From sequence record MK327931.1: a DNA stretch of 64,000 bases; one strand, given 5' to 3'. A program made the translations under genes and the position numbers. The notes below the pieces were generated by a model, which saw only the letters and a list, made by a program, of their open reading frames with translations, ran no database searches and had not been told where the DNA came from. Shown one piece after another: positions 1 through 64,000 of this stretch (position 1 is the first letter of the stretch; every line of letters starts with the position of its first letter). The stretch comes from Escherichia phage vB_EcoM_G17.

Positions 1-292
1 ATACTATCAGTGTATGTGATTGTTTTTAGAAATGATTTTATATTTCTATTAAACCAATACCACTTTTTGTTTTTATTATAACAACTATACCATTTCTTCA
101 ATATATCAATTGCTTCAGAATTAATTTTTAAAGCAAATTCATCAATTAAAAACATATGATGGTAAAAAATATCACTTTGTTCTTCAGTTAAATTATATTG
201 CTGCATATTCACCTACCCTAGTAACAATGATTCCTTGGGTATTTAGCTCATATAGATCAAAATATGATCAATGGAAAATTGATATACAGCAA

Positions 293-322
293 TAAAAATA
301 GGAATCCCATGATAGGATTCCT
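293..322 (-). terminator. rho-independent terminator downstream of gene 333..779
   Basis: Inverted repeat AGGAATCC / GGATTCCT (300-307 / 315-322), 7-nt loop; T-run follows on minus strand (plus 293-299). Confidence 0.5.
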
Positions 323-332
323 TTTCACAATA

Positions 333-779
333 TTATTTTTGATATGGGGTGTACTGATATTTTTCACAATCAGAAACAGTTAGAACACCTTCATCATAAC
401 CATATTGAAGTACAAGGTCAAATGCTTTATCAACCATAGCAACAACATCTTTATAACGAACAATCTTATGAGATTGATTCTCAACTGCTTTCATAATCCC
501 CATTAGCAACCAGCGACCTTCATCGGTGTGTAATTTAGCAAAGCGTGGACGCTTTGTCGCTGCCATAATATCAGTCCATTCAGCTTTAAAAATGTGTGGA
601 CGTTTTGGAATATCATATAGTGTAGTAGGGAAAGTTACATTATTTTTCTTCATTGCTTCTGCTTGTGCTGCACGATAGCCCTGACGATATAATGGATGCT
701 GCATTTTTAGCTGTTCAGCACTTAGAACTACTTTTGCTTTGTATGCGTCATAACCATCTTTATATTGTGCATTGGACAT
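333..779 (-). CDS. hypothetical protein (148 aa)
   Basis: Uninterrupted minus-strand ORF, co-oriented and tightly packed with neighbours; no motif recognised. Confidence 0.55.
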   Translation of the reverse strand: MSNAQYKDGYDAYKAKVVLSAEQLKMQHPLYRQGYRAAQAEAMKKNNVTFPTTLYDIPKRPHIFKAEWTDIMAATKRPRFAKLHTDEGRWLLMGIMKAVENQSHKIVRYKDVVAMVDKAFDLVLQYGYDEGVLTVSDCEKYQYTPYQK

Positions 780-780
780 A

Positions 781-1098
781 TTATTCTTTTACCTCATCAG
801 TTTGAATGTATTTTTTGTCAGAGAATGTACCGTGTTCTTTACGCACAGCTTCTGCATGTTGAACCGCATCAACTGGATTAATGTTCTTTTTAATTAGTAC
901 TTCATTCATTAATTCAAGTACAATTGCAAAACCATTCAGCACACGCTCAGATTCATCTACATTTTTTAATTCAAGTGCTACTGCACTAATTTGATCGAAC
1001 GCAACATTAATAAAATCGGAATCTTCTAATACATTTGCTACTTCCGTATTATTACGTACTAGTACTTTCATATAATCTCCACAAAGATGATGCCCCAT
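781..1098 (-). CDS. hypothetical protein (105 aa)
   Basis: Minus-strand ORF ending 1 nt before the next gene start; no motif recognised. Confidence 0.5.
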   Translation of the reverse strand: MGHHLCGDYMKVLVRNNTEVANVLEDSDFINVAFDQISAVALELKNVDESERVLNGFAIVLELMNEVLIKKNINPVDAVQHAEAVRKEHGTFSDKKYIQTDEVKE

Positions 1099-1119
1099 AT
1101 TGAGGCATCAAAATCTATC

Positions 1120-1815
1120 TTACACCCACTCTTCTACACCACCGCGACGCTTAACTAAGTACTTGCCTTCTTCGTTACGTGGACCAAGAATAATACCATC
1201 AATGAAACCATGTTCACCATATTCAAGTGCTTCTTCTGCATTTAACCACAAATCGCGGTCAGCATCTTTTAGTAATTGTTCATGTGATACACCTACAGCT
1301 TCTGCAATTTCTTTGGTCAACAATGTATTCAGTGCATCAGAATGTTGTAGGGAAATCTTCTGGTCTGTAATTAGACCTTGTGTACCAGAACTTACTTGGT
1401 GACACATGAAGTATGAGCGTTTACCACCTAAACGGAAACCTTTAGTCCCAATAACAGATTGTGTATAGCAACCCATTGATGCTGCATAGCCCATTACTAC
1501 AGTGCGAATTGGCGAAATACAAGACTTAGCAACATCTGCAATACCCAAACCTGCGTGTACTGAACCACCCGGTGAACTAATGTAGAATGTAATAGGGGAA
1601 TCACCTTGTGAGTCTAACCATACCAATTGTTGTTTGATGATATGTGCCATTTGATCATTGAAATCAGTATCAAGGAAAATGATACGGTCTTGCATCATAC
1701 GAGATGCTAGATCATATGTACGTTCTGAACCATTAACTTTCTCAACTACGTAAGGAATAGAAATGTTACGTACTTCGCCATTAGCATAACCACCAAACAT
1801 GAATTGTTCAACCAT
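1120..1815 (-). CDS. clpP: ClpP-family serine protease homologue
   Basis: 231 aa; ClpP/S14-like core: 'ISSPGGSVHAGLGI' (GGS nucleophile region), 'MGYAASMGC', 'MCHQVSSG' (His region). Confidence 0.7.
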   Translation of the reverse strand: MVEQFMFGGYANGEVRNISIPYVVEKVNGSERTYDLASRMMQDRIIFLDTDFNDQMAHIIKQQLVWLDSQGDSPITFYISSPGGSVHAGLGIADVAKSCISPIRTVVMGYAASMGCYTQSVIGTKGFRLGGKRSYFMCHQVSSGTQGLITDQKISLQHSDALNTLLTKEIAEAVGVSHEQLLKDADRDLWLNAEEALEYGEHGFIDGIILGPRNEEGKYLVKRRGGVEEWV

Positions 1816-1879
1816 TATTAATTTCCTCTATTATTTCGTTGTTGTGAGTATTATATCACTAAGATTTAAAATGTCCAAA

Positions 1880-2320
1880 CTATTTTACTGGAATATTTGA
1901 AAAGAAATCAGTCATCCAATACGCCGTCTCTTTGTTGAATAATACTGGATCAAACTTAAGTAACTCAACATGACTTGTATCATACACGCTTGTATCGGTA
2001 ATGTCAAACAAAGTTTTAGTACTGAATAGTGGATTACTCACTAGAAAGTAGTAATCAGCAGTAGTGCTAATGTCATCATAAAACACACCGTCATACCATC
2101 CATCATCATATACATAAACAGAATCGTCATGAAGATAGTAAACTTCTATATGTAAACTCAAGTTCTTCATGGTTTCAATCATTTTTGCCGTATGAGGATT
2201 TAACTTATTGACATTTTCAAACACATAAGAGTGTTTTTTATTCATATCAACAAATGAAAATATTCGTACTGAACGTATATTCATATTACTCCAAATAAAC
2301 AAGTGAATTAATGAAATCAT
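1880..2320 (-). CDS. hypothetical protein (146 aa)
   Basis: Minus-strand ORF; no motif recognised. Confidence 0.5.
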   Translation of the reverse strand: MISLIHLFIWSNMNIRSVRIFSFVDMNKKHSYVFENVNKLNPHTAKMIETMKNLSLHIEVYYLHDDSVYVYDDGWYDGVFYDDISTTADYYFLVSNPLFSTKTLFDITDTSVYDTSHVELLKFDPVLFNKETAYWMTDFFSNIPVK

Positions 2321-2669
2321 ATTTCAATTTATCATCAACATAATTCAAATCAACTTTAATCATCGGAGCATGGGAACGTATAGACAGTGTTTCCATAAAG
2401 TACTGATTAAGTTTGTATGTATGGAAAAGATGAATATCTCGTTTCAATACCACCATTACTTCCCCGAACAGATCACAGAGTTCAACTTCAGTGTTAGTTG
2501 GGTCAAACCCATAACGATTCTTTAATGTACGTGGTTCTTTATTTCGATAATAATGCACAGCTTTATTACTATTCACTAACAAGTGATGATATGCATTACT
2601 ATAAACTGAGCAAATAACTCGGCTTGGATAATTGGTATATTCTGGCAGTTCAAAATAAATTAATGACAC
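2286..2669 (-). CDS. hypothetical protein (127 aa)
   Basis: Minus-strand ORF; overlaps the downstream gene by 35 nt, so start/stop context is uncertain. Confidence 0.45.
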   Translation of the reverse strand: MSLIYFELPEYTNYPSRVICSVYSNAYHHLLVNSNKAVHYYRNKEPRTLKNRYGFDPTNTEVELCDLFGEVMVVLKRDIHLFHTYKLNQYFMETLSIRSHAPMIKVDLNYVDDKLKYDFINSLVYLE

Positions 2670-2681
2670 AATATCCTCTCA

Positions 2682-3485
2682 TTAAATTTCAAATACAAAT
2701 TTAGGATTGTAATCAAAATTCTCACAAGCTCCACTGTATGATTCATAGCCTCGTGGATTACAAATGATACGTGTCTTACCAATGTGGTAGTCAAAACTAC
2801 TATGAACATGACCATGAATCCAAACATCAGCACCCAAATCTTCAATGTACTGATCCATATCGGAACAGTAACAACCATTCAGTGAATCATTTTTATATTT
2901 TGGTGAAACACTTTGATAACTTGGTGCGTGATGGGTAACCACGATGACCTTGAAATCATTATCATGCATAAAGCGAACTGTGTCAATAGAATTTTTGATA
3001 AATTGTTTATCTTTGTGATGCATAAACTCAGTATCATCTGGTGTCAGTTTCTTACGCCAAGGCTCTGATGTTGTTCCATGACGGATATGTTTGTAATCGT
3101 TCATCTTCAGACGAGCATCAAACTTCGTCAAAGAATTACCTTTATCGAAGTCTGTCCACAGAGTACTACCAACAAGCAGTACTCCGTCCAGCCATACAAA
3201 TTTGTTTTGCAAAAAGATGAAATTTGGAATCTCATCTTGCATATCGGACAGTACTTTATGCGTTTTGTGGATATTGGAACCATAATATTCATGATTGCCA
3301 GGAACCAGTACTACATTCTTAAACTGCTTACATAGTGATTCTATACCAGTACGGTAACGACTGCGTTTAACTTCATCGAAGTCCCCAGCAATAATCAGTA
3401 CTGTATCACTGTAATCACCACTATGGAGGTAATCAGTCCCACCGTGTACATCAGATGTTACAACAAATTTCATAATCACCTCCAA
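2682..3485 (-). CDS. calcineurin-like metallophosphoesterase
   Basis: Metallophosphatase motifs 'SDVHG', 'IAGDFDE', 'PGNHEYY', 'VVTHHAP', 'HGHVHSS'. Likely true start is the second Met (MKFVV, 3473). Confidence 0.7.
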   Translation of the reverse strand: MEVIMKFVVTSDVHGGTDYLHSGDYSDTVLIIAGDFDEVKRSRYRTGIESLCKQFKNVVLVPGNHEYYGSNIHKTHKVLSDMQDEIPNFIFLQNKFVWLDGVLLVGSTLWTDFDKGNSLTKFDARLKMNDYKHIRHGTTSEPWRKKLTPDDTEFMHHKDKQFIKNSIDTVRFMHDNDFKVIVVTHHAPSYQSVSPKYKNDSLNGCYCSDMDQYIEDLGADVWIHGHVHSSFDYHIGKTRIICNPRGYESYSGACENFDYNPKFVFEI

Positions 3486-3492
3486 TAAATGG

Positions 3493-4911
3493 TTAACCTA
3501 ATGCGTCAATAATACTGTTTGAGAACACTTCAACAGCACTCTCACGAATTTCTAAGATACGAGTATAATCATCACAAGTGTTTTTGTCAAATCTAAATTC
3601 AATAAACACTGGTAAGAACAGTGATGGCTCACCAGTACGCTTGTCGAATACAATGTCATTACACTCAACTGTAACCACTTTACCAATAAGTTCTTGCATT
3701 CTTTCCCAAATGGTTTTAAATGTCCATTCAGCATCTTTCTCTTTGATACCAGTACCCACATTAACTTTCAATGAACCACAAGCACTTTCCAGTTGTAAAG
3801 AACCTAGGCTTCCTTTACGTTTACCTTCACCTTCATTGAAACCAACAATACGTAAGTCCAGTTGCATTTTCAATTTCATTTTCAACTGCTTAGGTGAAGT
3901 ATGAGATTTCCAGATACCATCTTCACATTTCAGTACTGAACCCTCTTCACCTTCGTTCATTAGTTCACTATTGTACTCAAATGCTTCTTTGATGTTTAGA
4001 ACTTTACGGAATCCAACCATACGAACAAAATCACTATTGAGTTCGTTAATTGCATCTACTAAGATCTCGCGACGTTCTTTACGTTTTACATCCCATACAC
4101 CTTCACAAAATGCATCATATGGAACAACATCCCATAGAACGAATACAGTACGCATTGCTTCATTCTGACTGATGCTATCTTTACCAGCTTTCTGAATTAT
4201 ACCGTTGCCAGTAGTGCGTGGGAGAATGGTTTCTCCATCATTGTCCAGTACTACACCTTCCCCCATAAAGACTACACCACTACTAAAACGTTCATCTTTA
4301 CTTTGGATGATGTGAGCAAGACCTGCCATCTCACCATCACGACAACCCAGGAAGTCGTATAGTTTACCATTACGGGATGTAGAAGTTAATGAACCATTAA
4401 TGACAACGTGGTTTAAGTACTGACCATCCATTTTCACTTCTGATATAGCGTAACCATAATCTTTGAAGTTGATGTTCTTTGCAGTCTTTTTGTCAATCAA
4501 AGAACAACGCATATATGGTTCGTCTTTGATGAATCCTTTACCAAACACATCATTGCAGTTCTTCTCCTGAATACCACAATCAAGGTTCTTAGTGAGCATT
4601 CTACGTAGAACTTCCTGATCATCTTCAGATACAGAACCCAGTACTGAAGCAATGAAATCACGCCCCGCATTTCCTGTCACATCACGCTTGTAAATGCATT
4701 CTAGCTTATCAATTGCTTCATCTAACGTCATATGTTGATATACGTCATCAGCGGCAGGGAGCTTCTTATAGCCACTAACGATAGAAGGGTCTAGAGTATA
4801 TTTCAGTACTTTTTGTAAAGTTACATTATCTTTATTTTGTTCAAGAATAGCCTTTTTGCCCAGAGTACTGCTAGTATTTTTAATGCTTTCAAGAATTGCT
4901 AAAATGCTCAT
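3493..4911 (-). CDS. 30: ATP-dependent DNA ligase (T4 gp30-like)
   Basis: 472 aa; N-terminus 'ILAILESIKNTSSTLGKKAILEQNKDN' parallels T4 gp30 as recalled; adenylation motif 'KMDGQ'; 'EGVVLD'-type motif. Confidence 0.85.
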   Translation of the reverse strand: MSILAILESIKNTSSTLGKKAILEQNKDNVTLQKVLKYTLDPSIVSGYKKLPAADDVYQHMTLDEAIDKLECIYKRDVTGNAGRDFIASVLGSVSEDDQEVLRRMLTKNLDCGIQEKNCNDVFGKGFIKDEPYMRCSLIDKKTAKNINFKDYGYAISEVKMDGQYLNHVVINGSLTSTSRNGKLYDFLGCRDGEMAGLAHIIQSKDERFSSGVVFMGEGVVLDNDGETILPRTTGNGIIQKAGKDSISQNEAMRTVFVLWDVVPYDAFCEGVWDVKRKERREILVDAINELNSDFVRMVGFRKVLNIKEAFEYNSELMNEGEEGSVLKCEDGIWKSHTSPKQLKMKLKMQLDLRIVGFNEGEGKRKGSLGSLQLESACGSLKVNVGTGIKEKDAEWTFKTIWERMQELIGKVVTVECNDIVFDKRTGEPSLFLPVFIEFRFDKNTCDDYTRILEIRESAVEVFSNSIIDALG

Positions 4912-4922
4912 TGTATATTCCT

Positions 4923-6125
4923 TTATAGATAATACTTTCCAATATAAAGTGGATTACTAATTGATAGTTGAACGTGACATGGTTTGTCTTGGTAGTAACG
5001 AGTGCTTGATGTTTTGCGTTCATTTGGTGGGAAGAATGGGGAACGATAGCCATTCCATGTACTAAATGATGAGTGTTCATTAATATCAACATCCATTACC
5101 ATAATCCCATTATCATCAATTTGAACTGGATATGCACTAAAGCGTTCAAATTTATCATTATAATGGATATTATAATCTCCACTACGCCCATAATAACTAC
5201 GCGTTGTATTATTACTTACACCAAAAAATACGCGATATGTTTGTTCATTATCTTTAGTCATAAATGGTACGTTCTCGTTGAAACGTCCATTATTCATAAG
5301 ATCATCAACATTTATTTCTTCGTATTTAATTTTAAGGTCTTTTGCTTTAAATGATTTATTGTGTACCAGTACTGGAATGTTAGATTCACCTAATGGGTTA
5401 TGTCTGTTTGTTCTATAGCTTTGCCAAAATTCATTAGCAAGTTTAATTTCTTCATCTGCCGTAGTCTTCTTATTCAAGAGTGCACGAGGTTCAAGATTGT
5501 AATTATCCAAACGTTGATTCAATGCATAAGTTCCACGAGTACTGTTAAAAAGTAAATGATAAACTGAACTTTTGTCGGGATATGCAAATTCTTTAGTTTT
5601 CTTTATACAAATTGCATGTACTTTACCGCAGTAATAGTAATCTTCTTTAAGATAAGTGAAACCATCACCAACTTTAAGACCTGCTACAGTTTCTTTTTGT
5701 TGTTCTTTTTTATTTTCTTTTTCAACTAACTTAGCAAACGTTTTTGTTTTACCATTAATTAATTCTAAGTTATTGTTGAAAAACATTGGGTCTACAAAAA
5801 CACCTTTGATTATATCGTTATTGATAATTAAATCATTCATGTTTTTTGCACTAATCATAAATTCAAATCCTTCTGGGTGACGGATCGTGAAATATGTTTC
5901 TCGTGCATGAGTTGTTAATTTATCAACTACACAAAATCCCGTAGTTGGAACGTTGTCAATATATAACGATGGAAGATTGTTCTTCTTTGCCCAGTACTCT
6001 GCTCTCTCTTTCTTTGTTTCAAACGCTTTTGTATGTGATTTTGTTGCATCGATAATAAAACCATCAACTTGGTTGTGGTTTACATAGGAACGTGCAACAA
6101 ATAACTTCTCTGGAAAATCCATCAA
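4923..6125 (-). CDS. hypothetical protein (400 aa), immediately upstream of ligase
   Basis: Long minus-strand ORF; no catalytic motif recognised. Confidence 0.55.
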   Translation of the reverse strand: MMDFPEKLFVARSYVNHNQVDGFIIDATKSHTKAFETKKERAEYWAKKNNLPSLYIDNVPTTGFCVVDKLTTHARETYFTIRHPEGFEFMISAKNMNDLIINNDIIKGVFVDPMFFNNNLELINGKTKTFAKLVEKENKKEQQKETVAGLKVGDGFTYLKEDYYYCGKVHAICIKKTKEFAYPDKSSVYHLLFNSTRGTYALNQRLDNYNLEPRALLNKKTTADEEIKLANEFWQSYRTNRHNPLGESNIPVLVHNKSFKAKDLKIKYEEINVDDLMNNGRFNENVPFMTKDNEQTYRVFFGVSNNTTRSYYGRSGDYNIHYNDKFERFSAYPVQIDDNGIMVMDVDINEHSSFSTWNGYRSPFFPPNERKTSSTRYYQDKPCHVQLSISNPLYIGKYYL

Positions 6126-6541
6126 ATTGTCCTCATTGTGCTGATTGCTTTTAATGTGTCAAACAATGCACCATATTTTACTTGCATTAGTTGATCACCA
6201 GCAGGAAGATTCATACGCATAACAGCCATGTCTTCAATCATTTCAGACGTACACAGTACTGCTACACAGGTAATAGCATCATTCAATCCAGCTTCATTGA
6301 ATTTGGCAAACGGAACTTTTCCCTGTTTGCTAAGGTTGTTATAATAAGAATTTAACTTATCATGTCCACCAGCATTTAGTACTACAATAGTTTCGTGTTC
6401 ATAGTACCATTCATCAATAATAGTACTGAAAGCAGTACCTTCATATTCTTTAATTAGTTTAACACCAGCATGGAATGCTTGAATACCAGCTTGGACACCT
6501 TGGCAGTACATATTAGTTAAGCAATACAATTTCATTTCCAT
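6122..6541 (-). CDS. hypothetical protein; weak resemblance to Pth2-type peptidyl-tRNA hydrolase
   Basis: 139 aa; 'GVQAGIQAFHAGV' and 'ETIVVLN...EAGLNDAITCVAV' loosely recall Pth2 motifs. Tentative. Confidence 0.4.
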   Translation of the reverse strand: MEMKLYCLTNMYCQGVQAGIQAFHAGVKLIKEYEGTAFSTIIDEWYYEHETIVVLNAGGHDKLNSYYNNLSKQGKVPFAKFNEAGLNDAITCVAVLCTSEMIEDMAVMRMNLPAGDQLMQVKYGALFDTLKAISTMRTI

Positions 6542-6759
6542 ACCTCTTGTTTTTCTACGTAGCCTTTCCCATCACAGTGTGGACAAGCATAAAAGCTGCG
6601 GTAATCTTCTGACGGTACTTGTTGTGTTCCATTACATGTAGGACATACTTTACGTGCACCAGAAATAATACGTTCATGGTGTTCAGCTTGTTTAGCTGAA
6701 TCAAAAATACGACCATCTTCAGTTTGGTATTTTTCTACCATAACTTGAATTACTTTCAT
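6532..6759 (-). CDS. small Cys-rich (zinc-finger-like) protein
   Basis: 75 aa; two CxxC pairs 'CPTCNG...CPHCDGKG' (DnaJ-type CxxCxG spacing). Confidence 0.5.
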   Translation of the reverse strand: MKVIQVMVEKYQTEDGRIFDSAKQAEHHERIISGARKVCPTCNGTQQVPSEDYRSFYACPHCDGKGYVEKQEVWK

Positions 6760-6769
6760 TTCTATTTCC

Positions 6770-7039
6770 TTATAAAAATGTTAAATCTTCAGTACTTAAT
6801 TGTGATAATTTACCATCATATTCTATTTCAACATATACATCTTGGTCATAAACAGCAACTACACGTTTAATAACTCCAACCTTCACGACATTCTTTTTGT
6901 AGTTGAACTCAACTGAACAACCAATAAGTTTATTTGATAGAATCTCACGTATTTGATTTGCATGGTCTTTTAGGATAGAATTAATAGATTTTTTCATAAT
7001 ATATCTATCATTCAAATATTTTTTAACTACATCATGCAT
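6770..7039 (-). CDS. small hypothetical protein (KYxGKxV-like family)
   Basis: 89 aa; 'NKLIGCSVEF' fits the motif seen in several ~90-aa paralogues. Confidence 0.45.
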   Translation of the reverse strand: MHDVVKKYLNDRYIMKKSINSILKDHANQIREILSNKLIGCSVEFNYKKNVVKVGVIKRVVAVYDQDVYVEIEYDGKLSQLSTEDLTFL

Positions 7040-7044
7040 AATTA

Positions 7045-7803
7045 TTACCTTTTGAAACGATTGAATGAGTACTCATCTTTTTCTTTACGTAAGTATCTCA
7101 TCCCACCACTTTGTGGAGTAGCGAGAGTTAAGTCACCCGTCAAGAACTGACTATCAATCCAAATGCGATTACCGTAAATGAGTGGGTCTGTAACTGCTGT
7201 ATGTCCACTAAAGACACAATGCACTCCATCTAACTTAGGTGCATAATATGTATTATTAGTTCTACAATAATCGAATGTTTTTCTATCCCACAAGCACTTA
7301 TCAATTATATCAGCACTAAGTGATTTTGTCCCATTAACAAATCGTTCCCATGTTGTATATTCCAACGGAACTCCAGCATGAACTAACCCAATCTTCAATC
7401 CTCGGTGATTGATTTGGATAATCATAGGGAGATCCTTTAAGTACTGACGAAAGAATTGAATGCCTGTTCCTCCAACTTCATCAAGGAATTTATCACCACC
7501 ATTACTTATCCAACAATGATACCAATCTCGAAGTGTTTCCGAATCAACGCACATCATCTCATGATTACCCGCAATCATGTAACGATTTTCTCCGAACAAA
7601 AATTCAAAAAGGAGCTTTGAATTTTGTTCTCCACGGTCGATAATATCACCTACACTGAAAACATAATCATTGTGTGTAATACCAAATTCTTTCACTGTAG
7701 CATCCCATAGTTTACCATTACCATGCAAATCACCTACAATGTATAAATCTTTATCATCAGGTACAGTTACTTCTAAGAAGTGTTTCATTATTACTCCAAC
7801 CAT
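7045..7803 (-). CDS. PPP-family Ser/Thr phosphatase-like metallophosphoesterase
   Basis: Motifs 'GDLHGN', 'GDIIDRGEQ', 'GNHEMM' (GDxHG / GDxxDRG / GNHE). Confidence 0.75.
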   Translation of the reverse strand: MVGVIMKHFLEVTVPDDKDLYIVGDLHGNGKLWDATVKEFGITHNDYVFSVGDIIDRGEQNSKLLFEFLFGENRYMIAGNHEMMCVDSETLRDWYHCWISNGGDKFLDEVGGTGIQFFRQYLKDLPMIIQINHRGLKIGLVHAGVPLEYTTWERFVNGTKSLSADIIDKCLWDRKTFDYCRTNNTYYAPKLDGVHCVFSGHTAVTDPLIYGNRIWIDSQFLTGDLTLATPQSGGMRYLRKEKDEYSFNRFKR

Positions 7804-8042
7804 ATAATATTAGTGTGTTTAGTAACTTGTGTTCCAGCAAAAGAACCATCTTTAAGATAAGTATTAATTTTAAAACGCCATTCACCACCACTAATATACA
7901 TATCAGTAATAATATACTTTCCATACCCTCTGGAGTTTATTAATCGTACTTCTTGACCAATATATTTTGGCTTCAGATCATTTATAAAATCATCAGCCAA
8001 AGACATAAGATATCGCAAATGTGATAAGTCAGTGTTGAACAT
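7791..8042 (-). CDS. small hypothetical protein (KYxGKxV-like family)
   Basis: 83 aa; 'KPKYIGQEVRL'. Confidence 0.45.
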   Translation of the reverse strand: MFNTDLSHLRYLMSLADDFINDLKPKYIGQEVRLINSRGYGKYIITDMYISGGEWRFKINTYLKDGSFAGTQVTKHTNIIWLE

Positions 8043-8257
8043 TATTTCTTTCTCTTATATTTGTTAATAATATCTTGGGTAAGTGAAATAAAAATATATA
8101 CTAATGTTACAGGCCAAATAATAGCCATCAGTGCTGCTGTTTGGAGATTCATGATAATCATGATTTCATCTTTAAAACAACCCCAATTAAGTACTAGAAA
8201 GTTGGTTATAAATGTAACAAATGCTACAAAACCATATATTGCAAAAAATGTTATCAT
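8042..8257 (-). CDS. small membrane protein
   Basis: 71 aa; two hydrophobic helices. Confidence 0.45.
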   Translation of the reverse strand: MITFFAIYGFVAFVTFITNFLVLNWGCFKDEIMIIMNLQTAALMAIIWPVTLVYIFISLTQDIINKYKRKK

Positions 8258-8259
8258 AA

Positions 8260-8589
8260 TTATTCCTCATCATCCACTAAAACAAGATAATCCAAACTTA
8301 ACTCGGTATCTATGTAACAATCACAATTCAAGTACTCAATTTCAGCACCTATAGTTCTCCCATTCTTAAATATCTCAATGATTTTCATTCTAGTATTGGG
8401 ATTAATGTGTTCAATGTCGTATTCGTATTCAGGGTCAATATACTCACTTGTCATACGTTTGATGTATTGTTCCGAATATCGTACAGTTTTACCTATAAGA
8501 TCATTACTCAACGTCTGATAAAAATCATCTTGAATTTTGAATAATGACCTATAAAAAATATTATGTTGAATTAGTGGTTTCATTGACAT
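8260..8589 (-). CDS. small hypothetical protein (KYxGKxV-like family)
   Basis: 109 aa; 'NDLIGKTVRY'. Confidence 0.45.
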   Translation of the reverse strand: MSMKPLIQHNIFYRSLFKIQDDFYQTLSNDLIGKTVRYSEQYIKRMTSEYIDPEYEYDIEHINPNTRMKIIEIFKNGRTIGAEIEYLNCDCYIDTELSLDYLVLVDDEE

Positions 8590-9230
8590 TAATCACAACT
8601 TCCAGACGATGAACTTGAATCAGAACTAGAGCTATCATAGGAACAAGAATCAGAGGAAGAACTGCTGTGACGGCTATAATCACTGTAATCATCATTGTTG
8701 TAGATTGGTGATGTTACGATTGCTGCTGCGGTCGCTGCCGTTGCAATTTGTGCAGTATGGTCATGAACACCTAGTTGTGGTTCATCCTTAGATTTACCTT
8801 TGTTCTTACCTTTAGTGTAACGAGCTTTCTTTGCAGTTTTAGTATTTTTCTGTACTTTAGGAGCTTTTGGTTTCACATCTTCAACGACTGGAACTACATT
8901 CACTACAACTTTAGGATCAGTTTCTTCAAGTGTATTATACACTTTAACTTGCATTTGAACTTCAACTTCTTTAACTTCTTCTTTAACTTCTTCTTTAACT
9001 TCTGGAATAACTGTTTCTGGTGCTGGAGTGATTTTATCAAGTTCTTTAGTAATAAAGAAGCTTGTATTTTTCTCACCTAGCATAACAAGAAGACCAATGG
9101 CAATCACTGGACTTAGTACTGTACCAAGTACTACATAACCTAGAACACTTCGGTTATAGTTATATGCAAGCATACCAGAAATAATAATACCGATTACATA
9201 TGCACTGCTAAGAATAATTGGGGTTAACAT
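8589..9230 (-). CDS. membrane-anchored protein with EVKEEVK repeats and Ser/Asp-rich tail
   Basis: 213 aa; N-terminal TM segments, 'EVKEEVKEEVKEVE', basic patch, C-terminus 'SSSSSDSCSYDSSSSDSSSSSGSCD'. Confidence 0.55.
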   Translation of the reverse strand: MLTPIILSSAYVIGIIISGMLAYNYNRSVLGYVVLGTVLSPVIAIGLLVMLGEKNTSFFITKELDKITPAPETVIPEVKEEVKEEVKEVEVQMQVKVYNTLEETDPKVVVNVVPVVEDVKPKAPKVQKNTKTAKKARYTKGKNKGKSKDEPQLGVHDHTAQIATAATAAAIVTSPIYNNDDYSDYSRHSSSSSDSCSYDSSSSDSSSSSGSCD

Positions 9231-9534
9231 ATTCTACTCCTTTGTATATAAATTTACTAACTTCTTCGATGTATAAAGACAACCCTGAACGTTCATTTAG
9301 AACTAACCAAGCACCAAAACCACATCGAATCTCGGATATATGAAACTCTTCTACACTATAAATTGAATACGCGTTAAATGGACATATTTCATCAGATATA
9401 CTTACCACATAGTTATTATTAATTGAATCTAACACCTGGGTATTGTATAAATTATTAGTACTGAAAATCTGCATTAACGAGCTAGAAAGCATCTCGGTTG
9501 TCTTTTCTAATATTGTTAAAAACGAACCATTCAC
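9208..9534 (-). CDS. hypothetical protein (108 aa)
   Basis: Minus-strand ORF. Confidence 0.4.
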   Translation of the reverse strand: MNGSFLTILEKTTEMLSSSLMQIFSTNNLYNTQVLDSINNNYVVSISDEICPFNAYSIYSVEEFHISEIRCGFGAWLVLNERSGLSLYIEEVSKFIYKGVEYVNPNYS

Positions 9535-9591
9535 TTCAACTTCTCCCTATTGGTGATGTAATCAAATTATATCACCGAATTCTGATACGTC

Positions 9592-9897
9592 TCATGATAT
9601 TCGCATTTCATCTATATATAATGAACATGATTCAGAATTATCGTCTAAACTTAAACCTAAATCGACCATCAAACCGCAATGCGTTCCCCAGAATTTCTTT
9701 ATGTATAGTTTTTTGCTATTATTACCTAAATCATAAACATATTCATTTTTAAATATACTTTTTAATTCTTCACATATACATTTTATTATCTTCATTACTT
9801 GATTATGATATTCGTATGGTATTCCATCAAGTTCGTTAATTATTAATGCAAAACCATCATCATAGTACTTAAGTTTATTGAATGTTTGTATATCCAT
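9592..9897 (-). CDS. hypothetical protein (101 aa)
   Basis: Minus-strand ORF. Confidence 0.45.
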   Translation of the reverse strand: MDIQTFNKLKYYDDGFALIINELDGIPYEYHNQVMKIIKCICEELKSIFKNEYVYDLGNNSKKLYIKKFWGTHCGLMVDLGLSLDDNSESCSLYIDEMRIS

Positions 9898-10194
9898 TTA
9901 ATATATAATCTCACTAGCTTCTATTGTGTAGACACCATCATCAGTCATTAATCTAACTGCAACTTTAATATTATTAGACATTCGTGTAACTATCAATCCA
10001 ATAATTACACCATTCTTTAAAGTACCGTTATGGTATCTTACTTGTACTTTAGTTTTGTTATCAATTAGGTATCTTCGAATTTGATGAATTTCAGTTCTAA
10101 ACAGTTCTAAATAAACTTCACTATATTCCTTATCTGAACCGTCTGAACACCAGTACAATAAATTTACTTGTTCAAATAATTTTTTTATATTCAT
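9898..10194 (-). CDS. small hypothetical protein (98 aa)
   Basis: Minus-strand ORF abutting its neighbour. Confidence 0.45.
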   Translation of the reverse strand: MNIKKLFEQVNLLYWCSDGSDKEYSEVYLELFRTEIHQIRRYLIDNKTKVQVRYHNGTLKNGVIIGLIVTRMSNNIKVAVRLMTDDGVYTIEASEIIY

Positions 10195-10550
10195 AAAAAT
10201 CTCACAGATTTAATATTACTGGTTACATGATTTACCCAAGTGTTATCGAACTTGTAAACAATTGTATTAAGTGATTTATGAAAATTAACCTCGCACACTA
10301 ATGCCTTGGAACCATTGATTGTACAGACCGTGGATGGTAAGTTGTTTGCTAATATCTCTTTTTCATCTAAACATAGTGAACTAATACAATCATAATAGAG
10401 AGGTTCAAGAACTTTTTCAGTACTGAGAAATTCAAAAGAAAGATCATCTATTAGTTTTATGTAATCGAATAAATTATGATAATATTCATTCATTGCAGAT
10501 CCTTTTAAATTTAGCATTATTAGAATATGTATATGAATGACCGAAATCAT
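10191..10550 (-). CDS. hypothetical protein (119 aa)
   Basis: Minus-strand ORF; 4-nt overlap downstream. Confidence 0.4.
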   Translation of the reverse strand: MISVIHIHILIMLNLKGSAMNEYYHNLFDYIKLIDDLSFEFLSTEKVLEPLYYDCISSLCLDEKEILANNLPSTVCTINGSKALVCEVNFHKSLNTIVYKFDNTWVNHVTSNIKSVRFL

Positions 10551-10740
10551 TTACACCATGTACATTTAGTACACCGTCACTGAAATAAATTCGATCAATA
10601 GTGAGTTCACGTTTATAATCCCAATCATCATACCAGCACAGAACACGAATACCTTTGTACTTTGTAGTTAAATCATTTTCTAATATAGTCAAGTAATCAA
10701 TATGACTTTTGAATATCTCTAAGTCCTGCTCAAACATCAT
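10486..10740 (-). CDS. small hypothetical protein (KYxGKxV-like family)
   Basis: 84 aa; 'TKYKGIRVLCW'. Confidence 0.4.
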   Translation of the reverse strand: MMFEQDLEIFKSHIDYLTILENDLTTKYKGIRVLCWYDDWDYKRELTIDRIYFSDGVLNVHGVNDFGHSYTYSNNAKFKRICNE

Positions 10741-10997
10741 TGTTCCTCGTATAATTCTATATCATCAACACCAACTTGGCGAATTGCAGTACTTCTGTTG
10801 AATGTATTTTTTTCAAACAAACATACTGTTAAACGTATTTCACACTTCAATGCACTATAATAAATCATATCAATAACACCATATGTTTCATACATTTCTA
10901 CGTATACATTTCGACCTAAATACTTTTCTTCTAAATCAGTAATTAGACTATTGATAAGATTACCTATCTGTGTTATATCTGTGTGAAATTTATCCAT
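10737..10997 (-). CDS. small hypothetical protein (KYxGKxV-like family)
   Basis: 86 aa; 'EKYLGRNVYV'. Confidence 0.45.
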   Translation of the reverse strand: MDKFHTDITQIGNLINSLITDLEEKYLGRNVYVEMYETYGVIDMIYYSALKCEIRLTVCLFEKNTFNRSTAIRQVGVDDIELYEEQ

Positions 10998-11185
10998 TAT
11001 AATAAACCTCTCACATAAAACATTGATGAAAATAGATAATCATCAGTACTGGAATTTAGTAGTTTATCAAAACTATAATTTTTATGCTTATTTTCATACA
11101 AAGACAATCTATAGTATCGTTCTATATTTTCTAAGTAGTCTTTTTGTAATAACATCTGTGTTGTTACATTCACTATAATGTACCT

Positions 11186-11220
11186 TAAAAGAAAAAGGGA
11201 CCAATATATGATCCCTTTTG
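11186..11220 (-). terminator. rho-independent terminator downstream of polynucleotide kinase gene
   Basis: Stem AAGGGA / TCCCTT (11195-11200 / 11212-11217); T-run follows on minus strand (plus 11191-11196 A-run). Confidence 0.5.
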
Positions 11221-11222
11221 TA

Positions 11223-12155
11223 TTAGAAATTTCCTTCAGCCACTTGGAAAACTTTCAACCCAAGTAGCTTACGCCACATGAATACAACTTGATCGCGGTC
11301 ATCATATACCTTTTTAACATCGTAATGATCAACCACATTTTTCATGTACAGGTCGAATTTTACAACATCATCAGGACGTTTATCATCGATATCTCGCATA
11401 AACAATGCATCGTAAGGAACACCCCAATTCTTAAGCCACTGTTCGGTATCAGCACGACACCCTTCAGTACGCCCACTCATGACGATAATCTTGCGTTTAT
11501 GAAAAACTGCTTCAGCGATAATAGACAAAATAACTTCTTCATCAGGTGTATCCTGAAGAACAGTACTTTCATCGTAAGGATTACGACCCCATTTATGAGC
11601 AAGAGTTCCATCGATATCAACGATGATAGCAGCTTCGCGTGAATTACCATAGTAACCAATGTGTAATGCCTTACTATAATAGTACGTATCTGCCATTGTG
11701 TCAATGATATCATCTTGTACTGAACGCTCACGCTGGAGGTTATATTTCTTACAAAGTTTTACGAACTCTTTAATCTTAAAGAATTCATGAACATCTGCAC
11801 CACGGTCTTCATTAGGTACAAAATCATCATAGAAGTTCTTTTCTTTGTAATCATAACCATTATCTTTAGCCCATACTTTCCAGAGATTACGGAAATGTTG
11901 TTTAAGGTTTGTATCGGATATGATGATGTTCCAACCATTCTCTGCTGCTGAATTTGCTGCACTGAACTGTAAATTAGTTACGTACTGCTCATTAGCATCG
12001 TTGAATTTGTAAGCATCATGTGACCCAGCCATAGATTCACGAATATCATCACGGTTGATGTTGATAGTCTTGGATTTGGCATTTTTAATTTCTTGAACTG
12101 CCCATGTGGTTTTACCACACCCAGGTAATCCAACTGTTAGTGTAATAGTTGGCAT
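11223..12155 (-). CDS. pseT: polynucleotide 5'-kinase / 3'-phosphatase (T4 PseT-like)
   Basis: 310 aa; N-terminal P-loop 'GLPGCGKTT'; C-terminal HAD motif 'IVDIDGTLA'. Confidence 0.85.
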   Translation of the reverse strand: MPTITLTVGLPGCGKTTWAVQEIKNAKSKTININRDDIRESMAGSHDAYKFNDANEQYVTNLQFSAANSAAENGWNIIISDTNLKQHFRNLWKVWAKDNGYDYKEKNFYDDFVPNEDRGADVHEFFKIKEFVKLCKKYNLQRERSVQDDIIDTMADTYYYSKALHIGYYGNSREAAIIVDIDGTLAHKWGRNPYDESTVLQDTPDEEVILSIIAEAVFHKRKIIVMSGRTEGCRADTEQWLKNWGVPYDALFMRDIDDKRPDDVVKFDLYMKNVVDHYDVKKVYDDRDQVVFMWRKLLGLKVFQVAEGNF

Positions 12156-12167
12156 TATTACTCCTTG

Positions 12168-12482
12168 TTACTCAATGAATTCTACATCTTCGAGTTTGTG
12201 CCATCCTCTTGAAAGGTTTCTTGTTCCGTTATTGTATTCAGTGTATACAAAGCATTCACCATTTACTAAATTACCAATAGCAGTACGCGATACTTTAACA
12301 TCAAGAATTATAGTACTGAACCATTCTCTGATTGTATGATCCCAGCATTTAACTTTACATCCAATCAATGTTTTCTTAAAATCGAAAACGTAATCTTCGA
12401 CCATTGATTCGACAGATTCTATTAGTTCCTTTTCAATGTACTTTAACTTTTCGATCCTCTCAAATGCAAGTTCTTTATTCAT
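12168..12482 (-). CDS. small hypothetical protein (KYxGKxV-like family)
   Basis: 104 aa; 'KKTLIGCKVKCW'. Confidence 0.45.
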   Translation of the reverse strand: MNKELAFERIEKLKYIEKELIESVESMVEDYVFDFKKTLIGCKVKCWDHTIREWFSTIILDVKVSRTAIGNLVNGECFVYTEYNNGTRNLSRGWHKLEDVEFIE

Positions 12483-12488
12483 ATGTCC

Positions 12489-12743
12489 TCAATTATCTAG
12501 AACATCCACTATCAAACAAGCTTCAATAACGAAACAATCATCTAATTCAAAGAGTAATTGATAGTCATCAGAAAACTTCACTTTAGTAATGTAAGCACTT
12601 TCAATTCCACCACTATGATAAGAACTATATAAAATACATTTACCTGTATATTCCTTACGGATACGACTAAATTCTTCATATAAATGAGTAATAAACGTAT
12701 CCGCAGTTTTGTTGTAGTATTTTAGGTCACTTACTGTGCTCAT
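12489..12743 (-). CDS. small hypothetical protein (KYxGKxV-like family)
   Basis: 84 aa; 'KEYTGKCILY'. Confidence 0.45.
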   Translation of the reverse strand: MSTVSDLKYYNKTADTFITHLYEEFSRIRKEYTGKCILYSSYHSGGIESAYITKVKFSDDYQLLFELDDCFVIEACLIVDVLDN

Positions 12744-12957
12744 TAACTTTTCCTACTCCAAATCGTTTGGAGATTTTCACAAGTACAGATTCATCACAAC
12801 GAATACTAGCAGTATCATTGGATGAACTGTACTTTAATGGGGTCCACTGTAATTGAGATTCTTCTAGGAACTTGATACATCTGAAGTAATCTTTCAGAGA
12901 AAGAAATTTAACTACTGACATATCCTGAACAATACTATGCTGAACTTCAACTTTCAT
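12727..12957 (-). CDS. small hypothetical protein (76 aa)
   Basis: Minus-strand ORF. Confidence 0.4.
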   Translation of the reverse strand: MKVEVQHSIVQDMSVVKFLSLKDYFRCIKFLEESQLQWTPLKYSSSNDTASIRCDESVLVKISKRFGVGKVNEHSK

Positions 12958-12966
12958 ATGAACTCC

Positions 12967-13224
12967 TTATAGTGGATCAAATTTATTTTCACGTTTCGAT
13001 GTATAGCGAGTTACATCATGTATTCTCGGCTTAACACCTTTTGGTTTCCTTTTCTTCTTGTATTCAGTACTACTACATCCGAAGGTATTCTCGATTCGTT
13101 TCTTACTTATCTTCACACCTTTCATTGAGCGTTTGTGCTGTAATTCATCGATTTCTTCTTGTATTTTCCTGAACTCAGTCGGAGAAAGGGAACCGTCATT
13201 TTTATACTTAGGTTTAGCCATCAC
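12967..13224 (-). CDS. small highly basic protein (possible nucleic-acid binding)
   Basis: 85 aa, Lys/Arg-rich ('KKRKPKGVKPR'). Confidence 0.45.
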   Translation of the reverse strand: MMAKPKYKNDGSLSPTEFRKIQEEIDELQHKRSMKGVKISKKRIENTFGCSSTEYKKKRKPKGVKPRIHDVTRYTSKRENKFDPL

Positions 13225-13251
13225 TTCTCCTTGTGCTTAGGCTAGATAGTA

Positions 13252-14394
13252 CTAAAAATCCTTTAGTACAATTTTCATGTATTTTATAAGAGTCTCTTTG
13301 TAATCAACTTTCTTATTGTTATACATTGCAAAGGCCAAGCCCTGACGATTCAGTTCATTAGTTAAACACTCCTGAACCTTCATTGCGAATTCCTTTCGCT
13401 CCAAGTGCTTGTGTTCCTTGACGAAGCTTTCTACTTCATCTTGTAATGCATTATAGCACGAAAATACCAATTGTTCCATTCTTAATATCTTTTGCATAGC
13501 ATATTCATCAGTACTGAACAATTGTTTTAAATCATCACTTGAACCATTTAATACTGCTTCATATAAATGAGAATCAATAATAATACTATCTTTTGTAAGA
13601 TGTAATGAACTGTACCAGTCAGTCTTTATTTTACACATTGTCCCATTATTTAGGATGCACACAAAACCCTCAATATCAAGCATTTTATGAACTTCCTCCA
13701 CGCTTTCACGGAAGGTATTTCGTACCGGAAAAGTGTGATGAATATCTTTTCCAGTCATATTAGTACTGTACTGTGCAAGACATGGAAACTTATCACGTAG
13801 TGCTTTACCACATAGCAACTCACCACTCACACGATGACGAACGTTCAGTACAAACAGTTGTTCTACCTGATATGGTAATACAATTCGGTACTCTGGGCTT
13901 GTATACTCCATATTAACTGTGTAACCTAAACGTTCCGCTTCGTCGATGTACTGATACAAATTCTGGTTCTCGTTAATAAGTCGAGTACTGTTAATCGCAT
14001 GGTCAGAATACAATGCAGTATGTGATTTACAACGAATCTCACCATCATTATCACGGTAAGTACTGATAATCGAACCATCCAACTTAGGCATCACTACCGC
14101 AATGTCATCGCATGTGGTGTTAGCAGGGAACATTGTAGCAGGATTCTCGTAAGCATTGAAGAACTTTTTCATTGTACGTGCTGCACAACGTATCATTTCA
14201 CCTTCTTCATCAATTTCCCACATAGAGCCACGGGTTTCCAACGCATTTGGTTGCATGAAATCAGTGTATGATGCTAGACGATAACTGAATACACGATACG
14301 TGCCACCAGCAGGACTTTTATGATCCACATAAAAGAATGCATCGTTTGTATTACATAAGTGCATTAAATCTTCATATATTTGCAAAAGGGTCAT
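13252..14394 (-). CDS. rnlA: RNA ligase 1 (T4 RnlA-like)
   Basis: 380 aa; N-terminus 'FFYVDHKSPAGGTYRVFSYRLASYTDF...ALETRGSMWE' parallels T4 RnlA as recalled; 'KLDGS' adenylation motif; 'KIKTDWYSSLHLTK'. Confidence 0.85.
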   Translation of the reverse strand: MTLLQIYEDLMHLCNTNDAFFYVDHKSPAGGTYRVFSYRLASYTDFMQPNALETRGSMWEIDEEGEMIRCAARTMKKFFNAYENPATMFPANTTCDDIAVVMPKLDGSIISTYRDNDGEIRCKSHTALYSDHAINSTRLINENQNLYQYIDEAERLGYTVNMEYTSPEYRIVLPYQVEQLFVLNVRHRVSGELLCGKALRDKFPCLAQYSTNMTGKDIHHTFPVRNTFRESVEEVHKMLDIEGFVCILNNGTMCKIKTDWYSSLHLTKDSIIIDSHLYEAVLNGSSDDLKQLFSTDEYAMQKILRMEQLVFSCYNALQDEVESFVKEHKHLERKEFAMKVQECLTNELNRQGLAFAMYNNKKVDYKETLIKYMKIVLKDF

Positions 14395-14699
14395 TTTATT
14401 ACCTCTATATCTACATCAGTTCCATAATATGATATTAATCCATCATCAGATTCACACTGAATAGACAACTCAGATTCATAGTATGTTACTTTATTCACTG
14501 TTAGTACTTGTTCTTCAATTACTCCAGAAAAATAATTCATCTCACGTACACGAACTTTAGTTCCTTTAGGTAGTTCATCTGAGATTTTTCGAACAAGATC
14601 ATAAGCAGCCTGTTCAAGTGTGTACAGTAATTGTAATCTATCTTGAATATTCATATTATTTCCACCAACTGGTATCACGTCCATTAGACAAAGATTCAT
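14391..14699 (-). CDS. small hypothetical protein (KYxGKxV-like family)
   Basis: 102 aa; 'LPKGTKVRVREM'. Confidence 0.45.
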   Translation of the reverse strand: MNLCLMDVIPVGGNNMNIQDRLQLLYTLEQAAYDLVRKISDELPKGTKVRVREMNYFSGVIEEQVLTVNKVTYYESELSIQCESDDGLISYYGTDVDIEVIK

Positions 14700-15345
14700 T
14701 GTACTGATGCCTAAAATTAGTTTTTGGATTATTGTTCATAGTACTAATAAAATCAAATTTAACATTCTCTTGAATATATTTTTTAACACTATCTTTAAAT
14801 TTAATAGTACTGAAGTCTAAATCTAGATGTTCATACAATACCGGATGACAAAACTCATGTGTACGCAACGCTGGCATGGTATCCTTAATGTATTGCACAG
14901 TGTTAATCATTGCATTGTATTCCGGCATAGCACGCATCATCATTAGCTGAAAGTGTTCTTCCTCTGACATTGACTCATCCAAATCAATAACGACTTCATC
15001 ATTTTTAGAGTCATAAACTTTAATGGTACTCTTGGTTGGATCAAGCATAGCCCACTCTGGATACAGGCATGTTTTCCAAAAAGGATTATTGCACTGAAAC
15101 ATACTAATGAGATTTTGATCTTTATCAAAAATAGCAAATCCAAGATCCGAACTTGGTTGTACTTCACATACACAAATATCGTAAGACGAGTCTTCAGTAC
15201 TGAGTGAACCAACTACATTTGATATATGTGAATATGGAGTTTCTCTTGACTCCAACTGAAATGTACTTTCAATTCGATTGATTTGTGGATGTAATGTAAT
15301 TACACCCCTTAGTACATATAAAATTCTATCTAAATCTTTAATCAA
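14656..15345 (-). CDS. hypothetical protein; distant FQxS-family relative
   Basis: 229 aa; 'SEEEHFQLMMMR'. Confidence 0.45.
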   Translation of the reverse strand: MIKDLDRILYVLRGVITLHPQINRIESTFQLESRETPYSHISNVVGSLSTEDSSYDICVCEVQPSSDLGFAIFDKDQNLISMFQCNNPFWKTCLYPEWAMLDPTKSTIKVYDSKNDEVVIDLDESMSEEEHFQLMMMRAMPEYNAMINTVQYIKDTMPALRTHEFCHPVLYEHLDLDFSTIKFKDSVKKYIQENVKFDFISTMNNNPKTNFRHQYNESLSNGRDTSWWK

Positions 15346-15920
15346 AATTCTATCCCCGTATCAGTTAATTTCGTTCCGTCCATGTACTTAACAGTTATTT
15401 CAATGCGTCGATCAGTACTCAATTTTTGAAGATCATTGTAGTACAATTTAAATTCTTCAAAGAACTCAAGTGGTGGAATATCGTATAAAGTACTAATCTG
15501 GAAGTGCTCAGGTAATCCAAATTCCAATATATCAATCTTAGGCATAAGTCCATCGGCTGCTGCACCTTCTGGAGTACTGCTATCTGCTACATAAAACATA
15601 GAATTACCATGACGCTGGATAACGAATATGCAATCATCTTCACTTACATAAATCATATTTCCAAGGTATGGATCGTTATCACACCAATTATCATGGACGA
15701 GTTGTTCAACTTGAAGTAAATCTTTTATAATTCCCTGACCACTATCGTCAACTAGAATATGTAAACCAGAACAATCTTTGCTCAACCAGCGGTATCTTGC
15801 ATCACATCCTGATTCCATAAATGGATATTTTGAAAAATCCATATCAGTACCATTATAAAACCAATCGTACCACTCATTACGCATACTAATCAGCTTAGTA
15901 CTTAATTCTAATACATTCAT
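15342..15920 (-). CDS. hypothetical protein (192 aa)
   Basis: Minus-strand ORF with ATGA-type overlap to neighbour. Confidence 0.5.
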   Translation of the reverse strand: MNVLELSTKLISMRNEWYDWFYNGTDMDFSKYPFMESGCDARYRWLSKDCSGLHILVDDSGQGIIKDLLQVEQLVHDNWCDNDPYLGNMIYVSEDDCIFVIQRHGNSMFYVADSSTPEGAAADGLMPKIDILEFGLPEHFQISTLYDIPPLEFFEEFKLYYNDLQKLSTDRRIEITVKYMDGTKLTDTGIEF

Positions 15921-15927
15921 TTTAGTT

Positions 15928-16230
15928 TTATCCTCTTAATTTAATAGTACTGGCTGGATATTCTACAAAAGTATTATCTGGTAATCCTATACAGTAATAA
16001 GGTAAATACCCCATCTTTATATTAATACCAATTAAAATTCCTGTTTTATATGAAGTATTAATTCCATAGTAATCGTCTATATCAACAGCAAGTCCATATA
16101 ATGATATGTTACAATCCTTGATGTATCGGTCAAACATTTTATACATTGATGGATATAAAGTTCCATTGGATTGTCTCACCAAATCAGCCAACATTTTGAT
16201 AGTACTGTTAATTAAATCTATACTGAACAT
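15928..16230 (-). CDS. hypothetical protein (100 aa)
   Basis: Minus-strand ORF. Confidence 0.45.
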   Translation of the reverse strand: MFSIDLINSTIKMLADLVRQSNGTLYPSMYKMFDRYIKDCNISLYGLAVDIDDYYGINTSYKTGILIGINIKMGYLPYYCIGLPDNTFVEYPASTIKLRG

Positions 16231-16274
16231 CTTTGTACCTGCGAAAAAAGACCAGCAAACGCTGGCCTAAGAAT

Positions 16275-16556
16275 TTAAATTATTTCATAAAGACAATATA
16301 CACCATCAACGCCAGCATCAGGAAAATCAACATAGAAATTCACACTAACAGTGTCGTAATCTATATCAGTGATTCGTCCGGTTTTACCTACACTTTTTAC
16401 AAATATATCAGACCCAAGATACACAAACTCGAACTCGTCAGCATACTCTTTTATGATATCTGCGAACCTACAACCACACCTAGGTTCTGTGTTAATAATT
16501 TCAAGATATAATGTAATATATTGTTCGTATGTCCATGTGTGTAGATAAAAATCCAT
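16275..16556 (-). CDS. hypothetical protein (93 aa)
   Basis: Minus-strand ORF. Confidence 0.45.
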   Translation of the reverse strand: MDFYLHTWTYEQYITLYLEIINTEPRCGCRFADIIKEYADEFEFVYLGSDIFVKSVGKTGRITDIDYDTVSVNFYVDFPDAGVDGVYCLYEII

Positions 16557-16566
16557 AGAAGTTTCC

Positions 16567-17304
16567 TTAGAAATATATCATACCCATCAATTCAGAATCG
16601 GCGGGGCGAGTATAACCTTGCTTCTTAACTTTAAAATAGAATGATTCATGCTCTTCTAAATTATAACGTTTTTTCAAGCAACGAGTGTATGTCTGACAAT
16701 TTGGGTGAACCCATTCATAAATGTGAATGCCATTTTCGTCATAACCATTTATACTACAACGATTTCCTTCATGCTTCATGAAGTTTTTACTTTTTTCAGT
16801 AAATTCTTTCACTGTAGTTGTATATGGGGATTTGTATTCAAAAGGAACTTCAGTCATACGAAAATAATAGTATTCTTCGTCTTCATCATATCCCAAGAGC
16901 ACTGTGTTAGTTTCACGTACATTGTAATGATTCTTACTTTTTAATTCATTTTCGTATATATCTTTCAGTACTTCTGCAAAAACTTCCTCGCTTGATGCAT
17001 TAGGATTAGATACACCTGATACTCGGCGTTCAATAATAAAATCAGTGAATTTACGGTCTTCGGCAATATCTTCGTTCATATAAAGACTAACAAACTTATC
17101 CTTATATGTCTTTACACTATATTGCTTACTTTGCACTTCACTATAAACATCTGCTAACATATTCTCCTGACCACACTGCACACCACTTACAGAATAAGCA
17201 CATGCATGTTCAGCCATTACTGATGTTAACATTTGGAAATTTGCCATGTTTAATTCATTCGCCATCTCTGTAGCGAAACGGATACGGTCAAGCATTTCAC
17301 ACAC
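16567..17304 (-). CDS. hypothetical protein (245 aa)
   Basis: Minus-strand ORF; no motif recognised. Confidence 0.5.
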   Translation of the reverse strand: MCEMLDRIRFATEMANELNMANFQMLTSVMAEHACAYSVSGVQCGQENMLADVYSEVQSKQYSVKTYKDKFVSLYMNEDIAEDRKFTDFIIERRVSGVSNPNASSEEVFAEVLKDIYENELKSKNHYNVRETNTVLLGYDEDEEYYYFRMTEVPFEYKSPYTTTVKEFTEKSKNFMKHEGNRCSINGYDENGIHIYEWVHPNCQTYTRCLKKRYNLEEHESFYFKVKKQGYTRPADSELMGMIYF

Positions 17305-17353
17305 TCCTTGTGTTAATTATTGTTCCTTACCCATTATTATATCATGAATTAAA

Positions 17354-17650
17354 CTATTGTCCCTGTTTATAGCAATAAAGATTCTCTAATTTAAAATCTA
17401 CTAGATCACATTCAGAACGTACTCGATTCTTGTTCCAGAATAAAATACGAATCCTTTCATAATCACGATAAACACTAATAATGCTTCTGTGCTTGGATTT
17501 GTAGTAATCCTGTACTATCCCCAGATACACAGTCCTCAATAAAGACTTAGTTGGATAGGGCATATTCTGTGCTGACGTGATATCGTAAATCATCTTCATT
17601 GTTTCAGCAACAAGTACTTCATTTGTTCTCATTGTAATCCTTACATACAC
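17354..17650 (-). CDS. hypothetical protein
   Basis: Minus-strand ORF; true start may be the internal 'MRTNEV' Met at 17632. Confidence 0.4.
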   Translation of the reverse strand: MYVRITMRTNEVLVAETMKMIYDITSAQNMPYPTKSLLRTVYLGIVQDYYKSKHRSIISVYRDYERIRILFWNKNRVRSECDLVDFKLENLYCYKQGQ

Positions 17651-17795
17651 TATGTAAAGTAAATCCTAATCCAACACCGACAAATGGAAATAGTAAATTG
17701 ATATACCAAGTATTAATTGATGAAAGTAAACAAATCCCACATACTGTCAGTACTGCCAATGAAAAAAGACTCCAGATAAAAAATACTGCTCTCAT
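17619..17795 (-). CDS. small membrane protein (58 aa), below the 60-aa track cutoff
   Basis: My translation: 'MRAVFFIWSLFSLAVLTVCGICLLSSINTWYINLLFPFVGVGLGFTLHSVCKDYNENK'; two hydrophobic helices; ATGA overlap with upstream gene stop. Confidence 0.35.
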   Translation of the reverse strand: MRAVFFIWSLFSLAVLTVCGICLLSSINTWYINLLFPFVGVGLGFTLHSVCKDYNENK

Positions 17796-18082
17796 AAAAA
17801 TGTTACCTCATCAAATGAAAAGTTTAAGTACGTTGTTGAATCTTGGTCTAAAGTATGAATAGTAATATGACCATTGAAATAAAAAGAAACATCAACTATT
17901 TGAAGTTTTGGGTATTTTCTAGTACTGAAATACCTTCCTACTACTAAGTCAGAAAACATATTTCTGTATTCTTGTGTTACGTTTTTGTATAGGTTATGTA
18001 GAGCACTTTCTTGTGAATCGAAAGTAATGGAATAATCTTTCACCAATATAGCATATGTTTTCTGCATTAAAATGATATTCAT
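17792..18082 (-). CDS. small protein, IQFTYK-type family
   Basis: 96 aa; N-terminus 'MQKTYAILVKDY'. Confidence 0.45.
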   Translation of the reverse strand: MNIILMQKTYAILVKDYSITFDSQESALHNLYKNVTQEYRNMFSDLVVGRYFSTRKYPKLQIVDVSFYFNGHITIHTLDQDSTTYLNFSFDEVTFL

Positions 18083-18342
18083 AAATCTCCTAATATCTCA
18101 AAAATTATTGATATTGGGTATACTGGGTTATCAGATGAAGTAACACATACTATTAGTACGTTTTTTCCAGGTGCTACATCCTTTACCGTGAAATTAATAT
18201 TATTAAGAATCAGTGATTTACCAATATAATGCTCTTTCAATAATTCAACAAAATAATCCAGTACTGGATTATCTGCACTATATGATAACTCAGTACTTGA
18301 TATCATTTTATATGTATGAACTATTAGTTCAGCTTTAGTCAT
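18079..18342 (-). CDS. small hypothetical protein (KYxGKxV-like family)
   Basis: Track ORF runs to 18465; likely start is internal Met 'MTKAEL' at 18342, avoiding overlap with the zinc-ribbon gene. 'EHYIGKSLIL'. Confidence 0.4.
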   Translation of the reverse strand: MTKAELIVHTYKMISSTELSYSADNPVLDYFVELLKEHYIGKSLILNNINFTVKDVAPGKNVLIVCVTSSDNPVYPISIIFEILGDL

Positions 18343-18535
18343 GAACACGCTCACAATTAAGGCAATAAATGCACTCAATGTCAGGTCGCCATGATTTATC
18401 AAAATCTTTGTGTTGTTCTTCGGTGTATTCCGCATCATCATTAATAGGGAAGAAATCACCAGCACCAGTCGCCCAGTCTGAATCTAAACGGAAACGAGCT
18501 AATTGAGTACTGTTACAATATGGACATTTATTCAA
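18335..18535 (-). CDS. small zinc-ribbon protein
   Basis: 66 aa; 'CPYCNS ... CIYCLNC' (CxxC x2). Confidence 0.5.
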   Translation of the reverse strand: MNKCPYCNSTQLARFRLDSDWATGAGDFFPINDDAEYTEEQHKDFDKSWRPDIECIYCLNCERVHD

Positions 18536-18812
18536 AATTTATTCCTTCTAACTGATATACGTTTAATGAAAATGACCCACTATTATTATCGCATCTGAAA
18601 CACAGTGTTAAAGAACCATTAAAACTAACTACATCCGTACAGATACATTTTTCACCATTGGATATGATAGATTTTCCTATATATAAATCTCTTACTATAG
18701 TACGGTAATGTTGCCATAAAAAATAATACACACTTTCATAGTACTCATCTTTTACATATGATAAGTATAAGAATTTATAAAATACTTGTATTTCCTTTAA
18801 GTTGTTTTTCAT
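18528..18812 (-). CDS. small protein, IQFTYK-type family
   Basis: 94 aa; 'KEIQVFYKFLYLSY'. Confidence 0.5.
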   Translation of the reverse strand: MKNNLKEIQVFYKFLYLSYVKDEYYESVYYFLWQHYRTIVRDLYIGKSIISNGEKCICTDVVSFNGSLTLCFRCDNNSGSFSLNVYQLEGINFE

Positions 18813-19086
18813 TCTTCAATTCCAGTAAATTTACACCAATCCAATCAACATCACTATCAGTACTTAATTCCAATCGTAGCTTACCGCTATGACTAACAAT
18901 ATCGCGGAATTTGTATATTTTATTATCACGAACTATACACAAATCATGGTAATATTCATGTAATTCATCCAAAAACTTTATCCATACCGAACGATAGATT
19001 TCACTGTAGAGATATTCTCCAGCATCAACCGTAGCGTATTGGATATACAAAAATTTGTATGTGAATTGTATATCATTTAATAACAT
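18775..19086 (-). CDS. small protein, IQFTYK-type family
   Basis: 103 aa; 'LNDIQFTYKFLYIQY'. Confidence 0.5.
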   Translation of the reverse strand: MLLNDIQFTYKFLYIQYATVDAGEYLYSEIYRSVWIKFLDELHEYYHDLCIVRDNKIYKFRDIVSHSGKLRLELSTDSDVDWIGVNLLELKNEKQLKGNTSIL

Positions 19087-19096
19087 ATGTAACCTC

Positions 19097-19408
19097 TTAT
19101 AAATTCACCAACTTCACAACTTTAATCTCGATAAATCCCCTATCGGTTATTTCCTGAAATTGAACATGGATTATACCATTATATGATTGCACACCATAGA
19201 AATCGAATTTATCATTTCCATCGATAAAAGTACTGTAATTCTTTTTTATATATTCACCTACTGAATCTAAGTACTCAATATATAAATCAATAAATGGTTG
19301 TTCTTTGGATCGGTTATGTGAACCTATGTTGTTACTAACAAGGTATACATCATACAAATCATATAGGATCTTATAAGTGAATTGTATATCATTTAAATTT
19401 AATCCCAA
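19097..19408 (-). CDS. small protein, IQFTYK-type family
   Basis: 103 aa; 'LNDIQFTYKILYDLY'. Confidence 0.5.
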   Translation of the reverse strand: MGLNLNDIQFTYKILYDLYDVYLVSNNIGSHNRSKEQPFIDLYIEYLDSVGEYIKKNYSTFIDGNDKFDFYGVQSYNGIIHVQFQEITDRGFIEIKVVKLVNL

Positions 19409-19665
19409 GGGAATATCTCCAACGGAATACTGGTAAATCCAAAATCAGTGTAGTACTGAACCTCAACTTTACCATCACGTCTAATGATTATATCAGAAAA
19501 TTCTGCATGGTCATCACCAATAATAACAGTACTGAATTTTTTTTTAATCTTACCACGAATCGTATGAATCATTTCAGTGCATGTGTCTTCTAGACTAGGG
19601 CTATCATTGTCGTGTGCTAAATCTCGAATAATCTTGTATGTTAGTAGGAAATCTTTATAATTCAT
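19399..19665 (-). CDS. small protein, IQFTYK-type family
   Basis: 88 aa; 'KDFLLTYKIIRDL'. Confidence 0.5.
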   Translation of the reverse strand: MNYKDFLLTYKIIRDLAHDNDSPSLEDTCTEMIHTIRGKIKKKFSTVIIGDDHAEFSDIIIRRDGKVEVQYYTDFGFTSIPLEIFPWD

Positions 19666-19937
19666 ATGTCCACCAAATCTATACTATATCTTTCATTAGT
19701 ATTACTATCTATAAATGATAGTACTAATTTACCACCAAAACTATTAACTTGTTCTATCTTCTGTTTTTTACCACGAATGATTATCTCACTATTAACAAAA
19801 TATTCACGTATCATTATTAAGTGATTAATCCAGATAGTATGAGTGAATGTGTTTTCTCGTATTGTATTGAGATATCTTCCATTGTGATGTAAATCAAACA
19901 AAACACTGTATGTATATTGTAGAACTTTATAATTCAT
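19662..19937 (-). CDS. small protein, IQFTYK-type family
   Basis: 91 aa; 'KVLQYTYSVLFDL'. Confidence 0.5.
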   Translation of the reverse strand: MNYKVLQYTYSVLFDLHHNGRYLNTIRENTFTHTIWINHLIMIREYFVNSEIIIRGKKQKIEQVNSFGGKLVLSFIDSNTNERYSIDLVDI

Positions 19938-19949
19938 ATATCCCCTTAC

Positions 19950-19978
19950 AAAAATAGCCCGAACTTATGTCGGGCTAT
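19950..19978 (-). terminator. rho-independent terminator
   Basis: Stem AGCCCGA / TCGGGCT (19956-19962 / 19970-19976); T-run follows on minus strand (plus 19950-19955 A-run). Confidence 0.55.
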
Positions 19979-19983
19979 GTACA

Positions 19984-20670
19984 TTATTCATCGTCGTCAT
20001 CGTCATCTAGATCGATATAGATACTATCATCACCATCATCAAAGTACTCCACAATAACTCCTGGAATATTAAGGGCAGTAAACATTGCATCATATTTCTC
20101 ATCAGATGGAATCAAAACAAATTCGTCAATGTTTTGAACTTCTGGCATTTTATCTTCGGGGATACCCATATCAACAAGTGACTGAATAATCTTTTCTTTG
20201 AATTCTAAAAACTTCTCTTCAGATTCAAAATCCATAATAAGCTGTGCAACATATCCTTCATCGTTACCGAATGAAATTGACATTTGTGCATCAGTACCGA
20301 CATAGCACCAAACACGTTTACCTGTGTGCTGCTCAATAAAGTTTTGAATCTGTAACACAATGTCATGGCGAGAACTGTTAGCAATGTTGTTAAGATTTTC
20401 TACACCAGCATTAATTCCAGTACTGTCATTTGTTTCTTCAAATTCACCATAATCACCCAATACATACTGTACACCTTCATGATGTAATGCATATGCATAG
20501 TCAAGGTCAGCGAGTGAATCGCACTTTCCACGGATCGGACGTAGGGAAAGACCTAAGCGAAGATAACGGAAGTATGTATTAGTATTTGTATTTGTCAACG
20601 TAATGCTCCTTAACAATATAAAAGTAGTTGCTGTTATTGTCAAAAAAGATAACCATCCCTTTATAGACAT
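19984..20670 (-). CDS. hypothetical acidic protein
   Basis: ORF with poly-Asp/Glu C-terminus 'DLDDDDDDE'; start uncertain (overlaps upstream ORF, no early Met after the first). Confidence 0.45.
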   Translation of the reverse strand: MSIKGWLSFLTITATTFILLRSITLTNTNTNTYFRYLRLGLSLRPIRGKCDSLADLDYAYALHHEGVQYVLGDYGEFEETNDSTGINAGVENLNNIANSSRHDIVLQIQNFIEQHTGKRVWCYVGTDAQMSISFGNDEGYVAQLIMDFESEEKFLEFKEKIIQSLVDMGIPEDKMPEVQNIDEFVLIPSDEKYDAMFTALNIPGVIVEYFDDGDDSIYIDLDDDDDDE

Positions 20671-20878
20671 TTACACCAATTTTGATTTCACATATGTTAT
20701 TTGATTTACTCGCTTCAGTCAATAACATTTTGTGCTCTTTACTGAAAGTGTGGAACAGTGGTTTGACATGCCACATTTCGATACCATCCAGTACTGAAAA
20801 TTTTTCACTAAATTTAATCATTGATTCTTGTAAAAAATATCCTGTAAGATTTATTTCATCACACATGCAAGTTTCCAA
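20579..20878 (-). CDS. hypothetical protein (99 aa)
   Basis: Minus-strand ORF. Confidence 0.4.
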   Translation of the reverse strand: METCMCDEINLTGYFLQESMIKFSEKFSVLDGIEMWHVKPLFHTFSKEHKMLLTEASKSNNICEIKIGVNVYKGMVIFFDNNSNYFYIVKEHYVDKYKY

Positions 20879-21152
20879 GAAAATTAATCACATCTGCATG
20901 TGATAATGTATCATTACCTTCTAGTACATTAATGATAAACGGCACTTGACGATATAGTTCAGCCAGGAATTGTACCTCATCAGATGTGTAAGAATATCCC
21001 ATAGGAACAACCTGTGCAGTCCAGTTTCCTAGAGTTTTGTTAGCAATAATTGCAACTACAGTATTACCTTTGTATTCAACATGGATGGAACGAAATCCTG
21101 ATTGCTCATTTTGATCCCAAAGTACTGGATTGGTTTTGAACAGTACTGACAT
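20859..21152 (-). CDS. hypothetical protein (97 aa)
   Basis: Minus-strand ORF directly downstream of the NMNAT-like gene. Confidence 0.45.
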   Translation of the reverse strand: MSVLFKTNPVLWDQNEQSGFRSIHVEYKGNTVVAIIANKTLGNWTAQVVPMGYSYTSDEVQFLAELYRQVPFIINVLEGNDTLSHADVINFLGNLHV

Positions 21153-21154
21153 AA

Positions 21155-21688
21155 TTATTTCCTCATGTATTTTATAACGTCTTCAAATAATTGTATTTTT
21201 AAGTCCTCGTCATTTCCAGGTAAAAACTCACGAAAACTATCAAAATCTTCATTTTTTGCGAAGTTACGCATTTGTGTTGAGCTATATTGACTTACATTAC
21301 GGTCAATACCTGCCTGAATTGCTTTTATACTACAAAAATTATACAACTTACCATTGTACATGTCAAGAGTTTTTTGAAAAGAATCAATACGGTCAGAACC
21401 ACAAATGAAAAGAACATCTAAGTACTTTCCATCCAGTTCTCTCATTATATCAAATAGATTGTCTTCTGTGTAGATGTTCTCTTGCACTGAAGGATAGAAT
21501 CCCTCTGTATAATACATTTTTAGTTCAGGTGGGAGTGGGTTTTTTATATTGTCAGTACTGGTGCTTAGATATATTTTTAAATCAGCATTGTACTGTTCTT
21601 GTAATGTTTTGGCCTTTTCAAAAACTAAACCATGTCCACGATGTACAGGATTAATACGACCAAACGTTAATACACATGTTTCTTTCAT
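21155..21688 (-). CDS. NMN/NaMN adenylyltransferase-like nucleotidyltransferase
   Basis: 177 aa; 'GRINPVHRGH' matches the GRFxPxHxGH signature; 'SSTQMR' matches SxTxxR. Confidence 0.65.
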   Translation of the reverse strand: MKETCVLTFGRINPVHRGHGLVFEKAKTLQEQYNADLKIYLSTSTDNIKNPLPPELKMYYTEGFYPSVQENIYTEDNLFDIMRELDGKYLDVLFICGSDRIDSFQKTLDMYNGKLYNFCSIKAIQAGIDRNVSQYSSTQMRNFAKNEDFDSFREFLPGNDEDLKIQLFEDVIKYMRK

Positions 21689-22206
21689 AAATTCTTCATC
21701 ACCAATCCGAGAGATTTAAGATAATTAATTTTAGCAGTGGTTAAGTACTTATCCAGTACTATCAGACACGAAGGAAATGGTGCTGAATCTGTTTTCTTAT
21801 CGGGTTCTTCTGGTATACCAAATCGTAATCTTCCCTTAATAAAACAAATACAATCACATATTTTAGCAGCATAATCCTGAAAAGCAATTGTGTCGGTTCT
21901 TGAGGGTACAAGAATAACTACAGTTGCCCCGTTATTATATGCATCTACTGCTTTAGATAACCAAGTTTTCAAATCACTGTATGGTGGATTCAACCAAACT
22001 ATATTATTTCCCCAATCCTGTGATAGTGAATCATCTTCTGGAGTGAAAAAATTATCACACAATGCAGTCTCATCAACACAAGCAGCATCAAGTGTAAATC
22101 CCCATAACTCATCCAAATCTTCAAAGAAATCTTTGGGAGTTGTCCAGTTATCTTTTCCAGTACTGAAATGTACTGAATGTTTTTTCGAAGCATCCTTCTT
22201 CGACAT
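21685..22206 (-). CDS. DNA N6-adenine methyltransferase (small phage Dam-like, NPPY motif)
   Basis: 173 aa; catalytic 'NPPY' in 'IVWLNPPYSD'; 4-nt ATGA overlap with the NMNAT-like gene. Target sequence unknown. Confidence 0.65.
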   Translation of the reverse strand: MSKKDASKKHSVHFSTGKDNWTTPKDFFEDLDELWGFTLDAACVDETALCDNFFTPEDDSLSQDWGNNIVWLNPPYSDLKTWLSKAVDAYNNGATVVILVPSRTDTIAFQDYAAKICDCICFIKGRLRFGIPEEPDKKTDSAPFPSCLIVLDKYLTTAKINYLKSLGLVMKNL

Positions 22207-22222
22207 TATATAATTCCTTTTG

Positions 22223-22843
22223 TTAGAGACAGTTGTGTACTATCTTATCAAAAGTACTACTGTCAATGTTATATTCATATAAAAATTTAAAATGTGAACC
22301 GTAACGCATCATCAGATTAAACTCTTCTTCAGTATTGAACTTGTAATCATGAATAGTCTCAGGGGTACATTTTAAACCCAAGAACTCTATAATTTCAGAT
22401 GTTACATCATATCCTGAATTGAAGTATTTAACCCAAACACATTTTCCTTGTGGGTTGTATTTTCTATATTCTCCTTCTAGTTCTCCTTTAATAATATGAG
22501 CCTTAACACTTATTGAATTATTACTATATCTTTCTTCAAAATAATTACCATACTGGGCTTTTGATATTGTTGGTTTTTGAGTAGGAAGTAATTTAACTGA
22601 AGTTACTTCAATTCCATTTTGTAATTCCTTTATATAAGAAATGCATCCTTTTTCTTTAATAACCACATATCCAGTAAAGATATCTTCGTCTTGTGATTGA
22701 TTAATGCAATCATCAAAATTCAAAGTTTTATAAGTAACAGTTTTTTCTTTTCTAATAAATGCCATCATTATTCCTATGGAAACATCAATGAATATACGTG
22801 ACGTTGATTGCATCAACATCAGTAGAATTATCATGCTACGCAT
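22223..22843 (-). CDS. hypothetical protein (206 aa)
   Basis: Minus-strand ORF; no motif recognised. Confidence 0.45.
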   Translation of the reverse strand: MRSMIILLMLMQSTSRIFIDVSIGIMMAFIRKEKTVTYKTLNFDDCINQSQDEDIFTGYVVIKEKGCISYIKELQNGIEVTSVKLLPTQKPTISKAQYGNYFEERYSNNSISVKAHIIKGELEGEYRKYNPQGKCVWVKYFNSGYDVTSEIIEFLGLKCTPETIHDYKFNTEEEFNLMMRYGSHFKFLYEYNIDSSTFDKIVHNCL

Positions 22844-23448
22844 GTCTAATTCTACACAAGTACTATTTTCTTTTAATTAATATTGACGGGGTTTGCTTGA
22901 GCATATTTCATCCCCCCGCAGGGGAAAGAACAAAAAAATTTGACGCTGGTGGCCTTCACATAGTTCATATCACGAATTCTCTTACGAGACGAAAGCGGGT
23001 TGCTCTGTTTCTCTCTATCGCGGTTCTTGTAGCAACGGTCGTCGGTCTTAAACATCCCGACACATAATACAAATACCATATGACCAGTACTTGTATTTGA
23101 TTTCACAAAATTTGGACGCAACTATATTGTATAATTCCGACCGCATATTTCTTATGAAATCTCCCTTAGATAATTGGTAAGGTGCGATCCTTATATGTCT
23201 ATCGAGGAACTCTCTTTATCCTATTGGAGTTCTTTATACAGCCGCATTGCCGTGAGTGGTTCAAACTATGCCATCATCTAACGGGTTTCATCTGCTGTTC
23301 GTACTGAAAGGACTACTCATCTACCCTCTACATTTTCGAGTGGATTAGGCTTTTAATCATTTCCTTATGGGAACCTTTCAGGATTAAAAAAAGGTGACTA
23401 ACATATTATGTTGTCACCTTATATTATATCATTAACTTATCATTTGTC
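22844..23448. other. ~600-bp non-coding island with locally elevated G+C
   Basis: No convincing ORF; G/C-rich tracts ('CATCCCCCCGCAGGGG', 'GCGGGTTGCTCTG', 'CGGTCGTCGG') in an otherwise AT-rich genome; local hairpins. Confidence 0.4.
23384..23422 (-). terminator. rho-independent terminator downstream of gene 23449..24303
   Basis: Stem AAGGTGAC / GTCACCTT (23391-23398 / 23413-23420); T-run follows on minus strand (plus 23386-23392 A7). Confidence 0.6.
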
Positions 23449-24303
23449 TCAGTTATATTCGGTTTTTTCTGTGAAATTTGTTAGTATATCAACACTAAAA
23501 CTTCGAATAACCTCAATCCTGCTTGGCATGAAACGATGTTTATTTTTAATATACAACTCATCATCTTCAATAAAAGACGTAAAAATAAATGTCATATCTT
23601 CACGTGGAATTTGTAAAATATCACACATTTCATTTGCCGATGCTACTGGTGAATCGTTGTAGTACTGAGAGTATGCACTAGATTGGCGACCGATTATAAT
23701 AGAATTTCTGATTAGAAAATTACTACAGTACTGAAAATCTTTGTAGTACTTTTCAATAATGTAAGGCATAAGTGCTTCTTTCACGTCTTCATAACCATTA
23801 GTACTATCAATTGCTATACAGTAATCTTCACGTTCTTTTTTCTCATGATGGTAATCATAAACATACTCAAAGAATGAATTTTTATTTAATGAATCATTTA
23901 AACCAACTGACCCACTATAGTATGATTTTCTATCATTCATTCGATCATCTGGGCATGATGCATACATAGAAGTGTCATGTGATGATGTACCAATATAAAT
24001 TTTCTTAGTAATATGATTATACGCTATGTAATCATAATCTTGAACTCCAGTCAGCATTAACTGGAACATTAAATCATCAGGAACATCAATTAACGGGTAC
24101 TCAAACTTCGAATATCTACTGCGGCAGAAGTTCTTTTCAAATGCTCGGTATGCGATAAAATCTTTTAGATTTTTACAAGATTCATGTTCATGAGCACTAC
24201 TGCTACGTACATTGACATTAGTCGATGTGCAATATCCATCCGAATCTTCGGTGAAGTTACCAGCATAATCCTTATTGTAGTCAACGATTAGATAAAGTTT
24301 CAT
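23449..24303 (-). CDS. hypothetical protein (284 aa)
   Basis: Minus-strand ORF bounded by terminators on both sides. Confidence 0.55.
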   Translation of the reverse strand: MKLYLIVDYNKDYAGNFTEDSDGYCTSTNVNVRSSSAHEHESCKNLKDFIAYRAFEKNFCRSRYSKFEYPLIDVPDDLMFQLMLTGVQDYDYIAYNHITKKIYIGTSSHDTSMYASCPDDRMNDRKSYYSGSVGLNDSLNKNSFFEYVYDYHHEKKEREDYCIAIDSTNGYEDVKEALMPYIIEKYYKDFQYCSNFLIRNSIIIGRQSSAYSQYYNDSPVASANEMCDILQIPREDMTFIFTSFIEDDELYIKNKHRFMPSRIEVIRSFSVDILTNFTEKTEYN

Positions 24304-24313
24304 ACATCTCCAG

Positions 24314-24348
24314 ACAAAAAAAAGGACGAGATAACAAATCCCGTCCTT
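24314..24348 (-). terminator. rho-independent terminator
   Basis: Stem GGACG / CGTCC (24324-24328 / 24342-24346); T8 run follows on minus strand (plus 24316-24323 A8). Confidence 0.6.
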
Positions 24349-24355
24349 TGGTTTA

Positions 24356-24661
24356 TTAGTGACTTGCCCAGCAGTAAACAGGACGTAGATTTTCCATTGG
24401 ATTTACTTCAGGCTTCAGTACTGTTACACGTACTTCATATGGAGTTCCATCTGCGTGATGGAATGTTTCATAATGAATACTTTCAATAAATGTTTCGTAT
24501 TCTTCTTGTGAACGTGAACGTACTGATGATGAATATTTCTTTTTAGAATCTGCTTTAAGTGTAACACTAACTAGTTCTGATTCCTCACCTTCTTCAAGTT
24601 TGTTGAAATCGAACTCTGGTACACCTTCAAACATATCAAATTTCATTCCATTGTCTTCCAT
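24356..24661 (-). CDS. hypothetical protein (101 aa)
   Basis: Minus-strand ORF. Confidence 0.5.
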   Translation of the reverse strand: MEDNGMKFDMFEGVPEFDFNKLEEGEESELVSVTLKADSKKKYSSSVRSRSQEEYETFIESIHYETFHHADGTPYEVRVTVLKPEVNPMENLRPVYCWASH

Positions 24662-24710
24662 TTTTAAATTCCTTTTATATAATGTTAATTAGATATTTTT
24701 AATAAGCAGA

Positions 24711-25097
24711 TTAGATTGTGTCATACTGTAGTGTTCCGTGACGGAATTTTTCAAGTCGTGCTAGAACTTCTTTTCGTTCAACAATTTCTGGAACATCTTC
24801 TTGTAGTTGATCACAAACTTCAACAATGAAGTCCCAATCACTCTCACAACTTTGTCGTACCGCCTCAATTGTTTTCCAATCAGTACTGATATCACCATCA
24901 GCATTTTGATATACAGGCCAAACTTTTCCATAATCAGCAATGGATTTGTCATTTAGAATACGAATGGCATTGAAAATCTGACCAGTACTGAAGTGTTTTG
25001 TATTCTTCATATCTTCTAAACAGCATAGCTTTGGCTCACCTTTTACTTCAATGAGTAAAACACCACCAATTGCTTTTAGGACTGAACTTGTATTCAT
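24711..25097 (-). CDS. hypothetical protein (128 aa)
   Basis: Minus-strand ORF. Confidence 0.5.
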   Translation of the reverse strand: MNTSSVLKAIGGVLLIEVKGEPKLCCLEDMKNTKHFSTGQIFNAIRILNDKSIADYGKVWPVYQNADGDISTDWKTIEAVRQSCESDWDFIVEVCDQLQEDVPEIVERKEVLARLEKFRHGTLQYDTI

Positions 25098-25169
25098 CTA
25101 TATCTCCGTTATCAAAAAAAAGATGTGAACATTATATCACAAGAATCTAATATGTTCACATTATTTTCA

Positions 25170-25463
25170 TTAGATTTTAATAATATTGTACCAGTTATCA
25201 AAATCCTCAATTGCTAGAATGAACATATTTTCATCATTGAAATCTAAAATATGTTCATTGTATAGGTAACTAATGTACTTGTTTTTGCATAGTCTAGCAT
25301 TCATTAGTAACATTTCTACTGCACGTTCATAAGAACAAGGAACAAGGTATAACTTAGTACCATCTTGGTGAATAATTTCCTCAGCACCATGTGGTATAAA
25401 ACGTTCTGCTGTATGTGGAATATACGGCTTAGTTTTAAAAATAATTTTGAATTTAGTATCCAT
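25170..25463 (-). CDS. hypothetical protein (97 aa)
   Basis: Minus-strand ORF. Confidence 0.45.
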   Translation of the reverse strand: MDTKFKIIFKTKPYIPHTAERFIPHGAEEIIHQDGTKLYLVPCSYERAVEMLLMNARLCKNKYISYLYNEHILDFNDENMFILAIEDFDNWYNIIKI

Positions 25464-25479
25464 ACCAAATCCTCCAGAT

Positions 25480-26334
25480 TTATAATGTTTCTTTTATGTT
25501 ATGTAACATAGTATTAACTATGCACATCTTACCACCTAACTTGTAGTAATATTCTAACTTATTAATAATATTACTTTTTAATATATCAAATATTTGATAT
25601 TCATTTGGATCGAAACTAAGTTCGAATTGGAATGTATATAAATTGTTAAAGAGGTGAACTAATGATGCATCTGGTGATTCCATTGTAACTGTATATTTTT
25701 CACGATAACCAGTACTAATCACTACTTCGGATATATCACCTTTCATGTATATGTCAATATTGTACATCATTGGTCTGCCTGTGGCAATATCTTTCATGCG
25801 AAAGAATGCAGTACTACGATATACAATGCCTTCTGAAACCTGTTCTTGTATAGTGATATTTGAAACTTCACTCTCTTGGAATTTGGACTCGAATGAATGA
25901 GTGTAATTTGTTTTTTCATTATCCGTGTGCATAGTACATGTGTATTTTCCAAAATCATCTCTAGATGTATATGATTTATCACTGCTAGTTTTATAGAACG
26001 AAACACCATTAATATGTTGTTCTTTATACATCATCGTGTCATGGGATTTGTAGTATGAACAATTAGGTGTTGAAAGAGATTCAAACTTGTTCACGTCATG
26101 ACAGTAAGAAATAGAAGAATCGCTATACATTACTACATCACGAATTGCAACTTCTTTTGTAAAACCTTTTTTGACGGAAATTTGAAAGTCATTGTATGGG
26201 AAGATTGTATATCCATCGTATGCATCTGATGTACTGATACCAAATGGTGTAGTAGAATTCAGAAATTCGTTGATATGTTCAAGTACTGAATACTTTTTAA
26301 AATTAAGAAAATCTGAAATATCTAACATATACAA
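25480..26334 (-). CDS. hypothetical protein (284 aa)
   Basis: Minus-strand ORF. Confidence 0.5.
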   Translation of the reverse strand: MYMLDISDFLNFKKYSVLEHINEFLNSTTPFGISTSDAYDGYTIFPYNDFQISVKKGFTKEVAIRDVVMYSDSSISYCHDVNKFESLSTPNCSYYKSHDTMMYKEQHINGVSFYKTSSDKSYTSRDDFGKYTCTMHTDNEKTNYTHSFESKFQESEVSNITIQEQVSEGIVYRSTAFFRMKDIATGRPMMYNIDIYMKGDISEVVISTGYREKYTVTMESPDASLVHLFNNLYTFQFELSFDPNEYQIFDILKSNIINKLEYYYKLGGKMCIVNTMLHNIKETL

Positions 26335-26349
26335 TCCTCATAAATTTAG

Positions 26350-26381
26350 ACAAAAAATTAGTCGAGAATAAATCTCGACTT
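26350..26381 (-). terminator. rho-independent terminator
   Basis: Stem AGTCGAGA / TCTCGACT (26360-26367 / 26373-26380), 5-nt loop; T-run follows on minus strand (plus 26352-26357). Confidence 0.55.
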
Positions 26382-26491
26382 GTGTTTTACTTTACCATTT
26401 TTCATTTCTTTTTTACGATCCACATGTGTCTGAGGCTTGTTAAACTCATTCATGTGTTTCTGTACGAAATTGTTTACTTTCTTAGCCATAC

Positions 26492-26965
26492 TTACTCCAA
26501 ACTGGGATCTTTAACTGTTAGACTTTCTATGTCACTCGCATAAAGAACTACATTGGATTGATTTTCAGACACTTTAAAGTCGTGATAACTGTCTTTGACG
26601 ATAAAATTATCTAATATAAACCCTTTACTACAGCACATCATAATTTTATCATCTTTGATTGTGTAGGTGTTTTTCTTTTTACGTACTTCAGATTGTGGCG
26701 TAATACTATCGTTATTACGAATAACACAATCAATATATTGTTCATTTGTACTCATAGGCATACCCATGATAAACGAGTTTTCAGTACTGATTGTTAGTAT
26801 AAAAACGTTAGTATTTGGGTTGTGAAAAAAATCATGCATTGTCTTGCTACACAAAAATAGACATTGAATAATGTCCTTCACATTAAACATTATATCATGA
26901 ACTTTGAATGCGTCCAACTCTAAAATGTCATCAATTTTCCCATTTTCAACAGTTTTAATCTCCAT
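26492..26965 (-). CDS. hypothetical protein (157 aa)
   Basis: Minus-strand ORF. Confidence 0.5.
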   Translation of the reverse strand: MEIKTVENGKIDDILELDAFKVHDIMFNVKDIIQCLFLCSKTMHDFFHNPNTNVFILTISTENSFIMGMPMSTNEQYIDCVIRNNDSITPQSEVRKKKNTYTIKDDKIMMCCSKGFILDNFIVKDSYHDFKVSENQSNVVLYASDIESLTVKDPSLE

Positions 26966-27007
26966 GATCTATCCTTGATCTTCTAATGCACTCCATGTGC
27001 GTTTTTA

Positions 27008-27505
27008 TTAAGTCACTGCATTATACTTCTCTATAGCATTAGTAATATTTAATATAGCTTCAGGAACCATTTCTTTATTGTATTCACGTTTTAAATTTTC
27101 CATTTTCTTAATAATTTCCAAGAAAAATGGCAAAATACATGAAGTATCTGTAAAATTACATGAGTACAAAGTACTCATTTGAAATAATTCACCTGAATCA
27201 ATATTAAGAGATTTGTATTCCTTAACAATGTTTTCGTTTGTATTGAAAATATGAAATACTGTTCCCATGTGATGAAGATATACACCATTCTCATTTTGAA
27301 TATGGCATGGTGTGATTACAATAGCAGTGTTGTCAATATTATTTACTATTGATAAACGTAGACTATGTAAACCTAAAATAACAGTACAATCACTTGAACT
27401 GCTTTGAATTTGGTCAGCAGTTTGTGTAACACTTGTAATATTTTCCCCATCAAGACAACTCTTGATTTTATCAAATGAATTTTTCATTGATTTAGTTAGA
27501 TACAT
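27008..27505 (-). CDS. FQxS-family paralogue
   Basis: 165 aa; motif 'SGELFQMSTLY'. Confidence 0.55.
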   Translation of the reverse strand: MYLTKSMKNSFDKIKSCLDGENITSVTQTADQIQSSSSDCTVILGLHSLRLSIVNNIDNTAIVITPCHIQNENGVYLHHMGTVFHIFNTNENIVKEYKSLNIDSGELFQMSTLYSCNFTDTSCILPFFLEIIKKMENLKREYNKEMVPEAILNITNAIEKYNAVT

Positions 27506-27909
27506 TTATGAACACCTTCGAAATATTTGATTAATGATTTTATCATATCGCTACTAATGCCATGTAAGTCAACACCTAAACACTCGTATTGAAAAAAATC
27601 AATATCCTCCAGTGTGTTTAGATCAATTTCCACCTTATCATGACCCAACGAATTCATAATAACGTTTTTATCATTAATTGTCAAGAAAGTTTTTTTATCT
27701 GAACCTAAAAAGATTTTTACATGTTTTTTTGGCATTACATCATAAGATAAAGATTGTGAACCATAAATGTATATGCCTTCCATTGAACCAATATCTATAA
27801 AATATAGACGAATCCCTTTGTGGTATTTTGACTCCTTAGTGATCGCCTCTATTAGTTCATCTGTGGTTGTTAACCTTGTTTCTTTCTTCTCTAAATTGCT
27901 CAAATGCAT
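27496..27909 (-). CDS. hypothetical protein, possible divergent FQxS-family member
   Basis: 137 aa; 'DIDFFQYECLG'. Confidence 0.45.
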   Translation of the reverse strand: MHLSNLEKKETRLTTTDELIEAITKESKYHKGIRLYFIDIGSMEGIYIYGSQSLSYDVMPKKHVKIFLGSDKKTFLTINDKNVIMNSLGHDKVEIDLNTLEDIDFFQYECLGVDLHGISSDMIKSLIKYFEGVHKCI

Positions 27910-28330
27910 AAAATAATACCTTGATCATTTGTAATGTTTCTGACATTACATCAGCAGAAAATTGAACATCAGTGTATTTTACCATAGTACTTTGAGTAAA
28001 GAAAGTAGCTTCAATATCTTCAAGGTCAAATGGTTCATCAAATAAATTAGTACTGAACATATCAGTTTTTTTCTTATAAGTCAACATAAACTTAGCACTG
28101 TATCTCAATACAATTTCATCTTTACTTACTAAAATTCGTGCAATGTTCTGTCTACCCAGTGTTGTAATGTTAACATTAAACGTATTCTTTCGTGCCTCAA
28201 CAATATCAACGAAATAACCATCACCTTGGTAAACGTTATGACGAACTTCTAATCCTTGTTGAACTGTATTGAACAGTGCGTCCTGGATAAAATAATTTGC
28301 AGTATCGATGTTTCCTAAAATATCTAACAT
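27857..28330 (-). CDS. FQxS-family paralogue (divergent)
   Basis: 157 aa; 'EATFFTQSTMV'. Confidence 0.5.
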   Translation of the reverse strand: MLDILGNIDTANYFIQDALFNTVQQGLEVRHNVYQGDGYFVDIVEARKNTFNVNITTLGRQNIARILVSKDEIVLRYSAKFMLTYKKKTDMFSTNLFDEPFDLEDIEATFFTQSTMVKYTDVQFSADVMSETLQMIKVLFYAFEQFREERNKVNNHR

Positions 28331-28860
28331 AACTTCTCCTTTATAGCTGTCATATTTAGAAGAAATTCAGTAAGCAATTCCTCCGTAACATGCTCTGTAT
28401 ACCAGAATATCACAATATCTTTTGAAAGTCGTGTATTCATAAAAATATCTACTAACTCTTTGTAGAACTCTAGTGTTTCGAGATTTGTGAGAATTAACGA
28501 GTACTGAAAGAGTAATTCTTCCGTTAGATTAAATTCTGGATAAAGTAAATCATTGAACTCATGTGATGCAGTTTGAACTTTAATTTCTTTGAAGTTATTG
28601 GTTATACAACCGGAATAAATATTTCGGTGCAACTCTCTGTACAACGCAGCATAATCTATGAATTTTGCTTTAGGGTTAAAATCAAGAACACTTTCACCTT
28701 TATATGACAATCGGTGGAACGCCGAGAACATAGTCACTTCCCACGGTTGCTTAATATCTAGCTCAGTAATATCAATATTATTGGACAGAAGAACCGTAAA
28801 AATCTCACCAATCTTTAATAGTAACTTAGTACGTGCCAGTGCTACCATCGGGTCAGTCAT
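28324..28860 (-). CDS. FQxS-family paralogue
   Basis: 178 aa; 'EELLFQYSLIL'. Confidence 0.55.
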   Translation of the reverse strand: MTDPMVALARTKLLLKIGEIFTVLLSNNIDITELDIKQPWEVTMFSAFHRLSYKGESVLDFNPKAKFIDYAALYRELHRNIYSGCITNNFKEIKVQTASHEFNDLLYPEFNLTEELLFQYSLILTNLETLEFYKELVDIFMNTRLSKDIVIFWYTEHVTEELLTEFLLNMTAIKEKLC

Positions 28861-29273
28861 TATACACCTTCATATTCATCAAGAAAATCTTCGATAATCA
28901 TTTCAGCTTCATCCATATGCATAGCATCAACTTCAATGATGCGAACTTTAGATGCATCCCAAATCATAAAGCTAGGAACATTATCAGGCTCGTAGTCATT
29001 TTTGTACTGAACAGCATCATAACCTTGAGCAGTGCAATTCTCAATAAGTGAACGCCACTCATCATCACTGCCTAAATCTTCACACAGAAGCACGTTATCA
29101 ACATCAACTTCTAAGGTATGCAAGTATACTGTACATGCGTCTACTACGTTCAGTGGGCTTCTCAGCTTGCGTAATGCAGCTTCCAAAGCACTGTGTTTAC
29201 CTCCCATATGAAGACCACCATACGGGATATAAAAGTTATCAATTTTTACAGTACTCGCATGATACAGTTTCAT
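28860..29273 (-). CDS. hypothetical protein (137 aa), not a family member
   Basis: Minus-strand ORF starting 'MKLYHAST'; lacks the FQxS motif. Confidence 0.5.
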   Translation of the reverse strand: MKLYHASTVKIDNFYIPYGGLHMGGKHSALEAALRKLRSPLNVVDACTVYLHTLEVDVDNVLLCEDLGSDDEWRSLIENCTAQGYDAVQYKNDYEPDNVPSFMIWDASKVRIIEVDAMHMDEAEMIIEDFLDEYEGV

Positions 29274-29282
29274 ATTTCATTC

Positions 29283-29867
29283 CTATTTCAGTACTTTAGT
29301 CAATGCTTTCACAGCGGTTTCGAGTTGAGCATAGTCGTTAATTGTAAGGTAATGAATACCATGTGCCTTCATTTCAGCATCTATTTTACTATATAAATCA
29401 AACATGTCAAGGATATGATTGTATGCATATGAAGTATTTGAAACACACAATTCTTGGAACAAACGTTCTTCCAAGTCATTCACAACTTCTCCATGAATGT
29501 CAAGTACTACACCATCTTTGTAAGTGTAGTACTCTTCACTCCACTCTTCAGAAAGTCGGAACAGTAACGGATTCCCGCCGAACACTTCCATGTCATAGGA
29601 ATTTATCTCACTAAGTAGTGTTTCACCTGGTTCTGGTGTGAAGTCAAAATATGCGAGTGTTGTACCATCATAGTCCTTGAGTGATATACCAGTATGATTT
29701 AAGGTTACTTCACCATAATTATTATTCTTGAACTTGATTTTGATATTAATCTCAATGTATTTTATTGTCTCATCATCACTGAAATTGTAATCAACTTTAT
29801 ACTTTTTCCAAAGAAGTTTGATATCTTTGAAGTACTTTAATTTACTTTCAATTTCTTTAAAGTCCAT
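29283..29867 (-). CDS. hypothetical protein, possible FQxS-family member
   Basis: 194 aa; 'EERLFQELCVS'. Confidence 0.5.
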   Translation of the reverse strand: MDFKEIESKLKYFKDIKLLWKKYKVDYNFSDDETIKYIEINIKIKFKNNNYGEVTLNHTGISLKDYDGTTLAYFDFTPEPGETLLSEINSYDMEVFGGNPLLFRLSEEWSEEYYTYKDGVVLDIHGEVVNDLEERLFQELCVSNTSYAYNHILDMFDLYSKIDAEMKAHGIHYLTINDYAQLETAVKALTKVLK

Positions 29868-30459
29868 CTGGAACCACCATTTCTTGAATGTGCTTACATT
29901 TTATATTTGCCATATTGGTATGTAATATAATGCTGTGTTTACGCAATGATTTTACTTTGTAGCACTCATTGAGTACTGAAATAATTCCCCATAACTCTTC
30001 TACACTAATAGTGATAGGTTCACTTGTACTCAGTTGCATCAGTGCTGCTTGAACATCATCTTTGTTATTAATAGTGAACTGGATTCCTCTTTTGAGAATT
30101 TTAGTTTTTGGATTGTACTCAGCTAATACATCACCTTCTGGATAACCCTCATGAAGTAATAATGTTGTTTCAAAATCACCGCAGTTGAAGTTAATTTCAT
30201 CATAATCAGGTACACAAATGTTCCCTTCCCCGTACTCATTAGGTTCAGATTCTAGTGTTAAAATACGCTGAGTCTCATTGCTCAGGATGATAGAATCATT
30301 CCAGTACTGGGTAGTGAATGCTCTACGTTTCTTTTGAAAGCACATACTCGACATTGAACCATACTTCTTGTATATGGACTTCTTGAACTCAATAGCAGCA
30401 GGAGCCACCTTGATAACTTCACGAATTAAGTCAATAGCTTCTTGATAACTTTTTCTCAT
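29857..30459 (-). CDS. hypothetical protein (200 aa)
   Basis: Minus-strand ORF in the array; motif not evident. Confidence 0.5.
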   Translation of the reverse strand: MRKSYQEAIDLIREVIKVAPAAIEFKKSIYKKYGSMSSMCFQKKRRAFTTQYWNDSIILSNETQRILTLESEPNEYGEGNICVPDYDEINFNCGDFETTLLLHEGYPEGDVLAEYNPKTKILKRGIQFTINNKDDVQAALMQLSTSEPITISVEELWGIISVLNECYKVKSLRKHSIILHTNMANIKCKHIQEMVVPDGL

Positions 30460-31007
30460 TTATCGTATCCATATAAAATATGATCTAGTGTACTTTGTAC
30501 TTCTTCATGAAAGAATGAAGGGTAAACTTGTATCAATTTATCTTTAAGTTCAAGGGAATGGCATAGTTCTAATGTTTTGTAACAATCCTCGTACTGTGCC
30601 AGATCATGTAATGTACTTAACTGAAAATGTTGTTCTTCGGAGTACAATAAATCATAAACCATATTATCGGATAAAAGATTAGATTTGATTGAAGGATCAA
30701 GTACTGTCTGGTGGTGACCAACCCAAAAGATAGCTTTTGAGTTAATGTTATTACAACCCCATCCTTTCCCCATCTTTTGGTGAATAGCAAATACACAGGA
30801 ATCATACAAATTAATGCTCAGACGTTCTTCGTCTGCATGGATAGTTACACCATCAATAGATAGTGTATATTTGAAATCCATAGCCCCCTCACTTCGTGCA
30901 CGAGAACTAAAGACCAGATATCGATGAATTATGGTATTGATTTTATCTGTCCATCCATCAACACATTTGGATGCACATAATGTAAAAAGATCATGATTGT
31001 AGTTCAT
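30456..31007 (-). CDS. FQxS-family paralogue
   Basis: 183 aa; 'EEQHFQLSTLH'. Confidence 0.55.
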   Translation of the reverse strand: MNYNHDLFTLCASKCVDGWTDKINTIIHRYLVFSSRARSEGAMDFKYTLSIDGVTIHADEERLSINLYDSCVFAIHQKMGKGWGCNNINSKAIFWVGHHQTVLDPSIKSNLLSDNMVYDLLYSEEQHFQLSTLHDLAQYEDCYKTLELCHSLELKDKLIQVYPSFFHEEVQSTLDHILYGYDK

Positions 31008-31068
31008 AAAATTCTCCTTTAGGACAATGTATCATACAAAAATACCAGAGTCAACCCCTGGTACGAAT

Positions 31069-31650
31069 TTAATCCATCATAAGTGGGATAATTGCCCATA
31101 TCTTTTTCATAATCATATCTTCAGTAAAAACAAATGTTTTAGGAGCAGTATATGATATTGACACACCAAATGGAAGTTTGATTGCATCATCAATTATATT
31201 ATGAATATCAAACCATGTTTTAACATAATCATACGGTGGAAGTTCATGAATTGTACTTAACTGAAAGTAATTCTCTTCACCAAAATCACTATATTCAATT
31301 TCACAAATTTTAGTGAATTGATGATTCCATTTAGATATAATACTATTTTTATTATTGTACATAGTAGTTCTATGCATAAAACCATTTTTGCTAGTATGAT
31401 TTGATATTACGTTTTCTTCAATGTCAGTATCTATTTTAAAATTCATATCAAAGTTGTAGTACGGACTTGACGATTCTTTGAATTTTAAATGTAAATTGCG
31501 ATTGTTATTAATTTCAATTTCAATACAAAACACATCTGAATCAAAACGATTAAACTTGTAATCGTTATCTTCCGGTAGATTCTGTATTTTTTTCATAATA
31601 CTAAGCATAGGGTGTACTACACTTTTAATAAAATCATTTGTTATTTTCAT
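31069..31650 (-). CDS. FQxS-family paralogue
   Basis: 193 aa; 'EENYFQLSTIH'. Confidence 0.55.
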   Translation of the reverse strand: MKITNDFIKSVVHPMLSIMKKIQNLPEDNDYKFNRFDSDVFCIEIEINNNRNLHLKFKESSSPYYNFDMNFKIDTDIEENVISNHTSKNGFMHRTTMYNNKNSIISKWNHQFTKICEIEYSDFGEENYFQLSTIHELPPYDYVKTWFDIHNIIDDAIKLPFGVSISYTAPKTFVFTEDMIMKKIWAIIPLMMD

Positions 31651-32143
31651 AGTATTCCTTTAGAACTTTATATGATTCAACAATACTATCTTGTGTATAA
31701 TTTGAACTATATACAACAGCACTTGTTTTAGTTGACCATAGATATGACATAAAGGTTATAACACTACTACATGGACTTAATGTATTGTTTTGAAATTCAA
31801 TTTCTTCAATGTTATCAGTACTGGTATAGATGAATTGGAAAGTACCCATTGATTTATTGGACAGCGATACTATAGTAGAATCCGTACCAGGACTATACAT
31901 GAATGTCTCATTACTAATTGAACTATCATTAGTATATGATGGTTTGGGAATATAAATCAAACGCATGATATCGCGTTCAAGACCTGACTTATTACTTTCC
32001 ACCAAAGAAATCATATCTATATTTGATATATGTTCAACACTGACATGGAACTTTTTGTCGAGAATCACATCTCCATGAGAATTTTTATATGAAGACAAAA
32101 TCTCATACATCTCAACTAATTCGCGTGCATTTAATAAACTCAT
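31634..32143 (-). CDS. hypothetical protein, possible FQxS-family member
   Basis: 169 aa; 'EEIEFQNNTLS'. Confidence 0.45.
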   Translation of the reverse strand: MSLLNARELVEMYEILSSYKNSHGDVILDKKFHVSVEHISNIDMISLVESNKSGLERDIMRLIYIPKPSYTNDSSISNETFMYSPGTDSTIVSLSNKSMGTFQFIYTSTDNIEEIEFQNNTLSPCSSVITFMSYLWSTKTSAVVYSSNYTQDSIVESYKVLKEYYENNK

Positions 32144-32568
32144 GTTTTGTCTCTTAATGAAAGAATATCCTTAGTATAAACTGAAACAGAAATATGATTA
32201 TATTTCATCATTAATTTATACACATAAGAAGCTAGTACTAAATCGTAAATTAATTTAGTATTATACAGTACTTGGTATTGTAACGCAAGTGAATCAATAT
32301 CATCTTTACTTTCAATATCCAGAAATGTACCGAAAAATGTAGTACCGTAGAGATGAAAAGTGGAATTAATGCAATCAATGCATTCATTGTCCAATAGAGT
32401 AGATGCTGATGCCCTCGGTGAATCCCAAATAGTCACTGCGTGTATGCCCTCAACGAACAAATCTATCCATATTTTGTGTCGTTGTCTTTTTTTTGTTTTA
32501 TAATTTTCTGGATTTGAAAGTGTAGTTTCAATTATATCCCATATGTACAAACAATCATCTCTTGTCAT
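32140..32568 (-). CDS. hypothetical protein (142 aa)
   Basis: Minus-strand ORF in the array; motif weak ('LALQYQVLY'). Confidence 0.45.
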   Translation of the reverse strand: MTRDDCLYIWDIIETTLSNPENYKTKKRQRHKIWIDLFVEGIHAVTIWDSPRASASTLLDNECIDCINSTFHLYGTTFFGTFLDIESKDDIDSLALQYQVLYNTKLIYDLVLASYVYKLMMKYNHISVSVYTKDILSLRDKT

Positions 32569-33146
32569 TATATAACCTTATCCATTGCTGCATTTAATGC
32601 TTTTAAACGATCTACATTCAAATTATTGAAGATGTACGTTCCTAACATGTGGAAATCGAACTGGTTCTTTTTGTATTCATGATAAATTAAACTACAAAAA
32701 ATAATAGTACTAAGAACCTCTTCAGGTATAACAGTGCTCATCTGGAACAGTTCTTCTTCAACTGTACTTGAATCTGGATTGATAGATTTTAACACATACT
32801 CTTCATCACCGAATAGTACTTTAATATTATATAAAACACCAACAGTACTAATATGGAATGGGTGGTGTGAAAAACTTCCATCATCCTTAATTTGTATATC
32901 GGTTCTAATCTCACACTCTTCATTACTTTTACTTTTATTTTTTACAATACAAATATTTCTGGCCCCAGAAATAGTAAGAATACCGTGGTCGTAATATTCA
33001 TTTGACCAACATTTGGATGAAATTGATACATCACGGATGAGATATTGTTTTTCAATTTCTTTCGCACTACCAACAATTGATAGCATTTTTTTACTGATAT
33101 CATATAATAACTGATGGCGTTCTGTCATATAACTATAAGCGTTCAT
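32568..33146 (-). CDS. FQxS-family paralogue
   Basis: 192 aa; 'EEELFQMSTVI'. Confidence 0.55.
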   Translation of the reverse strand: MNAYSYMTERHQLLYDISKKMLSIVGSAKEIEKQYLIRDVSISSKCWSNEYYDHGILTISGARNICIVKNKSKSNEECEIRTDIQIKDDGSFSHHPFHISTVGVLYNIKVLFGDEEYVLKSINPDSSTVEEELFQMSTVIPEEVLSTIIFCSLIYHEYKKNQFDFHMLGTYIFNNLNVDRLKALNAAMDKVI

Positions 33147-33717
33147 ATTTTTCCTTAACAGATTCTATATTTTGAAGTAGTGTATTCAGAACATCAGTCT
33201 TGCAATTGATAAAATCATTGTACATAACTAGTTCACCACAATCAAGAATTTTTGCAGTATCGTAACAAAGCATTAAGTACTCGAATTCTTTGTAATTGTC
33301 CAACAAGGATTTCTGGAAAATGAATGCATCTCGAATATCTTCACTTTGGTCTAATTCTGGTGGAACATCCAACCCAATAAATCCATCATCTTCACTGAAA
33401 TTAGATTCTACAATTTTATTCATTTTTTCATGTAATGCATTCGCAAATACCATATTAGAAGAAATAGAACCAATACGTTCACGATTTCTGGATGTGCGAA
33501 TGTACATAGTAATCGTATCCCATGAACTTTTAATTTTTTTAGAAAATTCATAAGTTTTATATACATCCAACTGAACTGATCCAAAACGATGTTTGGATTT
33601 GTTTTCAATTTTCAGTCGATAATCATCAAATTCAACAATTTCTGTAATGTCATGAATCTCTGAAAGTTCTGCAATGTCATGCATGAGTCTCAAAATTTTA
33701 GTTCTGATATGGTTCAT
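33133..33717 (-). CDS. FQxS-family paralogue
   Basis: 194 aa; 'DAFIFQKSLLD'. Confidence 0.55.
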   Translation of the reverse strand: MNHIRTKILRLMHDIAELSEIHDITEIVEFDDYRLKIENKSKHRFGSVQLDVYKTYEFSKKIKSSWDTITMYIRTSRNRERIGSISSNMVFANALHEKMNKIVESNFSEDDGFIGLDVPPELDQSEDIRDAFIFQKSLLDNYKEFEYLMLCYDTAKILDCGELVMYNDFINCKTDVLNTLLQNIESVKEKYERL

Positions 33718-34292
33718 TGTGCATCCTCGAATTTAACAGGTACATGTTCATTAATGAAATTCTTAAGAGCCTGTACTAAATCCTCTAATTCTTTTGTACT
33801 GTATTTTAAAATAGTTTTAAAGTGAATCAAATCTTTTCTTTCCATGATCTTTGGAATTTTATATGCTAACTCTAAACAGCGTACAGTACTGGCATCATAC
33901 AAAAGGTTTGCGTTGAACATTAGAACATTGTATTCATCAGATGAAATTTTATAATTATATGTATCAATCACTTCATGTGTGTATAAATTCTTATACACAA
34001 TTTTATTCTCACTGAAGTTTGAGCAAACACACAGATGATCGTTGTAAAATGAAGAACGATAATCTTGTTTACGTTGTACATCTGCTATGATTTGTAATAC
34101 TGTATATTTTTCTTCAGAATCCAACTCAATGTTTGCATAACTGCTCGCAGTTTCAGATACAAGGATATTGATGTTATATTTCTCATTAACTTTAATGTAC
34201 TGGCGTGAGCCAGTATCAGGAATGAACTTAAAACAATGCTTCAGAAGTAATGTGACTTCTTTAATTAATTCAGTACTCATAGATTCCTCCAA
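33714..34292 (-). CDS. hypothetical protein, possible FQxS-family member
   Basis: 192 aa; 'YNVLMFNANLLYD'. Confidence 0.45.
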   Translation of the reverse strand: MEESMSTELIKEVTLLLKHCFKFIPDTGSRQYIKVNEKYNINILVSETASSYANIELDSEEKYTVLQIIADVQRKQDYRSSFYNDHLCVCSNFSENKIVYKNLYTHEVIDTYNYKISSDEYNVLMFNANLLYDASTVRCLELAYKIPKIMERKDLIHFKTILKYSTKELEDLVQALKNFINEHVPVKFEDAQ

Positions 34293-34344
34293 CTCTAGTT
34301 AAAATCAAGTATAACACACCTGAATGCTCTTGTAAAGCCATAAA

Positions 34345-34367
34345 CACAAAAAGACCCATACGGGTCT
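34345..34367 (-). terminator. rho-independent terminator immediately after the stop of gene 34368..34934
   Basis: Stem AGACCC / GGGTCT (34352-34357 / 34362-34367), 4-nt loop; U-rich run on both strands (possibly bidirectional). Confidence 0.55.
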
Positions 34368-34934
34368 TTATTTTGGTAAAACACTGTCGATGTACGCTAG
34401 AACCTCATCTCGAAGGTACGTTCCATCTATAGTTAGGTAATAGTTCATGGGAATATCACTCCCAACCTTCTCATAAATTTTCATACATGATATCACATCT
34501 TCATCACAAATGGTACTCAATTGAAAAATAACTTCATCGGTTAACGGTACGATATCATGTTTAGATAGGGGATTTGTATTTTCATTCAACACAATATTAA
34601 TCAAGTTAGGAGTATTCTTTGACGAAATATAACGATGCTTACTACGAATTACCATTCTCGATAGTGAAATACTGGAACTCCATCTTGGATCAACATCTTC
34701 ATATGATAACGATATTAACATCTCGTGAAAATCTTGAAATTTCATTGACGCATAATATGTTTTATCCTCACCGTACATACCAAATGATTTAAATTCAATA
34801 TCCCCCACTTTGTATGTATCGACATCATTATTTGAGAACTTTATTAAACTATTAATTAGTCTAATTAGAATATCATCTTTATCCATTCTTAAATAACTCC
34901 AAGTGCATGTCGTATAAATCTCTGAAGTCTTCAT
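34368..34934 (-). CDS. FQxS-family paralogue
   Basis: 188 aa; 'DEVIFQLSTIC'. Confidence 0.55.
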   Translation of the reverse strand: MKTSEIYTTCTWSYLRMDKDDILIRLINSLIKFSNNDVDTYKVGDIEFKSFGMYGEDKTYYASMKFQDFHEMLISLSYEDVDPRWSSSISLSRMVIRSKHRYISSKNTPNLINIVLNENTNPLSKHDIVPLTDEVIFQLSTICDEDVISCMKIYEKVGSDIPMNYYLTIDGTYLRDEVLAYIDSVLPK

Positions 34935-35442
34935 AGAAATCTTTTTCTTCGAGAATATTCTTTAAACTGGGAATCTCTTCCATAATTTCATCTATATCTG
35001 ATTCTATGAAAAATCCTGATGGATTATCGTAGTTTTGTAACAGATAACTGAAAGTAATAATGTAAAGAAGTTCATTAGGATTGTGAATTAAACTTAGCTG
35101 GAACATAGCTGATTCTAAATCTGATTCAGTACTAAGATCAACCCAACGTGAATTTCTATAATCAATTCGTACTTGACTTGTATTTGGATTCCATGTGAAG
35201 CAATGTGTACCAATATGACCTATACAACCAACCCTTGTACTGTCTCCGGTATCAACACTGATATCAACAAATAGTTCAATACCGATATCGGTTGATGTTA
35301 CACGACCTTTTTTCAGAAATAAATCATTATCCTTACGAAATTGTTTGGATGAAAGAGTGTCAATGATGCACATCAATGTTTTTGCAAATGCAACACAATG
35401 ACGAAATTCAAGCCTATGAAATTGGTAATCATTGATATTCAT
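34879..35442 (-). CDS. FQxS-family paralogue
   Basis: 187 aa; 'ESAMFQLSLIH'. Confidence 0.55.
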   Translation of the reverse strand: MNINDYQFHRLEFRHCVAFAKTLMCIIDTLSSKQFRKDNDLFLKKGRVTSTDIGIELFVDISVDTGDSTRVGCIGHIGTHCFTWNPNTSQVRIDYRNSRWVDLSTESDLESAMFQLSLIHNPNELLYIITFSYLLQNYDNPSGFFIESDIDEIMEEIPSLKNILEEKDFYEDFRDLYDMHLELFKNG

Positions 35443-35981
35443 AATTCAACCCTCAATATTTTATCAGCAATAGATATAACCTTATCATTGAATACATTAC
35501 CAATCTCAATCCTTATATACATAGCAGGTGGAATCTTTCCTTGTAGTGAATAATATGTTTGTATACCTAAGTACTCATTATCTGATAATGAAAATTTGAT
35601 TCTCTCCATATCAATGTCTGTTACTGGTAAATCTATCATTTCATAATGGTAGTCAACGTTTTCATTGTATATTTTATCGAAGTAATTTGAATAATCACTA
35701 CTAATGTAGATGCTATCATCACGAATAATTACTTTATAATCAGAAGGTTCAAATTTATCTTTACAGGAAAAGAATGCATCATCTATTTTCTCTTCTCTTA
35801 TGCCAAATAACATTCTACCATCATATTTTACATCAAGAATACTACCTAGTATATTAATGGTACAATGCTCATCAATATTATGATGTAATGAACGTTTTTT
35901 GTATTTTGGGTTAATGAAAATTTTCATTAATTTTATACAAATTTCAGTAATGCATTTTACATTCTCATTTTCTATGTACAT
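35439..35981 (-). CDS. hypothetical protein (180 aa)
   Basis: Minus-strand ORF in the array; motif weak. Confidence 0.45.
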   Translation of the reverse strand: MYIENENVKCITEICIKLMKIFINPKYKKRSLHHNIDEHCTINILGSILDVKYDGRMLFGIREEKIDDAFFSCKDKFEPSDYKVIIRDDSIYISSDYSNYFDKIYNENVDYHYEMIDLPVTDIDMERIKFSLSDNEYLGIQTYYSLQGKIPPAMYIRIEIGNVFNDKVISIADKILRVEL

Positions 35982-36468
35982 TAAAAGCCCTCTTTAATTC
36001 TTTTACATTTTTAATGAATACTTTCATTGCAGAAATCTCAAAAGATAATGTATTAAATTTGCAGTACTTTTTAAAGTACGACATAATATATAACATTTTG
36101 AGTTCTTTTTCTGTATAAATTAAACTGTTTTGAAAGTAACTTTCTTCGGAAATGTCCGTAAGAAAAGAATAAAATGTATTTTGCTTGTGCACAATTTTAA
36201 TACTATCAGACCAAGATTTGTATGAAACGTAATCAGTACGTGCAAAATCATATAGTGAATTAGATGTATCTGTGTATGTTTCCGAGAACACAATCTTATA
36301 TATCTTATCTTGAATTCGAGAACATATGTACCTATGGTCATCTGTCTCACTGATTGCAATGTATCTATGGAGTAAATCTTTATGAGCATTGATGAACTCA
36401 AACACTTCTAAACACTCCCTAGCGAACTTCATAGTTTCTCTGTACTTTCGGTTCATTAGTCTCTCCAA
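35965..36468 (-). CDS. FQxS-family paralogue
   Basis: 167 aa; 'EESYFQNSLIY'. Confidence 0.55.
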   Translation of the reverse strand: MERLMNRKYRETMKFARECLEVFEFINAHKDLLHRYIAISETDDHRYICSRIQDKIYKIVFSETYTDTSNSLYDFARTDYVSYKSWSDSIKIVHKQNTFYSFLTDISEESYFQNSLIYTEKELKMLYIMSYFKKYCKFNTLSFEISAMKVFIKNVKELKRAFNVHRK

Positions 36469-36869
36469 ACTTTACCAGGGAAGTGTTTCTCGTAGTACTC
36501 ATCATCACTTAACATATAATCAGGAGTTTCTACTTCTATGGTTTTGAAGATTGTTTCTGGAATGTGTGTGACTTTATTGGGTTGTACTTTATGTTCGCGT
36601 AAAACCTTCTGTATCGCTCCTAGACGTTGTAAATCGATACATGTAGGAAAGACTAAGCTGTACTGAAATAACTCATCAGGGGTCATTATAGACACATCTT
36701 TAGCTTGTTTGATTTGATAATTAGTACTAATGAATATATCAAATCCTTGTACAGCATTATAGCTTACATAGGTTGTTTTATTTTTGTCAATAGGAGCACT
36801 TAAACGATATCCATATATCCCGTGTTGGTCAACAACACAACGTTGCATAATTTTAATCATTTCTAACAT
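36456..36869 (-). CDS. FQxS-family paralogue
   Basis: 137 aa; 'PDELFQYSLVF'. Confidence 0.55.
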   Translation of the reverse strand: MLEMIKIMQRCVVDQHGIYGYRLSAPIDKNKTTYVSYNAVQGFDIFISTNYQIKQAKDVSIMTPDELFQYSLVFPTCIDLQRLGAIQKVLREHKVQPNKVTHIPETIFKTIEVETPDYMLSDDEYYEKHFPGKVWRD

Positions 36870-37215
36870 AATTTACCTCATATGTATTGTAACACCACGG
36901 TTTAACAATATCGATTTGTATATCATTTGCTTCATGAAAATGTTTAAGTACCTTCTGGTATTCCATTATTTCGTACACATCTTCAGTACTGATAGTGCTC
37001 TGCTGAAACAATTCCTCTTCTGATAAAGTACTATAATCAGGGATTTTTATTTCTGAATATATATCATTTATCTTTCCATTATATTGATAAATCTGGATAT
37101 AAAATTGATTGTATTCTGGAATATAGGTCACATAATGGTTGTGGTTGATTACATATCTTGAAACAAAGTATTCAGTACCATCAGTCATGTACTGAATTGT
37201 TGTCGTATTTTTCAT
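36853..37215 (-). CDS. FQxS-family paralogue
   Basis: 120 aa; 'LSEEELFQQSTIS'. Confidence 0.55.
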   Translation of the reverse strand: MKNTTTIQYMTDGTEYFVSRYVINHNHYVTYIPEYNQFYIQIYQYNGKINDIYSEIKIPDYSTLSEEELFQQSTISTEDVYEIMEYQKVLKHFHEANDIQIDIVKPWCYNTYEVNYVRND

Positions 37216-37675
37216 TCAAATAATCCACGCATTTATAGTATACTACTAAATCTAAAAAGAATCGTTGTTTGTATTTGTAATGATGAAGTAGTGCACCATA
37301 AAATAACATAGCATTAAGTACTTTTACATCATGAATACAAGAACCCTGAAAGTACATTTCCTCTGACATGAACACTAAATCATCATACTTAACAAATACT
37401 GCTTCTCTATAATTGTCAATATTAATCTTCAAATCAGACCCAGGGCAATATGAAATGTATCCGGCTTTGTAATGAAAGTCATTGTCATCAAAGTACTCGG
37501 CATAGATTTGATTACCTCTTTCATTAGTAAACGCAAGTCTTCCTTTGGATGAACTAAACTCATCGTATTCGAACATACCACCAAATGGGTCAGGACTTCT
37601 GAACTCCTTTGCAATGCGATAGATATTTTCTGCAAATTCTAAAACACCATCGTAATCATATTCTGTAGTAATCAT
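37181..37675 (-). CDS. FQxS-family paralogue
   Basis: 164 aa; 'EEMYFQGSCIH'. Confidence 0.55.
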   Translation of the reverse strand: MITTEYDYDGVLEFAENIYRIAKEFRSPDPFGGMFEYDEFSSSKGRLAFTNERGNQIYAEYFDDNDFHYKAGYISYCPGSDLKINIDNYREAVFVKYDDLVFMSEEMYFQGSCIHDVKVLNAMLFYGALLHHYKYKQRFFLDLVVYYKCVDYLNEKYDNNSVHD

Positions 37676-38148
37676 AAACCATTTTTCTCCAGGTACTCAA
37701 TAATACAATCGAGATTGTTCAGGTCCAAGTAGAAATGATCACTATCTGAATTTAGTTCATTTTTAAGGGCAGTGTAAATCACTGAACTGAAAACAATCCT
37801 CTCTGGATACACAGTACTGTACTGGAAGAACTCTTCTTCAGTGTTAATTTCAGCCGTATCAAATCCTTCATTTATAAGATGATGATTGTAGTATTTGAAA
37901 TTATCTGAACTTGGGAAATGGTATGAAATAAAATCACCACTTGGTACTTCATCAAGCACTCTAATACTACAAGTTGATTCATCTGAACTATAGAGTAACC
38001 CATCCATAAAGGAAAGGTATCCATTTCGTTTTTTGACTGTATGTTTGCCTACGGAAAAATCTTCAGTAACATTTGTAAGGAATTTATAAACCCTGATAAT
38101 GTCTTTTGCTATTTTTTGTGCATTGCTAAATGATAGGTCTTTGGACAT
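37672..38148 (-). CDS. FQxS-family paralogue
   Basis: 158 aa; 'EEEFFQYSTVY'. Confidence 0.55.
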   Translation of the reverse strand: MSKDLSFSNAQKIAKDIIRVYKFLTNVTEDFSVGKHTVKKRNGYLSFMDGLLYSSDESTCSIRVLDEVPSGDFISYHFPSSDNFKYYNHHLINEGFDTAEINTEEEFFQYSTVYPERIVFSSVIYTALKNELNSDSDHFYLDLNNLDCIIEYLEKNGL

Positions 38149-38207
38149 TGTGATATAACCCTTTACAATTAATATAAAGAGATTATATCACAAAGAATCG
38201 GAGGGTG

Positions 38208-38792
38208 TCAAGATGGGTTGCGAAGTTCTACCATTTCTTTCCAAACTAATTGGTAATCTTCTAAGTCCAGATAGAAGTCTTCATTCCAGTGCTCATGAAA
38301 GTACTTATACATGAATAGAACTCCTAAATCGTATGCAGGAAACAATAATGATAGTTGAAAGTAGTATTCCTGATTTAAAACTATATCAATAAACTCTAAT
38401 GTACGTATGCCACCTTTCGATGAACGTATCTCAATGTGTGAGGTATCCTTCATACTGTAACACATGAAACCACCTCTAAATTCTGGATCATATTCACATT
38501 CGAACTGCTCACTGTTGTTATAGAAATCTCTCCCACTTTCTTGATCTTTCGGTCTACGTACTGATACATGAATATTTTTATCACGGTACATTGAACGATT
38601 TAGTATTTTCAAACATTTGAACTTATCTTCTTTAATGAACTTGATAATATCAATTATATCTTGTGCTGTACTGATAGCTGATTCGAATGTATCCAACTTA
38701 AGATGATTATATTGGGTTCCAGAGTTCATTTTTTTATCTAACATATAAACCTCATAATTCATACATTTTTGATTTGAACTGCATATGACCAC
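38208..38792 (-). CDS. FQxS-family paralogue
   Basis: 194 aa; 'QEYYFQLSLLF'. Confidence 0.55.
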   Translation of the reverse strand: MVICSSNQKCMNYEVYMLDKKMNSGTQYNHLKLDTFESAISTAQDIIDIIKFIKEDKFKCLKILNRSMYRDKNIHVSVRRPKDQESGRDFYNNSEQFECEYDPEFRGGFMCYSMKDTSHIEIRSSKGGIRTLEFIDIVLNQEYYFQLSLLFPAYDLGVLFMYKYFHEHWNEDFYLDLEDYQLVWKEMVELRNPS

Positions 38793-39093
38793 CTATTTCA
38801 CATGGATAACAATTCATAATTTTGTTCAATAGAATCTGGTATTTTTTAATAACTTCTATATCAATTTTTATATTACTATTAAAAACTAATGATTCTTGAA
38901 ATAATTCCCCCTCGTCAAGTGAAGTAAAATCATTTATCTTCAAGGGTATATTGTTGCATCGCAAGGAGAATGTATTTTCATCACGAATTAAAGTATAGAA
39001 ATCATTATGTTTTTTATTATAATCAAATTTAACAAGTAGTAGTTTAATATGAGTAGCGTACATTACTTTAACTAATTCAGATTCACGTCGCAT
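38752..39093 (-). CDS. FQxS-family paralogue
   Basis: 113 aa; 'EGELFQESLVF'. Confidence 0.55.
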   Translation of the reverse strand: MRRESELVKVMYATHIKLLLVKFDYNKKHNDFYTLIRDENTFSLRCNNIPLKINDFTSLDEGELFQESLVFNSNIKIDIEVIKKYQILLNKIMNCYPCEIGGHMQFKSKMYEL

Positions 39094-39515
39094 ACAATAC
39101 CTCTCTTATGATGCAAACATTCTTGCATAATGTGTTGTATTTTTCGTAACAGAAACACATCCAGTTCATTAAAAACAGTACTGTACTGGAACATCTCTTC
39201 TTCCCCGTACTCAGTTAAATCATCAATTTCATCTCTAGAAACAGCTACAATATTAAAACCACGTGTACTACAATAACCCTTAGTAAGATAATATATGTAC
39301 TTGTACTCTCCGTTGATATCTAAGAGATCTTGTGTGATACAGAAGCTTTTGGGTGACAGTTTATCATCAGGAACCATATGCCTTGCTTGTACATAGCAAC
39401 GGATACCATCACCTATACTATATGTAATAACTTCAAATTCAATCTTCATAGGTGAATATAATCCTTTTATATTGCTCAGGTGCAGTACTGAAACGTTTGA
39501 TTGGATAATTATCAA
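39072..39515 (-). CDS. FQxS-family paralogue
   Basis: 147 aa; 'EEEMFQYSTVF'; start may be the internal Met (MKIEFE). Confidence 0.5.
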   Translation of the reverse strand: MIIIQSNVSVLHLSNIKGLYSPMKIEFEVITYSIGDGIRCYVQARHMVPDDKLSPKSFCITQDLLDINGEYKYIYYLTKGYCSTRGFNIVAVSRDEIDDLTEYGEEEMFQYSTVFNELDVFLLRKIQHIMQECLHHKRGIVCDVNLN

Positions 39516-39801
39516 AGATTCTTTTCATTTCTTTCTGGATTAAACATAAGAAATCAAAGTTACAATCGTACTTATTATCCCATACTAAACTTTCTTGGAA
39601 TAACTCATCCTCTTGCATTAGTGTAGTGTCAATTACATCTTCACGGACATAGCTATATACTTCATAGCTCTTGAAGCCATCTTCTGATAATTCTAATTCA
39701 TATGCAGCCATATCAAACATATCATCATGGTTTGTCTTCAAAGATATTAAACAAGTAACTAATTTTTTAGTTGTATAGTATGTAATACTTAATGTGTTCA
39801 T
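39439..39801 (-). CDS. FQxS-family paralogue
   Basis: 120 aa; 'EDELFQESLVW'. Confidence 0.55.
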   Translation of the reverse strand: MNTLSITYYTTKKLVTCLISLKTNHDDMFDMAAYELELSEDGFKSYEVYSYVREDVIDTTLMQEDELFQESLVWDNKYDCNFDFLCLIQKEMKRIFDNYPIKRFSTAPEQYKRIIFTYED

Positions 39802-39806
39802 TTGTT

Positions 39807-40409
39807 TTATACCTCAGTATATAGCTTACAATAGCTTTCATCGAAATTACAAACACTTCTCAAGTACTGACACAGGTCATTGAAAATATTTACATTTGAT
39901 ATATATACATTATCAAATTCTGTTCGTTGAAAGAATGTATACATAGAATTTGTAATATATCGCATTGCATCTTCACGTCCCATAGTTATATCATTTGTGA
40001 ACATTGCATCTTCATCAGTACTGATGTGTTCTATTTTAAATGATTTCATAAATGGAATACTCTTTCCTAGGGCATAACCATCACCATATGATGCTTCTAC
40101 TGCACCTTTAGAATAAAGGAATTGATATAAGTCCGAATCACGATTATAAAAAGTACGACATACGGAGGAACATAATTTATTATCTATATGAAATAAAAAT
40201 CTTTTAGCATTTTTGTCTAATACTATTCGCAATGCATCACTCTCTAGAAATATATCACCATCAAGCATAAATGAGAACTGTACTAATGCTTTTTCTAAAT
40301 CCGCTCGTTTGTGATAAATCATTTCCTGCATATATATAATATCATTTGCTAATTTCTTAAAAAACAAATGCACATCTGCACTACAACATTTATTTGCATT
40401 TATTGACAT
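39807..40409 (-). CDS. hypothetical protein (200 aa)
   Basis: Minus-strand ORF in the array; motif not evident. Confidence 0.5.
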   Translation of the reverse strand: MSINANKCCSADVHLFFKKLANDIIYMQEMIYHKRADLEKALVQFSFMLDGDIFLESDALRIVLDKNAKRFLFHIDNKLCSSVCRTFYNRDSDLYQFLYSKGAVEASYGDGYALGKSIPFMKSFKIEHISTDEDAMFTNDITMGREDAMRYITNSMYTFFQRTEFDNVYISNVNIFNDLCQYLRSVCNFDESYCKLYTEV

Positions 40410-40960
40410 AATAGTTCCTTATACATATGATGTACTTTACAAATCTCATTATAGTATTTCATATCAATGTCATTTGTATTAAAAACGGAAACAGACAATA
40501 CTGCTAACTTATCAATTAAGTAATTATTATCGGCGTACTGTTTTAACTTATTGAACATATAGATGCATTTTATACTTAATTCATCATGCAACACACTGTT
40601 CTGAAAAATATTCTCTTCAGTATTAGGAGATAAGTAATCTTCAATTATATACGATAAACTACTATCGCAATCTTTATAGATTGAAATTGATGGATGTAAT
40701 GTGTCATACATTACACTAAACAGATCACCGTCATATGTGGATATTAAACTATTATTGGAAACAGTAGGATGATAATATTTCAGTACTGAAAACTTTGAAC
40801 AATCAGTGCAGTAAAAATGATCCATCCCTCGACGACTTTCGTATGAGAATAGTTTACTTGTATATTCAATCCCTTTGGTGCGACGGATTGTTTCATGCAT
40901 TTCTGCACATTGCATTAAAATTACCATACGTTCAAACGCAAGATCTAAATCATCGTACAT
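40400..40960 (-). CDS. FQxS-family paralogue
   Basis: 186 aa; 'EENIFQNSVLH'. Confidence 0.55.
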   Translation of the reverse strand: MYDDLDLAFERMVILMQCAEMHETIRRTKGIEYTSKLFSYESRRGMDHFYCTDCSKFSVLKYYHPTVSNNSLISTYDGDLFSVMYDTLHPSISIYKDCDSSLSYIIEDYLSPNTEENIFQNSVLHDELSIKCIYMFNKLKQYADNNYLIDKLAVLSVSVFNTNDIDMKYYNEICKVHHMYKELLCQ

Positions 40961-41141
40961 AACGGATATCCTTCTTCAACGAATTAATATATTCCAAAAT
41001 AACTTGTTCCTGATATTGGGTTCCCAAGTACATCAGTACTTTCAACTCTTTGAATTCAGTACTATATGAGTCTGTTTGCATCATTCTAGTAGAATATATA
41101 TTGAATAGTTTAGCAATATCATCTTGGTCTATTATTTTCAT
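40950..41141 (-). CDS. LGTNYQE-family small protein (copy embedded in the FQxS array)
   Basis: 63 aa; 'MYLGTQYQEQ'. Confidence 0.5.
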   Translation of the reverse strand: MKIIDQDDIAKLFNIYSTRMMQTDSYSTEFKELKVLMYLGTQYQEQVILEYINSLKKDIRYVR

Positions 41142-41337
41142 TAACCCTCTTCTGTATTAGTTCCTGTAAGTGCTGAATATAACCCTTCATTGCAACATCC
41201 TGTTTGTTAGAGCCAACGAAGAACAAGAGCTTAAAGTCATGGTAATCCATTTTTGGTTTAGTAGTGAACCATATGTCCCACACTGCACTCACAGTTCTCA
41301 TGTATTCAATTCGATTAAATGTTTTTGAATACTTCAT
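41119..41337 (-). CDS. LGTNYQE-family small protein (divergent, embedded copy)
   Basis: 72 aa; 'FFVGSNKQDV'. Confidence 0.45.
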   Translation of the reverse strand: MKYSKTFNRIEYMRTVSAVWDIWFTTKPKMDYHDFKLLFFVGSNKQDVAMKGYIQHLQELIQKRVNENNRPR

Positions 41338-41851
41338 CGATGTTCATTGCCAATAAGTTAATATACAAATTACTGTTAAATGCTATCTGCAATTCCATAT
41401 AGAACTGAATGATTGCATAGTCAGGGTCAGTACACGATAGTTGAAAACACTGTTCGTCGAATGCATTGTAATTGTACTTAGGGATGTGAATTTCACGCTT
41501 CAAATCAGGTTGCCCCCACTTCATCGCGTACACACCAATGTTATTGTTCTTTTTCCTTTTCTTAAATGTTAATTGTTGAATATTTCCTGCGTTATCCAGG
41601 AAAATAGAATTATTCGACACAGGTGCACCAATAGAAAACAATGATGTATCAATTACGTGTTTCTCACGTACATCACACTTCTGAAATGCACCTGTACCCT
41701 GTAATACACGATGAAAATTGTACTTCTCATTAACAACAGTACTAGGATCAATTAAACCAGTACTGCATTTTTTGAGTACTGGTACGATGATACGAATCTT
41801 TTTTGATAAATCTTGTAATGCATCAAAGTCATTGATGTTAACTTTCATCAC
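41315..41851 (-). CDS. FQxS-family paralogue
   Basis: 178 aa; 'DEQCFQLSCTD'. Confidence 0.5.
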   Translation of the reverse strand: MMKVNINDFDALQDLSKKIRIIVPVLKKCSTGLIDPSTVVNEKYNFHRVLQGTGAFQKCDVREKHVIDTSLFSIGAPVSNNSIFLDNAGNIQQLTFKKRKKNNNIGVYAMKWGQPDLKREIHIPKYNYNAFDEQCFQLSCTDPDYAIIQFYMELQIAFNSNLYINLLAMNIDEVFKNI

Positions 41852-42297
41852 TCAAATGTGGCCTCTTCAGTAGTAACAAAATTGATTAGTGTATCCAGTT
41901 CAGCAGTGTCAAGATAAAATACATCCAGTACTGATTTCTGATATATTACACTGAATGTGCATAGATTGTCAAGCGTTCCTTGTTCATAAACAGTACTACC
42001 CTGGAAGTACCCTTCTTCAGTACTCAGGGATAAAATGTCTGAAATTTTAAAAGATTCTTCAGTCGCATGTCTTTCTATATTAACTAAATGTCCGTTTCGG
42101 TTCAATGAAATATAATCGTATGCTAACTCAATTAGACTATAATTATCCGCATTAGTGTCAAATAAAGCGACAATTTTTCGTCTCAATCTCTCATCGTGAT
42201 CATGGTTTTCATCAGCTAAGTATTCAGGATTTTCTTTGAAGAACTGAACAACTTTTAGAATATCATTTGCTTTCTTGATTGCACTTTCGTAACTCAT
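41848..42297 (-). CDS. FQxS-family paralogue
   Basis: 149 aa; 'EEGYFQGSTVY'. Confidence 0.55.
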   Translation of the reverse strand: MSYESAIKKANDILKVVQFFKENPEYLADENHDHDERLRRKIVALFDTNADNYSLIELAYDYISLNRNGHLVNIERHATEESFKISDILSLSTEEGYFQGSTVYEQGTLDNLCTFSVIYQKSVLDVFYLDTAELDTLINFVTTEEATFE

Positions 42298-42602
42298 AAT
42301 AATTCAACCACTCCATCTCTAAAGTACATATAACTACCACCATTGGATACCTTGAATTCTATTGTCCCCAATAATATATTATATTTTTTTATTTCACATG
42401 TAGTACTGGTAGTGTAAGGCTCACCATCTCCTAAGTACATTGACATATGACATAGAACTTTTCTACCTGCATATTTCTCTTCAAACGATTGTTCAAAACT
42501 ATGCATAATTTGATTTAAAGCTGAAATGTAATTAATAAAGTCAGGTATTTCTGTCAATGAATTATAAACCGTACAAAGTGAATCAAATTCATTTTTAGTC
42601 AT
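42294..42602 (-). CDS. small protein, KYxGKxV-like family (embedded in the FQxS array)
   Basis: 102 aa; 'EKYAGRKVLCH'. Confidence 0.45.
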   Translation of the reverse strand: MTKNEFDSLCTVYNSLTEIPDFINYISALNQIMHSFEQSFEEKYAGRKVLCHMSMYLGDGEPYTTSTTCEIKKYNILLGTIEFKVSNGGSYMYFRDGVVELL

Positions 42603-42916
42603 TATATTTCTATCTCAATGTAATCCTGTGTGATTAAGTAATCCCAATGATACTTCACCTGCTTTTGTAATTCAATTAACGTAAAGAAGTTGATCGATTT
42701 ATCCCATACGAGCGATTCCTGGAAAATAAATGATTCATGTTCATCGTAATAATCACACTCTAAAAAATCAGGTATATATTCACTATCGTGAATGTATTCA
42801 ACAAACGAACTAGCTTGGCATTTCTTTACTACTAGTAATAATGAATTATCATGATCAAACAGATACAATAAACTAATTTCACCAGGGACGTACTGAACAC
42901 TGAATAAGTTTTTCAT
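42602..42916 (-). CDS. FQxS-family paralogue
   Basis: 104 aa; 'ESFIFQESLVW'. Confidence 0.55.
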   Translation of the reverse strand: MKNLFSVQYVPGEISLLYLFDHDNSLLLVVKKCQASSFVEYIHDSEYIPDFLECDYYDEHESFIFQESLVWDKSINFFTLIELQKQVKYHWDYLITQDYIEIEI

Positions 42917-43365
42917 TCTATACCTTCTGGATCTTTACGAAGTTCTTCGAAATCCAAATAAAATCGAGGACAGTTAACACTCTTTAAGTACCACATAATA
43001 ACTAATGCTTCAAGTACTTCATCATCGTAAACAGTACTGTTTTGGAAGTAATACTCTTCACTATCCCACGGACCATCCAGTACTTCATAATTCAAAATTA
43101 ATGGTTTTTTGCGATTAATAAAACGAATGCTACCATTTTCAACATAACTAATAAATTCTGCATCTCTATTGTATTCAGAAAACGATATAGGACTATTGGA
43201 ATTCAACCCAAGAATAACCCTTACACCCACGGAGTTATTATACATTTCATCTTTGTAGTAGTTGCCGTTCTCGGCTTTGTACACTTCTTTGAACTTTCCT
43301 GCCTTTATATCGTCAAAGTATCCATGTAGTTCTTTTGCTTTTTCAAGAGCACTTTGTAATGACAT
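42913..43365 (-). CDS. FQxS-family paralogue (EEYYFQ subgroup)
   Basis: 150 aa; 'GPWDSEEYYFQNSTVYDDEVLEALVIMWYLKS'. Confidence 0.6.
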   Translation of the reverse strand: MSLQSALEKAKELHGYFDDIKAGKFKEVYKAENGNYYKDEMYNNSVGVRVILGLNSNSPISFSEYNRDAEFISYVENGSIRFINRKKPLILNYEVLDGPWDSEEYYFQNSTVYDDEVLEALVIMWYLKSVNCPRFYLDFEELRKDPEGIE

Positions 43366-43831
43366 TACCTTCTCCTACAGTATTCTCTACATATTCATAA
43401 TCAAAATAGAAACTACTGGAGTCAATACTTTTGAAATACCACATAATTACAATAACATCTAATTCTTCTTCATTGTACAACGTACTATTCTGGAAGTAAT
43501 ATTCTTCACTATCCCACGGTCCTTCCAGTACTGAATAAGGAATGATAGTGTCATCAGCATCACTATCTGTGTTGTAGATGGTAATATCTTCATTACGGCA
43601 ATAACTAATGTACTGATTGTACATATGATATTCACAGTTATCACTGTCACCAGTATCAGTGTGCAGTACTAATGTTTCTGCACATATCTCGGACTCGTCA
43701 TAATCGTCACGGTCTTTTACAAAAAATTCAGTATCAGATGTTTTATATACACCTGGTACTGAACCTTCCTGTACCATAATCATGTACTCATGAATCTTCT
43801 TTGCTTCTTTCAATGCACTTTGTAATGACAT
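43343..43831 (-). CDS. FQxS-family paralogue (EEYYFQ subgroup)
   Basis: 162 aa; 'GPWDSEEYYFQNSTLYNEEELDVIVIMWYFKS'. Confidence 0.6.
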   Translation of the reverse strand: MSLQSALKEAKKIHEYMIMVQEGSVPGVYKTSDTEFFVKDRDDYDESEICAETLVLHTDTGDSDNCEYHMYNQYISYCRNEDITIYNTDSDADDTIIPYSVLEGPWDSEEYYFQNSTLYNEEELDVIVIMWYFKSIDSSSFYFDYEYVENTVGEGNVITKCS

Positions 43832-44274
43832 TACAAATCCCCTGTACTTAAATATTCACATGCTCCCCAGTCAAGAAAGAATGGTTCAAAATTCAATTCC
43901 TTAAAGTACCACAACACAACCAAGGAATCAAGAATTTCTTGGTTAAAAATGAGACTCTGTTGGAAGTAATACTCTTCAGTACCCCACGGGCCATCAAGTA
44001 CCCCGAAGTCAACAGGTGTATTTGTTGTGTCAAAAGTAATCTTAGTACCTGGAATATATACAAAAAAATTAGTATATTGACTACATGAAGAGTACTGTAT
44101 AGTATTGTCTTTATCCTGTCCCATAAGTAAAATATCATCAGAGTATGTCTTTATACCTGATAGATAATACTCATCACCAAATGCACTTACTTTATCACCA
44201 TAGAACCCACTTTTTATGTTATCGTGGAAGTGATGTATTCTGTGTGCTAGTTCAAGTGCACTTGCTAAACTCAT
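43831..44274 (-). CDS. FQxS-family paralogue (EEYYFQ subgroup)
   Basis: 147 aa; 'GPWGTEEYYFQQSLIFNQEILDSLVVLWYFKE'. Confidence 0.6.
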   Translation of the reverse strand: MSLASALELAHRIHHFHDNIKSGFYGDKVSAFGDEYYLSGIKTYSDDILLMGQDKDNTIQYSSCSQYTNFFVYIPGTKITFDTTNTPVDFGVLDGPWGTEEYYFQQSLIFNQEILDSLVVLWYFKELNFEPFFLDWGACEYLSTGDL

Positions 44275-44741
44275 ATATCCTCTTTAATAACTCGTAGTAG
44301 ATCCAAGTCCAAATAGAAGCTAGGACAATCTGTATTATTAAAGTACCACAGAATGACAAGCTTGTCAAGTACATCTTCCTCGTAGATAGTATTCTGCTGG
44401 AAGTAGTACTCTTCACTTCCCCAGTCATTATCCAGTACTGAATACGGAAGATGTTTCTCTGCTGCACCAGATATAATGTCAGAATCTTGTATTAAAATAT
44501 CAGCATCACGACAGAAGTACATGTAATTATCTTCCAAATTAACATCACACCCATTGAGTGTTGTTTCAGAAGAATCTAAGTTTTCTTCATACATGTGAAT
44601 GTACTCACTACTGTCATCGTATCTCATTCGACAATATGATTTACCTTCCTTGAATAGATATCCATTAAGACAATTTGCTACAATTTCTTTGCTGCATAAA
44701 TCAATTAACTTCGCAATCTCTAATGCTCTTTCTAAACTCAT
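44271..44741 (-). CDS. FQxS-family paralogue (EEYYFQ subgroup)
   Basis: 156 aa; 'NDWGSEEYYFQQNTIYEEDVLDKLVILWYFNN'. Confidence 0.6.
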   Translation of the reverse strand: MSLERALEIAKLIDLCSKEIVANCLNGYLFKEGKSYCRMRYDDSSEYIHMYEENLDSSETTLNGCDVNLEDNYMYFCRDADILIQDSDIISGAAEKHLPYSVLDNDWGSEEYYFQQNTIYEEDVLDKLVILWYFNNTDCPSFYLDLDLLRVIKEDI

Positions 44742-44742
44742 T

Positions 44743-45234
44743 TCAACCCCTGTTAATACCGTTATCTACAGTTTTCTTTACGTATTTGTAATCGAAATAG
44801 AAGTTCCCAGAACCAATACTTTTAAAGTACCACATAATTATAATAACATCAAGTACTTCATTATCATATACAGTACTTTGTTGGAAGTAATACTCTTCAC
44901 TATCCCACGGACCTTCCAGTACTTCACTCGGAATTATAATGTCATTGGAATCGCTGTCAGTACTGTTGATGGTATCTGTATCATTAATATAGACCATGTA
45001 CTCATTATGCATATTAATGAAGCATTCATAATCATTAGGGTCGGTATCTAGTATGCACGTTTCTGTATCCAGTACGCACGTTTCTGTATCTGAGCAGTCA
45101 TTATAAAGGAGGTTATCCGGTACATAATATTGAGTACTTGTGTCTTTGAAAACACCGTAAACTGAACCTTCTTTTGCCATATTCATGTACTCATGAATCT
45201 TCTTTGCTTTTTCCAATGAACTCTGTAATGTCAT
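44743..45234 (-). CDS. FQxS-family paralogue (EEYYFQ subgroup)
   Basis: 163 aa; 'GPWDSEEYYFQQSTVYDNEVLDVIIIMWYFKS'. Confidence 0.6.
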   Translation of the reverse strand: MTLQSSLEKAKKIHEYMNMAKEGSVYGVFKDTSTQYYVPDNLLYNDCSDTETCVLDTETCILDTDPNDYECFINMHNEYMVYINDTDTINSTDSDSNDIIIPSEVLEGPWDSEEYYFQQSTVYDNEVLDVIIIMWYFKSIGSGNFYFDYKYVKKTVDNGINRG

Positions 45235-45243
45235 TTTATAATC

Positions 45244-45603
45244 TCATATATTGAAATAATAATTATTCGTTCTTGATGGGGATGGATTAAATACGTTTTC
45301 TTTTTCAAATCTCTTCATTTCATTTTGCAAAGAAACCATTTCTTCAAATGTACAGGAGTACTTATTCTTATCAAACACTAATGCAGCCTGAAATAGTTCC
45401 CCATCGTCCAGTACTGTATAATCTATAAGACTCTCAGATTCATAGTCATAGTCGTCATGTGATACATGAATAAATTTAAAACAAGAATCTTTGTAATGCA
45501 TATATAAACTCAACTCATGTTCCGAGTCGCCCTTAATAAGATTACAGCACAAGTCCCATCCTTTAGGTAACTTATAATAGTACATAGAATAATCATATGT
45601 CAT
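45244..45603 (-). CDS. FQxS-family paralogue (short subgroup)
   Basis: 119 aa; 'YTVLDDGELFQAALVFDKNKYSCTFEEMVSLQNEMK'. Confidence 0.6.
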   Translation of the reverse strand: MTYDYSMYYYKLPKGWDLCCNLIKGDSEHELSLYMHYKDSCFKFIHVSHDDYDYESESLIDYTVLDDGELFQAALVFDKNKYSCTFEEMVSLQNEMKRFEKENVFNPSPSRTNNYYFNI

Positions 45604-45956
45604 TCTTGAATTCCTAAATTGAATTTGTATTCTTGATTAATACTTGCATTGGGTTTATGCAAAGCAGCATACTCTTTCATTTCATTTTGTATTGCAATAA
45701 CTTCTTCAAATGTACACAAGTACTTCTTATCAAATACTAATGATTCTTGGAATAGTTCTGCGGTATCCATTAATGTATAGTCCGGCATATCTTGGTGTGG
45801 ATACTGTAATGAACTGTAATCAATGAATGTAAATTTACCCTGAGTGTAATGAATATACTCATTTGCACTGTGCATTAAATCACCTTTGTTTAAATTACAA
45901 AAGTACTGATAACTGTGCTTGAAAGTATGTACTGATATTAAAAAATCAAATTCCAT
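45600..45956 (-). CDS. FQxS-family paralogue (short subgroup)
   Basis: 118 aa; 'DTAELFQESLVFDKKYLCTFEEVIAIQNEMK'. Confidence 0.6.
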   Translation of the reverse strand: MEFDFLISVHTFKHSYQYFCNLNKGDLMHSANEYIHYTQGKFTFIDYSSLQYPHQDMPDYTLMDTAELFQESLVFDKKYLCTFEEVIAIQNEMKEYAALHKPNASINQEYKFNLGIQE

Positions 45957-45959
45957 CAG
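45878..45959. repeat. 82-bp direct repeat, copy 1 (covers the 5' end of gene 45600..45956)
   Basis: Matches 46406..46487 with 2 mismatches by eye ('AAATCACCTTTGTTTAAATTACAAAAGTACTGATAACTGTGCTT...AAAAAATCAAATTCCATCA'). Confidence 0.7.
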
Positions 45960-46327
45960 TACTCAACCTCTACATAAATAGATTCAGGAAACTTAGTCAT
46001 ATAATCTTCTGGATAGTTCTGCATTACTTTGATCATTTCTGCCTGTGTAGCACGGACGTATTCAATTGGTGCTCCTGGTAAATTCCAGACAGTACTTTCC
46101 TGAAAGAATTCCTCTTCTGACAGTACTGTCAGATTTACAAAATCATTACGGTAATTTTTTGAATCATCATATGTGAAGATTTTAAAAGACCCATTTTCAT
46201 ATAGTACAAGAACAAAATGGGAGAATTTTTGTAATGCACCACCAAGGCTTTCCACGACCGCATGATTCAGTGTACAGATGACCTCTTTTTTCCTCATACC
46301 GAATTGAATTCTAATTTCTTTTTTCAT
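45956..46327 (-). CDS. FQxS-family paralogue
   Basis: 123 aa; 'LSEEEFFQESTVW'. Confidence 0.55.
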   Translation of the reverse strand: MKKEIRIQFGMRKKEVICTLNHAVVESLGGALQKFSHFVLVLYENGSFKIFTYDDSKNYRNDFVNLTVLSEEEFFQESTVWNLPGAPIEYVRATQAEMIKVMQNYPEDYMTKFPESIYVEVEY

Positions 46328-46329
46328 AA

Positions 46330-46490
46330 AATCTCCTTCAGATTAGTACTGAATTTGTACAGAATATTAGAACTGTATACAGCCTCTGTATCTGTATCCA
46401 TAATCAAATCACCTTTGTTTAAATTACAAAAGTACTGATAACTGTGCTTAAAAGAATGTACTGATATTAAAAAATCAAATTCCATCACAC
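46330..46490 (-). pseudogene. truncated duplicate of the 5' end of gene 45600..45956 (~53 codons)
   Basis: My translation: 'MEFDFLISVHSFKHSYQYFCNLNKGDL...' then diverges and stops; reproduces the N-terminus of the downstream paralogue; contains direct-repeat copy 2. Confidence 0.45.
46406..46487. repeat. 82-bp direct repeat, copy 2
   Basis: Near-identical to 45878..45959 (2 mismatches by eye), 528 bp apart. Confidence 0.7.
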
Positions 46491-46862
46491 TTCCCCTAGA
46501 TTGAAATGATTACAAAAATCATCTTCACCAGTACTGCACCAGATATCTATACATTCCCTGTGAATACATTTAATTCTACGCTGTAATTCAATCATCTCTT
46601 CTAATGTACAGATGTACTTCTTATCAAATACTAATGCCGCCTGAAACAGTGCAGCATCATCAAGTACTGTATAGTCCAACATCTCGGTTGCTTTACCCCT
46701 AAACCCAGTACTAAAATCCATCAAATAAAAGTCAGCATTCCAGTACTTTAAAATCTTGTCCCTAGCGTAGTTTAAATCACCCTTGTATAAGTTAGAGTGC
46801 GTAACTAACTCACCAGTGTACATCCATGTCCTTGCACAAAATTCATTATATTTTATTTCCAT
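46485..46862 (-). CDS. FQxS-family paralogue (short subgroup)
   Basis: Track ORF extends to 47048 through a low-complexity leader; probable start is Met 'MEIKYNEF' at 46862. 'LDDAALFQAALVFDKKYICTLEEMIELQ'. Confidence 0.55.
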   Translation of the reverse strand: MEIKYNEFCARTWMYTGELVTHSNLYKGDLNYARDKILKYWNADFYLMDFSTGFRGKATEMLDYTVLDDAALFQAALVFDKKYICTLEEMIELQRRIKCIHRECIDIWCSTGEDDFCNHFNLGEV

Positions 46863-47060
46863 CTTAATCTCTACTATAATTAATAAGGTAAACTCCAATA
46901 TAAGGAGAACGTTCGGCGGCGGGGTATTTTTTGTTTCAAGAAACATGAACTGTACTCTGAAAAACACAATATAAAACTTTATATTAAACATATACCTTAG
47001 CATGTTTTTCAGCGGAAATTTTTTTGACCCCCCCCTGCGGCCTGTCAAAATGAAACGTCT
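46863..47060. other. ~200-bp non-coding island with G/C-rich tracts
   Basis: 'GAACGTTCGGCGGCGGGG' and 'TTGACCCCCCCCTGCGGCC' in an AT-rich context; no credible ORF. Confidence 0.35.
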
Positions 47061-47285
47061 CTATTTATTCAGCCTAGAAACCTTGATTTCTTCAATCCTT
47101 TTCATTGCACAAAGCCTTCGACTCGTCCTCTCGTATATATTCAATACTCGCTGTAATGCATTATCTGTATTATCTGCAACTGCAATCTGAACCAAATATG
47201 TATCCTTCAAAATAGAATCCATCATGAATTCAAAACCTTTCACACTAAAGCAATATGCCACTTCCGGCTCTTCAAACGTAATCAT
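47061..47285 (-). CDS. small hypothetical protein (74 aa)
   Basis: Minus-strand ORF; 'DNALQRV' resembles the unlisted small ORF at 47465..47641. Confidence 0.45.
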   Translation of the reverse strand: MITFEEPEVAYCFSVKGFEFMMDSILKDTYLVQIAVADNTDNALQRVLNIYERTSRRLCAMKRIEEIKVSRLNK

Positions 47286-47502
47286 AATTCCAATCCCCTA
47301 TTCCCTCTAACCTTCTAAGATATCTTGCGTAAATTATTTCGAAATATCTGTGCAACGAAATTACGGATTGCTCATAATCATCATTCCTGTACATTGTGCA
47401 TGTCAGAAAATCATTTAACCCAAAATCTAAACTGCACTTGAACTTCTCCTTTGCAATATCACTATTACTTGCACTTTTCATAATAAACCCTTTGTACCGC
47501 AT
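47272..47502 (-). CDS. small hypothetical protein (76 aa)
   Basis: Minus-strand ORF; start uncertain. Confidence 0.4.
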   Translation of the reverse strand: MRYKGFIMKSASNSDIAKEKFKCSLDFGLNDFLTCTMYRNDDYEQSVISLHRYFEIIYARYLRRLEGIGDWNYDYV

Positions 47503-47663
47503 TGGTGTACTGTGAACTCAGCACCACTAATAGGTAATCTATATTGTAAGCACGATTTCCTCGTTGACTAGCACGGCTGGAATAAAGAATATTATCCACA
47601 TATGTATTGAACTGATCTTCAAATAACTCTTTCATCAGCATTATACCATCACATAATCATACA

Positions 47664-48287
47664 TCATACATTAACAACTTTATCGATGTAATCTTCTAAC
47701 ATATCAATATATCTGGTATTGGTTCTAACTAAAAGGTATGCAAATCCAGAAAACTCCTGTGTATAATGCTTTACAGCGTACATACAACGAAGCTTATCAT
47801 TGTCATACATTGTACTGTACTGAAACAAACTCTCGTCTGATAGCTCTAATAACGCTTGGGCTTCACTTCTCGTGAACTTCATAGGGTCATGTACTGCATC
47901 ACAAAAACAAACCTGTGTCTCGCTATTGAAACCCTGTGATAGATATATACCTTCACACTCTGAACGCACCGATACTGCATTATAACTATGTGTTGCCCCC
48001 ATCATATCTGAACTCAAAACTAAAATCAACCCATTTTTATTTTTAATCAACAAATCTGACTTAAGGGATTTGATCTCCGTATGGGAAATATCACCAAATC
48101 TTCCTGGGACTTCAAACTTATCAACGTTGTATACAATCTTTTGTACTTGCTCTTTTAAACGCTTAATTGCACTTCTGTCTTTTTCTAATGTATCTAATAA
48201 ACTCATTGAACTCATTGTACTTTCCTTACATATTTGTACCGAACAAAACGGAACTTTGAATGCCATTAATCGACACTTCATGTACAT
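47664..48287 (-). CDS. FQxS-family paralogue
   Basis: 207 aa; 'LSDESLFQYSTMY'. Confidence 0.55.
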   Translation of the reverse strand: MYMKCRLMAFKVPFCSVQICKESTMSSMSLLDTLEKDRSAIKRLKEQVQKIVYNVDKFEVPGRFGDISHTEIKSLKSDLLIKNKNGLILVLSSDMMGATHSYNAVSVRSECEGIYLSQGFNSETQVCFCDAVHDPMKFTRSEAQALLELSDESLFQYSTMYDNDKLRCMYAVKHYTQEFSGFAYLLVRTNTRYIDMLEDYIDKVVNV

Positions 48288-48570
48288 ATATATTTTGTCT
48301 GAACAAAGGAACTAATTGAACTAAACTCGTTTGCATAATAATATGCATATGTACATTGTCATATGCCGTTTCGTATTGGAATCGTGCAGCTTCATCTTCT
48401 ATGAAATTCGGAACTTGGACTGGATTCTCAAAATTTGTCCTTGTACTGAACTGTACATCATTGTCCTGTACCTTAATACCATATGAATTATCATTGTTAT
48501 CAACTACATCAAATTCAATTAAACTACCATCTTTACTGACGTTTACTATATAAACCGAAAATCGACTCAT
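48226..48570 (-). CDS. FQxS-family paralogue (divergent)
   Basis: 114 aa; 'EAARFQYETAY'. Confidence 0.5.
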   Translation of the reverse strand: MSRFSVYIVNVSKDGSLIEFDVVDNNDNSYGIKVQDNDVQFSTRTNFENPVQVPNFIEDEAARFQYETAYDNVHMHIIMQTSLVQLVPLFRQNIYVHEVSINGIQSSVLFGTNM

Positions 48571-49082
48571 AAACCTATTTCCTCTAAATCTTTGACAAAT
48601 GTATCATAATCCGATAATGACAAAAATATGTCTGTACTGATGTTTTGACGTAATGTATTAAACAAATTATGTACCTGTAATAAATCAGGTGCATAAATCA
48701 GGGATTGCTGGAAATACGATTCTTCTGTATCTAATATATCCCTGCACTCAATTTCACGAACTCGTTGGTATATTGAATTTAATAATACATTTTCATCTTT
48801 GAGCATTGGAAGGTATCGGATGTACATGTGCTCCATCAACTCATCCTGGATTGAACCCCTGAACTGCAACACGTATTCAAAACACATCACTACATCTTGT
48901 AGGTAATTGGCACTGTAATTATTGCTGTAAACAATCTTATGACTTCTGAACTCATCATCATTTCTGAACCAATTGTCACCTACTTTGGTGTACTTATGAC
49001 TAAGCTTCCCATCCTCCAACGCTCGAATGAACTTCATAATGTTAATTGCAAAATCATATGAATGATGCTTGTGTTGATGCAT
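48567..49082 (-). CDS. FQxS-family paralogue
   Basis: 171 aa; 'DTEESYFQQSLIY'. Confidence 0.55.
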   Translation of the reverse strand: MHQHKHHSYDFAINIMKFIRALEDGKLSHKYTKVGDNWFRNDDEFRSHKIVYSNNYSANYLQDVVMCFEYVLQFRGSIQDELMEHMYIRYLPMLKDENVLLNSIYQRVREIECRDILDTEESYFQQSLIYAPDLLQVHNLFNTLRQNISTDIFLSLSDYDTFVKDLEEIGL

Positions 49083-49090
49083 TTTTTACC

Positions 49091-49285
49091 TCAATTCTGT
49101 CCGAAAAAATAACCAAAATGTTTAAAGCAAGAAAGCATTACTATGTTCATCACTCTATCATCAAATTCATCTTGTGTTTCTGCACATAATGTTTCACAGA
49201 TATTCAAATGTAATAATTCAAGCTGGAAACTGTCGGTGAACCAATCAAACTTACGGTATTTTTGTTTAACATCAACTGTAAGCAT
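49091..49285 (-). CDS. small hypothetical protein (64 aa)
   Basis: Minus-strand ORF filling the gap between two paralogues. Confidence 0.4.
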   Translation of the reverse strand: MLTVDVKQKYRKFDWFTDSFQLELLHLNICETLCAETQDEFDDRVMNIVMLSCFKHFGYFFGQN

Positions 49286-49286
49286 A

Positions 49287-49910
49287 CTATATATCCAACC
49301 CTTTTACAACATCTACGAAATGTTCAAACACTTCTTTTGAAAAATAACCACCTTCACAAAAAAGCATACTAAACGGTGGCAGCATGTCCGATAACTCTTT
49401 AGCTAAATTGATTTCTGCTCTTAACTCTTGAACATCAATGATATCATGTACTAAAGATAATTGAAACATGAATGCATCTACATCTTCATTCATTTCTGAA
49501 TTGTAATATAACTCTTCAGGGAATTTGTCGGTTTCGTAATAATAAAAAACTTTATTGTTGAACACACCACTAATAGGAACATCATTTTCATCTTTCTTTG
49601 AAATGTTTGTTTCCCATGACTCTATATTATTAGGAACAAAAAAATCATAGGCTGATTTTGAACCCTGTACTGAATCCAACTTTATTCCATAATATTCCGT
49701 ATCCATGTATTTCTGCTGTAATGTAATACCACGTGTACTGACATTCACTTGGAATATATCATCTTTATCTGGAACACTAAATGGAATACATAACACTGAA
49801 TTCTCAGGGTATTTGGCAATGAATGCATCCAGCACTTTATTAAGCACCGGAATGGCAATTTTACTGTACTGCATCAAATCATACATTTTAATTCTGGTCA
49901 TATCATTCAC
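49287..49910 (-). CDS. FQxS-family paralogue
   Basis: 207 aa; 'VDAFMFQLSLVHD'. Confidence 0.55.
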   Translation of the reverse strand: MNDMTRIKMYDLMQYSKIAIPVLNKVLDAFIAKYPENSVLCIPFSVPDKDDIFQVNVSTRGITLQQKYMDTEYYGIKLDSVQGSKSAYDFFVPNNIESWETNISKKDENDVPISGVFNNKVFYYYETDKFPEELYYNSEMNEDVDAFMFQLSLVHDIIDVQELRAEINLAKELSDMLPPFSMLFCEGGYFSKEVFEHFVDVVKGLDI

Positions 49911-50442
49911 CTGTGTATGTTTTCACCCTTAGCGATTCAAAATCCCATACATCACTGATTGTACCATTGTGCCTGTAATCATAATATTCTACTAATACAT
50001 TATACAATAACTTCAACGATACAAATTCATGATTCCACGGAGCTTTATTGTCATGAACACATTTGGTGATATAAGGTATAATATATAAACTAAACAACAC
50101 TAATGGTGAATGTATACATTGCATTTGAAAATATTCTTCTTCTTGCATACAATGTTCAGGAATAATTAGATCATAATGTGTCTCAAATAAATGTAAACCT
50201 ATTGTGGTTTTTTTCGTATCACATGCGTACCATATTGTACTATCCGAAATAAATGGAATGATACCATTATTGTTTGCAATGTACATCATATGGTAAGAGC
50301 GATTTGTCTTGTTAAATATCTCGATACTTTCGATATTACTACAAATCATGTATTCAAGGCAATCAATGATCTTATCTTTAAATGTACCAATTTCATTGAA
50401 TGACATTGCTTTCTGTACTTTTGATACTGTTGTACTGCTCAT
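49903..50442 (-). CDS. FQxS-family paralogue
   Basis: 179 aa; 'QEEEYFQMQCIH'. Confidence 0.5.
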   Translation of the reverse strand: MSSTTVSKVQKAMSFNEIGTFKDKIIDCLEYMICSNIESIEIFNKTNRSYHMMYIANNNGIIPFISDSTIWYACDTKKTTIGLHLFETHYDLIIPEHCMQEEEYFQMQCIHSPLVLFSLYIIPYITKCVHDNKAPWNHEFVSLKLLYNVLVEYYDYRHNGTISDVWDFESLRVKTYTGE

Positions 50443-50981
50443 ATGTTCTCCTTAAAAAAATCCAAATACTCTTCATTGAAAGCATATGTATCATCTTTTA
50501 TGTTATGCACCACATAATCATAAAGAGCTATGAATGCAGGGATTATGATCTTACATGATTTATTATTGTATTTGTACTGCTCCAAATCAACGGTGTTCAA
50601 TTTAGCAATAAGCATAGCAGCAAAGATATCTTCATGGCGGTGTACTGTGCTGTACTGAAAATACTCATCCTCTCCAATATCGGGATGATATAACGGTATA
50701 ACCAAATTATTACGAATTGACATTTTATATTTTTGTAATGCAGCTAAATGCATGAACCACAATCTATCTTCATGGAAAGATGGAAAAATAATTTTGTCTG
50801 TGCTAATAAAAATTTCTTCATTTCGATTATTTGTCACAAGAGGTGCATACATTTTAATTTTTGCAGATTTAATAATTAAATTAAAAATATAATGAATCTT
50901 ATGAACTGCACTTGATGCATCTTCGTATGTACTTGGGATTATGAAACTCACTATATGTTCTCCTTTAAAATGAATACACAT
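50439..50981 (-). CDS. FQxS-family paralogue
   Basis: 180 aa; 'GEDEYFQYSTVH'. Confidence 0.55.
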   Translation of the reverse strand: MCIHFKGEHIVSFIIPSTYEDASSAVHKIHYIFNLIIKSAKIKMYAPLVTNNRNEEIFISTDKIIFPSFHEDRLWFMHLAALQKYKMSIRNNLVIPLYHPDIGEDEYFQYSTVHRHEDIFAAMLIAKLNTVDLEQYKYNNKSCKIIIPAFIALYDYVVHNIKDDTYAFNEEYLDFFKENI

Positions 50982-51011
50982 GATAACAGCTTTGGTCTTC
51001 TATGTCAATAC

Positions 51012-51056
51012 CAAAACGAAAAAAGCCCATATCTTACGATACAGGCGTTATGGGCA
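51012..51056 (-). terminator. rho-independent terminator overlapping the stop of gene 51034..51540
   Basis: Stem GCCCATA / TATGGGC (51025-51031 / 51049-51055), long loop; T-run follows on minus strand (plus 51017-51024). Confidence 0.45.
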
Positions 51057-51540
51057 TGTTGATTTGAATTTCATTGTACAAATCATCAATATATAGACAT
51101 GAAAAAAACACACTATCTTGTACTATATTGTTGTGATAAAGCATTTTAAATACTACATAAAAAAATAAATCAATATCATCGTGGACTAAATTCTGCTGGA
51201 ACCACCACTCGTCTGTTAAATCTTGTGCATTAAAATCATCAGGAACTTCAATGAACGACATATCACAATCTTCTTTGTACTCAAACCACATGTCGTCATT
51301 CGGATAACGTTCATGCTTCTCTGGGTAACAATTGCTGGGATTAAATGTTAAAATATTAAACCCCGTAGAGCAACGTTCTTTATTTAAAAATGTATTATTC
51401 CATACCTGATATTTTTCACCAACATCAAGCTCTTCTGTTACTGATTTTATTGCACATAATGTACTGTATATTGTTTCTATCTTGTGAACATATTTAAATG
51501 CAGCATCTAAGCTGAACTCTAAATCATACATGTACTGCAT
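51034..51540 (-). CDS. FQxS-family paralogue
   Basis: 168 aa; 'TDEWWFQQNLVHD'. Confidence 0.55.
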   Translation of the reverse strand: MQYMYDLEFSLDAAFKYVHKIETIYSTLCAIKSVTEELDVGEKYQVWNNTFLNKERCSTGFNILTFNPSNCYPEKHERYPNDDMWFEYKEDCDMSFIEVPDDFNAQDLTDEWWFQQNLVHDDIDLFFYVVFKMLYHNNIVQDSVFFSCLYIDDLYNEIQINMPITPVS

Positions 51541-51860
51541 AAAATTACCTCAACTAAAGCAAGAACTGTATTAAATTCAACTATACTTGTAATTCCTTGA
51601 AGGTACATGTACTTTGCTACTACATATTTCTGTACTAAATTATAATTATTAAATTCCTCAAAATTGTAATTTAGAACAAAATCTGTACTCAAAAATATCT
51701 TATGCATCTCTAATGCACTTTGATAATACGCGTACAACTCACGGATATCAATACTGGTTAAATTATATTGTTCATATCTATGATACGGGATGGCTTCAAT
51801 TTCAATACTATAAAACCATTCTCTTAACTTATTAATATCAAATGTATTATTCAGCTTCAT
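51519..51860 (-). CDS. hypothetical protein (113 aa)
   Basis: Minus-strand ORF in the array; motif not evident. Confidence 0.45.
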   Translation of the reverse strand: MKLNNTFDINKLREWFYSIEIEAIPYHRYEQYNLTSIDIRELYAYYQSALEMHKIFLSTDFVLNYNFEEFNNYNLVQKYVVAKYMYLQGITSIVEFNTVLALVEVILCSTCMI

Positions 51861-52413
51861 AACTCAATACCTCCATTAAACACTCATACACACCATCAAT
51901 CGCATAAGCACAAAAATTGAAATTAATTTTGTGATTCTTGTGTAATGGACTATTGTGTACTGTACTCATTATGACATTATAAAATAACAAACGCACTGGT
52001 ACAAGCATTGAACCTTGGAAAAATTCTTCCTCTGATTTATATGTATTGTACTCTATTGTTTTGTTCGTTTCTTTATCATATGTTACCATTACTAATGGGG
52101 AATTTTTATTATACCATGCGTACTCTAAATCATTCTTTCCAATAACAGCACCAGGTGCGAAATCCAAAAGACCAATAACACTACGGGCATTTGGTATATC
52201 TGGTGTATTGAATCGTTTATCAAAATGACTCGTGCACGCAATATATGTATTGTACTTCGATGGAATAATACCAATACATTTGTGGAAATGACGCTTGTGA
52301 TATTTCTGGGCATTATATAAGGATGCAACAATACAAGCTAACTTTTGTCCCATAAGGATTGCATTAGCGTAGGTGTACTGAATTTCATTGCTGGTACGGT
52401 ACTTCGAGGTCAT
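51847..52413 (-). CDS. FQxS-family paralogue
   Basis: 188 aa; 'SEEEFFQGSMLV'. Confidence 0.55.
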   Translation of the reverse strand: MTSKYRTSNEIQYTYANAILMGQKLACIVASLYNAQKYHKRHFHKCIGIIPSKYNTYIACTSHFDKRFNTPDIPNARSVIGLLDFAPGAVIGKNDLEYAWYNKNSPLVMVTYDKETNKTIEYNTYKSEEEFFQGSMLVPVRLLFYNVIMSTVHNSPLHKNHKINFNFCAYAIDGVYECLMEVLSYEAE

Positions 52414-52696
52414 AATATTTCCTTTGCCATATCATGGGCTTAAAATCAATAACAGCTTTCTGTATCTTTTTTAATAATAAGACATCATAACCACCCGTGT
52501 CAATCACTAATTGCTGTTGGAACAATTCTTCATCGGATAATGTATTGAAATCTACAAAATAATCTGTAACTATCGAATCATTTAAATGTGCCATGTACCA
52601 ACCTGAACTTCTTGAATAAATCAAATTCCACCCATCGTCATCATCTTCTAATTCAACATAAATCATATCTGGGGTATACATCATTTTATACTTCAT
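52385..52696 (-). CDS. FQxS-family paralogue
   Basis: 103 aa; 'LSDEELFQQQLVID'. Confidence 0.55.
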   Translation of the reverse strand: MKYKMMYTPDMIYVELEDDDDGWNLIYSRSSGWYMAHLNDSIVTDYFVDFNTLSDEELFQQQLVIDTGGYDVLLLKKIQKAVIDFKPMIWQRKYYDLEVPYQQ

Positions 52697-53234
52697 AACT
52701 ATATCCTTGCATTAATAAATCATAAACTACATGGACTAAATTTAATTGAATATAAAATTTTAAACCTTTAATTAATGAATTCAAATGCATTGTACTGAAT
52801 AACATTAGATACATCATCTCATGCGGTTTTGTGATTAATGATTTTTGAAATACGCCAGCTTCATCATAAGGGTCTATGAACTGAAATTTGTCTTCATCAT
52901 AATTTGTATTGGAATGCTGATATATAAAATAATCATCATTGGTATTGTACCACAAATATCCTTCGAATCCTGTACTAACATCTTTGGTCAATGGGGATGC
53001 TGATACTGGATTTGAACTGATTAATGCACCTACATCAACAATCCCCGTTGTATCATATTCGATTTCAACATCAATATCAATGTATTTCCTTGCGATATCT
53101 GCGTTTATGGACAAATATAAACTACCACCTGTCCTCTGACTCAGGATTCCATCTATATGCGATATAGGATGGTTGTTATTGAGGATAAGCATTATTGTAC
53201 TTATCTTGTGTGCTAATAACTCTATCTCATTCAT
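52686..53234 (-). CDS. FQxS-family paralogue
   Basis: 182 aa; 'DEAGVFQKSLIT'. Confidence 0.5.
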   Translation of the reverse strand: MNEIELLAHKISTIMLILNNNHPISHIDGILSQRTGGSLYLSINADIARKYIDIDVEIEYDTTGIVDVGALISSNPVSASPLTKDVSTGFEGYLWYNTNDDYFIYQHSNTNYDEDKFQFIDPYDEAGVFQKSLITKPHEMMYLMLFSTMHLNSLIKGLKFYIQLNLVHVVYDLLMQGYSYEV

Positions 53235-53434
53235 AATTTACCTATCGATGGATACCTAGGATTTGTAGGATGTAAAATCCTGTCCTGTACTGAAAGGTGC
53301 TCAAATGTAATTAAACTCAAATAATAATCGTAATTATCAATACCACCCTTCAAATGTATATTGTAATACATCTTAATACTATCTAATAATGAATCCTGTA
53401 ATGCATTTAATGTTATCGTATTAATCTTTTGCAT
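53231..53434 (-). CDS. small hypothetical protein (67 aa)
   Basis: Minus-strand ORF. Confidence 0.4.
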   Translation of the reverse strand: MQKINTITLNALQDSLLDSIKMYYNIHLKGGIDNYDYYLSLITFEHLSVQDRILHPTNPRYPSIGKL

Positions 53435-53582
53435 TAATGTTCTTCTCTTAAAAATCGTTTGATAGCATAATCTAAATAAAATTCATAACACATGCTATCT
53501 CTGTTCTTTATCCATATTTTGTAATCGGATTTTATATTACGCAACAAATAATTTGTATTAATTGTGTAATAATCTAATCGCC

Positions 53583-53975
53583 CTAATCTTTCCATTTAAT
53601 AGGATACTCCTTTCCTTGTACTATATATGACAAAATCCATCCGTAATGAATAGGATGATTTTTGTCTGAATCAGGAATAAAATATAAAGCTGTACTTGGA
53701 TTATGACTGAATAAATCTTTATTGTCAAATGTAAAATGTGATAATATAATTTTCCTTGCACTTGGACGAATAACATTCTTAACACTGAACTCTGAACCTT
53801 TGTATTTCTCCGATAATTCAAATAATGCATCTGTAATTAAATCACTGATCTCTTGGATTACAAAATTCTGATAAAATGCATTAATCTCTTTTAACTCTGT
53901 ATACAATTCACTTCTGGTATTCAAAAGAAATATTACTTTTTTAAGATCCTGAACTATTTCTGGATTCATATTCAT
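53583..53975 (-). CDS. hypothetical protein (130 aa)
   Basis: Minus-strand ORF. Confidence 0.45.
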   Translation of the reverse strand: MNMNPEIVQDLKKVIFLLNTRSELYTELKEINAFYQNFVIQEISDLITDALFELSEKYKGSEFSVKNVIRPSARKIILSHFTFDNKDLFSHNPSTALYFIPDSDKNHPIHYGWILSYIVQGKEYPIKWKD

Positions 53976-54207
53976 TTATCTCATTCTGTAACTTAAGCAT
54001 CAAAATTTGCATATTAATTTTTTGTAAAAGGTGCTTGATAAATTTCTGTGCCATTTCTTCTTGTTCTTTTGTACCAAGATAAAATAACAGATTAAATTCT
54101 GATAATCGCAAAGAAAAATCTTCATCACCACCCTTTAAACAAAAATCCCTGTACTTTGTAGCGTACAAATATTGGTTTACCTTTTTATAATACCCTGTGT
54201 TTTGCAT
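53941..54207 (-). CDS. LGTNYQE-family small protein
   Basis: 88 aa; 'FYLGTKEQEE'. Confidence 0.5.
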   Translation of the reverse strand: MQNTGYYKKVNQYLYATKYRDFCLKGGDEDFSLRLSEFNLLFYLGTKEQEEMAQKFIKHLLQKINMQILMLKLQNEINEYESRNSSGS

Positions 54208-54395
54208 ACTATCTCCGTTCGCAACGAATTTATATAATAATGAACAAATTGTTCTTGTGAACGTGTTCCAAGAAAAATAAACATATCAAACTCTGTTGTT
54301 TTTAAATTCAATGCATCTTTTGTAAAATTCCTGTTGAATTCCCTGTACTTTTGGGTCTTCCATTCTTGATTAATTGTCTTGTATATCGATTTCAA
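54177..54395 (-). CDS. LGTNYQE-family small protein
   Basis: 72 aa; 'IFLGTRSQEQ'. Confidence 0.5.
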   Translation of the reverse strand: MKSIYKTINQEWKTQKYREFNRNFTKDALNLKTTEFDMFIFLGTRSQEQFVHYYINSLRTEIVCKTQGIIKR

Positions 54396-54696
54396 TGATT
54401 CTCCCTGATGTACCTTGTATTAGCTTATCATACATATCGAGCATCACTTTTTGAATACTAATTAGTACTGGCATCGTGCAAATATCAATGTCGTATACTA
54501 AGCTGTACTGGAATAATTCATCTTCCTGCATTTGTACTAAATTAGGTAAAGGATAATTGTCTGCCTCTTCATCCTGGTACTTGAAATGCATAACACCATC
54601 CTTTTTGTACAAAAGAATGTCAATATCACCTAACTCATCAGCATAACCAAAAATACATATACTCGATGTTTTTGCTATATTAAATTTCATCTCCAC
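54370..54696 (-). CDS. FQxS-family paralogue
   Basis: 108 aa; 'MQEDELFQYSLVYD'. Confidence 0.55.
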   Translation of the reverse strand: MEMKFNIAKTSSICIFGYADELGDIDILLYKKDGVMHFKYQDEEADNYPLPNLVQMQEDELFQYSLVYDIDICTMPVLISIQKVMLDMYDKLIQGTSGRIIEIDIQDN

Positions 54697-54932
54697 CTCT
54701 CTCCGTCAGCACAAGAGTACTGGTACGTTGTCGTTAGGGTAGGGACCATGTTTGTAATGGGCATATTATTAACAATAACGGTAACAGGCATAAGAATCGT
54801 CTCTACTCTACTCTGTCCTGTCCTTGTACAATTCATCTTCTGCATTTCATCTGAATCCATGAAATACAATACAAATGGTGCAATCCCAAGAACAATACAC
54901 AAGACGATAAGGAAATTTAAAAAATTTAACAT
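54687..54932 (-). CDS. small membrane protein
   Basis: 81 aa; N-terminal hydrophobic helix 'FLNFLIVLCIVLGIAPFVLYF'. Confidence 0.45.
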   Translation of the reverse strand: MLNFLNFLIVLCIVLGIAPFVLYFMDSDEMQKMNCTRTGQSRVETILMPVTVIVNNMPITNMVPTLTTTYQYSCADGERWR

Positions 54933-54991
54933 AATTTTTACCCTATGATTAACGTTAGTGTACTATATCAGTAATGAAAAGTACTGTCAAG

Positions 54992-55396
54992 CTAGTATTG
55001 CACTGTTCTAATGAAAGTACCTTTACTCATGGATTTAAGCTTATGAACCTCTTCCTGCATACCCTTAATTAACCCTAAAGGTATAGGTAAATCATGTACT
55101 AAGCTGTACTGAAAGTATTCTTCTTCAGATAAAGTACTAACATCTGGAACGCCAATTTTAGTTATATAATCTTGATGTGTTGACCAATAAATTATATCTT
55201 CAGTACTATTGTACTCCCCATATACTGAACAATATTGATGAATATCTTTCCTGTACCCTTGAGCAATAAAGAACTTATCTAATGCATTACCAGCATTAAT
55301 AGAATTTACTTCGATTGTCACAGTACTTGAGCTTGTATAACTCTTAATATTATCAGTACTCTTAATACTCAACGATGTGTTCTTCATAATCACCAT
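54992..55396 (-). CDS. FQxS-family paralogue
   Basis: 134 aa; 'LSEEEYFQYSLVHD'. Confidence 0.55.
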   Translation of the reverse strand: MVIMKNTSLSIKSTDNIKSYTSSSTVTIEVNSINAGNALDKFFIAQGYRKDIHQYCSVYGEYNSTEDIIYWSTHQDYITKIGVPDVSTLSEEEYFQYSLVHDLPIPLGLIKGMQEEVHKLKSMSKGTFIRTVQY

Positions 55397-55706
55397 TAGG
55401 CTCCTGTTTAGATTCTTTCATTAGTACTATCATCTTATGTACTAATGGCATAGGGAACTCTAAATCCCATACTAATGATTCCTGGAAGTATTCCTCTGGT
55501 GATAAAGTACTTAAATCTTTAATATCAACGTGCTTGTATATTTTATTTTCGTAATTAACAAATGATATATATAAATCACTAACATAAGAATCATAGGTAA
55601 TTGTGAATGGCTTACCCTTGTAATCCATTACATCTCTACATAGACTACTTTTGATATATGTATGTTCAAATGATTTATATACCTTGAGTTGTATATTAGT
55701 TTTCAT
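55362..55706 (-). CDS. FQxS-family paralogue
   Basis: 114 aa; 'LSPEEYFQESLVWD'. Confidence 0.55.
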   Translation of the reverse strand: MKTNIQLKVYKSFEHTYIKSSLCRDVMDYKGKPFTITYDSYVSDLYISFVNYENKIYKHVDIKDLSTLSPEEYFQESLVWDLEFPMPLVHKMIVLMKESKQEPNGDYEEHIVEY

Positions 55707-55971
55707 ATTTCTCTTTATTAGCTTGTTTGGTTTTATAGTGAATTAAATCTATTAATGTAATCAAGTACAACGTCAAATAGTACTCTTGTTGATCTGTACC
55801 TAATGATACAAAGAACTTGTGCTCATAGATTAAAACCTGTTTCTCTTCAAATGGACATTTAATCCTCTGTATAGGCTTAAGTAAATGATAGTACTTATTA
55901 AATCTATGATACATTTCTAGTTCTGTCAGTACTTTCATATTAAACACATACTCCATTAGCTGTAGCATCAC
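55696..55971 (-). CDS. LGTNYQE-family small protein
   Basis: 91 aa; 'FVSLGTDQQEY'. Confidence 0.5.
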   Translation of the reverse strand: MMLQLMEYVFNMKVLTELEMYHRFNKYYHLLKPIQRIKCPFEEKQVLIYEHKFFVSLGTDQQEYYLTLYLITLIDLIHYKTKQANKEKYEN

Positions 55972-56161
55972 GTAAAGCTGTCAAATACTTCTGTACGGCT
56001 TGCTCTTGCTTATTTGTACCTAAAAGTATATACATCCATAATTCACTGTAATGTACATCTTGTGTATAAGGGTCATTGTAACTTTTTGATAATATAGCAT
56101 CAAATTCAGATGCATGAACCCTTGTGAACTTAAGAATATCTTGTTGTGTTATGATTCTCAT
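55940..56161 (-). CDS. LGTNYQE-family small protein
   Basis: 73 aa; 'ILLGTNKQEQ'. Confidence 0.55.
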   Translation of the reverse strand: MRIITQQDILKFTRVHASEFDAILSKSYNDPYTQDVHYSELWMYILLGTNKQEQAVQKYLTALRDATANGVCV

Positions 56162-56373
56162 ATCTTTTCCTGTACAATCTGTATAAGAATACCTATGTGT
56201 GAATTAACAGTTCTCTCTTGATGCTGTGTTCCTAAGAGTGTCAGTACTATCATATCTGAACGCAAAAGATTTTTTTCAAGTTCACTTATATCAGTTCTTG
56301 AATCAAGTGCCATATATTTGTGATTATTCTTCCTGAATAGTGCCAAGTACTCTTGGTTTGATATTATCTTCAT
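56158..56373 (-). CDS. LGTNYQE-family small protein
   Basis: 71 aa; 'TLLGTQHQER'. Confidence 0.55.
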   Translation of the reverse strand: MKIISNQEYLALFRKNNHKYMALDSRTDISELEKNLLRSDMIVLTLLGTQHQERTVNSHIGILIQIVQEKI

Positions 56374-56585
56374 AGTTTACTTTTAATTTCCATTAAAAGT
56401 GCTCTAATATGCTCATTGACAAATCGCTCTTGGGAATCTGTGTCTAGGGTGAGAAGCATTCTTAAATCGGAACCTCTGATGGTATATTCTAAATCATTCT
56501 TTGATTCTCGCATAAGTTTCTGAAAGGATGAGAAGTGTAATCCCATGAGTTCAATGTATTCTGCTGTTCCTAGTGGTTTTGGCAT
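56370..56585 (-). CDS. LGTNYQE-family small protein
   Basis: 71 aa; 'LTLDTDSQER'. Confidence 0.5.
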   Translation of the reverse strand: MPKPLGTAEYIELMGLHFSSFQKLMRESKNDLEYTIRGSDLRMLLTLDTDSQERFVNEHIRALLMEIKSKL

Positions 56586-56803
56586 TTTAGTTCAATAGCT
56601 CGTTTAAGTGTATTAATATAATCTTTAATGTCGTGTTCTTGATAGTTCGTTCCAAGGGTAGCTAGAACATAGACTTCATTTCTCTTAATAATTTTATCCA
56701 TATCTGGTATATCTGATGTGTTAATGACGAAGAGCTTCAAAAACAGTCCATTTATGATTGTTAGGTATTCTACATCGGTAATGATTTTCATTTGCATTTG
56801 CAT
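56570..56803 (-). CDS. LGTNYQE-family small protein
   Basis: 77 aa; 'ATLGTNYQEH'. Confidence 0.55.
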   Translation of the reverse strand: MQMQMKIITDVEYLTIINGLFLKLFVINTSDIPDMDKIIKRNEVYVLATLGTNYQEHDIKDYINTLKRAIELKCQNH

Positions 56804-57009
56804 TTTCTCAGTACTGATTCTTTAAGTTCATTGATGTAGCACTCTACATATTCTTCTTGTAGGTTTGTTCCGATATGTAACAGTACTCTTAAATCTGCTC
56901 TCAGTACTTCTTTGTCATCTTCATCTATATCAGACAGTGTTATGTTTAAGAATTTACTTGAACTCTCTATAAGTAATATTACTGAATCACCTTTGCTTAA
57001 AATTTTCAT
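56788..57009 (-). CDS. LGTNYQE-family small protein
   Basis: 73 aa; 'LHIGTNLQEE'. Confidence 0.55.
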   Translation of the reverse strand: MKILSKGDSVILLIESSSKFLNITLSDIDEDDKEVLRADLRVLLHIGTNLQEEYVECYINELKESVLRKCKCK

Positions 57010-57217
57010 AATCTCTTTTTGCTTTCCTCGCCAAAAGGTACATATACGATTCTTCGTATTGTGCTTGGTAGTTTGTGTTTAAGAGTCGAAACAACTTCTG
57101 TTCTGCTAGAACTAGTTGCTTATCTTCATAACAACGGTAGCGTATCAACTTTTTGTATTCGATGTTGATTACATCCATTACTATAAGCCCATGTTCATCA
57201 TCTGTCAAGTGTTTCAT
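56987..57217 (-). CDS. LGTNYQE-family small protein
   Basis: 76 aa; 'RLLNTNYQAQ'. Confidence 0.5.
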   Translation of the reverse strand: MKHLTDDEHGLIVMDVINIEYKKLIRYRCYEDKQLVLAEQKLFRLLNTNYQAQYEESYMYLLARKAKRDYENFKQR

Positions 57218-57456
57218 GCATTTTTTCTTTTTCTTATATGTTTAGTTAAAAGGTATATTAGTTTTCTGATGTATTCTTCTTGATAGTTTGTTCCTAAGAG
57301 TGCAAGAAGTTTTGCTTCAACTAAAGCTAGTTGTCGTTCTTCGAATGTGTGTTCCAGTATGTACTTGGGGTTTGATTTTTTAGCGTAAGCACTATTAGTC
57401 TTCATTACAATCTTATGATATTCATTAGCTGTTAGGATTTTTAAATACTTGATCAT
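57214..57456 (-). CDS. LGTNYQE-family small protein
   Basis: 80 aa; 'ALLGTNYQEE'. Confidence 0.55.
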   Translation of the reverse strand: MIKYLKILTANEYHKIVMKTNSAYAKKSNPKYILEHTFEERQLALVEAKLLALLGTNYQEEYIRKLIYLLTKHIRKRKNA

Positions 57457-57676
57457 GTATCTTTTCCTTTATAGAGAATTTAAGATATCGAAGCATACTT
57501 TCAATGTAATACTCTTGTCTGTCAGTGCCAAGAAAGTACATGAGTTGAATGTATAAAACTTCTGCACTCCTTTCCGCTGGAGACTTGTTTGTGTCGTTTG
57601 GAAGTTGATTTGTATGTTTTCTTGATTTAATTAGTCGTTCTTTTAACTCATCGTCTGTTAAGTATTTCATTTTCAT
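57425..57676 (-). CDS. LGTNYQE-family small protein
   Basis: 83 aa; 'PAERSAEVLYIQLMYFLGTDRQEYY'. Confidence 0.55.
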   Translation of the reverse strand: MKMKYLTDDELKERLIKSRKHTNQLPNDTNKSPAERSAEVLYIQLMYFLGTDRQEYYIESMLRYLKFSIKEKIHDQVFKNPNS

Positions 57677-57902
57677 TTACTTTTTCCTTAATAGTGATTT
57701 TAAGATATCTAATCATACGTGCAACATATTCCTCTTGTCTATCAGTTCCCAGAAGATATGGTAGTGATTGGAATAATACTTCTGCACTCCTTTCTGCTGG
57801 GGTTTGGTTTAGGTCAATTGGACGTTTATTGGTATATCTCTTGGCACGAACTAATCTCTCGACGTATTCATTATAGGTTAAGTATATCATTTCATTTTGC
57901 AT
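57648..57902 (-). CDS. LGTNYQE-family small protein
   Basis: 84 aa; 'PAERSAEVLFQSLPYLLGTDRQEEY' (close to the preceding copy). Confidence 0.55.
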   Translation of the reverse strand: MQNEMIYLTYNEYVERLVRAKRYTNKRPIDLNQTPAERSAEVLFQSLPYLLGTDRQEEYVARMIRYLKITIKEKVNENEILNRR

Positions 57903-58122
57903 TTACTTTTTCCTTAATACTCATTATAAGATGTTCAATCATATTTTGAACCATAAATTCTTGTTTATCAGTTCCAAGAACGTATGGTAGCTTCTGAAAC
58001 AATACATTTGCAGATACTTCAGATATTGATTGATTTGGAACGAACTTAAGAGTAATGTTTTTGGTTTTTAACATCTTCTCTTGAAATTCTTCATTCGTTA
58101 AGTATATCATTTCATTTTGCAT
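57892..58122 (-). CDS. LGTNYQE-family small protein
   Basis: 76 aa; 'YVLGTDKQEF'. Confidence 0.55.
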   Translation of the reverse strand: MQNEMIYLTNEEFQEKMLKTKNITLKFVPNQSISEVSANVLFQKLPYVLGTDKQEFMVQNMIEHLIMSIKEKVNAK

Positions 58123-58338
58123 TTACATTCTCTCATATATATTTTGGGTTAAAAGGTCAATCCAGATTTCCACATATCGTTGTTGGTGTTGCGTCCCTAA
58201 CAGTACACCCAACTTAGCTTCACACTCTAATAACAATCTGGTTTTGTATGGTAGACTTTGGAATCCTATAGTAGCATCTAATTTGGTAATTGCATAGTTG
58301 ATTCGGATGAATCTTTCTTGCAATGTGATGTTGTTCAT
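58123..58338 (-). CDS. LGTNYQE-family small protein
   Basis: 71 aa; 'VLLGTQHQQR'. Confidence 0.55.
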   Translation of the reverse strand: MNNITLQERFIRINYAITKLDATIGFQSLPYKTRLLLECEAKLGVLLGTQHQQRYVEIWIDLLTQNIYERM

Positions 58339-58625
58339 TTCTTAGTACACCTCAGTGGTTGGGTCATTTGATAAAAGTACAGCTTACCTTTGATTTCCAG
58401 TAGTAACTCCGCGATTAAGCGATTTACTTCTGTATCTTGATAGTTTGTTCCTAAGAATACACCCATCTTTAACTCACGCATCATAATCATTTTCTTACTG
58501 TGTTGAATTTCTGGGTTGTGATAGATTGTATTACGTTTGTGCGTAATTTTTGTCATACGCTCGGTATATTCATCTTTACTTAAATTGATCATTTGCATGT
58601 TCATCAACCTCACATTTATTTTCAA
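58335..58625 (-). CDS. LGTNYQE-family small protein
   Basis: 96 aa; 'VFLGTNYQDT'. Confidence 0.55.
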   Translation of the reverse strand: MKINVRLMNMQMINLSKDEYTERMTKITHKRNTIYHNPEIQHSKKMIMMRELKMGVFLGTNYQDTEVNRLIAELLLEIKGKLYFYQMTQPLRCTKK

Positions 58626-58627
58626 TA

Positions 58628-58894
58628 CTATTCTTTAGTTTGTAGATATAGTTTTCTTCCAATGTATCTCTTAAGTGCGATTATGTATTCATCTACATAA
58701 TACTCCTGATAGTTTGTTCCTATGAATGCACCCACCTTTAACTCAAGTTTCATAATCATCTTATTTCCGTGTTTAATGACTTCTCCGTGATGGATTTCAT
58801 TAAGTCCAGGTGCAATTTTCACCAGGCGTTCTTTATATTTTGCTTGAGATAATTTAATCATTTTCATGTTAATTACCCTTACATTTATTTTCAA
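58628..58894 (-). CDS. LGTNYQE-family small protein
   Basis: 88 aa; 'AFIGTNYQEY'. Confidence 0.55.
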   Translation of the reverse strand: MKINVRVINMKMIKLSQAKYKERLVKIAPGLNEIHHGEVIKHGNKMIMKLELKVGAFIGTNYQEYYVDEYIIALKRYIGRKLYLQTKE

Positions 58895-59099
58895 TACTAT
58901 TCATGAGTTCTATAAGATAGTTTTCTACCTTACCTTCCTGATAGTTAGTCCCTAGGAAGTTGCACAACACGGCTTCTATGATTTTGATTTTCCTGATATC
59001 AGGCTTCAATCTTTTGTTATTGAATATTTGAATCCTTATATCTCTGGATGCATTTAAACGTTTTTGATATTCATGGTAAGTTAAATGAATCATTTTCAT
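58869..59099 (-). CDS. LGTNYQE-family small protein
   Basis: 76 aa; 'NFLGTNYQEG'. Confidence 0.55.
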   Translation of the reverse strand: MKMIHLTYHEYQKRLNASRDIRIQIFNNKRLKPDIRKIKIIEAVLCNFLGTNYQEGKVENYLIELMNSIENKCKGN

Positions 59100-59314
59100 T
59101 TACGTTTAACCTCTCGCTGGAGGGCATCAATTAACATCAGTACAGCATTCTCTTGATAGTTTGTTCCTAAGACTGAAAGCATCTTTATCTCATTTACTAA
59201 AATCAACTTCTTTGAGGGTTCAATAATGTGACTATCATAAACGGCCTTACGTGCTGGATAAGTTTTCGCCAGTATAACATAAAATTCGTCTTTACTTAAA
59301 TTAATCATTTGCAT
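59096..59314 (-). CDS. LGTNYQE-family small protein
   Basis: 72 aa; 'SVLGTNYQEN'. Confidence 0.55.
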   Translation of the reverse strand: MQMINLSKDEFYVILAKTYPARKAVYDSHIIEPSKKLILVNEIKMLSVLGTNYQENAVLMLIDALQREVKRK

Positions 59315-59523
59315 TTACTTTTAACCTCTTTCTGTAGAGCGTCAATCCATAGATCTACATACATTTGTTGATAGTTTGTGCCTAAGAGTGCACCTACATA
59401 GAGTTCAGTTACTAGTGCGTGCTTAAGGTTAGCTTGGATGCTCTTATCGCTTGATATCATTCTCCTTCTGCTTCCACATGTTTTCAGGAGTCTGATGTAT
59501 TCAAAGCCTTGTAAATTTCTCAT
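59305..59523 (-). CDS. LGTNYQE-family small protein
   Basis: 72 aa; 'ALLGTNYQQM'. Confidence 0.55.
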   Translation of the reverse strand: MRNLQGFEYIRLLKTCGSRRRMISSDKSIQANLKHALVTELYVGALLGTNYQQMYVDLWIDALQKEVKSKCK

Positions 59524-59735
59524 ATTTTGGATACCACCTTGTTACGTAAGGAACTTAATAATACGTCAGTGTAGATGTTTTGATAGTTTGTCCCTACGAA
59601 TACACCCAACTTCATTTCAGCTATTATAACACATTTGTCCTCTTGTGCAATAGATTTGTTTAACACAATACTATACACTTTTGATTTGATAGTTTGTAAC
59701 CTCCAATGATACTGATACTCATTAAGGATTATCAT
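59520..59735 (-). CDS. LGTNYQE-family small protein
   Basis: 71 aa; 'VFVGTNYQNI'. Confidence 0.55.
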   Translation of the reverse strand: MIILNEYQYHWRLQTIKSKVYSIVLNKSIAQEDKCVIIAEMKLGVFVGTNYQNIYTDVLLSSLRNKVVSKI

Positions 59736-59982
59736 TCTCTTTCCTCCAGATTTCGGTTCTCATGTGTTGGCAGTGTGCATCAATATATTGCTCTATCGAT
59801 CTGGCGATTGCTGTTTTATCAGTGCCTGTCATCAGTACAAGCATCTCGGCCTCACAGTGAAGTAAACGCATGATATCATAGGGTAATATTTCAGATACCG
59901 TGTCATAGTGTTTCTGTGCCAGTGTCTGCAATAGTTTACAATACATTTTGTGATTTAGTCTTTGTCGCATTGTTTCTTCCAT
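59722..59982 (-). CDS. small protein, divergent LGTNYQE-family member
   Basis: 86 aa; 'LVLMTGTDKTAI' in the equivalent position. Confidence 0.45.
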   Translation of the reverse strand: MEETMRQRLNHKMYCKLLQTLAQKHYDTVSEILPYDIMRLLHCEAEMLVLMTGTDKTAIARSIEQYIDAHCQHMRTEIWRKENDNP

Positions 59983-60227
59983 TCTCTTCTGGCTTGGCGG
60001 GTTTTATCTGATATTTCGTTTCTCAATGCAGAGATATATCGTAGAGTGAACAGTTCTTGATAGTTAGTCCCTATGAATTTATTAAGATATACATCAGCGT
60101 TGACGATATCAGCTTCACGGGAATTATAAAGTTTATTGTTAGTGCGAAGGGTGTTTAGAAGAGAGAAGAGGGCAGTCTGATACTCAGTGCTTGATAAAGT
60201 TTTCATATTTTTCCACAATTCGTTCAT
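59955..60227 (-). CDS. LGTNYQE-family small protein
   Basis: 90 aa; 'KFIGTNYQEL'. Confidence 0.55.
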   Translation of the reverse strand: MNELWKNMKTLSSTEYQTALFSLLNTLRTNNKLYNSREADIVNADVYLNKFIGTNYQELFTLRYISALRNEISDKTRQARREWKKQCDKD

Positions 60228-60441
60228 TTAGTTTTATCTGTATAAGATCCATTAGTTGTTCAAGATAATCGGTACAATATTTCTCTTGATATTGGGTTCC
60301 CACAAAGTACAGCAACCATAGCTCATGAACTTTAACTTTCATCTCGTTCCATGAAAGTGCATCGTCATCGTAGATTACTCTTGCTTCTGGGGTGAGCTTT
60401 CGAATTCTAAGTGAATATTCATCGTCCGTCAAGTGTTTCAT
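60184..60441 (-). CDS. LGTNYQE-family small protein
   Basis: 85 aa; 'YFVGTQYQEK'. Confidence 0.55.
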   Translation of the reverse strand: MKHLTDDEYSLRIRKLTPEARVIYDDDALSWNEMKVKVHELWLLYFVGTQYQEKYCTDYLEQLMDLIQIKLNERIVEKYENFIKH

Positions 60442-60596
60442 TTACATTTATCCCTTATTAGATTTGTGAGTGCAACTATGTGTTCATGGATATAAAAATT
60501 TTGATGAGAAGTTCCAAGAAAGTACAGCATCCATCCCTCACTCTGCTCGACTTCTAGTTTAGTATCGAGTTGGTCAGATATGTTAATGAAAACCAT
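60438..60596 (-). CDS. LGTNYQE-family small protein (52 aa, below track cutoff)
   Basis: My translation: 'MVFINISDQLDTKLEVEQSEGWMLYFLGTSHQNFYIHEHIVALTNLIRDKCK'; fills the 60.44-60.60 kb gap; ATGA / TAATG overlaps with neighbours. Confidence 0.4.
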   Translation of the reverse strand: MVFINISDQLDTKLEVEQSEGWMLYFLGTSHQNFYIHEHIVALTNLIRDKCK

Positions 60597-60853
60597 TAGT
60601 TCTTTTCCTTTCTTTCTATTTGTTTCATAAGAACATCGATATACTCACCCGCAAACCTATTCTGATACTGCGTCCCCATGAATTCCAACATCCATACTTC
60701 AGCAACCTTTTCTTCAATTTCAGTCCATTGTAAGTACATCATAGTGAAGTAAATGGTGTTCTCTTTTTTTCTGGCACTCTTAGCACGGGCCTCGTATTCA
60801 AAGTTATTAATGATGTTCATTACATTTGTCCATAATGTAATTCTTGAGTGCAA
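60596..60853 (-). CDS. LGTNYQE-family small protein
   Basis: 85 aa; 'EFMGTQYQNR'; start may be internal. Confidence 0.5.
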   Translation of the reverse strand: MHSRITLWTNVMNIINNFEYEARAKSARKKENTIYFTMMYLQWTEIEEKVAEVWMLEFMGTQYQNRFAGEYIDVLMKQIERKEKN

Positions 60854-61034
60854 CTATGTGTGCAATAACATACTCTTCCTGGAAGTTCGTCCCCAGTACA
60901 GCCAACATGCGTACATCGGTGGTGTTTATCTTGTGTTCCAATCGAGTTAAACCTTTTATTTGTAAAAGGGTATCGTATTTGTTTAATGCATCAATGATAA
61001 TTCTCATCTTCTCAATATTACTTAAATGTTTCAT
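60807..61034 (-). CDS. LGTNYQE-family small protein
   Basis: 75 aa; 'AVLGTNFQEE'. Confidence 0.55.
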   Translation of the reverse strand: MKHLSNIEKMRIIIDALNKYDTLLQIKGLTRLEHKINTTDVRMLAVLGTNFQEEYVIAHIVALKNYIMDKCNEHH

Positions 61035-61243
61035 AGTTTACTCTTAATGTAGTTCTGAAGTTCAATTAAGTATTTCCCTACATAATACTCCTGAAAGTCT
61101 GTATCCAAAAATGCACCCAAAAGTAAATCCTTCTCCATTGCCCTTGATAAGTTAAGGTCTGCATTTGAAAGGTATATAAGTAATATTTCAGTCTGGACAG
61201 AATTAAAACGTTTCTTATATTCTTCAGGTGTTAATATAATCAT
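61031..61243 (-). CDS. LGTNYQE-family small protein
   Basis: 70 aa; 'LNLSRAMEKDLLLGAFLDTDFQEYY'. Confidence 0.55.
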   Translation of the reverse strand: MIILTPEEYKKRFNSVQTEILLIYLSNADLNLSRAMEKDLLLGAFLDTDFQEYYVGKYLIELQNYIKSKL

Positions 61244-61455
61244 AATTTGCTCCTGATGTATTTCTCAAGAGATGACAAATACTTTTCCTCATAATACTCC
61301 TGATAGTCTGTTCCCAAGAATGCACCCATAAGTATTTCATTTTCCAATACCTCGGCTAAGTTTAAATCAGACGTCTCTTCGTATATTATGAGGATTTCAA
61401 GTTGTCTGGCAGCGATGCGTTCAGTATATTGATATGAGTTTTCTATAATAATCAT
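61240..61455 (-). CDS. LGTNYQE-family small protein
   Basis: 71 aa; 'LNLAEVLENEILMGAFLGTDYQEYY' (close to the preceding copy). Confidence 0.55.
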   Translation of the reverse strand: MIIIENSYQYTERIAARQLEILIIYEETSDLNLAEVLENEILMGAFLGTDYQEYYEEKYLSSLEKYIRSKL

Positions 61456-61661
61456 ATTTTACTCTTAATATCTTCTATTAAAAATCGAATCCATTCTTCA
61501 ACATAATCTTCCTGATGGTTTGTGTTCAGTACAGCCAACATGCGGATCTCTGCTCTTGCAACTTCAATTTCAGTTTTAGGCAGGTCTTTGCTGATATCCA
61601 CCATTAAGTCCATGTATTTCAAGATAAGACCGTATGATTGGGTTCGTGTTATAGTTTTCAT
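61452..61661 (-). CDS. LGTNYQE-family small protein
   Basis: 69 aa; 'AVLNTNHQED'. Confidence 0.55.
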   Translation of the reverse strand: MKTITRTQSYGLILKYMDLMVDISKDLPKTEIEVARAEIRMLAVLNTNHQEDYVEEWIRFLIEDIKSKI

Positions 61662-61858
61662 TGTTTCCTCGTGGACAATATTTTATTTTTCAATGTATCC
61701 ATATATTGCCACACCCATCTACCCTGATAGTTTGTTCCCAATGTAATCAAAAGGTATAACTCCATTCGTTCTACGTGTGTGTCTGTGTTGTAAATCTTTA
61801 CGTAGTTTTTACGTAACAGTGATTGATATTCTTCTTTATTTAAAATACGCATTTTCAT
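61658..61858 (-). CDS. LGTNYQE-family small protein
   Basis: 66 aa; 'ITLGTNYQGR'. Confidence 0.55.
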   Translation of the reverse strand: MKMRILNKEEYQSLLRKNYVKIYNTDTHVERMELYLLITLGTNYQGRWVWQYMDTLKNKILSTRKQ

Positions 61859-62082
61859 AGTTTACTCGTTATATCTTCAATTAAATACCAAATCCAATCG
61901 TTGACATACCTTTCCTGAAAGTTAGTTCCAATGAATAGTGCCATAATTAATTCACGCTTATAGGCAATACCACGGTCATGGGACTTATACATTATCATAG
62001 CCATGTTATTGATAAGTCTTTCGTGGTGCTGTTCTTTAGTTAAAATACGCATAGGGACTCCCTTAAAATTAATATCAATCAT
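61855..62082 (-). CDS. LGTNYQE-family small protein, first gene of the array
   Basis: 'LFIGTNFQER'; probable start is Met 'MRILTKEQ' at 62052, preceded by RBS AAGGGAG. Confidence 0.5.
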   Translation of the reverse strand: MIDINFKGVPMRILTKEQHHERLINNMAMIMYKSHDRGIAYKRELIMALFIGTNFQERYVNDWIWYLIEDITSKL

Positions 62083-62110
62083 ATTTTATACGATTCATAT
62101 AAAAAGTCAA
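62083..62110 (-). promoter_or_regulatory. candidate sigma70-type promoter heading the LGTNYQE-family array
   Basis: Minus strand: TTGACT (plus 62105-62110) - 16 nt - TAAAAT (plus 62083-62088), ~25 nt upstream of RBS/ATG at 62052. Confidence 0.4.
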
Positions 62111-62203
62111 TAACATTTTATTCGTAATACCCCTTTATCGAAGTCGCTAAGGTTACCCGCCCTTTAGCCCCCTACGCATTTTGCCATAGTCCAATCCCTT
62201 TTA

Positions 62204-62268
62204 TTTCAAAAAAGTCAAGGGATTACCTATGCATTTTTTTAACGCATAATTTTAAAAACGCCTTGACT
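62204..62268. repeat. 13-bp perfect inverted repeat flanking a 38-bp A/T-rich core
   Basis: AAAAAAGTCAAGG (62204-62216) and CCTTGACTTTTTT (62256-62268); nearby triple 'ACGCATT' motif. Possible operator upstream of the array promoter. Confidence 0.4.
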
Positions 62269-62301
62269 TTTTTCTGAATCAGTACTAGATCCCTTTACGC
62301 A

Positions 62302-62511
62302 TTAATCCTTCGTTACGCTAACGATTATCTGTGTATCCCCGTAGTCCTGCCATACTTCCACGCCATCGGTCGCCCTGGTTAGTCGTGCTGTCATCTGCTT
62401 AATGGTCTTAGGCTTTAGTGGAACCTGTTGCAGTACTGTACGCATAGCATCATTGACGTTATCATGTACGCCTGCAATAGTACCTAGAACGCTGTATACT
62501 GTATAGAACAT
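62302..62511 (-). CDS. small hypothetical protein (69 aa)
   Basis: Minus-strand ORF in a locally G+C-richer segment. Confidence 0.45.
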   Translation of the reverse strand: MFYTVYSVLGTIAGVHDNVNDAMRTVLQQVPLKPKTIKQMTARLTRATDGVEVWQDYGDTQIIVSVTKD

Positions 62512-62579
62512 ATGTATGCCCTCCTGATATAGTTAAGGCCGCTACAAGGCGGCCTATGATGTTTGGTGATGTGTAACGC

Positions 62580-62981
62580 TTACAGTCCTAAGATAGTGCG
62601 TGCTTCGTTACGTTCCGTACACAGCTGCATGATGTGAGCAAGTAAGTCCTTGCTAATGTATCCGGTGTTCATAGCTTCACGAATAGATACATCATACGCA
62701 CCGAACCCCGTGCGAACGATACGCACATCATTCAGGTTAGTATTATAGATACCGCCGAGATCAACGGCTTCGAATACTACATCAACAGAATATTCATTGT
62801 TGCCATCGTGGAAGTTTTCCAGTGCAATAGTATTGGATACCGCCCAACGTTTGCAGTTTCCAATGATGCGGCACTGTTCCGGTTGGATAGTACCATTACT
62901 TACAGCGTACTCCAGTGCATCTTTACCAAAAGTCCGAGCCAGTACTAAAACGTCAGCGAAGGAATTGATTGAGAAGGTCAT
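62580..62981 (-). CDS. hypothetical protein (133 aa)
   Basis: Track ORF extends to 63014; RBS AAGGAG sits 8 nt upstream of the internal Met 'MTFSINS' (62981), so that is the likely start. Confidence 0.55.
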   Translation of the reverse strand: MTFSINSFADVLVLARTFGKDALEYAVSNGTIQPEQCRIIGNCKRWAVSNTIALENFHDGNNEYSVDVVFEAVDLGGIYNTNLNDVRIVRTGFGAYDVSIREAMNTGYISKDLLAHIMQLCTERNEARTILGL

Positions 62982-63000
62982 GATAAAACTCCTTAATTTA

Positions 63001-63063
63001 GGAGGGAGAACCATTTCCCCCTCTCTATGTAAAACATTATACTTGATTCTAAGTACTATGCAA
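63001..63063 (-). promoter_or_regulatory. sigma70-type promoter plus conserved leader hairpin (copy 1)
   Basis: Minus strand: TTGCAT (plus 63058-63063) - 16 nt - TATAAT (plus 63036-63041), then conserved 'GTTTTACATAGAG', then hairpin AGGGGG/CUCCCU (plus 63003-63022), then RBS and ATG at 62981. Confidence 0.55.
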
Positions 63064-63070
63064 GTACTTT

Positions 63071-63403
63071 TTACATTTTAATACCTGGATTCAGGTAGCG
63101 GTGAGATCCATATTCTGGATCGGTTTCGGTCCAGTACTGTAAATCGATAGTACCTTTCGCGTTAATCTTGTCTACCAGCTTATTCATCTTAGTGTATACT
63201 ACGTCAGCATCGATGCGTTTAAAGCCAGTAGCTTTAGTGAAGTAGTAGTGATTTGCTTCACTATCATTAAGGATATACCGAGCACCGTTTGCAGTCTGTG
63301 CGATAATGATTGAGTATTCTACTTCCCGATCCAGACCGTCGATGAATACAGATGAAACATTGGTACGGATGAAAGCTTTAACGATAGCGATTGAAGTACT
63401 CAT
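63071..63403 (-). CDS. hypothetical protein (110 aa)
   Basis: Minus-strand ORF; higher local G+C than the paralogue arrays. Confidence 0.55.
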   Translation of the reverse strand: MSTSIAIVKAFIRTNVSSVFIDGLDREVEYSIIIAQTANGARYILNDSEANHYYFTKATGFKRIDADVVYTKMNKLVDKINAKGTIDLQYWTETDPEYGSHRYLNPGIKM

Positions 63404-63649
63404 TTTGAATCTCCTAACTTTGTGGGCCGTCGCACCATTGCCGCCCTACGAGATACATTATTGCAGTACTGATATACTTTGTCAATACTTTTTTTATTAA
63501 TAGTTTTCACCCCACCAGCAGATAGTTACTCACCGTTATTAACTATATATTTTAGATACACTCCTGCACCCAGTGGGCTAGTTTTTGTCTATGCGTATAT
63601 AATAGCAAAGGGACTGACCGGAGTCAATCCCTTTTTTTATTCTTTTTTG

Positions 63650-63850
63650 TTAGATGATTCTCCAATCTTCTACGATCATGGTAAGATAACGGACCATCGA
63701 TTCAAGTGATTCGAATTCCCGATAGTCTGCCGCTCCACCAGCGGTACAAGTACAGCCGATTAAACCATTTTGTAATTCCTTAATCTGTACATCGATAAGG
63801 TTGGCTTTAGCTTCTTTCAGTACTTCAACCAGGGCGATAGCGATAGACAT
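63650..63850 (-). CDS. small hypothetical protein (66 aa)
   Basis: Minus-strand ORF immediately downstream of promoter/leader copy 2. Confidence 0.5.
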   Translation of the reverse strand: MSIAIALVEVLKEAKANLIDVQIKELQNGLIGCTCTAGGAADYREFESLESMVRYLTMIVEDWRII

Positions 63851-63871
63851 AATGTTTTACTCCAAACTATT

Positions 63872-63933
63872 GACGGGAGAACTATTCCCCCGCTCTATGT
63901 AAAACATTATACATTACTGGTTAGTACTGTCAA
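63872..63933 (-). promoter_or_regulatory. sigma70-type promoter plus conserved leader hairpin (copy 2)
   Basis: Minus strand: TTGACA (plus 63928-63933) - 16 nt - TATAAT (plus 63906-63911), same 20-nt 'GTATAATGTTTTACATAGAG' block, hairpin CGGGGG/CUCCCG (plus 63874-63892) with compensatory closing pair versus copy 1. Confidence 0.6.
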
Positions 63934-64000
63934 ATAGTTTTATGAAATATCTTCGATGTAGTCGGCCCATTTCATTTTTTCAGTACTGTCAATGGCTACC

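What the first reader, a model, noticed from the sequence alone, without database searches (positions are those of the whole stretch)
45878..46490. 82-bp near-perfect direct repeat and a truncated gene copy: a fresh recombination footprint
The 5' end of gene 45600..45956 (45878-45959) is repeated 528 bp away at 46406-46487 with two mismatches by eye. The second copy forms a ~53-codon ORF that reproduces the N-terminus 'MEFDFLISVH(T/S)FKHSYQYFCNLNKGDL' and then terminates. This looks like a partial duplication or deletion intermediate and shows the array is actively rearranging.
Basis: seen in the sequence. Interest (0 to 1): 0.5.

Follow-up and report, generated by a model that had tools for sequence, protein, structure and literature searches.

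The report
Repeat-flanked foreign gene cassette in jumbo phage
The 82-base repeat is real, but it brackets a small gene block that came from a related giant E. coli phage and has since been passed around and lost by recombination, which is an ordinary though unusually well-resolved example of how phage genomes shuffle genes.

Summary
It is the only direct repeat above 90% identity in the window. The window is a 121Q/PBECO4-like (Asteriusvirus) jumbo coliphage.

The repeat is not a fresh local duplication. It brackets a 447-bp block made of the last ~25 codons of a gene Y plus a whole gene X (123 aa). In A4-like phages Y (192-198 aa) and X are intact neighbours. The window already has its own diverged Y-X-Z block at 38.7-40.4 kb. 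The 53-codon ORF is therefore a chimera: 28 codons of gene B fused in frame to the end of Y. Both junctions sit on microhomology (GATTTRAT and TGATGGA).

At least 11 genomes or contigs share these exact junctions. At least 17 relatives have the empty site with one repeat copy, differing by exactly 529 bp. The two mismatches are existing allelic variants of gene B. In phage Turkey3 the cassette is identical to the window while both flanks are 10-18% diverged, so it has moved between genomes with exchange points inside the repeat.

This works like the PeSL cassette shuffling of T4-type phages. The function of the genes is unknown. Interest is modest.

The parts
45877..45958 (-). Downstream repeat copy R. 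It comprises the stop codon of X (TGA), the overlapping ATG, and the first 26-27 codons of gene B.
   Evidence: It is 100% identical to the single copy in JP4, SP27 and WPEC3.
46406..46487 (-). Upstream repeat copy R'. It comprises the stop codon of gene A, the overlapping ATG, and the first 26-27 codons of the chimeric short ORF.
   Evidence: It is 100% identical to the single copy in PBECO4. It varies among cassette-bearing phages and travels with the gene A background.
46324..46485 (-). Chimeric short ORF of 53 codons: B residues 1-28 fused in frame to the C-terminal ~25 codons of gene Y. Its start overlaps the stop of A (TGATG) and its stop overlaps the start of X (ATGA).
   Evidence: It is intact in all 10 cassette-bearing sequences examined (the window plus nine relatives), at 53 or 74 codons.
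46328..46405 (-). Y-derived tail, the remnant of the 3' end of a 192-198-aa gene that is intact in A4-like phages.
   Evidence: The alignment to A4 gene A4_364 and its relatives shows 84-88% nucleotide identity.
46355..46369 (-). Scar of a 63-nt in-frame deletion within the Y tail. It is the surviving copy of an imperfect 15-nt direct repeat (sense TAATRTTCTGTRCAA).
   Evidence: 121Q, ERZ27269291 and all A4-like sequences keep the 63 nt. The window type lacks it.
45956..46327 (-). Gene X (123 aa, phrog_13866), the cargo of the cassette. It is a xenologous second copy.
   Evidence: PHROG hit at 2e-41. It is 93-98% identical to X of A4-like phages. pN/pS is 0.12-0.49. It is absent from all empty-site phages.
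46403..46410 (-). Upstream junction microhomology (sense GATTTGAT), where gene B sequence joins gene Y sequence.
   Evidence: B reads GGTGATTT(A/G)ATGCAC. Y reads CAGGATTTGATTATGG. The chimera reads GGTGATTTGATTATGG.
45952..45958 (-). Downstream junction microhomology (sense TGATGGA), where the end of X joins the start of B.
   Evidence: A4 X-Z junction: GAGTACTGATGGATTTAG. Empty-site A-B junction: GAAGTGTGATGGAATTTG. Window: GAGTACTGATGGAATTTG.
45600..45956 (-). Gene B (118 aa, phrog_15629), the intact gene whose 5' end is repeated.
46485..46865 (-). Gene A (about 126 aa from the ATG at 46865; phrog_15629), the tandem paralogue upstream of the cassette.
45244..45603 (-). Gene C (119 aa, phrog_15629), the tandem paralogue downstream of B.
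38752..40409 (-). The window's own diverged Y-X-Z block: Y_w 39807..40409, X_w 39439..39801, Z_w 38752..39093. It is syntenic with the donor locus of A4-like phages.

Best explanation
The repeat is the scar of an ectopic insertion of a foreign gene block, not of a local duplication.

Shown: In an ancestor with the tandem paralogues A-B-C, a fragment from an A4-like relative was joined into the start of gene B. The fragment carried the last ~46 codons of gene Y plus the whole of gene X. The join used two microhomology junctions. The first leaves B after nt 82 at GATTTRAT. The second returns to the very start of B at TGATGGA. Because the return point lies 82 nt upstream of the departure point, those 82 nt are present twice.

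Inferred: The mechanism was two template switches, or two illegitimate crossovers, during a mixed infection.

Shown: A 63-nt in-frame deletion between 15-nt repeats then shortened the Y remnant to the form seen in the window.

Shown for the outcome, inferred for the intermediate: The block [Y-tail + X + one repeat copy] has since behaved as a cassette. Homologous recombination within or next to the 82-nt repeats carries it into other B-allele backgrounds. Recombination between the two copies would delete exactly 529 bp and give the empty-site form seen in many relatives. A 529-bp circle as the intermediate is not demonstrated.

Inferred: The 53-codon ORF is most likely a by-product. Its reading frame keeps ribosomes flowing from A into X through overlapping stop/start codons. 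X is the selected cargo.
For: - Identity of the genome: Asteriusvirus-like, 93-99% identical to SHEFM2K, 121Q, PBECO4 and others.
- Exact indel: E9.1 and PBECO4 align to window 45200-45958 and 46403-47100 with an 85-nt overlap. They therefore hold one repeat copy and lack exactly 529 bp. The same holds for JP4, SP27, vB_Ec-M-J, TH47, ph0011, UE-S1, WPEC3, CMSTMSU and EC.P1. Six further records match only the same 65-67% or 45-46% of the query and were not fetched.
- Donor: in A4 and four independent assemblies, X is preceded by an intact 192-198-aa Y and followed by Z. Homology to the window begins at GATTTGATTATGGAT inside Y and ends at GAGTACTGATGGA.
- Ectopic position: the window carries its own diverged, colinear Y-X-Z at 38752-40409.
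- Absence elsewhere: empty-site phages have no X above 30% identity, and full-length Y occurs only in A4-like genomes.
- Single origin: both junctions are identical in all 10 cassette-bearing sequences examined.
- Empty site probably ancestral: it is the form in all of the most diverged lineages, including ERR11558579 (B 78% aa), UE-S1 and ph0011.
- Movement: Turkey3 has no mismatch to the window over 45877-46438, while its A gene is 86% and its B body 90% identical. Its upstream copy carries its own lineage's allele. CRJP21 and slurp01 are further mosaics.
- The window's two mismatches are the PBECO4 and JP4/SP27 alleles.
- X is under purifying selection (pN/pS 0.12-0.49). The tail accumulates 3-5 times more non-synonymous change.
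Against: - The direction (insertion rather than a remnant of a longer ancestral array) rests on parsimony and on identifying the donor locus. No time-ordered or experimental evidence supports it.
- In 121Q and CRJP21 the two copies differ by a 25-nt patch of unknown source. A simple one-genome template switch does not predict this.
- No intermediate (Y-X-B, or B'-Y-tail-X-Z) was found in the phage records, IMG/VR or JGI metagenomes.
- Some empty sites in close relatives such as E9.1 (99.5% identical flanks) could be either secondary losses or never-occupied sites.
- The circle intermediate is not demonstrated.
- An in-frame fusion plus an in-frame 63-nt deletion has a chance probability of about 1/9. 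This leaves room for selection on the short ORF itself.
Confidence: 0.7

Rival explanations
1. Remnant of a longer ancestral array. The ancestor read A - B' (a full second B-type gene) - ... - Y - X - B - C. An internal deletion between GATTTRAT microhomologies fused the 5' end of B' to the 3' end of Y. All empty-site phages then arose later by recombination between the two repeat copies.
For: - The left junction has the microhomology expected of a deletion.
- In 121Q and CRJP21 the two copies are only about 85% identical, as old paralogues might be.
- Recombination between the copies would give exactly the observed empty site.
Against: - No genome or contig shows the proposed intermediate.
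- X here is 93-98% identical to A4-like X but only 28% identical to the window's own X_w. This pattern fits recent import.
- All deeply diverged lineages have the empty site, so many independent losses would be needed.
- The right junction (end of X to start of B) also sits on a 7-nt microhomology with the A4 X-Z junction. A purely ancestral adjacency does not require this.
Confidence: 0.15
2. One reading: a fresh partial tandem duplication (or deletion intermediate) of gene B that arose within this genome's recent history and may be heterogeneous in the sequenced population.
For: - The copies are 97.6% identical, far above all other paralogue repeats in the window.
- The second copy is truncated.
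Against: - The 447 bp between the copies is not duplicated local DNA. It is a Y-tail + X block of foreign origin.
- The identical structure is fixed in at least 10 other independently obtained sequences.
- The two mismatches match two circulating alleles exactly.
Confidence: 0.04
3. The chimeric 53-codon ORF is itself a selected new gene: a B N-terminal peptide fused to a Y C-terminal peptide, for example a decoy or regulator of the B/Y protein families. The repeat would then be kept because the peptide is useful.
For: - The ORF is intact in all 10 cassette-bearing sequences examined.
- Both the fusion and the later 63-nt deletion are in frame.
- It is translationally coupled on both sides.
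Against: - The tail evolves with pN 3-5 times that of X and pN/pS of 0.4-0.8.
- Twenty-one codons could be deleted.
- The N-terminal part simply mirrors whichever B allele is local.
- A 28-residue fragment covers only the first two predicted strands of the family fold.
- The chance of two in-frame events is about 1 in 9.
- Many close relatives do without it.
Confidence: 0.12
4. Assembly artefact: a collapsed or mis-joined repeat produced an apparent duplication.
For: Short repeats in paralogue arrays are a common cause of misassembly.
Against: The same structure, base for base at both junctions, is present in about 10 other independently obtained sequences, including 121Q and a metagenomic contig.
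Confidence: 0.01

Closest known systems
PeSL-mediated modular shuffling in T4-type phages (Arbiol et al. 2010, PMC2839356; Comeau et al. 2014, PMC4122927)
   Same: - A single small gene of unknown function in a hyperplastic region is flanked by two copies of a short repeat.
- Related phages differ by presence or absence of exactly gene + one repeat, and the empty site keeps one (chimeric) repeat.
- The process is expected to be reversible through recombination between repeats.
- In RB49/phi1 this was shown to give mini-circles.
- The Turkey3 exchange points fit integration of such a circle.
   Different: - Here the repeat is not an intergenic promoter/stem-loop cassette present many times in the genome. 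It is the first 82 nt of a coding gene, present twice, and was created by the insertion event itself.
- No promoter or terminator signal above background lies in it.
- The host virus is a Rak2-like jumbo phage, not a T4-type phage.
- Circles have not been looked for.
Microhomology-mediated illegitimate recombination or template switching (FoSTeS/MMBIR-type templated insertions; illegitimate recombination at short homologies in phage mosaicism). Named from general knowledge.
   Same: - Two junctions lie on 7-8 nt of microhomology.
- The inserted DNA is copied from another locus or genome.
- The stretch between the departure and return points is duplicated.
   Different: The replication-based mechanism is inferred from the junction anatomy only. 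Two separate break-join events would leave the same scar.
Unequal crossing-over in tandem paralogue arrays
   Same: This array does undergo it. A metagenomic relative (SRR27732228) has one A/B hybrid gene in place of A and B, with the crossover in the conserved LFQ..LVFDKKY region.
   Different: The 82-nt repeat in the window is not explained by unequal crossing-over between A, B and C. They share only 70-85% identity over shorter stretches, and the intervening DNA is foreign.

Membership tests
PeSL-type mobile cassette (T4-type phages) | A gene in a variable region is flanked by two copies of a short repeat, and the empty site in relatives keeps one copy. | tested here: met
   the difference is exactly 529 bp, and there is a single copy in the 11 empty-site genomes fetched.
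PeSL-type mobile cassette (T4-type phages) | The repeat is an intergenic regulatory unit (early promoter plus stem-loop terminator) dispersed many times in the genome. | tested here: not met
   The repeat is the 5' coding end of gene B and occurs only twice in 64 kb. Promoter- and terminator-like sites are no more frequent than in shuffles, and no terminator-like site lies in the repeat.
PeSL-type mobile cassette (T4-type phages) | Excised mini-circles are detectable in infected cells or virions. | not testable with these tools
   This needs inverse PCR or deep reads. The Turkey3 breakpoints are compatible with a circle but do not prove one.
Simple tandem (segmental) duplication | The DNA between and including the repeat copies is a copy of adjacent local sequence. 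| tested here: not met
   The intervening 447 bp matches the A4-like Y-X block at 84-98% and has no local source.
Transposable element (IS or MITE) with target-site duplication | Presence of a transposase or terminal inverted repeats, with a short (2-14 bp) target duplication. | tested here: not met
   No inverted repeat bounds the block. X has no Pfam domain. The duplication is 82 bp.
Homing-endonuclease-driven mobile gene | An encoded GIY-YIG, HNH or LAGLIDADG nuclease lies in or next to the mobile block. | tested here: not met
   Pfam finds nothing in X, the short ORF, A, B or C. X belongs to the same orphan superfamily as its neighbours.
Microhomology-mediated templated insertion | There is junction microhomology of a few bases at both ends, and the insert is traceable to another template. 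| tested here: met
   The junctions are GATTTRAT (5-8 nt, depending on the B allele) and TGATGGA (7 nt). The template is the Y-X block of A4-like phages.
Microhomology-mediated templated insertion | It arises by replication template switching rather than break-and-join. | not testable with these tools
   The anatomy does not separate the two mechanisms.
PHROG families 15629 (A, B, C) and 13866 (X) | A significant full-length match to the family profile. | tested here: met
   B 2.9e-56, C 8.4e-60, A 1.9e-58, X 2e-41. The short ORF matches only profile positions 1-39 (1.3e-9).

The most novel reading that the evidence does not exclude
The 82-nt coding repeat works as a portable recombination site. 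The 529-bp unit [repeat + Y-tail + X] would be excised as a circle and re-integrated into any co-infecting genome that carries a B-type gene start. That would extend the PeSL mini-circle way of gene shuffling to coding-sequence repeats in Rak2-like jumbo phages. It would also offer a general route by which the 39-plus-member orphan array gains and loses members. The Turkey3 pattern points this way: both exchange points lie in the same 33 nt of the repeat.
Probability: 0.2. Interest if true: 0.5.

Novelty: new member of a known kind. Interest (0 to 1): 0.3.

Why it matters
This is a rare case in which a phage gene-gain event can be read almost base by base. The evidence includes:
- the donor locus;
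- both microhomology junctions;
- a follow-up in-frame deletion;
- the empty site;
- later transfer of the cassette into diverged genomes.

It shows how the large orphan-gene arrays of Rak2-like jumbo phages turn over. It also gives a concrete, testable substrate (an 82-nt, 97.6%-identical direct repeat around a 447-bp block) for measuring excision and integration rates in a jumbo phage. It does not reveal a new kind of element or a new function.

Tried and rejected
- Pfam on A, B, C, X, the short ORF and neighbours gave no hits.
- A profile search of the superfamily against PDB sequences gave nothing at E up to 1.
- The profile search of 1.84 billion proteins returned only 105 clusters, so there is no annotated relative to borrow a function from.
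- IMG/VR scans for both junctions and for the 121Q patch returned only 121Q itself.
- The JGI metagenome scan for X found nothing.
- The promoter/terminator scan of 45.0-47.8 kb was no better than shuffles.
- The first literature search was too loose and returned irrelevant papers. I found no paper describing this array or this cassette.
- I considered and rejected a transposon, a homing-endonuclease element, a simple tandem duplication and an assembly artefact (see the membership rows).
- One script timed out and one failed on a file name. Both were re-run.

Full report
**1. The observation**

Reading 45400-46800 and aligning the two segments confirms a near-perfect direct repeat. The exact limits are 45877-45958 and 46406-46487: 82 nt, two mismatches (45921/46450 and 45926/46455) and an offset of 529. 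The repeat finder extends it to 85 nt at 96% (D9).

A search allowing three mismatches finds only these two sites, against none in 100 shuffles. Across the whole 64-kb window it is the only direct repeat of 40 nt or more above 90% identity. Every other paralogue repeat is 60-87% identical.

All genes here are on the minus strand. In sense orientation the repeat starts at TGATGGAATTT, which is the stop codon of the preceding gene overlapping the ATG, and ends at ...AAAGGTGATTT. The upstream copy opens a 53-codon ORF (46485..46324). Its first 28 residues match gene B (45956..45600). It then reads IMDTDTEAVYSSNILYKFSTNLKEIL and stops on the ATGA that starts the next gene.

**2. Context**

The window is 93-99% identical to Asteriusvirus jumbo coliphages such as SHEFM2K, 121Q, PBECO4, phAPEC6 and slurp01.

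The local minus-strand order is:
- A (46865..46485);
- the short ORF;
- X (46327..45956);
- B;
- C (45603..45244);
- five phrog_9317 genes.

A, B and C match phrog_15629 and X matches phrog_13866. The short ORF matches only the first 39 positions of phrog_15629.

An iterated profile started from X gathers at least 39 ORFs between 27 and 56 kb of the window into one superfamily, sharing the motif [ED]E..FQ.S. That superfamily has:
- no Pfam match;
- no PDB sequence match;
- structural neighbours in BFVD that are all uncharacterised, the named ones being proteins of slurp01 and RaK2;
- only 105 clusters among 1.84 billion proteins.

Its function is therefore unknown.

**3. Two forms of the locus in relatives**

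E9.1 and PBECO4 align to window 45200-45958 and to 46403-47100 with an 85-nt overlap in their own coordinates. They hold one repeat copy and lack exactly the 529 bp between equivalent points of the two copies.

I fetched 21 phage records and 8 other contigs and scored each segment.
- The cassette-bearing form is in the window, SHEFM2K, 121Q, CRJP21, Turkey3, BF17, EC22.5-2, phAPEC6, slurp01 and the metagenomic contig ERZ27269291. From the search tables it is also in ECO103 4-12-1. Sharanji also carries X at 100% identity, but its record ends inside this region.
- The empty form is in E9.1, PBECO4, JP4, SP27, vB_Ec-M-J, TH47, ph0011, UE-S1, WPEC3, CMSTMSU, EC.P1 and the diverged contig ERR11558579. 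Several further records match only the same 65-67% or 45-46% of the query and were not fetched.
- Empty-site phages have no X-like gene above 30% identity anywhere in their genomes.

**4. Where the intervening DNA comes from**

In 121Q the short ORF is 74 codons. It has an extra in-frame 63 nt bounded by an imperfect 15-nt direct repeat (TAATGTTCTGTGCAA / TAATATTCTGTACAA). The window keeps one copy of that repeat at 46355-46369.

A tblastn search with the 121Q ORF hit phage A4 over residues 24-69. In A4, X is preceded by an intact 192-aa gene, called Y here (A4_364). The last 46 codons of Y are the 'tail' of the short ORF. X is followed in A4 by a different gene, Z. Four independent assemblies have the same Y(192-198 aa)-X-Z order. 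Full-length Y exists nowhere else in the phage collection.

Homology between the window and the A4-like sequences begins at GATTTGATTATGGAT inside Y and ends at GAGTACTGATGGA, which is the stop of X plus the next ATG.

The A4 locus is colinear with window 36.4-41.9 kb, not with 45-47 kb. The window has its own diverged Y_w (39807..40409, 24%, E 4e-8), X_w (39439..39801, 28%) and Z_w (38752..39093, 41%), with the neighbouring genes in the same order.

So X at 45956-46327 is a second, imported copy placed about 6 kb from the native one. The short ORF is a chimera of B(1-28) and the C-terminus of Y.

**5. The junctions**

Upstream junction:
- B: ...AAAGGTGATTT(A/G)ATGCAC
- Y: ...CAACAGGATTTGATTATGG
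- Chimera: ...AAAGGTGATTTGATTATGG

This gives 5-8 nt of shared sequence, depending on the B allele.

Downstream junction:
- Empty-site A-B: GAAGTGTGATGGAATTTG
- Window X-B: GAGTACTGATGGAATTTG

This gives 7 nt shared.

Leaving B at nt 82 and re-entering at nt 1 duplicates those 82 nt. This is the anatomy of a templated insertion through two microhomology-guided switches or two illegitimate joins. The junctions are shown; the mechanism is inferred. Both junctions are identical in every cassette-bearing sequence examined, which argues for a single origin.

**6. The two copies are alleles, and the cassette has moved**

Aligning every repeat copy gives three results.
- The window's upstream copy equals the single copy of PBECO4. 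Its downstream copy equals the single copy of JP4, SP27 and WPEC3 (100% each).
- Among cassette-bearing phages the upstream copy comes in three types: PBECO4-like, a 121Q/CRJP21 type with a 25-nt divergent patch, and a vB_Ec-M-J-like type in Turkey3. Each type goes with the gene A background.
- The downstream copy, X and the tail are nearly invariant.

A 50-nt mismatch map and exact mismatch lists show that Turkey3 is identical to the window from 45877 to 46438 only. Gene A is 86% identical, the B body 90% and gene C 82%. Both exchange points therefore fall in the same 33-nt sense-3' part of the repeat.

Other mosaics point the same way.
- CRJP21 combines a window-type cassette with the 121Q-type upstream copy.
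- slurp01 combines a window-type tail with a 121Q-type X.
- One A4-like contig (SRR33746294) has the window-type allele over the 5' two-thirds of X in a Y-X-Z context.
- E9.1 has flanks 99.3-99.7% identical to the window yet lacks the cassette.

The cassette has thus been gained or lost repeatedly by recombination at or in the repeats. This matches the behaviour described for PeSL-flanked ORFans in T4-type phages, where excision circles were shown experimentally (PMC2839356). The difference is that this repeat is coding sequence created by the insertion, not a dispersed regulatory cassette. No promoter or terminator signal above background lies in it.

**7. Direction**

Several facts favour the empty site as ancestral:
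- it is the form in all the most diverged lineages;
- the cassette has one origin and low diversity;
- its donor locus is identifiable and has a native counterpart in this genome;
- the tail makes sense only as a fragment of Y.

I cannot exclude that some empty sites in close relatives are secondary deletions between the copies. I also cannot fully exclude a longer ancestral array, because no time-ordered data exist. The patch in 121Q/CRJP21 has no known source.

**8. Is the short ORF a gene?**

It is intact in all ten cassette-bearing sequences examined and is coupled to A and X by overlapping stop/start codons. The fusion and the 63-nt deletion are both in frame, which has a chance probability of about 1/9.

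Against this, the tail has pN 0.09-0.14 compared with 0.017-0.041 in X, and pN/pS of 0.4-0.8 compared with 0.12-0.49 (counts are small). Its N-terminal part simply copies the local B allele. I read it as a tolerated by-product that keeps translation flowing into X, with about 12% probability that it is selected in its own right.

**9. Is the array 'actively rearranging'?**

On an evolutionary scale, yes. Besides the cassette, contig SRR27732228 has one A/B hybrid gene in place of A and B. Its crossover lies in the conserved LFQ..LVFDKKY region, which is a classic unequal crossover. Within this isolate, nothing can be said without reads.

**10. Verdict**

This is a real and unusually well-documented recombination scar of a known kind. 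It is not fresh and it is not a local duplication. The gene functions remain unknown.

Noticed in passing
window 1-64000, densest at 40000-56000: GTAC is the most over-represented 4-mer: 534 observed, against 191 expected from base composition and 344 from a Markov model. AGTACT occurs 190 times against 21 expected, GTACTG 137 against 10 and CAGTAC 116 against 11. GATC is depleted (95 against 191). The repeat itself holds two CAGTAC. The cause (codon or motif usage, or a genome-wide signal) was not examined.
   Followed up: partly
window 27000-56000: At least 39 minus-strand ORFs of 100-210 aa form one orphan superfamily with the motif [ED]E..FQ.S. Only 105 clusters match it among 1.84 billion proteins. 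It has no Pfam or PDB relative. The only named structural neighbours are uncharacterised proteins of slurp01 and RaK2.
   Followed up: partly
L028 (SRR27732228) 2501-2830: A single 109-aa gene replaces A and B. Its first ~230 nt are A-like (80-90%) and the rest is B-like (83-94%). This indicates an unequal crossover in the conserved LFQ..LVFDKKY region.
   Followed up: yes
L003 (121Q) 3295-3319, L006 (CRJP21) 2372-2396, L023 2810-2834; equivalent to window 46431-46455: A 25-nt patch with 13 differences lies inside the upstream repeat copy, flanked by identical sequence. Its source allele was not found in any fetched genome or in IMG/VR.
   Followed up: partly
L029 (SRR33746294) 2501-2872: An A4-like Y-X-Z locus carries the window-type allele over the 5' two-thirds of X, including the extra codon, and the A4-type allele over the 3' third. 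X alleles are therefore exchanged between the native site and the cassette.
   Followed up: partly
window 45041-45082: There is a 21-nt in-frame tandem duplication (86% identical) inside the phrog_9317 gene 44743..45234. It encodes the repeated heptapeptide ETCVLDT/ETCILDT (D13).
   Followed up: no
window 57400-61600: A second array of short diverged tandem units (periods of about 220-270 bp) lies on the minus strand, in a stretch with strongly negative AT skew (D2, D3, D5, D7, D8, D10).
   Followed up: no
window 1120-14394: Pfam gives clear hits here: Clp protease (1120..1815), two calcineurin-like phosphoesterases, ATP-dependent DNA ligase (3493..4911), polynucleotide kinase-phosphatase (11223..12155) and T4-type RNA ligase 1 (13252..14394). 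The last two form a T4-like RNA repair pair. No tRNA genes were found in the window.
   Followed up: partly
L010 (phAPEC6) 3672-4049: The orthologue of gene A is annotated 'amidohydrolase 3' in the phAPEC6 record. Gene A has no Pfam hit here, so the name looks unsupported.
   Followed up: no

What the first reader, a model, noticed from the sequence alone, without database searches (positions are those of the whole stretch)
63001..63933. Duplicated promoter-plus-leader element with a compensatory base-pair change in its hairpin
Upstream of genes 62580..62981 and 63650..63850 the same ~60-bp element recurs: a near-consensus sigma70 promoter (TTGCAT or TTGACA, 16-nt spacer, TATAAT), an identical 20-nt block 'GTATAATGTTTTACATAGAG', then a 6-bp hairpin. 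Copy 1 has stem AGGGGG/CUCCCU; copy 2 has CGGGGG/CUCCCG. The closing pair switches A-U to C-G while pairing is preserved, which argues that the stem is under selection. This looks like a regulated early-promoter/operator or leader-RNA module.
Basis: seen in the sequence. Interest (0 to 1): 0.55.

Follow-up and report, generated by a model that had tools for sequence, protein, structure and literature searches.

The report
Repeated early promoter–hairpin gene cassettes
The two look-alike elements are the last two of about 25 copies of a standard [quoted passage not shown] cassette that heads nearly every small gene in the 20.7-kb terminal repeat of a 350-kb E. coli jumbo phage; this is a variant of the promoter/stem-loop cassettes already described in T4-like phages, so it is a tidy rather than a surprising finding.

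Summary
Both copies exist as described, on the minus strand, and the 20-nt block is exact (0 of 100 shuffles give two matches).

It is a family rather than a duplication. The window is Escherichia phage Sharanji (Asteriusvirus, 350 kb). A covariance model finds 26 such modules in the whole genome, all on one strand. Of these, 25 lie inside the inferred 20,668-bp direct terminal repeat (DTR), whose inner edge is at window ~62150.

Each module has these parts:
- an A-tract and AGTACT
- a -35 box (TTGACA or TTGCAW), a 16-nt spacer and TATAAT
- a CAT start, 7 nt downstream of the -10 box
- a 5-nt tail
- a 7-10 bp G-run/C-run hairpin with a 3-5 nt loop
- an A-rich linker, SD and ATG of an ORFan

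Sixteen distinct stems all pair fully, with compensatory changes at four levels. Seven of the eight wobble pairs have G in the 5' arm, and every wobble would be an A·C mismatch on the other strand. This indicates a sense-strand RNA fold. No U-tract follows the hairpin, and Rfam has no match.

Modules mark cassette boundaries and indels between related phages, and they swap between orthologous genes.

The closest known kind is the PeSL (promoter-early stem-loop) of RB49/phi1. There the stem-loop usually sits inside the promoter; here it is always in the transcribed leader. Verdict: a new variant of a known kind. The hairpin's exact role is inferred, not shown.

The parts
63064..63073 (-). Copy 1: A-tract plus GTAC immediately upstream of the -35 box (TAAAAAGTAC), UP-element-like. 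AGTACT overlaps the first T of the -35 box.
   Evidence: AGTACT sits at this fixed position in 17 of 27 modules.
63058..63063 (-). Copy 1: -35 hexamer TTGCAT.
63036..63041 (-). Copy 1: -10 hexamer TATAAT, after a 16-nt spacer.
63028..63028 (-). Copy 1: predicted transcription start. It is the A of the conserved CAT, 7 nt after the -10 box. This is inferred, not mapped.
   Evidence: the spacing is 7 nt in 22 of 25 modules. Also.
63002..63023 (-). Copy 1: leader RNA hairpin GAGGGGGAA-AUGG-UUCUCCCUC (9 bp, one G·U).
   Evidence: (-15.9 kcal/mol, z -1.97).
62989..62994 (-). Copy 1: Shine-Dalgarno AAGGAG.
62580..62981 (-). Gene served by copy 1 (Sharanji gp053, 133 aa, unknown function). The true start is probably ATG 62981.
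63928..63933 (-). Copy 2: -35 hexamer TTGACA.
   Evidence: (12/12 consensus match).
63906..63911 (-). Copy 2: -10 hexamer TATAAT.
63898..63898 (-). Copy 2: predicted transcription start (inferred).
63873..63893 (-). Copy 2: leader RNA hairpin GCGGGGGAA-UAG-UUCUCCCGU (9 bp, two G·U).
   Evidence: (-14.3 kcal/mol, z -2.97).
63860..63863 (-). Copy 2: Shine-Dalgarno GGAG.
63650..63850 (-). Gene served by copy 2 (gp055, 66 aa, unknown function).
63401..63485 (-). Third promoter-leader in the interval, upstream of gp054. It has -35 TTGACA at 63480-63485, -10 AATAAT at 63457-63462 preceded by TG, the leader GUAGGGCGGCAAUGGUGCGACGGCCCAC at 63422-63449, SD at 63411-63415 and ATG at 63401-63403. It is a different leader type and is not a significantly stable fold.
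   Evidence: (z +0.26).
62150..64000 (.). Innermost 1.85 kb of the phage's direct terminal repeat. The repeat continues beyond the window to ext 82817, that is 18,817 nt beyond the window's right end. The module family is confined to this repeat.

Best explanation
The two elements are members of a family of about 25 self-contained early-gene expression cassettes. The cassettes fill the 20.7-kb direct terminal repeat of an Asteriusvirus jumbo phage.

Each cassette contains:
- a very strong host sigma70-type promoter: A-tract with AGTACT, a -35 box, a 16-nt spacer that often ends in AGTACTG (which gives an extended -10 TG), and TATAAT
- a CAT start site
- a 5-nt tail
- a 7-10 bp G-run/C-run hairpin
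- an A-rich unstructured linker, a Shine-Dalgarno sequence and the ATG of a small ORFan

Proposed working. Host RNA polymerase fires these promoters as soon as the DNA enters the cell. Every transcript therefore begins with the same small, stable RNA stem-loop, which ends 16-23 nt before the start codon, about where the upstream edge of the ribosome's footprint lies.

The hairpin acts at the RNA level as a structural element, not a sequence-specific one. I think it most likely has two roles. First, it is a 5'-proximal protective and insulating structure that gives every cassette the same leader context. Second, in read-through transcripts from the cassette upstream, it is a partial attenuator or 3'-end barrier.

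At the DNA level, the roughly 95-bp repeated modules provide homology for recombination. Recombination inserts, deletes and swaps cassettes, and swaps modules between genes.

Shown here: the anatomy, copy number, confinement to the terminal repeat, selection for pairing on the sense strand, and association with indels and module swaps. Inferred: promoter activity, the exact start site, and what the hairpin does to the RNA.
For: Identity and context:
- The window is 100% identical to phage Sharanji. All genes in the region are on the minus strand and are small hypothetical proteins.

Family size and location:
- Intergenic listings and hairpin and promoter censuses show the same module before gene after gene.
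- Model R1 finds 26 unique modules at E<1e-3 in 350 kb, all on the minus strand. Twenty-five lie within ext 62987-81200.
- In vB_Ec-M-J all 28 hits lie inside the annotated DTR 1-21525, and none in the next 2.5 kb.
- The mapped DTR span in Sharanji is 82817-62150+1 = 20,668 nt. This equals the published DTR length.

Geometry:
- The layout is tightly constrained: start 7 nt after the -10 box, tail mode 5 nt, stem mode 8 bp, stem end to ATG 16-23 nt.

Selection on pairing:
- Sixteen distinct 7-level stems are all fully paired. Arms taken from different stems pair fully in only 15% of combinations.
- Both-sided changes are seen at levels 3, 4, 6 and 7. There are 7 G·U against 1 U·G.
- In the promoter-and-CAT listing, most DTR promoters are followed by the hairpin. 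I counted about 26 of about 31 by hand.
- Outside the DTR, promoter-like sites almost never have one.

Not a canonical terminator:
- At most 3 T occur in the 8 nt after every stem.

Cassette behaviour:
- gp061 plus one module is absent from slurp01, and the breakpoint lies inside two identical flanking modules.
- EJP2 shares only a few ORFs, and its homology blocks start and end at modules.
- Nine of 20 synteny breaks against vB_Ec-M-J fall in module footprints that cover 12.5% of the DTR, P about 3e-4.
- Orthologous genes in EJP2 carry a different module allele, or a wholly different module.

Precedent:
- PeSL cassettes have the same parts and the same evolutionary behaviour (PMC2839356; PMC4122927).
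Against: - No transcript data exist for any Asteriusvirus in the searched literature. Promoter use, the +1 position and the existence of the RNA hairpin in vivo are therefore inferred.
- If +1 is as predicted, the 5' tail is about 5 nt. From my recollection of the ompA-type 5'-stabiliser literature, that is at or beyond the length at which such hairpins still protect.
- Related Eneladusvirus promoters share the same core but mostly lack the hairpin. The hairpin is therefore not needed for promoter function, and its benefit may be subtle.
- G-run/C-run arms pair in several registers. The formal pair-count test on the model alignment is only modest: 86% paired against 77-81% when slid by one column.
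- The stem set was partly selected by structure.
- In RB49, a similar U-tract-less stem-loop lowered downstream reporter expression as much as rrnB T1. Attenuation could therefore be the main role rather than a side role.
Confidence: 0.6

Rival explanations
1. The hairpin is chiefly a transcription attenuator or terminator for read-through from the upstream cassette, which is the original PeSL model. It keeps transcription flux from piling up along about 25 co-oriented strong promoters, and any effect on its own transcript is incidental.
For: - One RB49 PeSL stem-loop (GGGGATCACGTATCCCC, with no clear U-tract) lowered lacZ expression as much as rrnB T1 when placed between a promoter and the reporter (PMC2839356).
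- Most cassettes here have no other terminator between them.
- The stems are G/C-rich and stable, at -10 to -17 kcal/mol.
Against: - Here the hairpin lies downstream of its own +1 in every copy. A strong terminator would also kill the cassette's own expression.
- In RB49 the stem-loop sits inside the promoter spacer, where this conflict does not arise.
- No U-tract follows: at most 3 T in 8 nt, and the sequence is A-rich instead.
- Canonical hairpin-plus-T-run terminators do exist nearby, for example window 63607-63634 and ext 67880, so the phage uses the standard form when it wants termination.
Confidence: 0.25
2. The hairpin is a recognition tag for a phage- or host-encoded RNA-binding factor that co-regulates all terminal-repeat transcripts. 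Candidates are a nut/boxB-like antiterminator loading site, or a translational or decay regulator that shuts off immediate-early genes.
For: - The position just downstream of early promoters and the size resemble lambda boxB (established knowledge).
- The inner stem GAA/UUC is nearly constant: level 1 is A-U in 14 of 16 stems, level 2 is A-U in 10 of 16, and level 3 is G-C in 14 of 16.
- The element is genus-specific, as expected if it co-evolves with a phage factor.
Against: - Loops are not conserved: UAG, AUGG, AUGA, CGG, CAC, ACAUC, GCGGU and others.
- The outer stem sequence varies freely.
- There is no boxA-like constant element apart from the start region, which is also present in hairpin-less promoters of another genus.
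- No candidate binding protein was identified.
Confidence: 0.12
3. The inverted repeat works at the DNA level, as an operator for a dimeric repressor or as a recombinase or cruciform target. The RNA fold would then be a by-product.
For: - The PeSL authors speculated that the GGGG...CCCC motif might be bound by a recombination protein.
- Modules coincide with recombination breakpoints.
Against: - There are 8 G·T wobbles in 16 stems, 7 of them with G in the 5' arm. On the complementary strand they would be A·C mismatches, so the symmetry holds on one strand only.
- The half-site sequence differs between copies (GGGGAG, GAGGGG, GGCGGG, AGCGGG, GGTGGG, GGGATG). This is not what a sequence-specific DNA binder tolerates.
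- Homologous recombination between 95-bp repeats explains the breakpoints without a dedicated site.
Confidence: 0.05

Closest known systems
PeSL (promoter-early stem-loop) cassettes of T4-type phages RB49/phi1, and PST/T4 and nt-1/KVP40 (Arbiol et al. 2010, PMC2839356; Comeau et al. 2014, PMC4122927)
   Same: - A near-consensus sigma70 promoter with an A-rich stretch upstream.
- A G-run/C-run stem-loop containing G·T pairs.
- An SD and the ATG of a small ORFan.
- Dozens of co-oriented copies in a gene-plastic region.
- Copies flank indels and gene replacements between close relatives.

Sources: compared.
   Different: [quoted passage not shown] In PST it lies upstream of the promoter. It is therefore outside the cassette's own transcript.
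- Here it always lies at about +6 to +27 of the cassette's own transcript, at a fixed distance from both the start site and the ATG.
- The host phage is an Asteriusvirus (350 kb), not a member of Straboviridae.
- The array is confined to a long direct terminal repeat.
- AGTACT is built into the promoters here, but is absent from 20 kb of RB49.
- Terminator activity and mini-circles are untested here.
5'-terminal stabiliser stem-loops of bacterial and phage mRNAs (for example the E. coli ompA 5' UTR), cited from general knowledge
   Same: A small stable hairpin close to the 5' end of the message, upstream of an unstructured ribosome-binding region.
   Different: - The predicted single-stranded 5' tail here is about 5 nt, which is borderline for that mechanism.
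- No decay data exist.
- The element here is a repeated, modular, recombining unit, not a single gene's leader.
Lambda-type nut sites (boxA plus the boxB hairpin in the leaders of the early operons), cited from general knowledge
   Same: A short stem-loop transcribed just downstream of early promoters.
   Different: - boxB function depends on a conserved loop. Here the loops vary.
- There are about 25 sites rather than two.
- No boxA-like partner specific to the hairpin-bearing copies was found.
- No N-like protein was identified.
Pre-early region in the long terminal repeat of phage T5, cited from general knowledge
   Same: A long direct terminal repeat that carries small genes under strong host-type promoters, presumably the first genes expressed.
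   Different: - No conserved leader hairpin family is known to me in T5.
- Stepwise DNA entry has not been shown for Asteriusvirus.

Membership tests
PeSL (promoter-early stem-loop) cassette | Near-consensus sigma70-type -35/-10 promoter with an AT-rich stretch upstream. | tested here: met
   The modules have TTGACA or TTGCAW, a 16-nt spacer and TATAAT, preceded by AAAAAGTAC.
PeSL (promoter-early stem-loop) cassette | An adjacent stable stem-loop, typically G(n)-loop-C(n), with G-T pairs. | tested here: met
   Stems are 7-10 bp G-run/C-run, at -10 to -17 kcal/mol. There are 8 wobble pairs in 16 distinct stems.
PeSL (promoter-early stem-loop) cassette | The cassette ends with the SD and start codon of a small gene, usually an ORFan, and is repeated many times in a hyperplastic region. 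| tested here: met
   There are 26 modules in Sharanji and 28 in vB_Ec-M-J. Downstream genes are of unknown function.
PeSL (promoter-early stem-loop) cassette | Copies coincide with insertions, deletions and replacements between close relatives. | tested here: met
   The gp061 cassette indel has its breakpoint within identical modules. EJP2 homology blocks are bounded by modules. Nine of 20 synteny breaks fall in 12.5% of the sequence, P about 3e-4. Modules are swapped at orthologous genes.
PeSL (promoter-early stem-loop) cassette | Stem-loop placed within or upstream of the promoter. The published subclasses are: between -35 and -10, overlapping either box, upstream of -35, or just before the start site. 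| tested here: not met
   Here the stem begins about 5 nt after the predicted +1 in essentially all copies. [quoted passage not shown] This depends on the inferred +1. The stem starts 11-14 nt after TATAAT, so it is downstream of any plausible start.
PeSL (promoter-early stem-loop) cassette | The stem-loop acts as a transcription terminator or attenuator, and recombination yields mini-circles. | not testable with these tools
   This needs reporter assays, 3'-end mapping and inverse PCR. In sequence terms no U-tract follows the stems.
Intrinsic (Rho-independent) terminator | A G+C-rich hairpin immediately followed by a U-tract. | tested here: not met
   At most 3 T occur in the 8 nt after each of 25 stems, and the sequence is A-rich instead. 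The scan tool's terminator list for 44-64 kb includes neither module hairpin. Its one entry near copy 1 (63004-62989) is a weak 5-bp stem-loop that overlaps the SD.
Lambda-type nut site (boxA plus boxB) | A conserved hairpin loop and a conserved linear box, shared by all sites. | tested here: not met
   Loops differ among copies. The only constant linear block is the -10 and start region, which hairpin-less promoters in Eneladusvirus also have.
Any curated RNA family (Rfam 15) | A match to a covariance model. | tested here: not met
   No match at E<=1 in 18 kb that covers 14 of the modules.

The most novel reading that the evidence does not exclude
The leader hairpin may be a genus-specific RNA tag that places all of the roughly 25 immediate-early transcripts of the terminal repeat under one post-transcriptional switch. 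One option is a phage factor that binds the GAA/UUC-closed stem to stabilise these messages or to shut them off. Another is that the stem shields phage 5' ends from a host or phage RNA-targeting activity. Either would make it a leader-RNA regulon of a kind not described for phage early genes.
Probability: 0.12. Interest if true: 0.7.

Novelty: new variant of a known kind. Interest (0 to 1): 0.38.

Why it matters
It matters in four ways.

1. It gives a concrete, testable map of the immediate-early transcription units of Asteriusvirus jumbo phages. The genome papers I could search for this genus report no promoter analysis. About 25 promoters, start sites and leaders lie in the terminal repeat.

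2. It extends the PeSL idea of mobile promoter/stem-loop cassettes that drive gene shuffling. That idea now reaches beyond the T4-like Straboviridae to the RaK2-like jumbo phages.

3. It shows an architecture in which the stem-loop is part of each cassette's own mRNA. This forces the question of whether such stem-loops are terminators, 5' stabilisers or both.

4. In practice the modules are compact, strong, insulated expression units. They also correct at least one start-codon annotation.

Tried and rejected
- **MAFFT alignment of the modules (A1).** It put the 5' arms in two registers.
- **Model-based alignment (A3) and pair counting.** These gave only modest contrast, because G-runs and C-runs pair when slid by one column. 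I therefore used a loop-anchored comparison of each copy's own fold and say so.
- **Leader peptide starting at the ATG in many loops (AAUGG, AAUGA).** Rejected. The frames and stops are inconsistent, and many loops have no ATG.
- **Sigma70-dependent pause element in the initial transcribed region.** There are only weak -10-like matches by eye. Not pursued.
- **Host origin of the gp054-type leader.** There is no match in 5,426 E. coli genomes.
- **Breadth in IMG/VR.** The GGGGAGAA...TTCTCCCC allele occurs in only two contigs, and the gp054 leader in only three. One contig, 348,532 bp and so of Asteriusvirus genome size, holds both. No extra diversity was gained.
- **Simple circular wrap of the GenBank record.** The assumption failed by 77 nt. 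I rebuilt the coordinates from overlaps instead.
- **Literature.** I found no promoter or hairpin analysis for Asteriusvirus. The rV5 and PA5oct papers report only generic promoters and terminators.
Full report
**What is in the sequence.**
All genes in window 60-64 kb are on the minus strand. Read on that strand, the two copies are as follows.

- Copy 1: TAAAAAGTAC-TTGCAT-(16 nt)-TATAAT-GTTTTAC-A(+1?)TAGA-[GAGGGGGAA AUGG UUCUCCCUC]-CTAAATT-AAGGAG-(7 nt)-ATG.
- Copy 2: TTGACA-(16 nt)-TATAAT-GTTTTAC-ATAGA-[GCGGGGGAA UAG UUCUCCCGU]-...GGAG-(9 nt)-ATG.

The coordinates were verified. Copy 2 is a 12/12 match to the sigma70 consensus. Both leaders fold into the described hairpin, extended to 9 bp. 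The energies are -15.9 and -14.3 kcal/mol, with z = -1.97 and -2.97.

**Where the window comes from.**
The region is 100% identical to Escherichia phage Sharanji (OR545507.1). This is an Asteriusvirus with a 350,079-bp record, and about 40 close relatives are in GenBank. I fetched the rest of the genome and joined it to the window. Below, "ext" coordinates equal window coordinates up to 64000 and continue rightwards.

**It is a family.**
Intergenic regions beyond the window's right end show the same module in front of gene after gene. A hairpin census, a promoter-plus-hairpin census and a promoter-plus-CAT census all recover it.

A covariance model built from 25 copies finds 26 unique modules at E<1e-3 in the whole genome.
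- All are on the minus strand.
- Twenty-five lie between ext 62987 and 81200, and one lies at ext 110505.
- There are none elsewhere.
- Rfam has no match.

The geometry is tight:

| Feature | Value |
|---|---|
| -10 box to the A of a conserved CAT | 7 nt in 22 of 25 modules |
| Single-stranded 5' tail | mode 5 nt |
| Stem | 7-10 bp, mode 8 |
| Loop | 3-5 nt |
| Stem end to ATG | 16-23 nt, mode 19 |
| Leader | about 45 nt |

**The array is the terminal repeat.**
- The Sharanji paper reports a 20,668-bp direct terminal repeat but does not place it (PMC11895373).
- In the related phage vB_Ec-M-J the repeat is annotated as 1-21525. It contains the orthologues of the three genes in the finding at 19.8-21.1 kb.
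- All 28 model hits in the first 24 kb of that record lie inside the repeat.
- Its position 1 aligns to ext 82817, and its position 21525 aligns to window ~62150.
- The span 82817-62150+1 is 20,668, which is exactly the published length.

The two copies in the window are therefore the two innermost modules of a repeat that is essentially an array of these cassettes. Immediately inside the repeat, the gene organisation changes. There, small paralogous genes are mostly tightly packed or overlapping, and no modules are present.

**Is the stem selected, and on which molecule?**
I pooled 49 modules from Sharanji, slurp01 and EJP2 and found 36 distinct hairpins. Anchoring each on its own predicted loop gives 16 distinct seven-level stems.
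- All 16 are fully paired.
- Arms taken from different stems pair fully in only 15% of combinations.
- Both-sided changes occur at levels 3, 4, 6 and 7. Examples are GGGGAG/CUCCCC, GAGGGG/CCCCUC, GGCGGG/CCCGCC, GGUGGGG/CCCCACU and GGGGAUGA/UCAUCCCU.
- There are 7 G·U pairs with G in the 5' arm and 1 U·G. On the complementary strand these would be A·C mismatches, so the fold is selected on the sense strand. The sense-strand RNA is the natural candidate.

Caveats apply.
- The arms are low-complexity runs that also pair when slid. The formal pair count on the model alignment is therefore only modest: 86% paired, against 77-81% when slid by one column.
- The stem set was partly chosen by structure.
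- The least circular evidence is the promoter-anchored listing. Most DTR promoters there are followed by the hairpin; I counted about 26 of about 31 by hand. Promoter-like sites elsewhere in the genome almost never have one.

**Not a standard terminator and not an operator.**
- None of the 25 stems is followed by a U-tract. There are at most 3 T in 8 nt, and the linker is A-rich.
- Proper hairpin-plus-T-run terminators do occur nearby.
- Stem sequences and loops vary too much for a sequence-specific DNA or RNA binder. Only the inner GAA/UUC is nearly constant.

**Cassette behaviour.**
- Sharanji gp061 is flanked by two identical modules. Phage slurp01 lacks gp061 and one module, and the alignment overlap of 99 nt lies within the module.
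- Phage EJP2 has at least 15 modules in 9 kb but shares only a few ORFs with Sharanji. The homology blocks begin and end at modules.
- Against vB_Ec-M-J, 9 of 20 synteny-block boundaries fall in module footprints that cover 12.5% of the repeat (binomial P about 3e-4; the boundaries are not fully independent).
- At the orthologues of the two window genes, EJP2 carries different modules. Upstream of gp053 it has CGGGGG/CUCCCG in place of AGGGGG/CUCCCU. Upstream of gp055 it has an entirely different promoter type together with AGGGGG/CUCCCU. The SD and coding sequence stay conserved.

**Comparison with what is known.**
The closest described system is the PeSL of T4-type phages. It combines a sigma70-like promoter with an AT-rich upstream region, a G(n)-loop-C(n) stem-loop with G-T pairs, and the SD and ATG of ORFans. 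It is concentrated in hyperplastic regions and mediates indels and mini-circles. One stem-loop lowered reporter expression as strongly as rrnB T1 (PMC2839356; PMC4122927).

I read RB49's own PeSLs. [quoted passage not shown] In Sharanji the same parts occur in a different order: the stem-loop is always transcribed as the 5'-proximal part of the cassette's own mRNA. This is the one defining feature that is not met, and it is why I call this a variant and not a member.

- The promoter core (AAAAAGTACTTGCA...AGTACTGTATAATGTTTTACATAG) is shared with Yersinia phage fHe-Yen9-03 (Eneladusvirus), mostly without a hairpin.
- In two IMG/VR pattern scans, the one hairpin allele searched occurred only in a contig of Asteriusvirus genome size (348,532 bp) and in one 50-kb contig.
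- The Asteriusvirus and RaK2-like papers I could search mention at most generic RpoD-like promoters.

**Mechanism, with confidence.**
Fairly secure (about 0.8): these are immediate-early expression cassettes driven by host sigma70 polymerase. Each has a selected RNA-level leader hairpin, and they behave as recombining modules.

Less secure is what the hairpin does.
- My preferred reading has two parts. It is a structural 5'-proximal stabiliser and insulator that standardises the leader next to the ribosome-binding region. It also acts as a partial attenuator or 3'-end barrier in read-through RNA.
- The pure-attenuator reading (0.25) conflicts with the hairpin lying in its own transcript and with the lack of a U-tract.
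- A dedicated binding-factor reading (0.12) conflicts with the variable loops.
- A DNA-level reading (0.05) conflicts with the wobble asymmetry.

**Verdict.**
This is a new variant of a known kind, of moderate interest.

Noticed in passing
window 63422-63462 (-), with L012 and L013: The -10 box plus leader of gp054 (AATAAT-GTATCTC-GTAGGGCGGCAATGGTGCGACGGCCCAC-AAAG) is about 86-89% identical to sequences upstream of unrelated small genes in Certrevirus phages. These are 150-kb rV5-like phages: Enterobacter phage vB_ExiM_F1M1E and Cronobacter phage PBES 02. Shorter matches in the same stretch (80-90% identical) occur in Klebsiella, Raoultella and Pectobacterium phages. The leader is absent from E. 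coli genomes, has no Rfam match, and is not a significantly stable fold (z +0.26). It may be a horizontally moving promoter-leader or a protein-binding leader. Unexplained.
   Followed up: partly
window 63545-63651 (-); further copies at L001 ~12178-12290 and ~15353-15470; L008 ~13380: A roughly 107-nt non-coding element is repeated three times in the terminal repeat. It is 75-88% conserved in distant RaK2-like genera (Klebsiella K64-1, Pectobacterium CBB, Erwinia and Yersinia phages), although its flanks are not. Its terminator-like hairpin carries a -35 box (TTGACT) in its loop and is followed by TATTAT, which is the classic PeSL arrangement. About 30 nt later comes a near-palindrome, CCCACTGGGTGC or CCCTATAGGGTGC. 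It is a candidate operator or small-RNA start.
   Followed up: partly
whole genome; in modules at -27 and -7 relative to the -10 box: The palindrome AGTACT occurs 902 times against 119 expected (7.6-fold). This is 2.4 times more than any other hexamer of the same composition. Its density is 6.4 per kb in the terminal repeat and 2.3 per kb elsewhere. It is 15-17-fold enriched in the early regions of EJP2 and of a Yersinia Eneladusvirus, and absent from 20 kb of RB49. It is built into the promoters at fixed positions but is far too frequent to be only that. Its function is unknown.
   Followed up: partly
window ~54000-62082 (-): Just inside the terminal repeat lies a run of about 33 small paralogous genes (52-106 aa). 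Many share a motif like (L/F)LGT(N/D/Q)(Y/F)QE..Y. Most are packed with overlapping stops and starts and have no modules between them, which contrasts sharply with the one-promoter-per-gene array next door.
   Followed up: no
window 62979-63014 (-): GenBank starts gp053 at the ATG inside the hairpin loop (63014). The ATG at 62981, with AAGGAG 7 nt upstream, is supported by the PHROG 10173 profile and by the annotation in vB_Ec-M-J. The start is probably mis-annotated.
   Followed up: yes
window ~62150 (in the gap 62083-62301): This is the inferred inner boundary of the 20,668-bp direct terminal repeat, which is not annotated in the Sharanji record. It was placed by homology to the annotated repeat end of vB_Ec-M-J (...GGGCGGGTAACCT|TTAGCGAC...).
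   Followed up: yes
L002 ~15800-30100 (ext ~88-101 kb), outside the window: A second repeated cassette lies between eleven or so plus-strand paralogues of about 1.1 kb (gp106-118, one annotated as an RCC1-repeat protein). It has the hairpin GCCAGTAC-NNN-GTACTGGC with a T-run, followed by TATAATGAATAAAGGAGG. This is a terminator-plus-promoter unit of a different class.
   Followed up: no
window as a whole, compared with record OR545507.1: The window runs across the record's end-to-start junction but is 77 nt shorter than a simple join of 303631-350079 with 1-17628. The record ends may overlap, or the source differs slightly there.
   Followed up: no
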